From contig JBFWTF010000001.1 in the NCBI GenBank assembly GCA_050247995.1, forward strand, positions 1 through 46,161: a stretch of 46,161 nt of DNA, read 5' to 3'. A program made the position numbers and the translations under genes. Below, one piece after another: positions 1 to 46,161 of this stretch (within the stretch, counting starts at the first letter, position 1; the number at the start of each line of letters is the position of its first letter). Source of the stretch: Methyloceanibacter sp. Its GTDB lineage: Bacteria; Pseudomonadota; Alphaproteobacteria; Rhizobiales; Methyloligellaceae. The notes beneath the pieces are model-generated. The model did no database searches, had not been told where the DNA came from, and saw nothing but the letters and a program-made list of their open reading frames with translations.

Positions 1-565
1 CCGCCTCCGCGCGCGCCTCTATCAAGATCTTCTGAGCGTCGATATGGCTGAGGCAGCCGAGCCTGATGCCGGCGCCGAGCAGTCCGGTCGCGAAACTGTG
101 CGCCTAAAGCGCGACGGCGTCCGCTTCGCCCAGTCCGGCGCGCCCCCAGAGATAGCCCTGCATCGCCGGGAGATGCGCGTAAGCCTCGGCCCGCTTGACC
201 TTGTCGCGATAGGCGCCCGCGTCGCCGATGCCGAGCCGCGCGAACACCGAGAGCAGGGCCTCGCCCATGCGGCGCGAGCCCGAGCGGAACTCGGCGCAAG
301 GCGTCTGGATCTCGACCTGGTCGTCGATCGCGGCAACATCGTCGAGGTTCATCCGCGCCCGATGCGCCGCCACGACAACTGCGCGGTCGAACTCGGCCCA
401 GCGCGCCCCCAACTGACCGATGACGAAGGCGCGAGCGTCGTCTGCGCCGCGAATGGCGCCGCTGTCAGATAAGCCTTCGAGGCCCCAGGAAAAGGAGACG
501 GCGCCGGAGGGGAAGAAGCTGTCGCCGAACTGGAGGAGGGCGAGCGTCTCGGCGAGCGTGCTCAT
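1..565 (-). pseudogene. ureF: Urease accessory protein UreF, interrupted by in-frame TAG at 104-106; runs off the window edge
   Basis: N-terminal LLQFGDSFFPSGAVSFSWGLE is the UreF motif. After the TAG the same frame continues with UreF-like AHSFATGLLGAGIRLGCLSHIDAQKIL. Start overlaps the ureE stop (ATGA). Confidence 0.8.
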
Positions 566-1008
566 TCCATGCTCCAGGCGATGCGGCCCGAGCTCACCAG
601 AGGTTCAAGGTGATGGACATAATGCTCGGCGGGGCCTTGCGTGGCGATCAGGATTGCGCCCGGCTCGAACCTGACCTTCCAATGATGATTTCCGGCGCAA
701 TAGCCGGCTTCCAGCGCGGCGTCGGCGTCGCGCGGGGTGAGGCGGAGCCAGCGCGGCGCGGCCGTGCGCAGGACGATGGCGCGGGTCGCATCGATGAACA
801 GCACCGCGCCGTCGGTGAGCCGCTCCCCGGCCGCGAGCGCGATGGCGAGGTCGGTGCCCTTGTCGGTCGTGCCGCGCAAGCGCCGCCGCGCCGTATCCTC
901 CTCGCCGATGAGGAGCGTCTCGACCCGGCCCACATGCTCCAGATGATGCAGCCGGTCGGCGAGAGAGGGGTCGCTGGCCGTGCCCACGATCGCCGTAACG
1001 GTCATCAT
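562..1008 (-). CDS. ureE: Urease accessory protein UreE (Ni chaperone)
   Basis: RRRLRGTTDKGTDLAIAL, L.DGAVL and GYCAGNHHW match the UreE GNxH motif. Start re-set to ATGATG at 1008, with GGAG upstream. Confidence 0.85.
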   Translation of the reverse strand: MMTVTAIVGTASDPSLADRLHHLEHVGRVETLLIGEEDTARRRLRGTTDKGTDLAIALAAGERLTDGAVLFIDATRAIVLRTAAPRWLRLTPRDADAALEAGYCAGNHHWKVRFEPGAILIATQGPAEHYVHHLEPLVSSGRIAWSME

Positions 1009-1058
1009 CTGCCGAACTCCACGCCAACCGACGCGACAAGCACTTCCGGGGCCTCCGG

Positions 1059-2105
1059 CTATTCCGCGGCGGCGAGATCCGAACGGCGCAAGCGCGGATC
1101 GACCAGCTCGCCCCGCGCCCGCGCCATCGCCGCCATCAGCCTGAGCACGGTGCACACGGCGAGGCGCGAGGTCGTGCCGCTGACGTCGAACACGGGCGCA
1201 AGCTCGGTCACGTCGATCAGGCTCACCGTCTTATGCTCGCCGATGATGTCGGCGACGCGCACGATCTCTCGGCTCTCGAGCCCCCCGGGCTCGGTCGCGG
1301 TCACGCCGGGAGCGGCCGAAGAGTCCATGACGTTGAAATTGAAGCTGAGATATTGCGCGTCGGTCCCACTCCAGACGCGCTCCACCGCCTCGCGCGTCAC
1401 CGTGTCGATGCCCCGGTCATAGATTTCGAACATCGGGTAGAAGCGCAAGCCCCGCGCTTTGGCGAGATCGATATAATCCTTCGGGTTCATCGAGTTGCGG
1501 GCGCCGATATGGGCGACATTGGCGGCCGGGAGGTTGGGCAGCTCGGTGATGCGGGCGAGCGCGCACGTGCTGAGCAGCTTCTCCCCGGCCCAACTGTCGG
1601 CAAGGTCGAGATGCGCCCCGAAATGGAGGCAGCCCATCGTCTTGCCGGCGCCGATATGGTCGGAGAGCGCCCGCGCCGCCTGGATCGAGATCGAGCGGTC
1701 GCCGCCGACGACGATCGGGGTTTTTCCGGCCTTGAGCACCGTGGTCACGGCGCGATAGATGCGCTCGCGCGCGCTGTCGGGATTGACCTTCGGCATCGGC
1801 ACATCGCCGCAATCGACCGCGAGTCCGTAGAGATCGACGCCGAACTCGAACCAGTAGGAAAGATATTCCTGCGAGGCGATGCGGAACTCGCGCGGTCCGT
1901 CCTCGCTGCCGGGCTTGCCGACATTGCCCTCGTCGAACGGCACGCCGACAAAGGCGTAGCGCGCGGTTTGCGCTTTCAGCGCGTCGACCTCGAGCGGCAC
2001 GTGGGGCGCGCGCAAGAACGTGAGCTGTCCCGGCGCGCGGTAGTTCTCGCCGCCCTCGCCGCCAAGGGGAGAAAACAGATGGGCGTAGCTTTTCGCAGGG
2101 TTCAT
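1059..2105 (-). CDS. mfmB: Ureohydrolase-family non-catalytic beta subunit (MfmB / dimethylguanidine hydrolase beta-like)
   Basis: Arginase fold with degenerate metal ligands: GGDRS for GGDHS, HFGAHLD for DxHxD, SFNFNVMD for DxD. N- and C-termini (MNPAKSYAHLFSPLGG...LRRSDLAAAE) closely resemble MfmB as recalled. Confidence 0.85.
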   Translation of the reverse strand: MNPAKSYAHLFSPLGGEGGENYRAPGQLTFLRAPHVPLEVDALKAQTARYAFVGVPFDEGNVGKPGSEDGPREFRIASQEYLSYWFEFGVDLYGLAVDCGDVPMPKVNPDSARERIYRAVTTVLKAGKTPIVVGGDRSISIQAARALSDHIGAGKTMGCLHFGAHLDLADSWAGEKLLSTCALARITELPNLPAANVAHIGARNSMNPKDYIDLAKARGLRFYPMFEIYDRGIDTVTREAVERVWSGTDAQYLSFNFNVMDSSAAPGVTATEPGGLESREIVRVADIIGEHKTVSLIDVTELAPVFDVSGTTSRLAVCTVLRLMAAMARARGELVDPRLRRSDLAAAE

Positions 2106-2136
2106 GGCCGTTTGCTCTTCTCGTTACACCGTACGT

Positions 2137-3204
2137 TCAAGGTTGCTGTCCGCGGTCGCGCAGGGTCTTCGCCCGGCTCCCGAGGAAGTGGTAGATCATC
2201 AGCGCCGCCGTCTTGATGCTGATATGGCTCACGTCGAATTGCGGGCAGAGCTCCGACACCTCCATGATATCGGCGCCGAAGGTGCCCGCGGTGCGCGCGA
2301 GCTGGATGATCTCGCGGCCCTTCAGCCCGAAACATTCCGGCGCCGTCGTCCCCGGCATGCAGCTCGAGTCGATCGAGTCCGTGTCCCAGGAGAAATAGAC
2401 GCCGTCGGTCCCGTCCCAGGCGCGCGTGAAGATCTCCTTGGTGCACTCGACCACGCCGCGGCGCGCGACGTCCTGCATGGGAATGAGGCGCACGTCGTTG
2501 TCGACGAAGAAGTCGTACCAGTCCTTGGGGTTGAGCCCTTTGCGCGAGCCCATATGCACCATGTTCTTGGCGTTGCAGTTCGGCAGGTCGAGCGCGCGCG
2601 ACGGACCCGAGCAATTGGTGAAGGCATTGCCGGCCCAGTCGGGTGCGGCGTCGAGGTGGCAATCGACGTGGAGATAGCCGATCTTGCCGCTCTTGTGGAA
2701 ATCCGACAGCGCGCGGGCGCCCGGGATCGGCACCGAGTGATCGCCGCCGCACAGCACGACCTTGGCGCCGCCATGCAGGCACTCCGTCAGGTAGTCGTAG
2801 ATGTATTCGTGCGATTTGGTGTTGTTGCCCGGGACGATGGGGATGTCGCCGCAATCGACCACCCGGAAGAAGGTGAGGAGATCGACGTCGTACTCGAACA
2901 TGTAAGGGAAGTACTGCGTCGAGGCCTCGCGGATGCCGGCCGCGCCTTGCGAGGTGCCGGTGCGGACCACCTGACCCTGATCCCAGGGCACGCCGATGAA
3001 GCAGATCTTGGCCCCCATGGCGCGGATCGCCTTGCGGTCCGGCGGGCAATAAGGCGCGCCCATGAAGGTGGCGATGCCTTGCGACTTGAAGGTGCCGTTA
3101 TGCAGCTTCGGCGAATAGATGTGATCGTCGGCCCCCGTGTGCTGATGGGGACCGCGATGCTGGTGCGGCACATGCTGCCAGCCGGTCTGCCCTTCTGCGC
3201 TCAT
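2137..3204 (-). CDS. mfmA: Ni-dependent ureohydrolase catalytic alpha subunit (MfmA / dimethylguanidine hydrolase alpha-like)
   Basis: Intact GGDHS, HVDCHLD and WDTDSID metal motifs. PHQHRGP and DHIYSPKLHNG resemble the MfmA N-terminus as recalled. The ATG at 3204 overlaps the natural hypA stop (ATGA). Confidence 0.85.
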   Translation of the reverse strand: MSAEGQTGWQHVPHQHRGPHQHTGADDHIYSPKLHNGTFKSQGIATFMGAPYCPPDRKAIRAMGAKICFIGVPWDQGQVVRTGTSQGAAGIREASTQYFPYMFEYDVDLLTFFRVVDCGDIPIVPGNNTKSHEYIYDYLTECLHGGAKVVLCGGDHSVPIPGARALSDFHKSGKIGYLHVDCHLDAAPDWAGNAFTNCSGPSRALDLPNCNAKNMVHMGSRKGLNPKDWYDFFVDNDVRLIPMQDVARRGVVECTKEIFTRAWDGTDGVYFSWDTDSIDSSCMPGTTAPECFGLKGREIIQLARTAGTFGADIMEVSELCPQFDVSHISIKTAALMIYHFLGSRAKTLRDRGQQP

Positions 3205-3635
3205 CTCTTTCCCGCCTGTTGTGGATTGGATTTTTCTTGCCGATCCGCGCCGCCGCTCTCGAGTCGATGACCCTCGGGGCGAAGCCCCCCGGGCGGCACG
3301 AGCCCGATCGACACGAGTTGCATCTCGCGTCCCGTCAGCACTTACGGCGACGGACGCCCGCACTCGGGTCAGCGGCAATTGTAGAGCGCCGCCGGGGTCA
3401 TGACCGCGTCGCAATGGGTGCAGAGCACCGTGAGCGGCACCTCGTCGATGTTGAGCCGCGCGCCCTCGCACAGCGTGTCCCGCGCCGCCGACGGGAAACA
3501 GAAATAGAGCGAGCGCGCGATGCCCGAAAGCACGCCCATGCGCAGGTTGATCTCGGCGACGCGGGCGGCGCCGAGGCTTTCCGCCTGGTGGCAGACCTGA
3601 TCGACCAGGGCCGTCGCGATCGTCATCTCATGCAT
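3201..3635 (-). pseudogene. hypA: Nickel metallochaperone HypA with two in-frame stops (TGA 3369-3371, TAA 3342-3344)
   Basis: MHEM start and CTHC, then reads R*PECGRPSP*VLTGREMQLVSI, matching the HypA CPxC...GREM C-terminus. Frame ends at TGA 3201-3203, coupled to the mfmA start. Confidence 0.85.
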
Positions 3636-4434
3636 GGCAGAACGCCGCCCCTTCCACCCGCGCCGGCCGCCCGGGCGCCTTCGTCAGCCACTCGATCCAG
3701 CCGGCCATGCCTTCACCGGTCCGCGCCGAAACCTTGAGCACGGCGATATCGGGATTGATCGCGCGCGCATGGGCGATGCAGCGCTCGACGTCGAAATCGA
3801 GATGCGGCAGGAGGTCGGTCTTCGACAGGACCATCGTGCTCGCGGCGGCGAAGGCATCGGGATATTTCAGCGGCTTGTCGTCACCCTCGGTCACCGACAG
3901 GATCGCCACCTTGTGCGCCTCGCCGAGATCGAAGCCCGCCGGGCAGACGAGGTTGCCGACATTCTCGATGAAGAGGATGGAGTTTGCCGCAAGCGGCAGC
4001 TCGTCGAGCGCGTGCCCGACCATATGGGCGTCGAGGTGGCAGCCGCGCCCCGTATTGATCTGCACGGTCGGCACGCCGGTCGCGCGGATGCGCTCGGCGT
4101 CGAGCGAGGTCTCCTGATCGCCCTCGATCACGGCGACGGGCACGGACGCTTTCAGCATCTCGATGGTCTTGACCAGGAGCGTCGTCTTGCCGGAGCCCGG
4201 GCTGGAGACGAGATTGAGGGCGAACACGGACGCGGCGTTCAACCGGTCGCGGTTCTCGCGCGCATAGGCGTCGTTGCGGGCGAGGATGTCCTGCTCGATG
4301 CGCACGAGGTCGTGCGGCGCATGATGGCCGTGTCCCTCATCGCCGTGATGGTGATGATGGCCATGATCGTGGTTGTGACCATGACCGTGGTCATGGTGCT
4401 CGCTATGATGGCTGCAACCGCATACGCCGCACAT
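3628..4434 (-). CDS. hypB: Nickel-insertion GTPase HypB
   Basis: MCGVCGC N-terminus, His-rich tract, [10 protein letters not shown]-loop, [27 protein letters not shown]. Confidence 0.95.
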
Positions 4435-4463
4435 GGTGATTCCTCCCGGTGAATGTCTCGGTG

Positions 4464-5300
4464 CTACGAGGCCAAAGCCTCCAAATCGTCGCGCATCTCT
4501 TCGCGCATGAGAGACATGATCTTCTTTTCGAGATCGTAGAAGCCGTCAGCCTCCATCATCTCCTCGTGGCTGGCAAAGCGGCGCCCCTGCTTGAACTCCG
4601 TCACCAGCGTCTCGCGGACGGTGCCCGGATGGCGCGACATGAAGACGATATGGTCGGCGAGAAAGATGGCCTCGCCGATGTCGTGAGTCACGAGCAGGAC
4701 GGTCGCCTTCGACTTCTCGACGATGCCGATCATCAGCTCCTGCATCTGCCATTTGGTCTCGGCGTCGAGCGCGCCGAACGGCTCGTCCATGAGCAGGATC
4801 GACGGTCCGTTCGCGAGCGTGCGGGCGATCGCCACCCGCTGCTGCATGCCGCCCGACAGTTCCCGCGGATAGGCGTCGCGGAACTTGGTCAACTTGACGA
4901 GCTGAATGAAGCGCTCGGCGTTCTTGGCCCGCTCAGACCTCGACACGCCGTTGATCCGCATACCGTACTCGACGTTCTTCTGCACCGTCATCCAATCGAA
5001 CGAGGTGTAGCGCTGGAACACCATGCCGCGCGACTTGTCGGGCCCGTCGATCTCCTTGCCGTCGAGGAACATGGCGCCGCTGGTCGGGTCTTCGAGGCCG
5101 GCGACGAGGCGGAGCACGGTGGACTTGCCGCAGCCGGACGGTCCGAGCAGGGCGCAAATCTCGCCCTCCCTCACGTCGAACGACACATCGCGCACTGCCT
5201 CGATCTCGGCCCCGTTGCCGAGATCGTAGGTCTTGCCGACGTCTCGCACCGACAATTTCGGCGTTGCTGAGCTCGGCGAGGTCTGCTGCGGCATAGCCAT
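4464..5300 (-). CDS. ABC transporter ATP-binding protein (TauB/SsuB/NrtD-like)
   Basis: GPSGCGKST Walker A, LSGGMQQR signature, [11 protein letters not shown]. Confidence 0.92.
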
Positions 5301-5318
5301 CGGAAGTCCGGTCTTTCG

Positions 5319-6740
5319 TCAGAAGAAGCGCAAATATTCCCGCTTTTCCCAGTCGGTGACGGTCTCGTGAAAGCGGTCCCACTCGTCCTGCTTATGGGTC
5401 ACGTAAAGCCTGTGCATGGTGTCGCCGAAGACGTGCTTCGCGAGCGGGTCGGCGGCGAAGCCCGCGATCGCCTGATCGAGGTTGCGCGGCAGCGGTTTCA
5501 CCTTGCCCTTCTCCTCGCCGGTCAGGTCGTAGAGCGATTTCTGCAGCGGCGGACCGGGGTCGATCTTCTCGCGGATGCCCTCGAGCGAGGCCGCGCAGGT
5601 CATGGCAAGCCCGAGATAGGGGTTCACGCACATATCGACGGCGCGGTTCTCGATGGCGAAGCGCGCCTGCGGGAAGCGCAACATGGCCGAGCGGTTGTTG
5701 ACGCCGTAGGTGATGTGGGTCGGCGCCCACGTCACGGTGCCGCCCTCGAATTCGCGCGCGCGCCCGATCAGGCCCTTGTAGCTGTTCACCGTCTGGCAGT
5801 TCACGGCGGTGAGCGCGACGCCATGCTTCAACGCGCCGCCGACGGCCCATCGCGCCGCGTCGCTCCAGCCGCCGCTGGCCTCGTCCTTGAACAGATTCTT
5901 GCCGGGATTTGCCGTCGACTGGACGCTCCAATTGATATGCGCGCCGCTGCGCCAATCGCCTTGCGCCGGCTTCGGCATGAAGGTCACGAACATGCCGTGG
6001 CGCTTGGCGACTTCTTTCAGAAGAATGCGCAGGAAAGTGAAGCGGTCGGCCATGCCGAGCACGTCGGCGTAGTGGAAATCGACCTCGAACTGCGAATAGG
6101 CGCCCTCGCACACGACATTCTTGAGGCCCCAGCCCATCCCGTTGAGCTGCGCGATCACGTCGGCGAGGAAGGGCATCGAATCGAGCGAATACTCGACGTC
6201 ATAGCCGAAGGCCTGGCGCTTCGGCCTGAAGCCTTCGCCCGGCTCGGGATCGTCGTCGATGCCTCTGACCGGCTGCCCGTCTTCGTCGTAGCGGAGCACG
6301 ATGAACTCGGGCTCCATGCCCGCGAAAAAGGCATAGCCCGCGTCGGCCGCCTCCTTGACCGTCCGCTTCAGCGCCATGCGCGGGCAGACATTGTAGGGCG
6401 CGTCCTCGTAGAAGAGATCGGCGAAGACGATGGCGATCTCGGGGTTCCACGGGCAGACGAAGATCGCATCGAGATCGGGGATCGGAATCTGATCGGGGTC
6501 GGCGGGACCAAGCTCGGGGAACGCCGCGACCGAATGCACGGCGAATTGCGGCCCCTTTCCGATGCACAAATTCTCGAACTCCGAGACGGGAACGGGCTTG
6601 GTCTTGGGGCTGCCGAGTATGTCGATCCAGGTGGACATGACGTATTTGACGCCGGCCTTCTCCAGCTCGGTTCTGGCTTTGTCGATGCGGGCGCGATCGG
6701 GCAGCGCTGCCGCAAGCGAGGTCGGATAGATGCTCGTCAT
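5319..6740 (-). CDS. Glutamine synthetase-like gamma-glutamyl-amine ligase (GmaS/GlnT-related, divergent)
   Basis: GMEPEF, SQFEVDF, TFMPKP...SGAHINWS, TVNSYK, TWAP...NNRS, IENRAVD...NPY. Start taken at ATG 6740, with GGAGAG upstream. Confidence 0.85.
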   Translation of the reverse strand: MTSIYPTSLAAALPDRARIDKARTELEKAGVKYVMSTWIDILGSPKTKPVPVSEFENLCIGKGPQFAVHSVAAFPELGPADPDQIPIPDLDAIFVCPWNPEIAIVFADLFYEDAPYNVCPRMALKRTVKEAADAGYAFFAGMEPEFIVLRYDEDGQPVRGIDDDPEPGEGFRPKRQAFGYDVEYSLDSMPFLADVIAQLNGMGWGLKNVVCEGAYSQFEVDFHYADVLGMADRFTFLRILLKEVAKRHGMFVTFMPKPAQGDWRSGAHINWSVQSTANPGKNLFKDEASGGWSDAARWAVGGALKHGVALTAVNCQTVNSYKGLIGRAREFEGGTVTWAPTHITYGVNNRSAMLRFPQARFAIENRAVDMCVNPYLGLAMTCAASLEGIREKIDPGPPLQKSLYDLTGEEKGKVKPLPRNLDQAIAGFAADPLAKHVFGDTMHRLYVTHKQDEWDRFHETVTDWEKREYLRFF

Positions 6741-6762
6741 GGACGGTCTCTCCAATTTTCGT

Positions 6763-6804
6763 GACGGCGCCCCGGCCGGGCGCTGTGGCCCGGCCGGGCG
6801 CGTC
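6763..6804. other. GC-rich stem-loop between the binding-protein gene and the GS-like gene
   Basis: Inverted repeat cccggccgggc / gcccggccggg, with no U-tract. Confidence 0.5.
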
Positions 6805-6807
6805 GCG

Positions 6808-7872
6808 TCAGCCGCGATAGCCGCTGTCGTACAGATCCTTGAGCAGGCTGCAGTCGATGCCCTTCTCCGGCGGGTACTCCTCCTTCACCACGCCGAACTT
6901 CACCCACCAGGAATTGGTGAGCTTGTAGTGATCGACCATCTGCCCGTTCTTCTGCCCGAAGGGCGGATTGCCGGGCGCCACGCCGCAGAACTGCGCCGCC
7001 TCGATGAAGGTGTAGGGATAAAGCCCCGAATCGAGGCCGGTGCCGTCCTTGCCGATGACGAGCTCGACATCGGCGACGGACATTTTCATGCCGTCGGCGA
7101 TGATCTTGTTGGCTTCCTCGGGGTTCTTCTTCCAATAAGCGATCGCGTCGTACATCGCCTTGAGAGCTTTGAGCGCCACCTCGCGATTGTTCTTGGCCCA
7201 GTCGGCGTTGATGAAATGCGCGTCGGCGATGAGCGCGTTCTGGGCCCATTCCGCGTCGGCGGTGCTGGCGACCACTCTTGATCCATCGACCGCACCCAAG
7301 GTCTGCGTGCCGAACGGCTCCCACAGCTCGGCGCCGCCGACCGTGCCGCTGATCATGGCGGCCGCGGCCTGATCCATGATGACGTTCACATACTCGACCG
7401 AGTCGAAGGGAAGTCCGTTCTTCTCGAGATAGATGCCCATCATGATCTGGGGCAGACCGCCCACCATGACGGCGACCTTCTTGCCCTTGAGGTCCGCGGC
7501 CTCCTTGATTTCGGGCCTGAGGATGATCTTATCGGTGCCGTGCGAAAGATTGCCGTAGGCGAACATGCGCACCGGCATATCCTGCGAGGCGCCGATCGGC
7601 GCGAACTCGGCCGTGCTCGAAACGATTTCAAGCTGCCCCGACGTCATCAGGGCAAAGCTCTGAAACGGGTCCTCGATGGCCTGGTAGGTGATATCGAGAT
7701 CGGGCGCGAGGTTCTTTTCCTTGGCGATGTACCACCATCCGTAACCCGGCCAAGTCAGGCCCGCGACCCGCACTTGATCCTTCGCCCATCCCGCCGTTGC
7801 TCCCGCGCACACGAGGCACGCCGCGGCGACTGCCAAAGAGACTTGTCTCAACTTCGATAAAGACTGACCCAT
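6808..7872 (-). CDS. ABC transporter substrate-binding protein (SsuA/NMT1-THI5-like)
   Basis: Signal peptide, WPGYG motif, DLKGKKVA and LWEPF; lies next to the permease and ATPase. Confidence 0.88.
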   Translation of the reverse strand: MGQSLSKLRQVSLAVAAACLVCAGATAGWAKDQVRVAGLTWPGYGWWYIAKEKNLAPDLDITYQAIEDPFQSFALMTSGQLEIVSSTAEFAPIGASQDMPVRMFAYGNLSHGTDKIILRPEIKEAADLKGKKVAVMVGGLPQIMMGIYLEKNGLPFDSVEYVNVIMDQAAAAMISGTVGGAELWEPFGTQTLGAVDGSRVVASTADAEWAQNALIADAHFINADWAKNNREVALKALKAMYDAIAYWKKNPEEANKIIADGMKMSVADVELVIGKDGTGLDSGLYPYTFIEAAQFCGVAPGNPPFGQKNGQMVDHYKLTNSWWVKFGVVKEEYPPEKGIDCSLLKDLYDSGYRG

Positions 7873-7922
7873 GGCTTCTTACTCCCGGTGGATGTGAACC
7901 AACGACAACGAAAACTCGGCTC

Positions 7923-8801
7923 CTACTGCTCGCTGGGCGGCATATACGGGAACAGGATCCGTTGCGCCCAACGGAAGAGAAAATCGAAGAACAGACCGAC
8001 CACGCCGATCACGACGATGCCGGCCATGATCTCGTCCACTTTGAGGAAGCGCTGGCCGCGCATCATCACCGCGCCGATGCCGGTGGTCGAAGCCACGATC
8101 TCGGCGATGACGAGATAGGTCCAGCTCACCGCCAGCATCTGCCGCATCGAGATCATGATCTTCGGCGCGACGGCGGGCAGAACGATCGTGGACAGGATTT
8201 GCCAGCGATTGGCCCCGAGCGTCATCGCGGTCTCGATCAGCTCGGTGCGAACCGCGCGGGTATGGTCCATGACCAGCGTGATGAGGAAGAAGACCACGCC
8301 GATAAAGAGCAGCGCGAGCTTCGAGCCTTCGCCGGCGCCGAACCACATCAGGAGCAGCGGGATGAAGGCCGGCGCCGGCAGATAGCGCCAGGCGCTGACG
8401 AACGGATTGAGGAAGGCCTCGACGCTGCGGAACGAGCCCATCAGCACGCCGAGCGGAATGGCGATGGCGCAGGCGAGCAGGAAACTTGCGATGATGCGAT
8501 AGATGCTGTCGCCGATATCGTAGAGGAAGCCGCGCTCCGCGATCATCGTGTAGAGCGTTGAGAGGACCTGATGCGGCGGCGGCATGAACAGGGTGTTGAC
8601 CCAGCCCTTTGCCGCGGCGAGCTCCCACAGCCCGAAGAAGATCACCCAGATGGCGGTGCCGAGCGTGAGCGTCCACTTGAGCGGTATCGGCTTGAGATAT
8701 TCAAACCACAGCGCTCGCCGTCTTTTGACCTTGGAGGCAGGTGCCGGGCTCTTATCTTGGCGCGCACGCTGCATCCCGTGCATGACTAGGGCTGTCCCCA
8801 T
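7923..8801 (-). CDS. ABC transporter permease (TauC/SsuC-like); alternative start at 8783
   Basis: Hydrophobic helices, MPPPHQV, EAA-like loop LIETAMTLGANR, VIAEIVA. Confidence 0.9.
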   Translation of the reverse strand: MGTALVMHGMQRARQDKSPAPASKVKRRRALWFEYLKPIPLKWTLTLGTAIWVIFFGLWELAAAKGWVNTLFMPPPHQVLSTLYTMIAERGFLYDIGDSIYRIIASFLLACAIAIPLGVLMGSFRSVEAFLNPFVSAWRYLPAPAFIPLLLMWFGAGEGSKLALLFIGVVFFLITLVMDHTRAVRTELIETAMTLGANRWQILSTIVLPAVAPKIMISMRQMLAVSWTYLVIAEIVASTTGIGAVMMRGQRFLKVDEIMAGIVVIGVVGLFFDFLFRWAQRILFPYMPPSEQ

Positions 8802-9337
8802 TTCAGCATGTTCTTGTACATGGTGAGGCCGACCATCGGCTCGACCGAGGCAAGATCGTCGCGGCTATAACAATGCTCGCGGAGGAACAGCGCGAGTTGG
8901 TCATGCGTCTCGCAGATGACCTCGACCAGGAGGTCGTAGCGGCCGGCGGTAAAGACGACGTAGGTCACCTCGTCGAGGTCGCGGAAATAGTGCGCGGCCT
9001 TTTGCGGGTCGCGGCCCGAGGCGAGCTTCAAGCCGATCATGGCATAGGCGTCGTAGCCGAGCGCCATGGGGTCGGCGACGCCGATGATGCGCAAGACCTT
9101 GGAGTCGATCAGTTGCCCGACCCGGTTGCGCACGGCGCCTTCCGAGATGCCGAGCTGCTTGGCGATGGCGGTGAAAGCCGCGCGCCCGTCATTCTGCAAA
9201 ATCTTGATGATGGTGAGGTCGATCGCGTCGAGCGCTGCGGGCCTGATCTGCGCCGGGGCTCCGGCCGCTCCACCCGGCCCCGATGGGGCGATGGCTGCGC
9301 GCCTGACGACGGTCAAAGGCTTCTTCGCCACCGCCAT
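8786..9337 (-). CDS. Lrp/AsnC family transcriptional regulator
   Basis: LDAIDLTIIKILQNDGRAAFTAIAKQLGISEGAVRNRV HTH; GRYDLLVEV RAM domain. Confidence 0.92.
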   Translation of the reverse strand: MAVAKKPLTVVRRAAIAPSGPGGAAGAPAQIRPAALDAIDLTIIKILQNDGRAAFTAIAKQLGISEGAVRNRVGQLIDSKVLRIIGVADPMALGYDAYAMIGLKLASGRDPQKAAHYFRDLDEVTYVVFTAGRYDLLVEVICETHDQLALFLREHCYSRDDLASVEPMVGLTMYKNMLKWGQP

Positions 9338-9374
9338 CGAAACCCCACCTCGCGTTACGCTTATCGAAGGTCGA

Positions 9375-9460
9375 GAGGGTATGTTTCTACGAAAATTTTA
9401 TCTTCGCAAGCCCGTTTTTGCCGAATGCGTATTTTTGGTGCGTCTTGCCTACGATTTGCC
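9375..9460 (-). promoter_or_regulatory. AT-rich upstream region of the guanidine-hydrolase operon; probable promoter or Lrp sites
   Basis: AT-rich tract with recurring TACG/TGCG words (ctacgaaaattttatcttcgca, tgcgtattttt, ctacgattt) directly upstream of the Lrp gene. Confidence 0.35.
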
Positions 9461-9528
9461 CATTCCGCTCATTCCCGGGCGTCGCGGCCATCGCCGGCCC
9501 GCGTTCCGCCGCCGCGGAGGCCCAATTT

Positions 9529-10353
9529 TCAGTCCTCGCGGAGCGGCGTGTGGGCCATAAGCCCGCGGCCGACCATCACGCTCCAAGCCTCCTCCGCCGT
9601 GTCGACGATCTCGTACAGGGGCGGCGTCTCGGCATCGATCATCTCGAGTTCCGCGAGGGCTTCGAAATTGACCGTGGACCGCCAATAGTCGCGGGAGAAC
9701 AGGATCACGGGCATCAGCGCGGTTTTTCGCGTCTGCTTCAAGGTGAGGATCTCGAACAATTCGTCGAGCGTGCCGAAGCCGCCCGGGAACACCGCGAGCG
9801 CGTTGGCGCGCATGGCGAAATGCATCTTGCGGATGCCGAAATAGTGAAAGCGGAAGGTCAGCTCCGGCGTGGTGAACGGGTTCGGCTCCTGCTCCTCCGG
9901 CAACACGATATTGAAGCCGATGCTCGGCGCGCCGGCATCGGCCGCGCCGCGGTTCGCCGCCTCCATGATGCCGGGGCCGCCGCCGGTGACGATCACGTTC
10001 TGGCGCATGCCGCCGATCGCCAGCGCGCCGCCGCGCTCCGAGACGATCCGCCCGAAATTGCGCGCCTCCTGATACCAGGCGGAGAGACGCTTGCGCTGCT
10101 TGGCCAGATTCAGGGCAACGGCGTCGCGCGCCTCGGCCAAATCCGCGTCCGCCTGCTCGGGGGAGACGATGTGGTGGCTCCCGAAGACAACGACTGTCGA
10201 GGCGATGCCTTTCTCTTGCAGCGCGAGATCGATCTTGCTGAATTCGAGCGCCAGGCGCAGCGGGCGCATCGCATCGCTTTGGAGAAATTCGAGATCCTCG
10301 AAAGCGAGGCGATAGCTTCGCCCTCTGTCTTCAATTGGCTCTTTGTCGTCCAT
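9529..10353 (-). CDS. LOG family (TIGR00730-like) nucleotide phosphoribohydrolase
   Basis: VVFGS, TGGGPGIMEAANRGA, RKMHF and PGGFGTLDELFE motifs. Confidence 0.92.
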   Translation of the reverse strand: MDDKEPIEDRGRSYRLAFEDLEFLQSDAMRPLRLALEFSKIDLALQEKGIASTVVVFGSHHIVSPEQADADLAEARDAVALNLAKQRKRLSAWYQEARNFGRIVSERGGALAIGGMRQNVIVTGGGPGIMEAANRGAADAGAPSIGFNIVLPEEQEPNPFTTPELTFRFHYFGIRKMHFAMRANALAVFPGGFGTLDELFEILTLKQTRKTALMPVILFSRDYWRSTVNFEALAELEMIDAETPPLYEIVDTAEEAWSVMVGRGLMAHTPLRED

Positions 10354-10492
10354 GTCCTCGCCAAACAGCCAGCCCCGAAAGTCCGGGTCAATAGGGAATT
10401 ACCTTGGCGAAGGGCTGGGATCGGTGGGGAGAAGCGAGCGCCTGCCTCGCGCGAAACCATGGCATGGGTCCGGCGCGGGTCTTGACTGGTCG

Positions 10493-11476
10493 CTAAGCAA
10501 TGGCTCCCCGCACCAATTTGCTACCGACCGCCACGGCGGCGCCCTTCAACGCCGCGAACTCGGCGACGATGACATAGACGGGGATCGGCGCGAGATAGGC
10601 GCGCATGCGGCCCTTGTTCTCGAAGTTCTCGCGGAACGGTCCCGCCGAAAGTTTTGCCGCGATCTTGGGGGCGATGCCCCCGCCGATATAGACGCCGCCG
10701 CGAGCGCCGAGGACGAGCGCAATGTCTCCGGCGAAGCGCCCCAGCCACGCGCCGAACAACTGCACGACCTCTTCGGCGATGTCATCGCCTCCCTCGAGCG
10801 CGAGCCGCACCACATCGACGGTTTGCGGCACCGGCGCCTTGCGGCGCGCGGCGATCGCCCGATAGAGGGCGATCAATCCCGGACCCGAAATGGCGCGCTC
10901 CGCCGACGGGCGCGTCCCTGGCGCGGACAGTTGCGCGAGAAGAGCGAGCTCCGTTTCGTCGCTGGCGCCCAACGACATGTGCCCGCCTTCTCCCGGCACC
11001 GCGACCCAATGGTTTCCCGACCAGACGAGGGCGGCGACGCCAAGCCCCGTGCCAGGGCCGAGCACGGCCTTCGTTGCATGTTCGAGCGGCGCCGTCCCGC
11101 CGATCTGGACGAGATCGGCGGAGCCAAGCGTGGGAAGGGACAGCGCGAGCGCCTCGAAATCGTTGACGACGACCATGTGCTTGAACCCGAAAGCGCGGCG
11201 CAGCTCGTCCTTGACGAACCGCCAGTCCGAGTTGGTGAAGCTTATCTCTTCGCCCTTGACCGGCGCCGCGACGGCGAGGGCGGCGTGCTCCGGCGTATAT
11301 CCAAGTTCCGCCAGATAGGCGCTCAGAGCCGCCTGCAAGCTGGCGTGTTTGCTGCAAGCCGTCGAGCGGATATGCGAAAGTGAGAGCGTGCCGAGATCGG
11401 CCACAGCGAAGCGCGCGTTGGTTCCGCCGATATCGGCAACAAGAAGCCGTTCGGTTGGTCCCGTTGTGACTTGCAT
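10493..11476 (-). CDS. glk: Glucokinase
   Basis: ADIGGTNARFA, VVNDFEA, GPGTGLGVA, GEGGH, GGVYIGGGI. Confidence 0.95.
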   Translation of the reverse strand: MQVTTGPTERLLVADIGGTNARFAVADLGTLSLSHIRSTACSKHASLQAALSAYLAELGYTPEHAALAVAAPVKGEEISFTNSDWRFVKDELRRAFGFKHMVVVNDFEALALSLPTLGSADLVQIGGTAPLEHATKAVLGPGTGLGVAALVWSGNHWVAVPGEGGHMSLGASDETELALLAQLSAPGTRPSAERAISGPGLIALYRAIAARRKAPVPQTVDVVRLALEGGDDIAEEVVQLFGAWLGRFAGDIALVLGARGGVYIGGGIAPKIAAKLSAGPFRENFENKGRMRAYLAPIPVYVIVAEFAALKGAAVAVGSKLVRGAIA

Positions 11477-11815
11477 CGCTCCAGTTGGCTAGAGCCGGTT
11501 TCGGTCCTTTCATAAAGCGTTCGGCGCGCGGGTTCCACCCTTGCCCGGCCGCGCGAGGAGGCGAGGGCCCGCAATCGCGTCTTGTCGTCTTATATAGTGA
11601 GCCCGGCCCACGACGGTTCGGGCATGACGCGGGGATTTCAGCCGGAAAACGCCGCCTCTCGGCCGATCCGGGCCGGATCGGGCCGTCCGCGTAATGAAAT
11701 GTCATTTGACTGCGAGGCTGCCTTGCGACCAATTCGGCGCCCCGCGGGAGGTTCGCAAAGCACACGGATCATTTGAGCCGCCCGCCAAATACGGTCGCTA
11801 ATTGCGGAGGATTAT

Positions 11816-12088
11816 ATGAGGAAGGTATTTGTTGCATTGCTGTTGGCGGGCGCGTGCGCTTTCAATCCGCTTTCCGTCCGGGCGGAAACCGGCCTTGACG
11901 ATTGCCATATCGTCAGAGGCACGGCCGATGCGCGCAACCGGGCGCTTTCGGTCGAACGCGCCGAGCGCCGCCTCCATCACCATATTGCCCATGAAATGAG
12001 AAGCCAGGGCGGAAAGTCGATCGGCCCGACCCATACGCATTGCATCCGCAATGCCTGCGAGGCGACGGCGATCGTCTGCCGTCACTAG
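11816..12088 (+). CDS. Small secreted hypothetical protein, Cys/His-containing
   Basis: Strong GGAGG RBS, signal-peptide-like N-terminus (MRKVFVALLLAG...VRA), four Cys in the mature part. Confidence 0.65.
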   Translation: MRKVFVALLLAGACAFNPLSVRAETGLDDCHIVRGTADARNRALSVERAERRLHHHIAHEMRSQGGKSIGPTHTHCIRNACEATAIVCRH

Positions 12089-12155
12089 AATTCGGCGCTG
12101 CGTCGATTCCCGGTCGGCGCGGCGCTTCCACGATATTTTTCGGCGCTCTTCTTCC

Positions 12156-12923
12156 TCACACCGCGGTGAAGCAATTATCGACGAAGAGATGCGCGCCGTT
12201 GATGAAGCTCGCTTCGTCGCTGGCGAGGAACAGCGCCGCGCGCGCCACTTCCTCCGGCTCGCAGATGCGCCCCTGCTGCACGGCGAGGGCGGCGTCCGAC
12301 ATGTCCACGCCGAGCTTGTTCAGCGCATCGACCTCGCGAAGCCCGTGCGGCGTGCGCACGAAACCCGGGCAGACGGCGTTGCAGCGGATGTTGTGGTCGC
12401 GATATTCGACCGCGATCGAGCGCGCGAACATGTGGCAGGCGCCTTTCGAGGTGTTGTAGACGACTTCGCGCGGCGTGGCCGCGATGGCCGAGATCGAGGA
12501 GGTGCAGACGATGGCGCCGCCGCCGGCCGCGATCATTCCCGGCAGCACGGCTTTGGTCATCAGGAACATGCTCGTGACATTGACAGCCATCAGCCATTCC
12601 CATTCGGCGAGCGTGGTTTCGAGGAAGGGCTTGATGAGGATCGAGCCCGCGTGATTGAAAAGCACGTTGGGCGCGCCGAGCGCGGCGGTGACGGCGGCGG
12701 CGGCCGCGTTCACCTGATCTTCCTTGGCGACGTCCGCGTGTGCGAACATGGCCGTGCCGCCGGCGCGCTCGATCTCGGCGACCACGGCGCGGCCCTCCTC
12801 TTCGTTCCGGTCGACGACGCCGACCTTGGCGCCTTCCGCCGCGAACAGCCGCGACGAGGCGCCGCCCATGCCGGTCGCGCCGCCCGAGATCAATGCGATT
12901 TTTCCTGCCAATCTGCCCGACAT
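12156..12923 (-). CDS. Short-chain dehydrogenase/reductase
   Basis: SGGATGMG, NHAG, YNTSK catalytic motif, CPGFVRT. Confidence 0.92.
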   Translation of the reverse strand: MSGRLAGKIALISGGATGMGGASSRLFAAEGAKVGVVDRNEEEGRAVVAEIERAGGTAMFAHADVAKEDQVNAAAAAVTAALGAPNVLFNHAGSILIKPFLETTLAEWEWLMAVNVTSMFLMTKAVLPGMIAAGGGAIVCTSSISAIAATPREVVYNTSKGACHMFARSIAVEYRDHNIRCNAVCPGFVRTPHGLREVDALNKLGVDMSDAALAVQQGRICEPEEVARAALFLASDEASFINGAHLFVDNCFTAV

Positions 12924-13049
12924 GGTGTCTTCATCCTTCTTCTCAGGGACCGCCTGCTATTCTAGAACGGCGTGGGTTGCGGCCGGAAGTGGCGCGCGGG
13001 GGAGGGAAGCGGCCTTGCGTCTTCGAGCGCGGTCAGACGGGGTGGCCCG

Positions 13050-14981
13050 ATGAGCCGGTATCGTGACATCTACCAGAGCTGGAATGCCGACCCGGAGGCC
13101 TTCTGGGCCGAGGCTGCATCCGCGGTCGATTGGTTCAAGCCTTGCGATAAGGTGTTCGACGGGAACGCCGGGCAATACGGGCGCTGGTTTCCCGGTGCCC
13201 GGTGCAACACGGCGTATAATTGCCTCGACCGCCACGTTGAGCAGGGCAGGGGCGCGGCGCCCGCGCTCATCTACGATAGCCCGGTCACCGGCACCAAGCG
13301 GACCTTCACCTTTTCCGAGCTTCGCGACGAGGTCGCTTCCTTCGCCGCCGTGCTTGCCGGGCTTGGCGTCGCGAAGGGCGACCGCGTCGTCATCTATATG
13401 CCGATGGTGCCCGAGGCCGTGATCGCCATGCTGGCGACGGCGCGGCTCGGCGCGATCCATTCGGTCGTGTTCGGCGGCTTCGCCAGCAACGAGCTTGCCA
13501 AGCGCCTCGACGACGCCAAGCCAAAGGTGGTGGTGTCGGCCTCGTGCGGCATCGAGCCGTCCCGCGTCGTCGCCTACAAGCCGCTTCTCGACAAGGCCAT
13601 CGACCTCGCGTCGCACAAGCCCGAGAGCTGCATCATCCTCCAGCGCCCGATGGCGATCGCCGAGTTGAAGGAAGGCCGCGACCACGATTGGGGCTTGCTT
13701 CTGGCCGACGCCAGGTCGCGCGGGCTCGCGGCGGATTGCGTGCCTGTCGCCGCGACCGACCCGCTCTATATCCTCTACACCTCCGGCAGCACCGGCGCGC
13801 CGAAGGGCGTCGTGCGCGACAATGGCGGCCACATGGTGGCCCTCATCTGGACGATGAAGAACCTTTACGGGATGAAGCCCGGCGAGGTGTTCTGGTCCGC
13901 ATCCGACATCGGCTGGGTGGTTGGGCACTCATATATTGTCTATGGCCCGCTTCTCGCCGGCAACGCCACCGTTCTCTATGAGGGCAAGCCGGTGGGCACG
14001 CCTGACGCCGGCGCGTTCTGGCGCGTCGCAAGCGAGCACAAGGTCGCGGTCCTCTTCACCGCGCCGACCGCGCTCCGCGCCATCAAGAAGGAGGATCCGC
14101 AAGGCGCGTTGATCCGCAAATACGACCTGTCCAACCTGCGCGCGCTGTTCCTCGCCGGCGAGCGCGCCGATCCCAACACCGTGCTCTGGGCCGAGCAGCA
14201 CCTGAACATGCCCGTGATCGACCATTGGTGGCAGACCGAGACAGGCTGGGCCATCGCCGGCAATCCGCTTGGGCTAGAGCGTCTCCCCGTCAAGCGCGGC
14301 TCGCCCACTCTGCCGATGCCGGGTTACGACGTGCGCGTTCTCGACGACGCCGGCCATCCGGTGGCCGATGGGCAGCTCGGCAATATCGCCATCAAGCTGC
14401 CGCTCCCGCCCGGCTGCTTTCCGACGCTGTGGAACGCCGATGCCCGCTTCGGTCCGAGCTATCTCGACGAGTTCCCCGGTTACTACAAGACCGCCGATGC
14501 CGGCTACCGCGACGCCGACGGCTATCTCTTCATCATGGGCCGCACCGACGACATCATCAATGTCGCCGGGCACCGGCTCTCGACCGGGGCGATGGAGGAG
14601 GTGCTGGCATCGCACCAGGATGTGGCCGAGTGCGCCGTGATCGGCGCCGCCGATGCGCTCAAAGGCGAAGTGCCGATCGGCTTCCTCGTGCTGAAAGCGG
14701 GCGTCGATCGCGACGGCGCCGCGATCGAGAAAGAAGTGGTCGCGCTTGTCCGCGAAAAGATCGGCCCCGTCGCCGCGTTCAAGACGGCCCTGGTCGTGCC
14801 GCGACTGCCCAAGACCCGCTCGGGCAAGATCCTGCGCGGCACCATGAAGAAGATCGCCGACGGCGCAAGCTTCGCCATGCCCGCCACCATCGACGATCCC
14901 GCCATTCTCGATGAAATCGGCGCGGCGCTTGGCGCGCGTAAGGGCGCGCCGTCTCCGGTAGAGGGTAGGGGGGAATCATGA
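13050..14981 (+). CDS. prpE: Propionyl-CoA synthetase (acetate/propionate-CoA ligase)
   Basis: YTSGSTGAPKG, DHWWQTETGW, GRTDDIINVAGHRLS and PKTRSGKILR motifs. Start taken at MSRY (13050). Confidence 0.88.
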   Translation: MSRYRDIYQSWNADPEAFWAEAASAVDWFKPCDKVFDGNAGQYGRWFPGARCNTAYNCLDRHVEQGRGAAPALIYDSPVTGTKRTFTFSELRDEVASFAAVLAGLGVAKGDRVVIYMPMVPEAVIAMLATARLGAIHSVVFGGFASNELAKRLDDAKPKVVVSASCGIEPSRVVAYKPLLDKAIDLASHKPESCIILQRPMAIAELKEGRDHDWGLLLADARSRGLAADCVPVAATDPLYILYTSGSTGAPKGVVRDNGGHMVALIWTMKNLYGMKPGEVFWSASDIGWVVGHSYIVYGPLLAGNATVLYEGKPVGTPDAGAFWRVASEHKVAVLFTAPTALRAIKKEDPQGALIRKYDLSNLRALFLAGERADPNTVLWAEQHLNMPVIDHWWQTETGWAIAGNPLGLERLPVKRGSPTLPMPGYDVRVLDDAGHPVADGQLGNIAIKLPLPPGCFPTLWNADARFGPSYLDEFPGYYKTADAGYRDADGYLFIMGRTDDIINVAGHRLSTGAMEEVLASHQDVAECAVIGAADALKGEVPIGFLVLKAGVDRDGAAIEKEVVALVREKIGPVAAFKTALVVPRLPKTRSGKILRGTMKKIADGASFAMPATIDDPAILDEIGAALGARKGAPSPVEGRGES

Positions 14982-15074
14982 CCCCCCTCTTACTCCCCCC
15001 TTTCAGGGGGGAGAAAATTGGCGTGGGCTTTCATTCTCCCTCTCCCTGCAAGGGGGAGGGTCGGGGTGGGGGTC
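14980..15074. repeat. CIR/RIME-like palindromic intergenic element
   Basis: Terminal gaccccc...gggggtc enclosing two hairpins (ctcccccc-tttca-ggggggag and ccctctccct-gca-agggggaggg), between convergent genes. Confidence 0.7.
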
Positions 15075-15101
15075 GGACTGAGTTCAATCCAACCGAATTC
15101 T

Positions 15102-16439
15102 CTAAGCGAGAGCCGCAAGCGAATCAGACAGCGCCTTGACGAGAATGTCGGCATGCTCGCGGCCGAAGGTGAGCGGCGGGCGGATCTTGATGATATTCCC
15201 GTAGGGCCCGGCGATGCCGACCAGGACGTTGCGGTCGCGCATCATGTCCACGATGCGTGTCGCGGCCTCGCGGTCCGGCGCCTTCGACCTGCGGCTCCGC
15301 ACCAGTTCGACCCCGAGATAGAGCCCCGCTCCCCGCACGTCGCCGACGCGGGCGAAGCGCTGGGCGACGGAACCGAGCGCGTCGAGGAGATAGGCGCCGG
15401 TCACGCGCGCGTTCTCTTGCAGCTTCTCGGCCTCGATCGTCTCCATCACGGCGAGTCCTGCGGCCGCCGCGACCGGATTGCCGCCGTAAGTATTGAAATA
15501 GCCGGTGGTGGCGCCGAAGGTGGCGAGAAGCTCCGGCTTCACCGCGACCCCGCCGATGGGATAGCCGTTGCCCATCGGCTTGCCCATCGCCACCAGATCG
15601 GGGACGAGGCCGTGGCGCGCGAACCCCCACATCGCCTCGCCCGTGCGGGCGAAGCCGGGCTGCACCTCGTCGGCGATGAACACGCCGCCCGCTTTGCGCA
15701 CTTGCGCGATCGCCTCGGCCATGAAACCCGGCTCGCCCGGATAGATGCCGTCGCTCGAGAAGATGCTGTCGGCGACGAGCGCGGCGAGGCGGATCTTCTT
15801 CCGCTTCATCGCCGCGATCGCCTTCTTCACGTTGGCGGCAAAAAGCGCTCCCGCCTCTTTGGCCGAGTTCCTATAGGTATCGGGCGCCGGAACGAGAAAG
15901 ACGTTGGGGCCCTTCTTCTCCGTGCTGGCAGAGGAGGGGGAGATTTCGGTCACGGCGAGCGTGTTGCCGTGATAGGCGTTCGCGGTCGCGATCAGGCCCG
16001 TGCCGCCGGTGACCGCGCGGGCGATGCGAAGCGACAGATCGACGCTCTCGCTCCCCGTGCAGGTGAACACGATATTGGAGACTTCGCGCGGGAAGGTGGC
16101 GAGCAGCCGCTCGGCGTAAGTGTAGACGATCTCGCTGAGGTAGCGGGTATGCGTGGCGAGTTTGCCCATTTGCTGCGACACCGCGGCGACGACACGCGGA
16201 TGGCAATGGCCGACCGAGGCGACATTGTTGTAGGCGTCGAGGTAGCGCGTGCCATCGGCGCCGATGAGCCAGACATCCTCGCCGCGGACGAGATTGAGGG
16301 GCCGCGCGTAGAACAGCATCGAGGCCGGACCGAACGCACGCTTGCGGCGGGCGATGAGCGCGGCGGTGGCGGGGTCGAGGCCCTCGGTGGCGCCCATGTC
16401 GAACGCGTTGAGTTCGAGAATCTTTCGTTTTGCTGTCAT
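15102..16439 (-). CDS. Class-III PLP enzyme, AGXT2L/ETNPPL-like amino-alcohol O-phosphate phospho-lyase
   Basis: YNNV, THTRYL, DEVQPGFAR, GKPMGNG (PLP Lys), FNTYGGNP and KIRPPL; these features are typical of the phospho-lyase subgroup. Confidence 0.75.
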   Translation of the reverse strand: MTAKRKILELNAFDMGATEGLDPATAALIARRKRAFGPASMLFYARPLNLVRGEDVWLIGADGTRYLDAYNNVASVGHCHPRVVAAVSQQMGKLATHTRYLSEIVYTYAERLLATFPREVSNIVFTCTGSESVDLSLRIARAVTGGTGLIATANAYHGNTLAVTEISPSSASTEKKGPNVFLVPAPDTYRNSAKEAGALFAANVKKAIAAMKRKKIRLAALVADSIFSSDGIYPGEPGFMAEAIAQVRKAGGVFIADEVQPGFARTGEAMWGFARHGLVPDLVAMGKPMGNGYPIGGVAVKPELLATFGATTGYFNTYGGNPVAAAAGLAVMETIEAEKLQENARVTGAYLLDALGSVAQRFARVGDVRGAGLYLGVELVRSRRSKAPDREAATRIVDMMRDRNVLVGIAGPYGNIIKIRPPLTFGREHADILVKALSDSLAALA

Positions 16440-16487
16440 GGCATCCGGTTGGGTCCGTGGCGGTGTGCCAGGGTTTCCGCCCGCCTT

Positions 16488-16520
16488 AGCCTAGAGCAGT
16501 CCGCCGCTACCGTCTTGACC
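16488..16520 (-). promoter_or_regulatory. GGTCAAG site plus -10-like TAGGCT for the phospho-lyase gene
   Basis: On the minus strand, GTCAA starts 26 nt before TAGGCT, the same geometry as three other promoters of this cluster. Confidence 0.5.
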
Positions 16521-16571
16521 CCCGACACGGGGCCTGTTCAATTTTTCGAGCCGCCGCAACGGCGCGCCCTC

Positions 16572-16626
16572 GGGCAAGTTGCGCCGCCTTCCTGTCAAAT
16601 GCCCTTCGGTGCCTCGATCCTATCCT
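16572..16626 (+). promoter_or_regulatory. Tandem GGCAAG/GTCAAA sites (21-bp period) plus -10-like TATCCT for the dehydratase operon
   Basis: gggcaagtt...cctgtcaaatgc, then TATCCT 27 nt after GTCAA; near-identical layout at 20095. Confidence 0.6.
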
Positions 16627-16669
16627 CTATATTCGGGTCTTGGGTAACGTCCGAAAGCCGAGAGCCACC

Positions 16670-18958
16670 ATGGCCGGAGAGCCGGGCAGCTTCGCCAATC
16701 GCTGGAAGCGCTTCTCCGACTGGGACGAGCGCCCCTTGCGGCTAGACAAATTCGCGGTCGAAGACGCCGAGAACGGCTTTGCCTCCTTCACGAGCCCTCA
16801 CGATCCCAAGCCCGGGGTGAGCTTGGCCACGACCGGGGCCGCGGTCGAGGTGATGGACGGCACCGCCGCCCCCGACTTCGACATGATCGACGCTTTCATC
16901 GCCCGCTATCACATCGATCCGGAAGTGGCGCCGGAAGCGATGGCGATGCCCTCGCACGAGATCGCGCGCATGCTGGTCGATATGAACGTGCCGCGGAGCG
17001 AGCTGGTCAGGCTTGCGCGGGGGATGACGCCGGCCAAGCTCGCCGAGGTCGTGGCCGAATTGTCGTCGCTCGAAATCGCCTTCGCCTACAGCAAGATGCG
17101 CGCGCGCAAGACGCCCGGCAACCAGGCGCATGTCACCAACGCCAAGGACGACCCCTTGCAGATGGCGGCCGACGCCGCGACCGCCGTCGCGTTCGGCTTC
17201 GACGAGGTCGAGACGACGATGCGGGTCGCGCGCAATGCCTGGTCGAATGCCATCGCCTGCGCCGTCGGGGCCTCGGTCGGACGCTGGGGCACGCTGTTCC
17301 AGTGCTCGAGCGAGGAGGCCGAGGAGCTGAGGATCGGCATGGCCGGCTTCACCTCCTATGCCGAGACCGTCTCGGTCTACGGCACCGAGAAGAGCTTCAT
17401 CGACGGCGACGACACGCCGTGGTCCAAGGCCTTTCTCGCCGCGGCTTACGCCTCGCGCGGCATCAAGATGCGCTGCACTTCGGGCGCGGGCTCCGAATTG
17501 CTGATGGGATTCCACGAGAAGAAGTCGCTGCTCTATCTCGAAGCGCGCTGCCTCTGCCTCCAGCGCGCCATGGGCGTACAGGGCACGCAGAACGGCGGCA
17601 TCGACGGGGCGCCCATCACCTGCACCGTTCCGGGGGGCATGCGCGAGCTCATGGCCGAGAATCTCATCGCCGTCTGGCTCGACCTCGAATGCGCCTCCGG
17701 TAACGATGCGCGCCCGACCGAATCCGAAATTCGCGTCGGCGCCAAGATCATGCCCTACCTCATCGCCGGCTCCGACCTCATCTGCTCGGGCTTTGGCTCG
17801 ATCCTGAAATACGACAACTCCTTCAACCCGTCGCTGCTCAACGGCGAGGAACTCGAGGACTATCTCGTGCTCCAGCGCGATTTCGAGGCCGATGGCGGCC
17901 TCACTCCCGTCGAGGAGACGAGGGTGCTGCGCTTGAGGACGCGCGCGGTGGAAGCGATCAGCGCCGTGCTCGAGGAACTCGGTCTCGGCCGGCCGACCGA
18001 AGACATGAAGACGAGCGTCATATCCGCCTCCGGCTCCGACGAGACGCGAAGCTATCTCCCCCGCGACGTGGCTCTCATCAGCGAGAGCATCAAGGAGCAC
18101 GCGGTCACGGTCATCGACGTTATCAAGGCGCTGGCAAAGCGCGGCTTCGAGGAGGAGGCGGAAAACCTCCTGAAGCTCGTGCGCTTGCGGGTCTCGGGCG
18201 ATTATCTCCAGACCTCGGCGGTCGTGCGCGACGGTCGCGTCTTAAGCGCGATCAACGATCCCAACGACTATTTGGGCCCGGGCACCGGCTACCGCGTGAG
18301 CAAGGCGCGCCGCGACGAGATCGCGGCGATCCGCGATGTGCTTACCCGCGAGGAAGTGCTGCGGGCCGAGTCCGTGCACAAGGGCGCCGAGAGCAAGCGC
18401 ATAAGCTACCGGACGATGGGTCCCGCCGCCGTGGGCACGGACGCCGAAGAGGTCGTCATCGGGATCAGCCCCGCCTTCGGCGTCAAGCTGTTCCAGACCG
18501 TCGCCGGGCATCCGCTGTCGTCGATCTTGCGCGAGCTGATCGCCGGCATCGCCGAAGGCGGAGCGCGTGCGCGCGTCGTGCGCATGAAGCATACGGCCGA
18601 CACGTCGTTCCTCGGCCTCAGCGCCGCCCGGCTCGCAGGGAGCGGCGTCGGCATCGGCATCCAGGCCAAGGGCACCGCGATCATTCACCAGAAAGACCGG
18701 CTGCCGCACAACAATCTCGAGCTCTTTTCCAATTCGCCGATCACCCGGCTCGAGCATTACCGCCGCATGGGTGCGAACGCCGCCGCCTATGCGCGCGGCG
18801 AATTGCCGGAGCCGGTCGTCGTGCCGATGCGGGGCGAGGCGATGGGCTCGCGCTACCATGCGCGCGTGTCTCTGATCTATGCCATCGAGACGGAAATGAC
18901 CGCCGAGGGCGCCGCGCCCGAGGAGGTTTCGGTCGCCTTCGCCGGGGAGGGCGCATGA
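16670..18958 (+). CDS. pduC: Adenosylcobalamin-dependent diol/glycerol dehydratase-like enzyme, fused large (alpha) + medium (beta) subunits
   Basis: NQAHVTN, ETT, YAETVSVYGTE, QNG and LDLECASGND motifs of the large subunit. From about 18400, medium-subunit motifs EEVVIGISPAFG, GSGVGIGIQAKGT and NLELFS. Confidence 0.9.
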   Translation: MAGEPGSFANRWKRFSDWDERPLRLDKFAVEDAENGFASFTSPHDPKPGVSLATTGAAVEVMDGTAAPDFDMIDAFIARYHIDPEVAPEAMAMPSHEIARMLVDMNVPRSELVRLARGMTPAKLAEVVAELSSLEIAFAYSKMRARKTPGNQAHVTNAKDDPLQMAADAATAVAFGFDEVETTMRVARNAWSNAIACAVGASVGRWGTLFQCSSEEAEELRIGMAGFTSYAETVSVYGTEKSFIDGDDTPWSKAFLAAAYASRGIKMRCTSGAGSELLMGFHEKKSLLYLEARCLCLQRAMGVQGTQNGGIDGAPITCTVPGGMRELMAENLIAVWLDLECASGNDARPTESEIRVGAKIMPYLIAGSDLICSGFGSILKYDNSFNPSLLNGEELEDYLVLQRDFEADGGLTPVEETRVLRLRTRAVEAISAVLEELGLGRPTEDMKTSVISASGSDETRSYLPRDVALISESIKEHAVTVIDVIKALAKRGFEEEAENLLKLVRLRVSGDYLQTSAVVRDGRVLSAINDPNDYLGPGTGYRVSKARRDEIAAIRDVLTREEVLRAESVHKGAESKRISYRTMGPAAVGTDAEEVVIGISPAFGVKLFQTVAGHPLSSILRELIAGIAEGGARARVVRMKHTADTSFLGLSAARLAGSGVGIGIQAKGTAIIHQKDRLPHNNLELFSNSPITRLEHYRRMGANAAAYARGELPEPVVVPMRGEAMGSRYHARVSLIYAIETEMTAEGAAPEEVSVAFAGEGA

Positions 18959-19383
18959 GCGAGGAAAAGCTCACCATTGGCGACTATCCCTTGGCGGAGA
19001 AGCGCCCCGACATCGTGCGCGGCAAGCGCGGCAAGGGTCTCGATGAGCTCACGCTCGAGGCCGTGCTCGAGGACCGCGTCGCGCTCGAGGACTTGCGCAT
19101 CACGGGAAGAGCGTTGCGCCAGCAGGCTGAGATCGCCCGCGCCGCCGGGCGGGAGACGCTTGCCGAGAACTTCGAACGCGCGGCCGAGCTCGTCGAAGTC
19201 CCGCAAGACACGATCATGCGAATCTATGAGTTGCTGCGTCCCGGCCGGGCGGAACGGCAAAGCGAACTTCTCGCCGCAGCCAAGGAATTGCGGGAGCAAT
19301 ACGGGGCAAACGGCATGGCCGCATTCGTGGAAGAAGCCGCCGCCATCTACGAGCGCCGCGGCCTGTTCAAGAAAAGGTTCTGA
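18955..19383 (+). CDS. pduE: Diol dehydratase small (gamma) subunit
   Basis: DYPLAEKRP, DLRIT, LAENFERAAEL, IYELLRP, FVEEAAAIYERR; ATGA overlap with the upstream gene. Confidence 0.92.
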   Translation: MSEEKLTIGDYPLAEKRPDIVRGKRGKGLDELTLEAVLEDRVALEDLRITGRALRQQAEIARAAGRETLAENFERAAELVEVPQDTIMRIYELLRPGRAERQSELLAAAKELREQYGANGMAAFVEEAAAIYERRGLFKKRF

Positions 19384-19391
19384 GCGCGGCC

Positions 19392-20087
19392 ATGAACTGG
19401 AAGACGGACTATCGCTCGATCTATTACGACGGCGCGCCCGAGCCCGAGGACCCCGACCTCGCCAAAGGCACCACCGCGCTCCTCGTCATCGATGTGCAGA
19501 ACACTTATCTCGCGCGCCCCGGCCGGGCCGGGCTCTCGGCCGATGAGCTGCGCCGCTACGACGCGTGGACGCCGTTCCACGACCGCATGCGCGACATCGT
19601 CATCCCGCGCACGCGGGAACTCTTGCACCTGTTCCGCGCCAACGGCTACGAGTGCCTGTTCGCGCGCATCGCCTGCCATACCAAGGACGGCCGCGACCGG
19701 TCGCTGTCGCAGAAGATGCCGGGCTGGAACAACCTGCTCCTGCCCAAGGACGAAGGTCCCTCCCAGCTTGCGCCCGGGCTCGGTCCGCAAGGCGACGAGA
19801 TCGTCGTGACGAAAACCACCGATAGCGCGCTGACCGGCACCAATTTGCGCCTGATCCTTACCAATCTCGGCATCAAGACCGTGGTGTGCTGCGGCATCTT
19901 CACCGACCAGTGCGTCTCCTCGACGGTCAGGAGCCTGGCCGACGAAAGCTTCGGCGTGGTCGTGATCGAGGATTGCTGCGCTGCGGGATCGGACGAGCTC
20001 CACCGCAAGGAGCTCGAGATCATCAACATGATCTATTGCCACGTCATGTCGAGCGGAGAGCTGAAAGCAATCATGGGCTTAGGCTGA
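19392..20087 (+). CDS. Isochorismatase-family cysteine hydrolase (amidase-like)
   Basis: Asp-Lys-Cys triad in VIDVQN, VTKTTDSA and GIFTDQCV. Confidence 0.9.
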   Translation: MNWKTDYRSIYYDGAPEPEDPDLAKGTTALLVIDVQNTYLARPGRAGLSADELRRYDAWTPFHDRMRDIVIPRTRELLHLFRANGYECLFARIACHTKDGRDRSLSQKMPGWNNLLLPKDEGPSQLAPGLGPQGDEIVVTKTTDSALTGTNLRLILTNLGIKTVVCCGIFTDQCVSSTVRSLADESFGVVVIEDCCAAGSDELHRKELEIINMIYCHVMSSGELKAIMGLG

Positions 20088-20093
20088 AGCGGA

Positions 20094-20149
20094 GGGTCAA
20101 GTTTGTCCTGGTCCTGGTCAAATGCGGCGGTGCGTCGAATGGATAAGGT
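20094..20149 (+). promoter_or_regulatory. Tandem GGTCAA sites (21-bp period) plus -10-like TAAGGT for the ABC/SDR operon
   Basis: gggtcaagtt...ctggtcaaatgc; TAAGGT lies 27 nt after the second GTCAA. Confidence 0.65.
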
Positions 20150-20351
20150 CGAGAACCAGGGATGCTACGGCCGCTCAAAAAGGGGGTATGATGGTGGCGG
20201 CGAAGCAAGCATGTCCGGATCGAAGCCGGGCGCGGGACCTGTGTGGACGCGCCGGAAAATCCCCGGACCGGCCGAACGCTCGCCCATCGAAGGCACGCCA
20301 CCATCTTTCGGTAAAGCTTAGGGCCGCGGGCCCGGACCAGGAGACACGACC

Positions 20352-21506
20352 ATGCGCCAACGGCACGTAACTCGCCGTAACTTCATGCAGCAATCCGCCG
20401 CCTTCGCCGCCGCGTTCGCGGCAGGAGGAGCTTCCGCGTTCGTGAGGCCGGCCTACGCCGCGCGCGACAAGGAACTGAACATCCTGTGTTGGGAGGGCTA
20501 CAACTCGGCCCAGGTGCTCGACCCCTTCCGGTCCAAGACGGGCGCGACCGTCAAGGCCGAGAGTCTCACCAACGATCCGACCATGATCAACCGCCTCAGG
20601 GCCGGTGAGACCAACGTCTGGGACCTGATCAACGTGAACAATCCTTGGGCGCGGAAAGTCATGCTGCCCGAGAAGCTGATCAAGCCGCTCGACCGCGCCA
20701 AGTTCGAGCCCTACTTCGACAAGATGCTGCCGGCGTTCAAGCCGCCCTATAAATGGGCCATGGACGATACCGGCACCGAGCTGATCGGCATGGCTCAGCG
20801 CTTCGGGCCTTATTCCTTCGTCGTCAACACCGACAAGATCAGCCGCGAGACCGCCGAGGATCAGGGCTGGGATCTGTGGAACGATCCCAAGCTCGCCGGC
20901 CGATACGGCATCCTCGAATCGGACGATTGGAACGTGTTCTGCATCTGCGCCATCGCGGGATTCGACCCCTTCAAGACGCATAGCGACGAGGAAGTCGCGA
21001 AATTCGCCGAGACCGCCAAGCGCGTCTTCAACGGCAAGAAGCTTGTCGGCGACATCGCCACCTGCAACCAGGGGCTCGTGTCTGGCGAGATCGACTTCCA
21101 CCTCACCGGTGGCACCTACTCAGTGTCGCCCGCGCGCGCCGACGGTCACATGAACCTCCGCGGCATCACGCCGAAGAAGGGCCCGTTCGCTGGCGGCAAG
21201 GGCGGCGTTGCCTGGATCGAGATAACCTCAACGGTCAACAATCCGGACCTGTCGCCGCTCGCGCCCGAGTTCCTCGCCTACGTCCAGGCGCCGGACATGG
21301 CCCATACCGTCGCCTTCGCCGAAGGCACCTACAACCCGGTCGCCCAGATGGGCAACCCGGAGTGCTTCAAGCTCTTCACCAAGGAGGAACTCGAGGCCAT
21401 TCAGTGGGACAGCCTGGACGAGGAGATGGCGGGCTCGGTCGAGTACGACATTGTTCCCGATTACGACAAGCTGCTCGACATCTGGAACGAGGCGAAGAAG
21501 GGCTGA
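20352..21506 (+). CDS. PotD/PotF-like polyamine-type ABC substrate-binding protein with Tat signal
   Basis: TRRNFMQ twin-arginine leader, LNILCWEGY, GGVAWIE; AGGAG RBS. Confidence 0.88.
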   Translation: MRQRHVTRRNFMQQSAAFAAAFAAGGASAFVRPAYAARDKELNILCWEGYNSAQVLDPFRSKTGATVKAESLTNDPTMINRLRAGETNVWDLINVNNPWARKVMLPEKLIKPLDRAKFEPYFDKMLPAFKPPYKWAMDDTGTELIGMAQRFGPYSFVVNTDKISRETAEDQGWDLWNDPKLAGRYGILESDDWNVFCICAIAGFDPFKTHSDEEVAKFAETAKRVFNGKKLVGDIATCNQGLVSGEIDFHLTGGTYSVSPARADGHMNLRGITPKKGPFAGGKGGVAWIEITSTVNNPDLSPLAPEFLAYVQAPDMAHTVAFAEGTYNPVAQMGNPECFKLFTKEELEAIQWDSLDEEMAGSVEYDIVPDYDKLLDIWNEAKKG

Positions 21507-21555
21507 CCGGCGGCTCGATCGGCGTTGTCCAGGTCGCATTCTCGGTATTTAAATA

Positions 21556-21593
21556 GCAGCCTTCCGCATGGCCCGATCCCTGCGGGAGGCTGC
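21556..21593 (+). other. Stem-loop after the binding-protein gene (mRNA stabiliser or attenuator)
   Basis: gcagccttccgca / tgcgggaggctgc inverted repeat. Confidence 0.6.
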
Positions 21594-21626
21594 CTGATCT
21601 GGACGATCCCCTAGGTTGAGAGCCAC

Positions 21627-22700
21627 GTGACGCCCAAACGCCCGGCCATTCTGACGCTGAAGGCTCTGCGCAAGGAGTTCGGAGCCTTCACGGCGGTCGA
21701 CGGCATCGATCTCGAGATCGCCGAAGGCGAGTTCTTCACCATCGTCGGGCCGTCGGGCAGCGGCAAGACGACGCTGATCCGCATGCTGGCCGGCCTGGAG
21801 ACGCCGACCTCGGGCGACATCCTCTTGCGCCAGGCCCGCATCAACACCGTGCCGGCCAACGAGCGGCCGACCTGCATGGTGTTCCAGTCGCTCGCCCTGT
21901 TTCCCCATCGCAGCGTCGGCGAGAACATCGAGTTCGCCATGAAGATTCGCGGCGTAGCCCCCGCCGAGCGCAAGGCGCGCGTGCTCGAGCTTCTGCGCCA
22001 GCTCAGGCTTCCCGCATCCTACTACGCGAAGAGCGTGCAGAAATGCTCGGGCGGCGAGCGCCAGCGCGTCGCGCTCGCGCGCGCGCTGGCCAACAATCCC
22101 GAGATCCTGTTCTTCGACGAACCGCTCTCGGCGATCGACTACAAGCTGAGGAAGACCCACGAGAAGGAACTCAAGGACATTCACCGGGAAACCGGCAAGA
22201 CCTTCGTCTATATCACCCATAGTCTCGAGGAGGCGATGGTCATGAGCGACCGCATCGGCGTCATGCGCGCCGGCAAGCTGGTGCAGGTCGGTACCCCGAA
22301 CGAAATTTATTCGGCGCCGCGAACCAAGTTCGTTTCCGAGTTCATGGGCGACGTCAACGTCATCGCGGTGAAGAGCGCCGGCAACGGCGCGCTGCTGGCG
22401 CCTTCCCTGCAGGCGAAGTTCACGCCGCCCCCCGGCGCGCCGCGGATCGAGTCGGGCCATCTCGTCATCCGGCCGGAATATGTCCGCTTCCTCGCCAAGC
22501 CCGACGAGGCCGCCAACTGTCTGAGCGGGCGCCTCTACAATGAATACGCGCTCGGCTCGCGCATTCAGTATCAGGTCCGCGTCGGCGACCAGGTGTTCGT
22601 GGTCGAGAAGCTGCGCCAGCAGGCTTACAACGGCAAGCTCGACGATCAAGTGCTCATCGGCTGGGATTCCGAGCACGCCATTCTGGTGGGGGAGGAATGA
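21627..22700 (+). CDS. PotA-like ABC ATP-binding protein
   Basis: GPSGSGKTT, variant signature CSGGERQR, FFDEPLS, C-terminal TOBE-like region. Confidence 0.92.
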   Translation: MTPKRPAILTLKALRKEFGAFTAVDGIDLEIAEGEFFTIVGPSGSGKTTLIRMLAGLETPTSGDILLRQARINTVPANERPTCMVFQSLALFPHRSVGENIEFAMKIRGVAPAERKARVLELLRQLRLPASYYAKSVQKCSGGERQRVALARALANNPEILFFDEPLSAIDYKLRKTHEKELKDIHRETGKTFVYITHSLEEAMVMSDRIGVMRAGKLVQVGTPNEIYSAPRTKFVSEFMGDVNVIAVKSAGNGALLAPSLQAKFTPPPGAPRIESGHLVIRPEYVRFLAKPDEAANCLSGRLYNEYALGSRIQYQVRVGDQVFVVEKLRQQAYNGKLDDQVLIGWDSEHAILVGEE

Positions 22701-23557
22701 CCTCCGGCGGTGGCACGGCCGGGAAGGAGGGGCGGCGCGCGGCCGCGCCCTTGCTCTTGTTGCTCGCCCTGGGCTTCGCCGTGCCGCTGATCGCGGTGAC
22801 CGCTTTCAGCTTCATGCCGCCGCGCACTTTCAGCCTGCTCCAGGCGCCGACGCTGGAAAACTACCGGACGATCTTCACCGGGACGTCCTATATCTCTTTC
22901 CTCTGGTCTGTCACGCTCGCGACCGCAACCGTCGTCCTGCTTGCGCTCATCTGCTACCCCGTCGCCTACGGTCTCGTGCACGTGTTCGGCCGCTGGTCGA
23001 CCCTCCTCACGCTGCTCTTCACCATTCCTCTTTTCGTCTCGGAGAACATCCGCCTCTATGGCTGGGTGCTGTTCTTCATCAAGAACGGCGTGCTGCTCGG
23101 GACCGTGAAAACGCTGTTCGGCATCGAGATGCAGAGCATTCTGTTCACGCTCGGCGCCATCCTTCTCGGCATGGTCTACGTCTATCTGCCATTCATGCTG
23201 TTCCCCATGACGCTCAGCGTCGCCATGGTGCCGAACGATACGCGAGAGGCGGCGCGCGACCTCGGTGCAAGCCGCTGGCAGGTGTTTCGCGAGGTCGAGT
23301 TGCCGCTGTCGATGCCCGGCATCCTGATCGGGTGCCTGCTCACCTTCGTGCTCGCGGTCGGCGCCATCGCCGAAGCCAAGATTCTCGGCGGGCAGCGCAT
23401 CATCCCCATCACCCATGACATCGAGATCGCTTTCACCTATTCGCAGAACTGGCCGCTCGGCGCCGCGCTGGCCGTGCTCCTCATGCTGCTGGTCGGCATT
23501 CTGGTGATCTCCGTCCTGCGCCGCTTCGACCTCGACCAGATCTTGGGGAGGCGCTAG
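22697..23557 (+). CDS. PotB-like ABC permease
   Basis: TM helices, YVYLPFM, EAARDLGASRW, NWPLGAA. Confidence 0.9.
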   Translation: MTSGGGTAGKEGRRAAAPLLLLLALGFAVPLIAVTAFSFMPPRTFSLLQAPTLENYRTIFTGTSYISFLWSVTLATATVVLLALICYPVAYGLVHVFGRWSTLLTLLFTIPLFVSENIRLYGWVLFFIKNGVLLGTVKTLFGIEMQSILFTLGAILLGMVYVYLPFMLFPMTLSVAMVPNDTREAARDLGASRWQVFREVELPLSMPGILIGCLLTFVLAVGAIAEAKILGGQRIIPITHDIEIAFTYSQNWPLGAALAVLLMLLVGILVISVLRRFDLDQILGRR

Positions 23558-23562
23558 GTCCG

Positions 23563-24402
23563 ATGCTCGCCTTTCCCGAACGCGTGCGCCACGCGCTTAT
23601 CACGGTCTGGACCGCGGCCGTCCTCGTGTTCATGTTCCTGCCGGGCGTCACGATCCTGCTCGCGTCGCTCACGGCGAGCCGCTATTTCACCTTCCCGATC
23701 CAGAGATGGGGCTTCGAGTGGTGGGACAAGACGTTTTCCTCCATCGAGGTGCGCCAGCTCCTTTCGACGTCGCTATCGATCGCGGCCGTGGTCATGGTCA
23801 TCGCCGTGGCGATCGGCTTCTTCGGCGCGCTCGCCTTTGCCCGTTACGATTGGCGCGGGCGCTCGCTCTACCAGCGCATCGTGCTCTTGCCCATCTTCTT
23901 TCCCCAGACCGTGCTTGGCCTGGCGATGCTGCTCTGGTTCAACGCGATCGGGCTCGACCTGTCGTGGAAGACCGCCGTCTTCGCCCACCTCGTCTGGATC
24001 GTTCCGGTCGTCACGCTCGTCATCGCCATCCAGGTCTATTCGTTCGACCCGGCACTCGAGGAAGCGGCGTTCGACCTTGGCGCGTCGCGCTGGCAGGTGT
24101 TGCGCGAAGTGACGCTGCCGGTGCTGTTTCCCGGCATCTTTTCCGGCGCGTTGTTCGCGTTTCTGTTGTCGTGGGGTAACTTCCCGTTGTCGCTCTTCAC
24201 GACCGGCGCCGATACCACGGTGCCGGAATATCTCTATGCCAAGATGGTCGCGGGCTATACCCCGGGCGTTCCGGTGCTCGGCACGGTATCGACCATCGGC
24301 GCGATCCTCATCCTGTTTGGCGGCTATACTCTGATCCTGCTCTGGCGGAGGCGCGCCGAGGCCGCGGGCAAGCAGGAGTTCGCCGAAGAGGTCGCGGGCT
24401 AG
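23563..24402 (+). CDS. PotC-like ABC permease
   Basis: TM helices, LEEAAFDLGASRW, FAFLLSW. Confidence 0.9.
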   Translation: MLAFPERVRHALITVWTAAVLVFMFLPGVTILLASLTASRYFTFPIQRWGFEWWDKTFSSIEVRQLLSTSLSIAAVVMVIAVAIGFFGALAFARYDWRGRSLYQRIVLLPIFFPQTVLGLAMLLWFNAIGLDLSWKTAVFAHLVWIVPVVTLVIAIQVYSFDPALEEAAFDLGASRWQVLREVTLPVLFPGIFSGALFAFLLSWGNFPLSLFTTGADTTVPEYLYAKMVAGYTPGVPVLGTVSTIGAILILFGGYTLILLWRRRAEAAGKQEFAEEVAG

Positions 24403-24442
24403 TTCATAGAGGCGGTATCCACCCAATGGAGCGGAGGGAGCA

Positions 24443-25222
24443 ATGTTGACATCGATCGCAGGCCGGTCCGTCATCGTCACGGGGTCGAGCAAGGGTATCG
24501 GCAAGGGCATCGCCAAGGTCTTTGCCCGGAACGGCGGCAAGGTCCTCATCGTATCGCGTCATGGCGACGAGGCCGAGGCCTGCGCCGCGGAGCTGCGCGG
24601 CGCCGGCGGAACGGCGAAAGGCCACGCCGCCGACGTCACCAAGTTCGCGGACATGCAGGCCATGGCGGAAGCGGCGGCGAAGGCTCATGGCGGCATCGAC
24701 GTTCTGTGCGCCAATGCCGGCATCTTCCCTCAGACCAAGATCGAGGAGCTGTCCCCGGAAGACTGGGATCACGTGATGGCGACCAACCTCAAAGGGACCT
24801 TCCTCGCGATCAAGGCCTGCCTGCCCTATCTCAAGAAGTCGGACCAGGGCCGGGTCGTGATCACGTCTTCGATCACGGGTCCGGTCACGGGTTTCCCCGG
24901 ATGGGCCCATTACGGCGCGACCAAAGCAGGCCAACTCGGCTTCATGCGCACGGTGTGCATGGAGCTCGCCAAATACGGCATCACCGTCAATGCCGTGCTT
25001 CCCGGCAATATCCTGACCGAAGGCTTGATCGAGCTCGGGCCGGACTACGAGCGCTCGATGGCGGCGTCGATTCCGTTGAAGAAGCTCGGCACCGTCGAGG
25101 ATATCGGTCACGCCGCGCTGTTCCTCGCCTCGAAGGAAGCGGGCTACATCACCGGCCAGAGCATCATCGTCGATGGCGGTCAGATCATCCCCGAGAGCCT
25201 GGACGCTCTCGCGCAAGCCTAG
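24443..25222 (+). CDS. SDR, 1-amino-2-propanol dehydrogenase (aminoacetone reductase)-like
   Basis: TGSSKGIG, CANAGIFP, TSSITGPVTGFPGWAHYGATK, PGNILTEGL and DGGQIIPES match, from memory, the Mycobacterium/Rhodococcus amino-alcohol dehydrogenase. Confidence 0.75.
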   Translation: MLTSIAGRSVIVTGSSKGIGKGIAKVFARNGGKVLIVSRHGDEAEACAAELRGAGGTAKGHAADVTKFADMQAMAEAAAKAHGGIDVLCANAGIFPQTKIEELSPEDWDHVMATNLKGTFLAIKACLPYLKKSDQGRVVITSSITGPVTGFPGWAHYGATKAGQLGFMRTVCMELAKYGITVNAVLPGNILTEGLIELGPDYERSMAASIPLKKLGTVEDIGHAALFLASKEAGYITGQSIIVDGGQIIPESLDALAQA

Positions 25223-25244
25223 CCGCGGATGACCACGGCTTGGC

Positions 25245-26318
25245 TCAGTCCCCGGGCTCGTCGAGCAGAGACTTGCGCAAGTTGCGCGGCGACTGGCCCG
25301 TCCAGCGGCGCACGGCGCGGCTGAAGGCCGAAAGCTCGGAATAGCCGACGAGGAACGCGATTTCGGAGAACGGCAATTGGCGCTGACGCATATAGCACAG
25401 CGCCAGGTCGCGCCGCGCGGATTCGACCAGGCCGTGATAGCTGAGCCCGTCGCAATGGAGCTCGCGCTGAAGCGTCCGCGCCGATAAGCGTAGATCCGCC
25501 GCGATCTGCTCGATCGGGGGAAGGCCGTCGGGAAGCCGCGCCCGCACCGCCGCCCGCACCCGGTCGGTGATGCTCGCGCGCAGATCGGTGCGCTCCGACA
25601 GCCGTTCGAGGCAGAGCCGCATCGCGAACATGAGGCGAGTGTCGCGCGCCGGCATCGGTGCTGACAGGATTTCGGGGCGGAACAGCAGCGCGTTCGTCGG
25701 CTGCGAGAAAAAAGCTGGCGCGGCGAAGGCCCGTTCGTGCTCGCGCCATGCCGCGGGCTTGGGGTGCTCGAAATGCACTTCCTCCGGCGCCCAGGCCGGG
25801 CCGAGACACTCGCGAAAGAGATTGAGGAACATTCCGAGCGACAGTTCCGCGTCCTGGCGCTTCTCGGCGATGTCGGCGGCATCGATGCGGTATTCGAGCC
25901 TGAGCAGACCGTCGGCGCCCTCGGCGAACCGCATCGAGGACGATTGCTGATGCAGCGGAAAGAGGTCGACCAGAGTCTTGAGCGCGAGCCCGAGCGTCGG
26001 CGCCGACACCGCCGCATAACCCCAAAGTCCAAGATCGCGCGGCTCGAAGCTGTGTCCGAACCACAGACCGAAATTGTCGTTCTGGGTGAGCCGGGCGCCT
26101 TCCTCGAACAGCCGGCAATAAGATTTGAGGCTGAGTTGCAGTGTCGGCGAACCTGCCATTTCGGGCGAGAGGCCGGCATGGCCGAAGATGCGGTCGAGAT
26201 CGCCGTTCTGGCGTTCGATATAGGCGGTGATGCCGGTGGCTGCGGCGGCGAGAACCGTAGGGTCGGACTCCAGACCCACGGCGCCAACTTTCCCGACTTC
26301 GGTGAGGCTCGCTCCCAT
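25245..26318 (-). CDS. AraC/XylS family transcriptional regulator
   Basis: C-terminal SARTLQREL and SEIAFLVGYSELSAFSRAVRRWTGQSP double HTH; N-terminal ligand domain. Confidence 0.92.
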   Translation of the reverse strand: MGASLTEVGKVGAVGLESDPTVLAAAATGITAYIERQNGDLDRIFGHAGLSPEMAGSPTLQLSLKSYCRLFEEGARLTQNDNFGLWFGHSFEPRDLGLWGYAAVSAPTLGLALKTLVDLFPLHQQSSSMRFAEGADGLLRLEYRIDAADIAEKRQDAELSLGMFLNLFRECLGPAWAPEEVHFEHPKPAAWREHERAFAAPAFFSQPTNALLFRPEILSAPMPARDTRLMFAMRLCLERLSERTDLRASITDRVRAAVRARLPDGLPPIEQIAADLRLSARTLQRELHCDGLSYHGLVESARRDLALCYMRQRQLPFSEIAFLVGYSELSAFSRAVRRWTGQSPRNLRKSLLDEPGD

Positions 26319-26431
26319 CGGTTCCTGCCGAGCGGCTGCCTTTACATGCGGAAAAGGCTAGCAGAAGCCTTGGTGCGGTCAAGGGAGAGCCCTGGTCAAG
26401 GCCTGAGCGTTGTGCCCGTTTCCCGGGCAGT

Positions 26432-27454
26432 CTAGCCCCGCTCGCGGGTTCCGCCGAATTGCGAGAGATAGCGCTCGCACAAGGGGAGGGTGGCTTCCGT
26501 GTAGGCGACGCCCATGGATTGCGCGAGCTCCGTCTCCGAATGCGAGCCGATCCAGGCGACAAGGAGCAGGCGGCGCAGCATGACGAACGTATCGATCTCG
26601 GCCACGTCCTCCGCCGAGAGCGTGCCGACGCGGCGATAGCCCCGCACCCACGCCTCGATCAGCGCCGGAACGTCGGGACTGTCCTCGAAGAAGGACACCG
26701 TCGTCGCGCAGTCGTAGAGGAACCAGGAGAAGCCGCAATCGTCGAAGTCGATGACCTTGATGGTGCCGTCGTCCATGAGCAGGTTGGCGAGACGCATGTC
26801 GCCGTGGATGAGGTTGAACCGGTCGGGCGACTTGCCGAACCGGTCGAGGCGCCGTTCGATGAGCCGGACTGTCTCGCCCATCGTTTCGCGAGCCTCGTTG
26901 GTCATGCCCATTCCATCCTGCCAGCGTCCCCAATGCGGACGGCTCCCGAGGCTCGTCTCGAAATCCCAGGTGTGGCGTTCGAACCAGGGCGGGCGCTGCC
27001 AGTCCCTCACATGGGCGTGCATGCGCGCCGCGGTCTCTCCCAAAGTCTCGAAACCGGCGGCGTCCGTGGCGGCGGGCTCCTTGCCCTCTTCCCAAGCGAA
27101 CAGCACGACATTGCGCGGCCGCTTCAGGCCGTCCCCGGCAACGGTCTGGATGAGCTCTCCGTCGAGACCGGCGATCGGCCTCGGCGTGATCGCCGCGCCC
27201 GCTTCCCTGAGGGCGATCTGCCATAAGAGTTCCGACGCGATCGCGTTACGCGAATGGTAGCCCTCGCGGTGCACGCGGAGCGCCCATTTCGAGCCGGTCG
27301 CAGGATCGTCCACGCGATAGGTCGCGTTCTCCGAAAGATTGATCAGCTCGACCGTGGCGCCAGGCGGCAGGTCGTAGCGGCTCAGGGCCTGCTCGGCGAG
27401 GCGCTCGAGCCGGCGCAGCAATTCCTCGTGCGAAAGAGCGGTGTCGCCCGCCAT
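26432..27454 (-). CDS. APH / homoserine kinase type II-like phosphotransferase (amino-alcohol kinase-like)
   Basis: SENATY, ALRVHR, IHGDMRLANLL and VIDFDDCG motifs. Start re-set to ATG 27454, with GGAG RBS. Confidence 0.85.
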   Translation of the reverse strand: MAGDTALSHEELLRRLERLAEQALSRYDLPPGATVELINLSENATYRVDDPATGSKWALRVHREGYHSRNAIASELLWQIALREAGAAITPRPIAGLDGELIQTVAGDGLKRPRNVVLFAWEEGKEPAATDAAGFETLGETAARMHAHVRDWQRPPWFERHTWDFETSLGSRPHWGRWQDGMGMTNEARETMGETVRLIERRLDRFGKSPDRFNLIHGDMRLANLLMDDGTIKVIDFDDCGFSWFLYDCATTVSFFEDSPDVPALIEAWVRGYRRVGTLSAEDVAEIDTFVMLRRLLLVAWIGSHSETELAQSMGVAYTEATLPLCERYLSQFGGTRERG

Positions 27455-27511
27455 CCTTAACTCCGTCCATGGCGCCGGTGTGAATCGGCCCCGCGCCAAA
27501 CCTCTCAAAAC

Positions 27512-27565
27512 ACACTAGGGAGCGGTTTGCCAGTGGACTTGACCGCAATCAGCCGGCACTTGACC
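27512..27565 (-). promoter_or_regulatory. Tandem GGTCAAGT direct repeats (21-bp period) plus -10-like TAGTGT for the kinase-AraC unit
   Basis: acttgacc at 27537 and 27558; TAGTGT lies 26 nt from the proximal GTCAA. Confidence 0.65.
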
Positions 27566-27684
27566 GGCGGCGCGACCTCGGCGCTGGGGTCTTTTATGGA
27601 TGCTCGACGTACTCATGCGAGGGCGTGCCCGGAAGGCGCTCTCCTGGGTCCCCGCGGTCGAATTCGAGCTGAGGAAAATCGAGC

Positions 27685-27912
27685 CTAGCGTTGCTTGGCC
27701 TTGCGTCTGCGGCCAACCAGCGCCGCCGCCAAGGTCACCGTCAAAACTGCGGCGCCCAAGGCCAGGAGCCATGCGGCGTCCACGCTGGCCGCCCAATGCA
27801 CGAGGCGATGCAGGATCGGGTTGTCGGGTGCGTGGCCGGGGTGAGCGAGCGCGGGCGCGGAAGCCGAGAGGACGAGGCTTGCGGCGATGGCGAATTTCGC
27901 AAACTTGAACAT
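27685..27912 (-). CDS. Small exported membrane-anchored protein with HupE/UreJ-like N-terminal HPGH
   Basis: Signal peptide ending ALA followed by HPGH, one TM helix and a basic tail; GAAGG RBS; 12 nt after the ureohydrolase stop. Confidence 0.7.
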   Translation of the reverse strand: MFKFAKFAIAASLVLSASAPALAHPGHAPDNPILHRLVHWAASVDAAWLLALGAAVLTVTLAAALVGRRRKAKQR

Positions 27913-27924
27913 GACCTTACCTTC

Positions 27925-29148
27925 TCATTTCATGACGGCTTTGCGGTGGCCGAGATGGCCGTGCGCCACGAGCGTGCCGAGAACGTCGAGCATAACACGG
28001 CAGGCGAGCTGCGCGGTATTGTCATTGACGTCGTAGGGCGGGGAGACCTCGACCACCTCCATGCCGCACAACCCTTCCGCCGCGATGGTGTGGATCATCT
28101 CAAGGGCCTCGCGCGGCAGCAAGCCGCCTGGCTCCGGCGATCCCGTGCCCGGCGCGAAACCGGGATCGATCGAGTCGATGTCGAACGAGAGATAGACCGC
28201 CTTGCATCCCTCCCAAGCCATGTCGAGGGCGATCTCCGCTGCTTTCCGCGCTCCATGCTCGTCGATGTCCTTCATGGTGAGAACGCTGGTGCCGCGCCGC
28301 TTGGCGACGGCGGTGCCCGGCCGGTTGCCGTACCAGCCGCCGATGCCGACCTGGACGAGATTCTTGGGATGGCAGTTGGGCAGGCCCACGTCGTGCATGT
28401 GGCTGTGATCGCGATGGGTCGTGACCGTGCCTTCATGCGTGGTCCAGAACCACGGCGTCGTATGCATACGCTCATCCATATCCTTCTCCTGGATATCGAT
28501 GTGGCGGTCGATATGGATGATGCCGACATTGCCGTCGATATGCGGCGCGATCCCGCGCACATTGGGGAAGCCGAGGCTGTGGTCGCCGCCGCAGATCACG
28601 GGGAAGACGCCCGAGGTGTAGATGTGCGAGATCGCCTTGGTGACCTGGTCGAAGGTCTTTTCGATATTGCCGGGGATCACGAAGATGTCGCCGGCGTCGC
28701 AAAGATCGAGCTCCTCGAAAATATCGACGCCGCCGTCGAACCAGTACCCGTCATAGAGCGCCGAGATGCGCCGCACCGCCTGCGGCCCGAACCGCGTTCC
28801 CGGACGGTAGGTGGTGGCGGAGTCGAAGGGCGCGCCGACGAAGGCCGCTTCGAAATCGCCGATCTTGCGGATATTCTCGCAATACGGCGCCTTCATGAAG
28901 GTGTTGATGCCGGCGAAGGCCGGCTGATGGCCGCGGCTGAAGAGCGAGATGGTGCGATCGATGACGGAGTCGGCGGCTTGAAGCCCAAGCCTCAGCGAGC
29001 GCTTGATCTCCTCATCCTGCTTCTTCTGCGAGATGCGCGACAGCGTTGCCATGGTCTTGGCGCCGTCGGTCTCGCTCCGCTTCACGCCGTGGGACTTCCG
29101 TGTGCTGCGGACACGGCCCTGACTCCGGCCCGTCTTCTTCACCGCCAT
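27925..29148 (-). CDS. Ureohydrolase, guanidine hydrolase (GdmH)-like variant
   Basis: FAGINTF, TTYRPGTRFGPQ, GGDHS, HIDRHID, DERMHT, GIGGW and SFDIDSID, all GdmH-like; has PGTGSPEPGG. Confidence 0.85.
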   Translation of the reverse strand: MAVKKTGRSQGRVRSTRKSHGVKRSETDGAKTMATLSRISQKKQDEEIKRSLRLGLQAADSVIDRTISLFSRGHQPAFAGINTFMKAPYCENIRKIGDFEAAFVGAPFDSATTYRPGTRFGPQAVRRISALYDGYWFDGGVDIFEELDLCDAGDIFVIPGNIEKTFDQVTKAISHIYTSGVFPVICGGDHSLGFPNVRGIAPHIDGNVGIIHIDRHIDIQEKDMDERMHTTPWFWTTHEGTVTTHRDHSHMHDVGLPNCHPKNLVQVGIGGWYGNRPGTAVAKRRGTSVLTMKDIDEHGARKAAEIALDMAWEGCKAVYLSFDIDSIDPGFAPGTGSPEPGGLLPREALEMIHTIAAEGLCGMEVVEVSPPYDVNDNTAQLACRVMLDVLGTLVAHGHLGHRKAVMK

Positions 29149-29220
29149 GACGAACTCCTATAACGCCGCCGAGCGAAAATCTTGGCTCCCCCGATCACAC
29201 CAAAACAGACCCAATCCTTC

Positions 29221-29247
29221 AATAGCCATCATTGATCGAACTGATGC
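29221..29247 (-). promoter_or_regulatory. Putative LysR operator upstream of the GdmH-like gene
   Basis: Minus strand atcagttcgatcaatgatggctatt contains T-N11-A with partial dyad, next to a LysR gene. Confidence 0.35.
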
Positions 29248-29301
29248 TGCGCCGCGATAAGCGGCGGCAAATTCCGCGCCCCGCCAATGGAGTTCGGCGG
29301 T

Positions 29302-30219
29302 TCAATTCACCCCTGGCGGCACGCCGATCTCGGCGAGCAGCAACGCGCGCGCAAGCTTGCTCGGGGATCGGGGATTGGTGATGACGAAGATCGGCATTGA
29401 CGGCTGCTCCGCCCCCGCCAGCAGCGGCCAAAGCCGTCCCTCCGCGACGTCGGGCGCGGCAAAAGCCTCCGGCAGGAAGCAGATGCCGATGCCGAGGCTC
29501 GTCAGCCGCTTTGCCTCGTCGAGATGCTCGGAAAGGCCGGCCACGTGAACGCCAAGTCCATGACGCGTCCGGTAGGCGGTCAGGATGTCCGGCTCGTCGG
29601 CGCCGGTCAGCACGAAGGCCTCGCCCGCGAGCGCGGCCGGCCGGTCGAAGGTCTTGCCGTAGAGGGGATGGCCTCTGCCGCAATAGGCGCCGTGAACCTC
29701 CTCGAACAGGAAGTCGTATTTGAGGTCGGAGCGGAGCACTTGCGCCGGCGCCACGCAGATATCGATCTCGTCGCGCAGGAGCGAGGACGCGACCGAATCC
29801 CAGGTCGTGATGTCGATCAGGATCTCCACCTTCGGGTGCCGGGCATGAAATCTGGCGATGGCGGCGTCGAAGCGTTCGCAGACGAGGCTCGAAATGACCT
29901 CGATGGAAATTCGTCCCTGGACCTCTTCGGTGAGGTTGCCGAGCCGCTTCGGCACGTTGCGAACGAGCGCGTTGAGCGACCGGCAGGTCTCGGCGACCAG
30001 CATGCCTTCATCGGTCAGCTCGAACCCGCGCGGGCCGCGGCGGCAGAGCGTGACGCCGAGCTCGGTCTCGAGGCGCTTGAGCGCGAGGCTGAGCGCCGGC
30101 TGCTTGCGCCGGAGCGCCCGGCCTGCGCGGCTCACCCCGCCGGCCTCGGCGATCTCGTGAAACGTCTTCAAGAGATTCCAATCGACATTGCGCGAGAAAC
30201 TGACGGCGGTCGGAAGCAT
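29302..30219 (-). CDS. LysR family transcriptional regulator (alternative start at 30243)
   Basis: DWNLLKTF...QPALSLALKRLETELGVTLCRR...LTDEG HTH. Confidence 0.92.
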   Translation of the reverse strand: MLPTAVSFSRNVDWNLLKTFHEIAEAGGVSRAGRALRRKQPALSLALKRLETELGVTLCRRGPRGFELTDEGMLVAETCRSLNALVRNVPKRLGNLTEEVQGRISIEVISSLVCERFDAAIARFHARHPKVEILIDITTWDSVASSLLRDEIDICVAPAQVLRSDLKYDFLFEEVHGAYCGRGHPLYGKTFDRPAALAGEAFVLTGADEPDILTAYRTRHGLGVHVAGLSEHLDEAKRLTSLGIGICFLPEAFAAPDVAEGRLWPLLAGAEQPSMPIFVITNPRSPSKLARALLLAEIGVPPGVN

Positions 30220-30347
30220 GACGGTACACCCCTGATTGTGCATATGGCATCGGCTGGCAGCCAGATGGGGAATTCAACTACGACTTCGCGCGTTTTGCAA
30301 AACCGCAGTGGAGGCGGCGCGCCCGCACCGGTCGGCATGGGACAGGC

Positions 30348-31196
30348 ATGATCTCGGCGCTTCTCGGTCTTGCCAGCGCGCTCAGCCTCGGCGGCGCCGA
30401 CTTCATGGCGCGGTTCTCGACGCGGGCGCTCGGCGCCATCCTGACCTATACCTGCGTGCTTCTGATCGGAGTGGTCGGGACGACGCTCTGGCTCCTCGGC
30501 ACCGGTGAAGTTCTCGTCTGGTCGCCCCTCGGCATTGCCATCGCCGTTTTCCATGGCCTCAGCGTCGCCGGCATGTGCGTGCTCCTCTATATGGGTATCG
30601 CGCGTGGACCGATCGCCGTGGTCGCGCCCATCGTCGCCGCCCATCCGGCGCTGGTGCTCGCCGTCAACATTCTGATGGGCGTGCATCCGAGCGCCATACA
30701 ATGGGCGGCGATGGTCGTCGTCATCGCCGGCGGCATCCTCATCGCGCGGAGCAGCGTGGCGGAGGAGGGCGCCGCCGAGGCCAATAGGACGACGCTCCTC
30801 ATCGCCTTCAGCGCTTGTCTTGCCTATGTCGCCATCGTGCTCACGGCACAGGCCGCCACCCCTCTGATCGGCGCGTTTCAGACCATGTGGATCGGGCGCC
30901 TTTCGGGCCTTGTCTTCCTCGGCGGCATCCTCCTCGCGCAGCGGGCGCGGTTTAGCGTCCCCCGCCAATGGCTGCCATTCGTCGGGCTGCAAGGCGGGCT
31001 CGACTCGCTTGGGTATTTGACCTTCCTGGTCGGGTCTAACAGCGCCGCGCCCTATGTCACCATGGTGCTTGCCTCGGCCTTCAGCGTGGTGACGGTGCTG
31101 CTCGCCTGGATCGTCCTTCGCGAGCCCATCGGCAAGCTGCAATGGGTGGCGATCGCCTTGATCGCGGCCGGCGCCGCGGTGCTTACCGCGAGCTAG
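30348..31196 (+). CDS. DMT/EamA family transporter
   Basis: About ten TM helices, GPIAVVAPI, LAWIVLREPI. Confidence 0.88.
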   Translation: MISALLGLASALSLGGADFMARFSTRALGAILTYTCVLLIGVVGTTLWLLGTGEVLVWSPLGIAIAVFHGLSVAGMCVLLYMGIARGPIAVVAPIVAAHPALVLAVNILMGVHPSAIQWAAMVVVIAGGILIARSSVAEEGAAEANRTTLLIAFSACLAYVAIVLTAQAATPLIGAFQTMWIGRLSGLVFLGGILLAQRARFSVPRQWLPFVGLQGGLDSLGYLTFLVGSNSAAPYVTMVLASAFSVVTVLLAWIVLREPIGKLQWVAIALIAAGAAVLTAS

Positions 31197-31200
31197 GCGC

Positions 31201-31830
31201 TCAGCCCCAGACCCGCGCCGGCCGGACCGTATCGATCTGGTAATCGCTCGCATGCCGGGCGAAGAACTCGCGGCCGAAGCGCTCCGCCGCATTGAGCGGC
31301 TCGCCCGGATCCTTGCGAACGTCGCCGCGCGAATTGCCGTAGCCGTGCACGACGCCGACGAAGGTGGAGTGGGTATAGCGGGCGAATTCCTGGATTTGGC
31401 AGATGATCCCGCCCGAGACCATGGGAAACGTCTCCTCCGAGCTGAGCGCGAGCCCGATGCGTTTACCTTGCATCTTCTCGATGACTTCCGCCGAGCGCGG
31501 GTAGGAGGCGGCGTAATAGCAGAACGTCCGGTCGAAGAAGGCCTTGAGCTGCGCCGCCATGCCGTACCAGTAGATCGGCGTCGCCGCGATGAACCCGTCT
31601 GCCGGCAGGTAGTGATCGAGAAACACCGAGCGATAGCCGTCGTCGATCGCGCACTCGCCGTCGGGCTTGCGGCATTGGCGGCAGTCCCGGAGAAAACTCT
31701 TGAGGAAATCGTCGGCGAAGAGGAGCGTCGCGTCGTGACCCGCCTCCTTGAGCCCGCCGTGAACGGCCTCGGCCAGGAGCGCGGAATTGCCGTTGCGGCG
31801 CGGGCTCGACGACAACACGAGTGCTTTCAT
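31201..31830 (-). CDS. Flavodoxin-fold NAD(P)H-dependent FMN reductase / iron-sulfur flavoprotein-like
   Basis: SSPRRNGNS, CRQC...C Cys cluster, ATPIYWY, LKAFFDR. Confidence 0.85.
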   Translation of the reverse strand: MKALVLSSSPRRNGNSALLAEAVHGGLKEAGHDATLLFADDFLKSFLRDCRQCRKPDGECAIDDGYRSVFLDHYLPADGFIAATPIYWYGMAAQLKAFFDRTFCYYAASYPRSAEVIEKMQGKRIGLALSSEETFPMVSGGIICQIQEFARYTHSTFVGVVHGYGNSRGDVRKDPGEPLNAAERFGREFFARHASDYQIDTVRPARVWG

Positions 31831-31834
31831 TGTT

Positions 31835-32845
31835 TCATCCTCTCAAGAGTTCGGCGGCGGCCTCATCGAGCGCGCGCTGGAACGCCGGAACACGCCCCGG
31901 CGAAGCGACGCAATGCCCCCATGGCGAGTCGAAGACGCGGAGTTCGGCGCGCTGCATCGCGCGGACCTCCGCCGCGTTGTCGGCGGGAACGAAGTACATG
32001 TCTGTGCTGCACGGCATCACGATCGCCCGCGCCTCAATCGCCTGCAACGCGCGGGCGAAGTCGCCGCGATAGATGTCGTTGTCGCTGATGTCGCCGTGCT
32101 GCCACGTCCAGATCTTGGCGATCAGGTCGTTGGCGTCCCACTTCAGGTGATCCTCCTCCCAGTCGCGCACGAAATCCTCGAGCGTGGCGAAGCCGAGCGT
32201 CCGGTAGAGAGCGTCGCGGAAGAAGGCGTGCGAATAGGCCCAGGCGACATAGACGCGGCCGAAGGCGCGCAAACCTTTCTCTGGCGCCGTGACGTAGTTC
32301 CCTTCGTTCCAGGCGGCATCCGCCTGAAGCGCGGCCTTGGGACCGTCGAGGAAAGCATGGTTGAGCGGCGAGCAGCGCGCGGCGCCGCAATAGGGTAGGA
32401 TCGCGGCGACCATGGAGGGATATTGCGCCGCCCATTGGTAAGCCTGCATCGCCGCCATCGACCAGCCGAGCACGAGCGCGATCCGCTTTACGCCGAGCCG
32501 CTCCGTGAGCAGGCGGTGCTGGCAGGCGACGTTGTCGTAGAGCGTGACGTGGGGAAAGCGCGGGCCGTCTTGCGGCGCGCTCGTGTTGCTCGGCGAAGAG
32601 GAATAGCCGTTACCGAACAGGTTGATCGAGACGATGAAATGACGGGCGGGATCGATGGCGCGCCCCGGTCCGAACAGGGGCTCGTTGCGGCCATGCGTGC
32701 CGGTATAGAAGGTGGGGAGCAGGACGGCATTGTCCGCCGCTTCGTTGAGCGTGCCGTAGGTGGCGTAAGCGAGCTCCGCGCTTCTCAGCATGGCACCTGA
32801 CTGGAGGCGTACATCGCCGAGGGCGCAAGTGTCGTAACCTTTCAT
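31835..32845 (-). CDS. MetX (homoserine O-acetyltransferase)-like alpha/beta hydrolase
   Basis: AYATYGTLN, GWSMAA nucleophile, TDMYF, SPWGH. Confidence 0.85.
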   Translation of the reverse strand: MKGYDTCALGDVRLQSGAMLRSAELAYATYGTLNEAADNAVLLPTFYTGTHGRNEPLFGPGRAIDPARHFIVSINLFGNGYSSSPSNTSAPQDGPRFPHVTLYDNVACQHRLLTERLGVKRIALVLGWSMAAMQAYQWAAQYPSMVAAILPYCGAARCSPLNHAFLDGPKAALQADAAWNEGNYVTAPEKGLRAFGRVYVAWAYSHAFFRDALYRTLGFATLEDFVRDWEEDHLKWDANDLIAKIWTWQHGDISDNDIYRGDFARALQAIEARAIVMPCSTDMYFVPADNAAEVRAMQRAELRVFDSPWGHCVASPGRVPAFQRALDEAAAELLRG

Positions 32846-32884
32846 CGGCGTCGCGCCTCGAGGTCCCGCGGCTGAGGCCGCAAC

Positions 32885-34138
32885 TCATGCGCCATAGCGC
32901 TCGCGATAAGCCTCGGCGGCTTTTTCGAAACATGCAAGCGGGGGCCGCACGACGCCGGCGCCGATCTGCCCGCCATTCCGGCCCGCGATGCCGACGTCGA
33001 GGACCGGGAGCACCTTCTTTTCCAAGACCTTGAAGATATCGATGCCCGTCGGCGTGCCGCGAAAGCCGAGCGCCGGAATGAGATAGTCGGGGTTCTCGCC
33101 GGTGGTGATGGCGTAGAGCTCCTTGTTGCGCGCGATCATCGTCTCGTAGGAGCCGCCCTGGTAGGTCTGGAGCGAGGGCGCCGAGGCTTGCGCGAATCCG
33201 CCGAGCCCGATCGTCTCGGCGATGATGCTCTCGCCTCCCATCCACGTGATCTCGTCCTCGCTGTGCCCCTCGAACAGCTTGGCCTCGACCGAGGCATGCG
33301 GGCCCCTGAACCAGGTGTCGCCGAGACCGCTCACGCGCAAAGAGAAGCCGCGGCAGTTGAAGGCCATCGCCGTCACCACGCTCGAGCCTTCGATGTCGCG
33401 CGCCGCGTCTGCGGTCGCCTTGGCCGCCGCCATGGAGAGGCGCAGGAAGAAATAGTGATCGTCGGTCATGGTCTTCACGGCGCGGATGACCCGCTCGGCC
33501 CCCGAAGACGCCAGCGCCAGCAAGTCGGGCACGAGCTCGCGCAGGAACAGAAGCGCCGCGGCCGTGTTGCGCGAGTGCAGCTCGTCCCCCATGCCGAGCG
33601 CCCGCTTGATGATGGGCTTGAGCGGGATGCCGTCGCTCTGGCGCAACGCCTCGGCGATCACCGGCACGATCTCGTTTTGCACGAGCAGGAGCCGCTCGCG
33701 CACGCCGTCGTCATAGACCCCGTAATTCAGGCGGCGCGGGTTGCTGCCCTCGTAGATGTTGCAGCAGGCGATATTGCCGAAGGCGCGATTCTCCACCACG
33801 AAGGCCGGCATCGACGCGGTGTAGATTCCGGCGAGCGAGCCCACGCAGCCGAAATCCTGACACGCGCCCACTTTGATCTCGCCGGCGTCGAGCTTGGCGA
33901 TGGCCTCGTCGCGATCCTTGGCGAGACCTTCGAACAAGGCGCCGCCGATAATCGCCTCGCGCTGGCCGCCGCTATAGTCGGCCCAGGCCATCGGCGGACC
34001 GGACGTGAGGACGATGTTCGAGGCAAATCCGGGGACGAACTCGCCCACCTGGCGCACATCGACCAGGACCGGGTCGGATTGGGTCAGTCGCTCGAAGGCG
34101 AGGCGATTGGCCTCGGTGGTTGCGGCCGCCTTTGCCAT
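32885..34138 (-). CDS. DUF1116 (YlbE/AllG-like) protein
   Basis: MGDELHSRNTAA, FFLRLSMAAAK, SSVVTAM, ETIGLGGF, GTPTGID and GQIGAG motifs of YlbE. Confidence 0.82.
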   Translation of the reverse strand: MAKAAATTEANRLAFERLTQSDPVLVDVRQVGEFVPGFASNIVLTSGPPMAWADYSGGQREAIIGGALFEGLAKDRDEAIAKLDAGEIKVGACQDFGCVGSLAGIYTASMPAFVVENRAFGNIACCNIYEGSNPRRLNYGVYDDGVRERLLLVQNEIVPVIAEALRQSDGIPLKPIIKRALGMGDELHSRNTAAALLFLRELVPDLLALASSGAERVIRAVKTMTDDHYFFLRLSMAAAKATADAARDIEGSSVVTAMAFNCRGFSLRVSGLGDTWFRGPHASVEAKLFEGHSEDEITWMGGESIIAETIGLGGFAQASAPSLQTYQGGSYETMIARNKELYAITTGENPDYLIPALGFRGTPTGIDIFKVLEKKVLPVLDVGIAGRNGGQIGAGVVRPPLACFEKAAEAYRERYGA

Positions 34139-34153
34139 CTCGCCCTCCCCATG

Positions 34154-34208
34154 TTAATTGACCGTTTAATCAAGCGATCGAGTGTTGCCTTATTGACCGG
34201 GCTAATGC
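34154..34208. promoter_or_regulatory. Two TetR-operator-like sites in the DUF1116/TetR divergent promoter
   Basis: ttaattgaccgtttaatcaa (34154) and ttattgaccgggctaat (34190) resemble the palindrome at 35188. Confidence 0.55.
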
Positions 34209-34305
34209 AAGTAGATGCTGTCCAGAGATGGGAGGCCCTCTCATGCGGCAACGATACGAGTACGCATTCTTTGGTCCTCCCCGGCAAGGGTCCTGAACCG
34301 CCAAG

Positions 34306-35004
34306 ATGACGCAACAGCCAGTTCGCGAGTTGTCCCGCGCGCGGCGCGCGGGGGAAGGCGCCCGCAAGGCAGGCGTCGCCCGCTACCGGCCAAGTCCAGG
34401 CCGCATCGACAGTTTTCTTGCGACCTCGCTCGAACTCTTTGCCGAGCGCAATTTCGCCTCGGTCACGATCAAGGACATAGCCAAGGCGCTCGATGTCAAT
34501 CCGGCCCTGATCTACTACTATTTCGACAGCAAGACGGACCTGTTCCGGGCCACCATCGAGCGGGCCGTGGCCCGCGCCTTCGAGAATGTCCGCCGTCTGG
34601 AGGACAGAAGCGCCGACCCTGCCACCATCCTCGCGGCGTGGCTCACCAACCACGTCAACAAGTACCACGAAATCCACCGTTTTGTTAAAATTGCGCTCGA
34701 TTTTCGCAGTTCCCACGAGGGCGATCGGGCCATCGCCGAAACCATCGAGGGCTTTTACGTGGAGGAGCGCAGGCTTCTCTCCAGGGTGATCCGTGACGGT
34801 GTGAGGCAGGGACTGTTCAAGCCCGTCAACCCGGCCCGCCTGGCCCAGTTCATCTCGACCCATCTCGACGGCTGCATGGTGCGATCGGTGATCCTGCCTG
34901 ATTTCGATCTCAAGGGTGCGGTGCGGGATCTGCATGCCCATGTCCTGGGCAAGCTGGGCTATTCGCCGGCGAAGAGCAAAAAATTGCGGCGCCCCGGCGC
35001 TTAG
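34306..35004 (+). CDS. TetR/AcrR family regulator
   Basis: LFAERNFASVTIKDIAKALDVNPALIYYYFDSKTDLF HTH. Confidence 0.93.
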   Translation: MTQQPVRELSRARRAGEGARKAGVARYRPSPGRIDSFLATSLELFAERNFASVTIKDIAKALDVNPALIYYYFDSKTDLFRATIERAVARAFENVRRLEDRSADPATILAAWLTNHVNKYHEIHRFVKIALDFRSSHEGDRAIAETIEGFYVEERRLLSRVIRDGVRQGLFKPVNPARLAQFISTHLDGCMVRSVILPDFDLKGAVRDLHAHVLGKLGYSPAKSKKLRRPGA

Positions 35005-35187
35005 AACGCGCACATTGCCTGGCGCGACGATGGCGCGGTGGGGCACGCCGCGCTCCCCGCGAGCGAGCCACGCGCCATCCCCAGTCTGTGACCCTTGCAT
35101 CGCTTTCAGCGCGACCTGCGCCCGCGCGCCGGAAGCCGCGCTCTTGCGCGCAGAAACGAATTTTCCGCCGGTTTCCCGCGAACAATC

Positions 35188-35207
35188 CTAATTGACTGTT
35201 CAATTAG
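35188..35207. promoter_or_regulatory. Palindromic operator CTAATTGA-N4-TCAATTAG
   Basis: Perfect 8-bp arms upstream of the GS-like operon. Confidence 0.7.
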
Positions 35208-35349
35208 AAGCGCGCACAGTGCCGCGACCTCTTGGGTGAGGGGAGAGCGGGCAGGGGGGCCCAGCCGAGAGAATTGGCCTCAAAATTGCACACACAGTAA
35301 CCAGCCGGTCCGTTCCCCGCGCCGCTTCCTTGAAGGAGAGCACACGTCC

Positions 35350-36792
35350 ATGAACGAGAGAGCGACCGGACCGCACAAAAAGGCTCAAGGCGGGAACAAG
35401 CGGGAGACGATGCAGAGTCTGATCGACAAGGGGGTCGAATACTGCATGCCCCTTTATGTCGATGCTCACGGGATCGCCAAGACCAAGACCGTGCCGGTCA
35501 ACCATTTCGACCGGATGATGCGCGGTTCGGAGCTCTTCACCGGCGCCGCCCTCGATGGCCTCGGCCAGGGTCCGCATGACGACGAGCTCGCCGTGCTTCC
35601 CGATCCCGACGCCGTCATGCAACTGCCGTGGCGCCCGAACGTGGCCGTGATCCCCGGTCAACTGACCTATCACGAACAGCCTTATCCCATGTGCTCGCGC
35701 TCGGTGCTCGCCCGGCAGGTCGAACGCGCCGCCAAGATGGGGCTGAAATTCAATCTCGGCGTCGAATGCGAAACCTATATCGTCAGGCGCGATCCTACGG
35801 CGCATAACGGCATTGTGCCCAACGATCCGCGCGACACGATTGCCAAGGCCGCTTACGACGCGAGCCTCACGCTGATGAATCTCGACTTTCTCAACGAGGT
35901 CGTCTCGGCGATGAACGCGCTCGGCTGGGAGGTGCATTCCTTCGATCACGAGGACGCCAACGGCCAATTCGAGTTCGATTTCGCCTATGCCGACGTCATG
36001 ACCATGGCCGATCGTTTCGTCATCTGGCGCATGATGATGAAGGAGCTGTCGCGCAAATTCGGCTGGGAATCGACCATGATGCCCAAGCCCTATGCCGACC
36101 GCACCGGCTCCGGCGCCCACTTCAACATGTCTCTGGCCGACATCAAGACCGGCAAGAACATCTCCGGCGATGCCTCCGACAAGCGGGGCTGCGGCCTGTC
36201 CAAGATTGCCTATCAATTCCTCGGCGGGCTGAGAAAGCATGCAGCCGCCCTCGTCGCCGTGAGCTGTCCCACCGTCAATTCCTACAAGCGCCTGATCAAG
36301 ACCGGCTCGATGACGGGCTACACTTGGGCGCCGATCTTCATTTCCTACGGCGGCAACAACCGCACGCACATGTTCCGCGTTCCGCTTCTGCGGCCCCATA
36401 TCGAGGGCGGCCGGGAAGCGCCCGGGCATGTCTACCTCTCGAGCGCGCGCTGGGAATGCCGCGCCGTCGATCCCGCCATGAACCCCTATCTCGCCGCCGC
36501 GATGTTCCTCGGCGCCGGTCTCGACGGCATCGAGCAGGATCTCGATCCGGGCGACCCGCAGCTCGAAAACATGTATGAATTGTCCGACGCCGAGCTTGCA
36601 AAAAGAGGCGTGCGGCAGCTTCCGCGCACCCTGCTCGAGGCGGTCACCGCGTTCGCGGCGGACGATCTCGGGCGGCGCGTGATGGGAGACGAGCTTTATC
36701 GGTCCTATATCGATCTCAAATCAGGCGAGTGGTGGTCGTATCACAACGCCGTCTCGCAGTGGGAAATCGACGAGTACCTGACGAAATTCTGA
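35350..36792 (+). CDS. Type III glutamate-amine ligase (GlnT/GmaS-like)
   Basis: GVECE, DHEDANGQFE, MMPKP...GSGAHFNMSL, PTVNSYKRL, TWAP...NNRTHM. Start at 35350, with GAAGGAG RBS. Confidence 0.88.
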   Translation: MNERATGPHKKAQGGNKRETMQSLIDKGVEYCMPLYVDAHGIAKTKTVPVNHFDRMMRGSELFTGAALDGLGQGPHDDELAVLPDPDAVMQLPWRPNVAVIPGQLTYHEQPYPMCSRSVLARQVERAAKMGLKFNLGVECETYIVRRDPTAHNGIVPNDPRDTIAKAAYDASLTLMNLDFLNEVVSAMNALGWEVHSFDHEDANGQFEFDFAYADVMTMADRFVIWRMMMKELSRKFGWESTMMPKPYADRTGSGAHFNMSLADIKTGKNISGDASDKRGCGLSKIAYQFLGGLRKHAAALVAVSCPTVNSYKRLIKTGSMTGYTWAPIFISYGGNNRTHMFRVPLLRPHIEGGREAPGHVYLSSARWECRAVDPAMNPYLAAAMFLGAGLDGIEQDLDPGDPQLENMYELSDAELAKRGVRQLPRTLLEAVTAFAADDLGRRVMGDELYRSYIDLKSGEWWSYHNAVSQWEIDEYLTKF

Positions 36793-36804
36793 GCCGGAGG
36801 CGCT

Positions 36805-37788
36805 GTGTTCTGGCGCAAGAAAGACAAGGCGGCCGACTCGGAGGTGAAGATGTTCTTCGCCTCCGACCTGCACGGCTCGAATGTCTGCTTCAAGAAATTC
36901 ATCAACGGCGCCCAGTTCTACGGCGCCGACGTTCTCGTCCTCGGCGGCGACATGACCGGCAAGGCCGTCATCCCCATCGCCGAGCAGGCCGACGGCACGT
37001 TCCTCGCCTTTCAGCATGGGCAATCGGTCAAGCTCGAGGGCAAGGCCGAGCTCGACGAGTTCGTCAAGCGCCAGGGCAATATGGGGTTCTACCCCACTGT
37101 CATGTCCGAATCCGAATATCAGCGCTTGCGGGCCGATCCCGACGCGCAGGCCGGCCTTTTCAAGAAGCTCGTCCTGGAGCGCGTGCGCGAATGGGCGGCG
37201 CTCGCCGAACAAAAGCTCAAGGGCACGGAAATTCCGCTCGTCGCCATTCCCGGCAATGACGATTTCCACGAGATCGACGACATCCTGACGCAGTCGCCGC
37301 GTTTCGACTTCCACGAGATGCAGGTCTGCGAGTTCAAGGGCGGCTACCAAATGCTCTATTGCGGCGGCTCGACGCCGACGCCCTGGGACACCGAGCGCGA
37401 ATATACCGAGGACCAATACGTGAAGCGGTTTGCCGAGCTCCTGCCCCAGGTGCGCGATATGAGCCGCTGCATCTTCAATGTGCACGTGCCTCCGTTCGGC
37501 ACGACGCTCGACGCCTGCAACAAGCTCGATGACAAGCTGCAAGTGGTCTACGAAATGGGCCTGCCGGTGCAGACCCATGCCGGCTGCCAAACCTTGGTCG
37601 ATGTCATCAAGCAGCACCAGCCGCTGCTCGGGCTTCACGGCCACGTTCACGAGGGCCGCGCCAAGATCAATATCGGCAAGACCATCTGCATCAATCCGGG
37701 CAGCGCCTATCCCGAGGGCATCTTGCAGGGTGCTATGATTACGCTGCGTGACGGCGCGGTCACGCAAGTCAGTTTGACACAAGGCTAA
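36805..37788 (+). CDS. Calcineurin-like metallophosphoesterase (Icc-related)
   Basis: SDLHG, GGDMTG, PGNDD, HVPP, GHVHE and INPGS motifs. Confidence 0.88.
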   Translation: MFWRKKDKAADSEVKMFFASDLHGSNVCFKKFINGAQFYGADVLVLGGDMTGKAVIPIAEQADGTFLAFQHGQSVKLEGKAELDEFVKRQGNMGFYPTVMSESEYQRLRADPDAQAGLFKKLVLERVREWAALAEQKLKGTEIPLVAIPGNDDFHEIDDILTQSPRFDFHEMQVCEFKGGYQMLYCGGSTPTPWDTEREYTEDQYVKRFAELLPQVRDMSRCIFNVHVPPFGTTLDACNKLDDKLQVVYEMGLPVQTHAGCQTLVDVIKQHQPLLGLHGHVHEGRAKINIGKTICINPGSAYPEGILQGAMITLRDGAVTQVSLTQG

Positions 37789-37833
37789 GGGAGCGTCATT
37801 CGGCGAGGGATTCAGCGACAGAAGGAGGGGACC

Positions 37834-39456
37834 ATGTCCGTTACTGACGTTGGTGGGGAGAAACGCATATTTCTACGCAAGGCGTCCGGGCTGATCAGAA
37901 CGGCGAGTCTGACCGATACCTTCATCTACGATATCGGCGTGGTGAGCATCGGCCTCGGCGTGGGCTCGATGCTCTATTACGGCCCCGCCTTCTACCCGCA
38001 AGGCGATCTGATCTGGGGCTGCCTCATTGCCGGCATCGCCATGGCGATGATCGCATTTGGTTTCATCACCTGGACGATCACGCTTCCCCGCTCGGGCGGT
38101 ATCTACGTGTTCGGCTCGCGCATCCTGCCGCCGGCGCTCGCGCTGACCATGAGTCTGGTCGAGATCACGGCCTGGCTGTTCTATTGCGCCATCGCCGCCT
38201 ATTGGATCGTGATCCTGGCGCTTGCGCCCATGTTCGGGGCGCTCAACCTGCTTACCGGCAACGAGCTCTTCCTGACGATTTCGCAGACCATGCTCGAACC
38301 GTGGTGCACGTTCTTGATCGGATCGGCGATTCTGATCATTTCTCATATCGTGCTGTCCTACGGCATGCGCTTCTATCTCACCGTCAACAAATGGGTTTTC
38401 ATCCTGGCGATGGCGAGCACGGTTTTCATGATCGTGGTTCTTGCCATGAGCACGCGCGAGCAATTCGTCGCCAATCTCAACGAGCTCGTCGGCCCCTCGC
38501 TCGGCGTGCCCGACGCCTACAACGCGATCATCGCTAGCGGCAAGGAAAAGGGATGGGGCGAAGCCGGTTTCGACACCTGGCAGACCATCCTCGTCTCCAA
38601 TTGGCCGTTCCTGCCCTTGATCGGCGCGGCCTTCTCGATCGCCATCGGCGGCGAGATCAAATCCGTGGCGAAGTCGCAAACGATCGGAATGCTTGGCGCC
38701 ATCGTGTTGGCCACCGTGTGCTGGATGATCACCGTCTGGCTGGCCTACAAGGTGTTCGGCTTTGAGTTCCTCGGCACCGCCGTGTTTAACGTGCTGTCCG
38801 GCAACGGCGGACTGACGACGCCGACCGATCCGGCCGTGGCTCTTCTCACCGGCATTCTGACCAAGTCGGCACTCATCACGGTGCTGACCTCGCTCGGTCT
38901 TGCCTTGTGGATGTGGATGTGGATTCCGGCCATGCACACCTTCGGCGTCCGCGCCGTCGTCGCCTGGTCGTTCGATCAGGTCGCGCCGGCGCCGCTGGCG
39001 ACGATCTCGGAGAAGCACCACACGCCGATCGTCGCCATCACCGTCACCACGATCGTGAACCTGATCTTCATGGCGCTGTTCGTGTTCACGCCCTGGTTCT
39101 CAAAGATCGTGATCCTGATCGAAGCGGCGGTCTTGGCCTGGTCGGTGGTGCTGGCTGCGGGGATTTTCTTCCCCTATCTGCGGCCGCAAATCTATGAAAA
39201 GTCGCCGCTTGCCGGCAAGACGGTGTTCGGATTGCCGATCATGACGGTGGGCTGCTTCCTCGGCTTCATCGCCGCGCAGTTCTACTTCTGGACTCTGTAC
39301 AGCGACCCGAACGCTGCCGGTCACGAGCCGACGCAAGTGATGATCGTCGCGGGCGTGTTCGTGCTGGGGCTGGTGTTCTACTACGTGATGAAGTTCATCA
39401 AGAAGTCGCAAGGCATCGACGTGACGCTGGCATTCAAGGAAATCCCGATCGAATGA
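37834..39456 (+). CDS. APC family amino acid/amine permease
   Basis: FLRKASGLIR, PRSGGIYV, GGEIK, AWSFD, KEIPIE C-terminus; many TM helices. Confidence 0.88.
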   Translation: MSVTDVGGEKRIFLRKASGLIRTASLTDTFIYDIGVVSIGLGVGSMLYYGPAFYPQGDLIWGCLIAGIAMAMIAFGFITWTITLPRSGGIYVFGSRILPPALALTMSLVEITAWLFYCAIAAYWIVILALAPMFGALNLLTGNELFLTISQTMLEPWCTFLIGSAILIISHIVLSYGMRFYLTVNKWVFILAMASTVFMIVVLAMSTREQFVANLNELVGPSLGVPDAYNAIIASGKEKGWGEAGFDTWQTILVSNWPFLPLIGAAFSIAIGGEIKSVAKSQTIGMLGAIVLATVCWMITVWLAYKVFGFEFLGTAVFNVLSGNGGLTTPTDPAVALLTGILTKSALITVLTSLGLALWMWMWIPAMHTFGVRAVVAWSFDQVAPAPLATISEKHHTPIVAITVTTIVNLIFMALFVFTPWFSKIVILIEAAVLAWSVVLAAGIFFPYLRPQIYEKSPLAGKTVFGLPIMTVGCFLGFIAAQFYFWTLYSDPNAAGHEPTQVMIVAGVFVLGLVFYYVMKFIKKSQGIDVTLAFKEIPIE

Positions 39457-39468
39457 CGGAAGCGTCGG

Positions 39469-39518
39469 CATGATGGAAGGGGGGGAGCGGCGGATCGACC
39501 CGCTCCTTCCCCGTCATG
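39469..39518 (+). other. Long stem-loop after the permease
   Basis: gcatgatggaag...ggagcgg / ccgctcc-ttccccgtcatgc inverted repeat. Confidence 0.55.
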
Positions 39519-39587
39519 CGGCTAAGCGACCCCGAGACAAACCGCCCAAAACATGGAATGCTCCACGCAAATTGGCGAGGCTGAGTT

Positions 39588-40379
39588 GTGACCGAGATGC
39601 CTTCAGACCCGGGTCTCAATCTGGAATTCGTGGATGAGGCTTTGCGCCTCGTCAGTGACGCCGAGGCCGAAGGCATCCGGCTCAGGATCCTTGGCTCGAT
39701 CGCCTATCGGCTTCAATGCCCCAACAATCTGCATTTGTTCCAGGACACCAAGCGGGTCCTCACCGACGTCGATTTCGGCGCCGAGAAGAAACAGAACCGC
39801 GCCATACGCCAATTCCTCATGGCGCGGGGCTACGTGCCCGACGAAGGCATCTACGTGGCCTCGGAAGGCGCGCGCCACGCTTATCTGCACAAGGAGACCG
39901 GCCTCAATGTCGATGTCTTCGCCGACGAGCTCTATTTCTGCCACAGGATCCCGTTCAAGAACCGGCTCGATCTCGACAGTCCGACCATCTCGACCACGGA
40001 TCTGCTCCTCGAGAAGATGCAGATCGTCGAGATCAACTTGAAGGATTTCAAGGACACGGTGGTGCTGATGCTCGAGCATCCGCTCTCGCATCAGGAGGCC
40101 GGAGCGAAAGCGATCGACGTCTCCTACATCACCGACATGATGCGCCAGGATTGGGGCTTCTATTACACCTTCACCACCAACCTGAAACGCGTGCCGGAGC
40201 ATTTCGGCGAATTTCCCTCGATCCAGGAGCATCAGCGCATCCTGGTGCAAGACCGGATCAAGGCGCTGCTCGATGCGATCGAGGCGGTGCCGAAGACGCT
40301 GGGCTGGAAGATGCGCGCGAAGATCGGCACGCGCAGCCGCTGGTACCAGGAAGTCTCGGAGAAGGGACGCCAGTTCTGA
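39588..40379 (+). CDS. Uncharacterised nucleotidyltransferase-fold protein (alternative start ATG 39597)
   Basis: hGS (ILGSIA), DxD (TDVDF) and a third Asp (VDVF), the Pol-beta-type NTase pattern; DLLLEK. Confidence 0.65.
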   Translation: MTEMPSDPGLNLEFVDEALRLVSDAEAEGIRLRILGSIAYRLQCPNNLHLFQDTKRVLTDVDFGAEKKQNRAIRQFLMARGYVPDEGIYVASEGARHAYLHKETGLNVDVFADELYFCHRIPFKNRLDLDSPTISTTDLLLEKMQIVEINLKDFKDTVVLMLEHPLSHQEAGAKAIDVSYITDMMRQDWGFYYTFTTNLKRVPEHFGEFPSIQEHQRILVQDRIKALLDAIEAVPKTLGWKMRAKIGTRSRWYQEVSEKGRQF

Positions 40380-40404
40380 CCGGGGCGTGAATGAGCCGAG
40401 GACG

Positions 40405-41274
40405 ATGCCCGTGTCGAAGAATGCGCCCCTCACGCATGAAGCCTTCCGGCAAAGACAGAAGACCGTCGATCTCGACGGGCTGAGCTATCGGAAGCTGCGG
40501 GTCGCCTGGACCGAGCTCGGCGCAGGCGATCCCGTGATCCTGCTCCACGGCATCCCCACCTGGTCCTATCTCTATAATGACGTGATCCCGCTTCTGGCAG
40601 GAAGCGCCCGCGTGATCGCGCCCGATTTTCTCGGCCACGGCTATTCCGACAAGCGCGATTTCTTCGACCGCTCGCTTCGCGCCCAGACCGACATGATCCT
40701 CCGCTTCATGGATCATCTCGGTCTCGCGCGCGCGAGCTTCGTCGGCCACGACACCGGCGGCGGCGTCTCGCTCATCATGGCGATCGAGCATCCCGAGCGC
40801 GTCGATAGGCTCGTCTTGACCAATGTCGTCGCTTACGACTCCTGGCCGATCGACGACATGATCGCTCTCGGCAATCCCAACTGGCGGAGCAAGACCCCGC
40901 AAGAGGTCGCGGACTTTCTCGCCGCGGGCCTGCCCGACGGCATCCACAACAAGGATCGGCTCACCGAGGCGTTCAAGACGGGCATCGTCGCGCCCTATAG
41001 CGACGAGGAAGGCAAGATCTCCATCATCCGCAACGCGAGCGCGCTCAACACCAACCACACCACCATGCTGGTCGAGCGGCATGGCGAGATCGCGGCGCCG
41101 ACGCTCTGCCTGTGGGGCGTGCACGATCCCTGGCAGACGATCGCGGACGGTGAGAGGCTCGCGCGCGAAATTCCCGATGCCCGGCTCGTGCGGGTGCAGA
41201 ACGCCTCGCACTGGATTCCGCACGACACGCCCGACATCTTCGCCCGCGAGATCGGCCGCTTTCTCGGCGCCTGA
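40405..41274 (+). CDS. Alpha/beta hydrolase with Asp nucleophile (epoxide hydrolase / dehalogenase-like)
   Basis: HGIP, PDFLGHGYS, GHDTGGG, WGVHDPW, ASHW. Confidence 0.85.
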   Translation: MPVSKNAPLTHEAFRQRQKTVDLDGLSYRKLRVAWTELGAGDPVILLHGIPTWSYLYNDVIPLLAGSARVIAPDFLGHGYSDKRDFFDRSLRAQTDMILRFMDHLGLARASFVGHDTGGGVSLIMAIEHPERVDRLVLTNVVAYDSWPIDDMIALGNPNWRSKTPQEVADFLAAGLPDGIHNKDRLTEAFKTGIVAPYSDEEGKISIIRNASALNTNHTTMLVERHGEIAAPTLCLWGVHDPWQTIADGERLAREIPDARLVRVQNASHWIPHDTPDIFAREIGRFLGA

Positions 41275-41418
41275 GGCGCTGACGGCTCATGCGAGCCTCA
41301 AGTTCCAGGGCTTCGGCGCGCAAGGCGCGCGCAGCGACAGGCCCATTCTGGCCTTCCTTGATCGCGGTGAGGGCCTCCATTAGCGTAGCCGCGAGCTCCC
41401 AGCCGCGGAACATCGATC

Positions 41419-43788
41419 GTGAGCCTCTCCGCCGACCAGACCTTCCGGCCAGGACCGCCCAGGCCCTCTCTCGTCTTGCAGCCCGGCTTGCGTGCGCTTG
41501 GCCCCGGCGAGGAGCGCTACACCGTGCCGGGCGGCGGCGTCATCGCCGTGCCGGTCTTTGCCGGCGACCGCGTGCGCGTCGTCGATCTCGAGGGCATGCA
41601 GGTTTGCGAACTGGCCGCGGCCGATGCGGAAGGCCGGCTCGATCTTACCGTTCTCGGCGCAAGCGGCGGCAGCGATGCGATCGGCCTCAAGCGGGCCTTG
41701 AGCGCCGACGATGAGAGCGCGCGCATCGTTCGCACCGGGCTCGCGCGGCGCGGCATCGATTTGGCCAGTGCCCGCGCCGTGACTCTGTTCGGCGGCGAAT
41801 CCCGTCCGGGCGAGTCCGCCGAGTTCACCGTGACGCGTAATGGCCTTCTCCTCGCCGCGGCGCCCGCCGAGGCGATGGAGGCGGGGGCGCAAGCCACCGC
41901 GACGCCCATCCGCGTGCACGTCACGCGGAGCCGCATCCTCAAGCCGAACGAGACCCCGTTGCCCGAGCCGCTCGCCGACCCCTTGCAGGATATCCGCGTG
42001 GCGAGCGCGACGGCTGAGGCCTATGTCGTCAAGGCCGGCGAGTACATCCAGATCATCGACGTTGCCGGGCGCCAATGCACCGACTTCCAGTGCTTCTCCG
42101 CCCGCAAGCTCGACAAGGGTGCCGAGCGCCCGCTCGACCCGACCACGACGCGCTCGCTCGTCGGTCAGAGCTATCCGCTCCCCGGGCTGTTCTCCAAGGC
42201 CTTCGATCAGGACATGGAGCCGCTCGTCGAGGTGGTGCGCGACACGGTCGGGCGCCACGACGCCTTCGCGGTGGCCTGCTTCGCGCGCTACTACGAGGAC
42301 CAAGGCTATCCCGGCCATGCCAATTGCACCGACAATTTCAACGGCGAGCTCGCCGCTTACGGGATCGCCCCGCGCAAGGGCTGGATGGCGCTCAACTTCT
42401 TCTACAACACCGGGATCGACCAGAATAACGTGATCTATTTCGACGAGCCGTGGTCGCGTCCCGGCGACTACGTGCTCATGCGGGCGCTCACCGATATCGT
42501 GTGCGTGTCATCGGCCTGTCCCGACGACATCGATCCGGTCAACGGATGGAACCCGACGGACATTCATGTCCGCACCTATTCCGGCAAGCAGAGCTTCTCA
42601 AGAGCGACGGCCTACAGAATGACCCCAGACGCCGAACCCCAACTCACCCGCGAGACCGCCTTCCACCCGCGCCTCTCGGCGCTGACGCGCAACTTCACCG
42701 CCTATCGCGGCTACTGGCTCCCCAACCGCTTCAGCGGCGACGGGCCGATCGCCGAATATTGGGCTTGCCGCGAGCGCGCGGTCATCATGGACCTTTCGCC
42801 GTTGCGCAAATTCGAGGTGACGGGCCCCGACGCCGAGGCGCTCTTGCAATACGCGCTGACCCGCAACATCCGCAAATTGGGCGTAGGCCACGTCGTCTAT
42901 ACCGCCATGTGCTACGAGCATGGCGGCATGATCGACGACGGCACGCTGTTCCGCCTCGGCGACAACAATTTCCGCTGGGTCGGCGGCGACGACTATGGCG
43001 GCGTCTGGCTGCGCGAGCTTGCCGAGAAGCTCGGCCTCAAGGCCTGGGTGCGCTCCTCGACCGACCAGCTGCACAACGTGGCGGTGCAGGGGCCGAAGAG
43101 CCGCGACATCTTGCGCGAGGTCATCTGGACGCCGCCGGCGCAGCCCGGCTTGGACGAGCTCGGCTGGTTCCGCTTCACCGTCGGCCGCATCGGCGGCTTC
43201 GAAGGCCCCTCCGTCGTCGTCTCGCGCACCGGTTATACCGGAGAGCTCGGCTACGAAATCTTCTGCCATCCCAAGGACGCGCTCGCGGTTTTCGACGCGA
43301 TCTGGAAGGAAGGCGAGCCGCATGGCTTGACGCCGCTCGGGCTTGAGGCGCTCGACATGGTGCGCATCGAAGCCGGCCTCGTCTTCGCCGGCTACGAATT
43401 CTGCGATCAGACCGACCCGTTCGAGGCCGGCATCGGCTTCACCGTGCCGCTCAACTCGAAGAACGACGATTTTATCGGCCGCGACGCGCTCCTCGAGCGG
43501 CACGCGCATCCGCATCGGAAACTCGTCGGGCTCGAGATGGAGGGCGAGGAAGCGGTCAAGCATGGCGACTGCGTCCATGTCGGCCGCGCGCAGATCGGCA
43601 CCGTCACGAGCGCTACCCGCTCGCCGATCCTGAAGAAGACGATCGCGCTTGCCCGCGTCGATGTCGCCCATAGCGCGATCGGCACCGAGGTCGAAGTCGG
43701 CAAGCTCGACGGCCAGCAGAAGCGGTTGCCGGCACGGATCGTGCGCTTCCCGCATTACGATCCGGACAAGACGCGGGTGCGCGCGTAA
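41419..43788 (+). CDS. tdm: Trimethylamine N-oxide demethylase (DUF1989 + GcvT-like THF-binding domain)
   Basis: Two DUF1989-like repeats (EGMQVCE, GRQCTDF), HD...C, HANC and SACPDD metal ligands, GcvT motifs DLSPL and SRTGYTGELGYE; adjacent to tmm. Confidence 0.85.
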   Translation: MSLSADQTFRPGPPRPSLVLQPGLRALGPGEERYTVPGGGVIAVPVFAGDRVRVVDLEGMQVCELAAADAEGRLDLTVLGASGGSDAIGLKRALSADDESARIVRTGLARRGIDLASARAVTLFGGESRPGESAEFTVTRNGLLLAAAPAEAMEAGAQATATPIRVHVTRSRILKPNETPLPEPLADPLQDIRVASATAEAYVVKAGEYIQIIDVAGRQCTDFQCFSARKLDKGAERPLDPTTTRSLVGQSYPLPGLFSKAFDQDMEPLVEVVRDTVGRHDAFAVACFARYYEDQGYPGHANCTDNFNGELAAYGIAPRKGWMALNFFYNTGIDQNNVIYFDEPWSRPGDYVLMRALTDIVCVSSACPDDIDPVNGWNPTDIHVRTYSGKQSFSRATAYRMTPDAEPQLTRETAFHPRLSALTRNFTAYRGYWLPNRFSGDGPIAEYWACRERAVIMDLSPLRKFEVTGPDAEALLQYALTRNIRKLGVGHVVYTAMCYEHGGMIDDGTLFRLGDNNFRWVGGDDYGGVWLRELAEKLGLKAWVRSSTDQLHNVAVQGPKSRDILREVIWTPPAQPGLDELGWFRFTVGRIGGFEGPSVVVSRTGYTGELGYEIFCHPKDALAVFDAIWKEGEPHGLTPLGLEALDMVRIEAGLVFAGYEFCDQTDPFEAGIGFTVPLNSKNDDFIGRDALLERHAHPHRKLVGLEMEGEEAVKHGDCVHVGRAQIGTVTSATRSPILKKTIALARVDVAHSAIGTEVEVGKLDGQQKRLPARIVRFPHYDPDKTRVRA

Positions 43789-43815
43789 GGCGCAGGCGCC
43801 CCGCGCTGGCGCGCC

Positions 43816-45162
43816 CTATTTCTTGACCGCGAGGAACGTCTTCATTGTGTCGTCCATGGCCTCGATCCACGGCGTGTGATGGATCGGCGCCATGGTGCCG
43901 GTGCAGGGCGACTTGAACGCCTTGTTGCGGTAGCCGAGGATCGATTCCTGCTTGTCGTGCTCCCACTCCTTGAATTCGTCCACCGTCATGTCGATGTCGA
44001 ATTTCGGATAGTCGGTCACCGCGCACAGGTCGCGGACGTAATCCGCCTGGAAGTCGATCTTCTCGAACGCGTCCTTCAGCGCCTCTTCGCGCTTGACCCA
44101 TTTCTCGTCGTCTTTCTGCATCTCCGCCTTCGACGGCAGCGGGATCCGTCCTAGGATCACGTCGCGCGCGTACCAGGCCTGCGCGTCGAACATGGTGAAG
44201 GTGTAGAACTGATCCTGCATGCCGAGATAGAGCAGCTTCGGATTGTCGATCCAGAAAATGCCCTTGTAGAGGTGCGGCGGATGCATGCGGTTATGGGTGC
44301 GGAGCTTGAGCTGATCCTCCAGGAACGGGAAGTGATGCTTGTAACCGGTGCAGAGGATGATCGCGTCGAAGTCCTTGCTCGATCCGTCCTTGAAGTGAGC
44401 GGTCTTGCCTTCGATCTTGACCAGCAGCGGCCGCTCGTCCATGCCCTTCGGCCATTTGAAGCCCATCGGCACCGTGCGCCAGCACGTCGTCACGGATTTC
44501 GCGCCGTATTTGTGGCACTGAAGCGCGATGTCCTCGGCCGAGTAGCTCGCGCCGACGATCAGCAGGTCCTTGCCCTTGAACTCGTCGGCGCTGCGGAAGT
44601 CGTGCGCGTGCAGGACGCGGCCCGGGAACAGCTCGATGCCGGGGAAAGACGGCACGTTCGGCACGGAAAAATGGCCGCTCGCCACGACCACCCAGTCGAA
44701 CATTTCGGTGCGGAGCGTGTTGTCGGTCAGGCGCTCGACGGTCACCGAGAATTTGCCGGAAGCTTTGTCGTAATGAACGCCGCGGACGGCCGTGTTGAAC
44801 TGGATCCAGGACCTGATGTTGCTGTTCTTCGCGCGCCCGAGAATGTAGTCGTAGAGCACCTCGCGCGGCGGGAAAGAGGGAATGGGCTGCTTGAAGTGAT
44901 CGTCGAAGGTGTAGTCGGCGAACTCGAGGCACTCCTTGGGGCCGTTCGACCAGAGATAGCGGTACATGCTGCAATGGACCGGCTCGCCGTGCTCGTCGGT
45001 TCCGCAGCGCCACGTATAGTTCCATAGGCCGCCCCAATCGCTCTGCTTTTCGAAGCAGACGATCTCCGGAATGGCCGCCCCCTTGGCTTTCGCCTGCTGA
45101 AATGCCCGCAATAGTCCGAGGCCGCATGGGCCCGCACCGATGACTGCGACACGATCAGTCAT
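43816..45162 (-). CDS. tmm: Flavin-containing trimethylamine monooxygenase
   Basis: GAGPCG, SMYRYLWSNGPKECLEF, FPGRVLHAHDFR, GASYSAED, CTGY, MQDQFYTF. Confidence 0.9.
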   Translation of the reverse strand: MTDRVAVIGAGPCGLGLLRAFQQAKAKGAAIPEIVCFEKQSDWGGLWNYTWRCGTDEHGEPVHCSMYRYLWSNGPKECLEFADYTFDDHFKQPIPSFPPREVLYDYILGRAKNSNIRSWIQFNTAVRGVHYDKASGKFSVTVERLTDNTLRTEMFDWVVVASGHFSVPNVPSFPGIELFPGRVLHAHDFRSADEFKGKDLLIVGASYSAEDIALQCHKYGAKSVTTCWRTVPMGFKWPKGMDERPLLVKIEGKTAHFKDGSSKDFDAIILCTGYKHHFPFLEDQLKLRTHNRMHPPHLYKGIFWIDNPKLLYLGMQDQFYTFTMFDAQAWYARDVILGRIPLPSKAEMQKDDEKWVKREEALKDAFEKIDFQADYVRDLCAVTDYPKFDIDMTVDEFKEWEHDKQESILGYRNKAFKSPCTGTMAPIHHTPWIEAMDDTMKTFLAVKK

Positions 45163-45269
45163 GACACACTCCCTCGCTCAAACCTGCCGCGCACGCATTT
45201 TGCTGCCGGCGACCGCGCGACCGTCGCGCGGCGAGCTACTTTAATTTGACATTTTGGGCCGCGCTATTG

Positions 45270-45303
45270 AAACCAAAGTGGCACCTCTAAAAACCAAAGT
45301 GGC
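45270..45303. promoter_or_regulatory. 13-bp perfect direct repeat AAACCAAAGTGGC x2 in the tmm/SBP divergent promoter
   Basis: Copies at 45270 and 45291, a 21-bp period. Confidence 0.7.
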
Positions 45304-45441
45304 TCCTATTGTTCTGGATTTGGCAACGGCGCTAAGCTCGCAGCATCTGCGGGTTAGCCTGCGGAGTGACTGTGCGCGAGCAAGCCGAGGCGGATGCGGG
45401 CGCTATTGAGCGGTGCCGCCGGAGCAATGTGGAGGGTACCA

Positions 45442-46161
45442 ATGCCGACCAACTTGAAGCCAAGCGCAATGAACCGCCGCCAATTTCTCTCAACCACCGC
45501 CATGGCGACGCTGATGGCGGGCCTGCCGCTGCAAAGATTCGCGTTCGGAGCCGACAAGGTCGTGAAGATCGGCTTCCTTGCGCCGCTGACCGGCGCCGTT
45601 GCGGCGTGGGGAAAGCCCGGGCTCGACGGCTGCCAGATTTGGGCCGATTGGGTCAATGAGGCCGGCGGCGTCCAAATCGGCGACGACGCCTACAAGGTCG
45701 AGTTTGTCGCCTACGACGACGAATACGATCCGGGCAAGGCCCGCACCGGTGCCGTCAAGCTCATCAAGGAAGACGGCGTGAAGTTCATCATGATGCTGGG
45801 CGGCGATCCCTGGCCCGGCGTCTTCCCGGTGGCGCAGAAGGAAGAGATGCTGGTCTCGACGCTCCTGCCGAGCGATCTCACGCCCGAAACCACGATGCTG
45901 GTCGCGCCGTGCGAGGTGCATCCCATCTATAACGTTACTGGCGTGGAGTGGCTCGCCGAGAACAAGCCCGAGCTGAAGACCGCCGTCATCTGCGCCCAGG
46001 ACGACTCGCTCGGCAAGCCTTCCGTGGCGACCTATCTCGCCGCCTTCGAGGCCGCCGGCATCAAGGTCTTGGGCGATCCGATCTTCTTCGATCCGGCGAC
46101 CACAGACTTCGCGCCGATCATGTCCAAGATGTTGGGTCTCAAGCCCGACATCATCTGCCTC
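45442..46161 (+). CDS. LivJ/UrtA-like ABC substrate-binding protein with Tat-like leader (3' truncated by the window)
   Basis: GGAGG RBS, MNRRQFL, VKIGFLAPLTG, VNEAGGV, YDDEYDP; open to the window end and absent from the ORF track. Confidence 0.85.
   Translation, partial: MPTNLKPSAMNRRQFLSTTAMATLMAGLPLQRFAFGADKVVKIGFLAPLTGAVAAWGKPGLDGCQIWADWVNEAGGVQIGDDAYKVEFVAYDDEYDPGKARTGAVKLIKEDGVKFIMMLGGDPWPGVFPVAQKEEMLVSTLLPSDLTPETTMLVAPCEVHPIYNVTGVEWLAENKPELKTAVICAQDDSLGKPSVATYLAAFEAAGIKVLGDPIFFDPATTDFAPIMSKMLGLKPDIICL

What the first reader, a model, noticed from the sequence alone, without database searches (positions are those of the whole stretch)
16670..19383. Fused alpha-beta diol-dehydratase homolog with a re-tooled, acidic substrate pocket
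Seen: a single 762-aa alpha+beta fusion with core catalytic motifs retained, but reading QNGGIDG and NDARP. From memory, Klebsiella PduC has QNGSVSC and NDQTF, so the S301 and Q336 pocket positions would be Asp and Ala here. No reactivase genes are adjacent. Inference: a new carboxylate and a larger pocket suit an ammonium-bearing substrate. This could be an amino-alcohol ammonia-lyase (or amino-diol dehydratase) on the diol dehydratase scaffold, distinct from EutBC.
Basis: partly seen in the sequence, partly recalled or inferred. Interest (0 to 1): 0.82.

Follow-up and report, generated by a model that had tools for sequence, protein, structure and literature searches.

The report
Acidic-pocket B12 dehydratase, aminopropanol cluster
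This vitamin-B12 diol-dehydratase gene has two subunits fused, keeps its diol-binding residues, carries an aspartate at a substrate-pocket position and sits among genes resembling an aminopropanol-breakdown pathway, so it likely acts on a nitrogen-bearing diol rather than plain propanediol, but the substrate is untested.

Summary
Observation confirmed. 16670-18958 encodes a 762-aa alpha+beta fusion, followed by gamma. Against PDB 1dio, Ser301 is Asp312 and Gln336 is Ala347. All diol and metal contacts are kept in every Asp301 locus that covers them (180-184 loci). This favours an amino-DIOL dehydratase over an EutBC-like ammonia-lyase. One direct repeat precedes the dehydratase, transporter and kinase genes and occurs nowhere else in the assembly. 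In 301 genomes of the order, 21 of 22 with this enzyme have the kinase, against 0 of 5 with Ser301-type enzymes. A reactivase is missing in the alphaproteobacterial branch (0 of 21) but present in a second Asp301 branch (24 of 27 loci), so its loss is not tied to the pocket. The fusion, the missing reactivase and the link to amino-alcohol loci (RMM2) are already in print, and the scan found the same pocket before on other DNA. Best reading: an accessory feeder acting on a 3-amino-1,2-diol; the product is unresolved. New variant of a known kind.

The parts
16670..18958 (+). Fused alpha+beta B12-dependent diol-dehydratase homologue, 762 aa; pocket D312 (=S301) and A347 (=Q336)
   Evidence: model folds on diol dehydratase alpha (TMt 0.95) and beta (TMt 0.95)
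18955..19383 (+). Dehydratase small (gamma) subunit, overlapping the fused gene's stop
   Evidence: PF02287
19392..20087 (+). Isochorismatase-family cysteine hydrolase, likely an amidase; beside the dehydratase in 36 of 38 full-flank loci
   Evidence: PF00857
15102..16439 (-). Class-III PLP enzyme of the amino-alcohol-phosphate phospho-lyase type, divergent from the dehydratase
   Evidence: best PDB matches 5g4i 'phospholyase' (E 4e-106) and 6tor ethanolamine-phosphate phospho-lyase
20352..24402 (+). PotABCD-like (polyamine-type) ABC importer: binding protein, ATPase, two permeases
   Evidence: NCBIfam PotD and PotA matches, both below cut-off; permeases read from ORF list
24443..25222 (+). 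SDR, likely 1-amino-2-propanol dehydrogenase / aminoacetone reductase
   Evidence: PDB 3pk0, 6ci8, 6ci9 at about E 1e-89, against E 1e-50 or weaker for other SDRs; identity of 6ci8/6ci9 as the M. smegmatis RMM enzyme is recalled
25245..26318 (-). AraC-family regulator
   Evidence: PF12625 + HTH_18; NF049968 above cut-off
26432..27508 (-). APH-family kinase, likely amino-alcohol kinase
   Evidence: best PDB 6ef6, E 3e-79; identity of 6ef6 as the (S)-1-amino-2-propanol kinase is recalled
16574..16600 (+). Direct-repeat site (21-base period) upstream of the dehydratase, likely AraC operator
20097..20123 (+). Same direct-repeat site upstream of the ABC-SDR operon
27537..27563 (-). Same direct-repeat site upstream of the kinase
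13050..14981 (+). PrpE-like propionate-CoA ligase, possible sink for propionaldehyde-derived propionate; loosely linked (9 of 38 loci)
   Evidence: NF007815 best match, below cut-off
12156..12923 (-). Second SDR, loosely linked (15 of 38 loci), role unknown

Best explanation
This is an intact fused alpha-beta plus gamma diol-dehydratase homologue with Asp and Ala at the Ser301 and Gln336 pocket positions, and it likely acts as an adenosylcobalamin-dependent dehydratase for a vicinal diol bearing an amine on the next carbon (simplest candidate 3-amino-1,2-propanediol), which would feed the neighbouring, predicted aminopropanol pathway. Shown here: the fusion, the residue equivalences, the invariant diol/metal site, the Asp301 clade, the co-occurrence and the shared upstream repeat. 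Inferred steps: (1) the ABC importer takes up an amino alcohol or its N-acyl form, and the cysteine hydrolase frees the amine. (2) The two hydroxyls bind the retained metal/His143/Glu170/Asp335 site, while the ammonium pairs with Asp312 in the pocket opened by Gln-to-Ala. (3) Radical dehydration gives an amino-carbonyl. By pathway logic I favour aminoacetone (H abstraction at C2), because it is the substrate of the adjacent SDR. By canonical pocket geometry the product would be 3-aminopropanal, and C3 abstraction would give 3-hydroxypropanal plus ammonia. I split these about 40/35/25. (4) SDR, kinase and phospho-lyase would then yield propionaldehyde, phosphate and ammonia, and an unlinked aldehyde dehydrogenase plus PrpE would give propionyl-CoA.
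For: Pocket: D312 = S301 and A347 = Q336. S301 hydrogen-bonds glycerol's 3-OH in 3AUJ, and S301A/Q336A makes room for longer substituents (passages of PMC9850924). Of 192 loci, 189 cover position 301 and 184 of these have Asp. In those 184, Q141, H143, E170, E221, T222, Q296, D335, S362 and F374 are invariant wherever covered (180-184 loci), and position 336 is never Gln. Position 337 is Arg in 100 and Leu in 80, so the Asp is not merely half of an obligate ion pair with Arg337. All 35 Asp301 rows separate from the 13 Ser301 rows on one branch (SH-aLRT 100, quick tree). Context: in 38 loci with full 10-kb flanks, the SDR lies nearby in 35, the hydrolase in 36 and the kinase in 29. Among 301 genomes the kinase is in 21 of 22 Asp-clade genomes (16 within about 17 kb), 0 of 5 Ser301-type genomes and 56 of 274 genomes with no dehydratase. 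In the second, about 50%-identical Asp301 branch, kinase and SDR are in 22 of 27 loci of at least 10 kb. Two Rhizobiaceae plasmids put the Asp301 enzyme in one same-strand run with a sugar-type ABC transporter, a non-orthologous SDR, a divergent APH kinase and a phospho-lyase, which suggests coupling rather than hitch-hiking. A shared direct repeat has 3 strict matches in the 2.3-Mb assembly, all in this cluster. 3-amino-1,2-propanediol was not among the five of eleven compounds consumed by E. coli carrying a canonical pdu operon (bioRxiv 10.64898/2026.06.05.730297, section 7; whole cells, so uptake may be limiting).
Against: There is no biochemical data. Asp also binds hydroxyls, and Gln-to-Ala is the classic change for longer neutral diols and triols. 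I had no model coordinates, so the position of the D312 side chain and its distance to R348 or R185 were not measured, and model confidence around residues 341-360 is only 63-66. The aminoacetone product needs non-canonical regiochemistry, although the canonical acid-base residues are unchanged. The kinase-lyase pair could in principle handle 3-amino-1,2-propanediol without a dehydratase. I know no abundant natural source of the candidate substrate. The enzyme is dispensable: the same cluster occurs without it (L119, L124, L125). Exceptions exist: in G031 and G143 it is not near the kinase, L149 has no SDR or kinase in 20 kb, and L161 has none in 15 kb. Axen 2014 read the RMM2 dehydratase as not used by the amino-alcohol pathway. 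The loci were selected by likeness to Asp-clade queries, and kin are not independent.
Confidence: 0.5

Rival explanations
1. It dehydrates a neutral longer diol or triol (for example 1,2,4-butanetriol-like) that arises downstream, after kinase, phospho-lyase and a reductase have stripped the amine from an amino-polyol. Asp312 binds an extra hydroxyl.
For: S301A/Q336A accepts longer diols and 1,2,4-butanetriol. The diol site is intact. The Rhizobiaceae operons use a carbohydrate-type ABC transporter. No unusual regiochemistry is needed.
Against: Ser already hydrogen-bonds a 3-OH. A separate fused Ser301/Ala336 branch exists, and its two sampled genomes lack the kinase (G293, G146), so the charge change, not the bigger pocket, tracks with the amine genes. 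The window's SDR is closest to the aminoketone-reductase family.
Confidence: 0.2
2. It is an amino-alcohol ammonia-lyase on the diol-dehydratase scaffold: 1-amino-2-propanol, perhaps the enantiomer the kinase rejects, binds with the amine at Asp312 and is converted to propionaldehyde plus ammonia.
For: Hydrogen abstraction from C3 competes in the Ser301-bound mode of glycerol (passage of PMC9850924), so the amine-bearing carbon could be reached. EutB was not found in this genome and is present in only 2 of 27 genomes searched. The product would join the same propionaldehyde sink.
Against: All contacts for two hydroxyls and the metal are invariant. The reaction would duplicate kinase plus phospho-lyase, with which the enzyme almost always co-occurs (21 of 22). 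EutB is only a distant fold match (12% identity, TMq 0.36).
Confidence: 0.15
3. It is an ordinary 1,2-propanediol/glycerol dehydratase, either hitch-hiking or finishing a serinol -> hydroxyacetone -> 1,2-propanediol route made by the kinase, lyase and SDR.
For: It passes the NCBIfam large-subunit cut-off (843 against 788 bits). All catalytic residues are kept. The literature files such fused enzymes as glycerol dehydratases, and Axen 2014 treats the RMM2 dehydratase as separate from the amino-alcohol pathway.
Against: In the Klebsiella enzyme, Q336A and S301A/Q336A cut kcat/Km for 1,2-propanediol from 5.1 to 0.19 and 0.04 (x10^6; table passage of PMC7674605). A fixed Asp in 184 loci would be unexplained. 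The shared upstream repeat and the same-strand operons argue against hitch-hiking.
Confidence: 0.15

Closest known systems
Klebsiella oxytoca diol dehydratase PddABC (PDB 1dio, 3auj) and K. pneumoniae glycerol dehydratase (1iwp)
   Same: About 49% identity and the same fold (TMt 0.95); Q141, H143, E170, E221, T222, Q296, D335, S362 and F374 kept; alpha, beta and gamma parts
   Different: Alpha and beta fused; S301D, Q336A, V300I, T337R, M373S; no reactivase found; amino-alcohol gene context instead of pdu/dha
Naturally fused DhaB1-DhaB2 of Mesorhizobium loti, M. opportunistum, Hyphomicrobium sp. and Mycobacterium (Martins-Pinheiro 2016, PMC4777399, passages; Liu 2010 only as cited there and in PMC7674605)
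   Same: Fusion, absence of reactivation-factor genes, and an active site described as 'slightly different'
   Different: The passages I read call them glycerol dehydratases and name neither the Asp nor an amine substrate. I did not fetch those exact proteins, so their membership of the Asp301 clade is inferred (Hyphomicrobium hits).
RMM2 locus (Axen 2014, PMC4207490, passages) and the RMM1/AAUM aminoacetone-utilisation pathway of M. smegmatis
   Same: SDR, phosphotransferase, class-III PLP enzyme, permease and regulator together with diol dehydratase genes
   Different: No shell genes in this window and no match to a relative's shell protein in the assembly; ETNPPL-type lyase (only 26% identical to the microcompartment-type PLP enzyme); ABC importer and AraC regulator; Axen concluded the dehydratase is probably not used, whereas the shared repeat here suggests one regulon
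Ethanolamine ammonia-lyase EutBC (PDB 3abo)
   Same: B12 radical TIM-barrel eliminase; the candidate chemistry involves an amine
   Different: 12% identity, TMq 0.36; Pfam finds only dehydratase domains, no EutB or EutC

Membership tests
B12-dependent diol/glycerol dehydratase family (PduCDE/DhaB) | Large, medium and small subunit domains | tested here: met
   PF02286 + PF02288 in one chain, PF02287 next gene; NF011979 above cut-off
B12-dependent diol/glycerol dehydratase family (PduCDE/DhaB) | Fold of alpha barrel and beta subunit | tested here: met
   Foldseek TMt 0.94-0.96 to 1dio, 3auj and 1iwp chains
B12-dependent diol/glycerol dehydratase family (PduCDE/DhaB) | Diol- and metal-binding residues Q141, H143, E170, E221, Q296, D335, S362 (roles partly recalled; four are listed as active-site variants in PMC7674605) | tested here: met
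Canonical 1,2-propanediol/glycerol dehydratase (substrate-level) | C3 pocket with Ser301 and Gln336 | tested here: not met
   Asp312 and Ala347
Canonical 1,2-propanediol/glycerol dehydratase (substrate-level) | Linked reactivase (DdrAB/PduGH) | tested here: not met
   Not found in own assembly (81% complete) or in 21 of 21 Asp-clade relatives; found in 3 of 3 canonical split-type genomes
Canonical 1,2-propanediol/glycerol dehydratase (substrate-level) | AdoCbl-dependent turnover of 1,2-propanediol or glycerol | not testable with these tools
   needs an assay
Ethanolamine ammonia-lyase EutBC | EutB/EutC sequence family | tested here: not met
   no Pfam or NCBIfam Eut hit; 12% identity in the fold match
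Ethanolamine ammonia-lyase EutBC | Ammonia release from a vicinal amino alcohol | not testable with these tools
   needs an assay
RMM2 / aminoacetone-utilisation microcompartment locus | Aminopropanol SDR, APH kinase and class-III PLP lyase together | tested here: met
   (identity of PDB 6ci8 and 6ef6 as RMM enzymes is recalled)
RMM2 / aminoacetone-utilisation microcompartment locus | Shell (BMC) genes and acylating aldehyde dehydrogenase in the locus | tested here: not met
   no hit to a relative's BMC-H or PduP-like protein in the 81%-complete assembly; present in some related loci

The most novel reading that the evidence does not exclude
The Asp301 clade is a widespread, uncharacterised B12 radical enzyme whose carboxylate anchors an ammonium and redirects hydrogen abstraction, turning an amino-diol into aminoacetone (or deaminating it). 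It would be the missing upstream signature step of the RMM2/aminoacetone pathway and the first diol-dehydratase-family enzyme made for amines, with an alphaproteobacterial branch that runs without a reactivase.
Probability: 0.3. Interest if true: 0.75.

Novelty: new variant of a known kind. Interest (0 to 1): 0.5.

Why it matters
The role of the dehydratase genes in RMM2-type amino-alcohol loci was left open in print (Axen 2014), and the fused enzymes have been proposed as better glycerol dehydratases for industry (PMC7674605, PMC4777399). The pocket and context evidence says they are probably not glycerol enzymes and names a short, cheap substrate panel. If true, the family gains a natural amine-accepting member, a soil nitrogen-scavenging route gains its entry step, and enzyme engineers gain a natural single-chain scaffold that may not need a reactivase.

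Tried and rejected
Assembly or frameshift artefact: rejected (120 of 120 best homologues are fused length). Asp312 as only a structural partner of Arg348: not required, since 80 Asp301 loci have Leu there; it cannot be excluded for this branch. Reactivase loss as a hallmark of the new pocket: rejected (second Asp301 branch has PF08841/PF18427 genes in 42 of 80 loci and 24 of 27 loci of at least 10 kb). Hydrolase as a dedicated dehydratase partner: weakened, because 13 of 30 genomes with the hydrolase have no dehydratase, 5 of 22 Asp-clade genomes lack it, and no hydrolase match appears in the 80 second-branch loci. AlphaFold model: gave fold confirmation only; no coordinates were available to measure the pocket. 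Rfam gathering scan: 0 matches in the window, so no cobalamin riboswitch. PDB search for the hydrolase: only weak matches (E 1e-13), no substrate clue. The tree is the quick version; the careful search did not finish. The two Mallette and Kimber 2018 papers were not read: the kinase paper is not held, and only titles were seen in reference lists. Sutter 2021 (PMC8217296): a term search gave nothing on dehydratases; its supplements were not opened and may list such loci. Literature searches (listings and abstract starts only, except for the papers cited) showed no paper that assays a natural Asp301 enzyme or assigns it an amine substrate; the library lacks most subscription journals, and I did not read Liu 2010.
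Full report
Observation. The ORF at 16670-18958 (+) translates to 762 aa. It carries the dehydratase large-subunit domain at 11-560 and the medium-subunit domain at 600-713; the small subunit follows at 18955-19383. The 120 best of 7,990 homologues are 755-830 aa with both domains, so the fusion is real. Their sources name Methyloceanibacter and Hyphomicrobium. The phmmer alignment to K. oxytoca diol dehydratase 1dio_A has a constant 11-residue offset across the barrel: QNGGIDG faces QNGSVSC and NDARP faces NDQTF, so D312 = S301 and A347 = Q336. An AlphaFold model (mean pLDDT 85) matches the solved alpha and beta subunits with TMt about 0.95; ethanolamine ammonia-lyase is only a distant match (12% identity, TMq 0.36).

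The pocket. Q141, H143, E170, E221, T222, Q296, D335, S362 and F374 are all kept. Their roles as metal ligands and hydroxyl partners are partly recalled; Q141, H143, E170, Q296 and S362 are tabulated as active-site variants in PMC7674605 (passages). I tallied 192 fetched loci (the window's own locus and 12 context regions left out; a few loci come from the same genome). Of these, 189 cover position 301: 184 have Asp and 5 have Ser. Among the Asp loci the nine residues are invariant wherever covered (180-184 loci), position 336 is Ala in 177 and never Gln, and position 337 is Arg in 100, Leu in 80, Ala in 2 and Lys in 2. These loci were found with Asp-clade queries, so the counts show conservation within the clade, not frequency in nature. 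Among 50%-cluster representatives three pocket types appear: Ser/Gln (canonical), Ser/Ala and Asp/Ala-or-Thr (many rows are fragments or noisy). A quick tree of 48 rows separates the 35 Asp rows from the 13 Ser rows with SH-aLRT 100 and splits the Asp rows into an alphaproteobacterial branch and a second branch about 50% identical (careful search unfinished, midpoint root). Published work places S301 in a hydrogen bond to glycerol's 3-OH, shows that S301A/Q336A opens room for longer substituents, and notes that C3 hydrogen abstraction competes when the 3-OH is held by S301 (passages of PMC9850924; section 7 of PMC7674605). Q336A and the double change cut kcat/Km for 1,2-propanediol from 5.1 to 0.19 and 0.04 x10^6. 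So the change is confined to the C3 pocket while the two-hydroxyl site is untouched. I infer a vicinal diol with a polar, probably cationic, C3 group.

The context. Divergent from the dehydratase is a class-III PLP enzyme whose best solved relatives are labelled phospholyase and ethanolamine-phosphate phospho-lyase. Downstream lie an isochorismatase-family hydrolase, a polyamine-type ABC importer, an SDR closest to 3pk0, 6ci8 and 6ci9, an AraC regulator, and an APH kinase closest to 6ef6. I recall 6ci8/6ci9 and 6ef6 as the M. smegmatis aminopropanol dehydrogenase and kinase; I saw only the titles of those papers. In 38 GTDB loci of at least 21 kb (of 80 fetched), the hydrolase is near in 36, the SDR in 35, the kinase in 29, this lyase type in 20 and PrpE in 9. 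In one sample of 301 genomes of the order, 27 have a dehydratase. Of these, 22 including the window's are Asp-clade (Asp read directly in 21; G037 is split across the site) and 5 are Ser-type (G146 truncated just before the site). The kinase occurs in 77 of 301: 21 of 22 Asp-clade genomes (16 within about 17 kb on one contig), 0 of 5 Ser-type genomes, and 56 of 274 genomes without a dehydratase. The enzyme is therefore nested in, and optional to, the amino-alcohol cluster; L119, L124 and L125 show the cluster without it. Kin are not independent, so I give no P value. In the second branch, 22 of 27 loci of at least 10 kb have both kinase and SDR; three misses have the gene at the contig start, while L149 and L161 are true misses within the stretch held. 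Several of these loci carry shell genes, and kinase, SDR, GntR, dehydratase, gamma and reactivase run on one strand (L152, L156, L164). On Shinella and Agrobacterium plasmids an Asp301/Thr336 enzyme is in one run with a sugar-type ABC transporter, an SDR only 28-29% identical to the window's, a kinase with no tblastn hit to the window's, and a 52-55% identical lyase. Keeping the SDR-kinase-lyase trio through non-orthologous replacement suggests metabolic coupling.

Regulation. Aligning upstream regions revealed a direct repeat with a 21-base period. It occurs at 16574, 20097 and 27537-27563 (minus strand), in front of the dehydratase, the importer-SDR operon and the kinase. The strict form has 3 matches in the 2.3-Mb assembly, all here. 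A looser form has 24 matches in the 38 related loci (in 14 of them, mostly at equivalent places) and 8 in the own assembly. The pattern was derived from these sites, so the shuffle figure (0.08 expected) overstates significance. An earlier scan note on a shared AraC operator prompted the look. I read it as the likely AraC operator, which would put the dehydratase in one regulon with the amino-alcohol genes.

Reactivase and cofactor. PF08841 was not found in the own assembly (81% complete) or in 23 of 23 non-canonical genomes (21 Asp-clade, 2 others), but was found in 3 of 3 canonical split-type genomes. The second Asp branch does carry a reactivase (L143, PF08841 and PF18427; 42 of 80 loci, 24 of 27 large ones), so its absence is a trait of this branch, not of the pocket. 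The genome has two cobalamin adenosyltransferases and a methylmalonyl-CoA-mutase-family gene, and aldehyde dehydrogenases on other contigs. EutB was not found here and occurs in 2 of 27 genomes searched.

Mechanism. My best reading (0.5) is an amino-diol dehydratase feeding the aminopropanol route, with 3-amino-1,2-propanediol as the simplest substrate. A canonical Pdu system in E. coli did not consume this compound (bioRxiv 10.64898/2026.06.05.730297, section 7; whole-cell caveat). Pathway logic favours aminoacetone as product, pocket geometry favours 3-aminopropanal, and the C3-abstraction precedent allows 3-hydroxypropanal plus ammonia; these cannot be separated here. The linked hydrolase in this branch, and an acetamidase/formamidase gene just upstream in 5 second-branch loci, hint that the environmental compound is N-acylated. 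Rivals: a neutral triol downstream of the lyase (0.2), an amino-alcohol ammonia-lyase (0.15), and an ordinary propanediol enzyme (0.15).

What is known. The fusion, the lack of reactivase genes and a 'slightly different' active site are described for Mesorhizobium, Mycobacterium and Hyphomicrobium (passages of PMC4777399; PMC7674605). Axen 2014 defined RMM2 as the amino-alcohol locus plus diol dehydratase genes and judged the dehydratase probably unused (passages). My searches showed no assay of a natural Asp301 enzyme, within a library that lacks most subscription papers; I did not read Liu 2010 and opened no supplements. The scan itself noted this pocket and context several times on other genomes.

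Verdict. Real, well conserved and testable, but a substrate variant of a known family whose architecture and neighbourhood are already catalogued: new variant of a known kind, interest 0.5.

Noticed in passing
window 107-4434 (-): Two tandem arginase-family genes with HypA, HypB/UreG-like and UreF genes. The layout recalls nickel-dependent guanidine, dimethylguanidine or metformin hydrolases (recalled, not tested).
   Followed up: no
window 41419-45162: A DUF1989 + GCV_T protein (789 aa) and a flavin monooxygenase, convergent; they look like TMAO demethylase and trimethylamine monooxygenase (names recalled). With glutamine-synthetase-like genes at 5319-6755 and 35095-36789 and an agmatinase-like gene at 27925-29148, the whole contig is an amine-scavenging region.
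   Followed up: no
G293:C4:639914-642142 (L103/L114); proteins P0123, P0128, P0134: A separate fused dehydratase branch with Ser301/Ala336, the natural counterpart of the engineered long-chain Q336A variant. In G293 it lies next to TRAP-like transporter genes (read from ORF starts) and no amino-alcohol kinase was found in that genome.
   Followed up: partly
G272:C3:141809-144065 (L093/L110): The dehydratase gene is matched in two pieces (residues 7-111 and 111-760): a frameshift, either real decay or a sequencing error.
   Followed up: no
L119, L124, L125; The isochorismatase-family hydrolase is found in 13 genomes that have no dehydratase, beside the amino-alcohol kinase in the loci inspected: an uncharacterised conserved member of the aminopropanol pathway, likely an N-acyl-amino-alcohol amidase.
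   Followed up: partly
L111:11801-22853, L112:11823-22843: Plasmid operon in Shinella and Agrobacterium in which the Asp301/Thr336/Lys337 dehydratase sits inside a sugar ABC transporter operon with a different SDR and kinase; possibly a larger amino-polyol substrate.
   Followed up: partly
L149, L157, L138: A sub-branch of Asp301 enzymes without amino-alcohol genes or reactivase nearby in the longest locus (L149), followed by a conserved opposite-strand gene of about 400 aa with no Pfam match.
   Followed up: no
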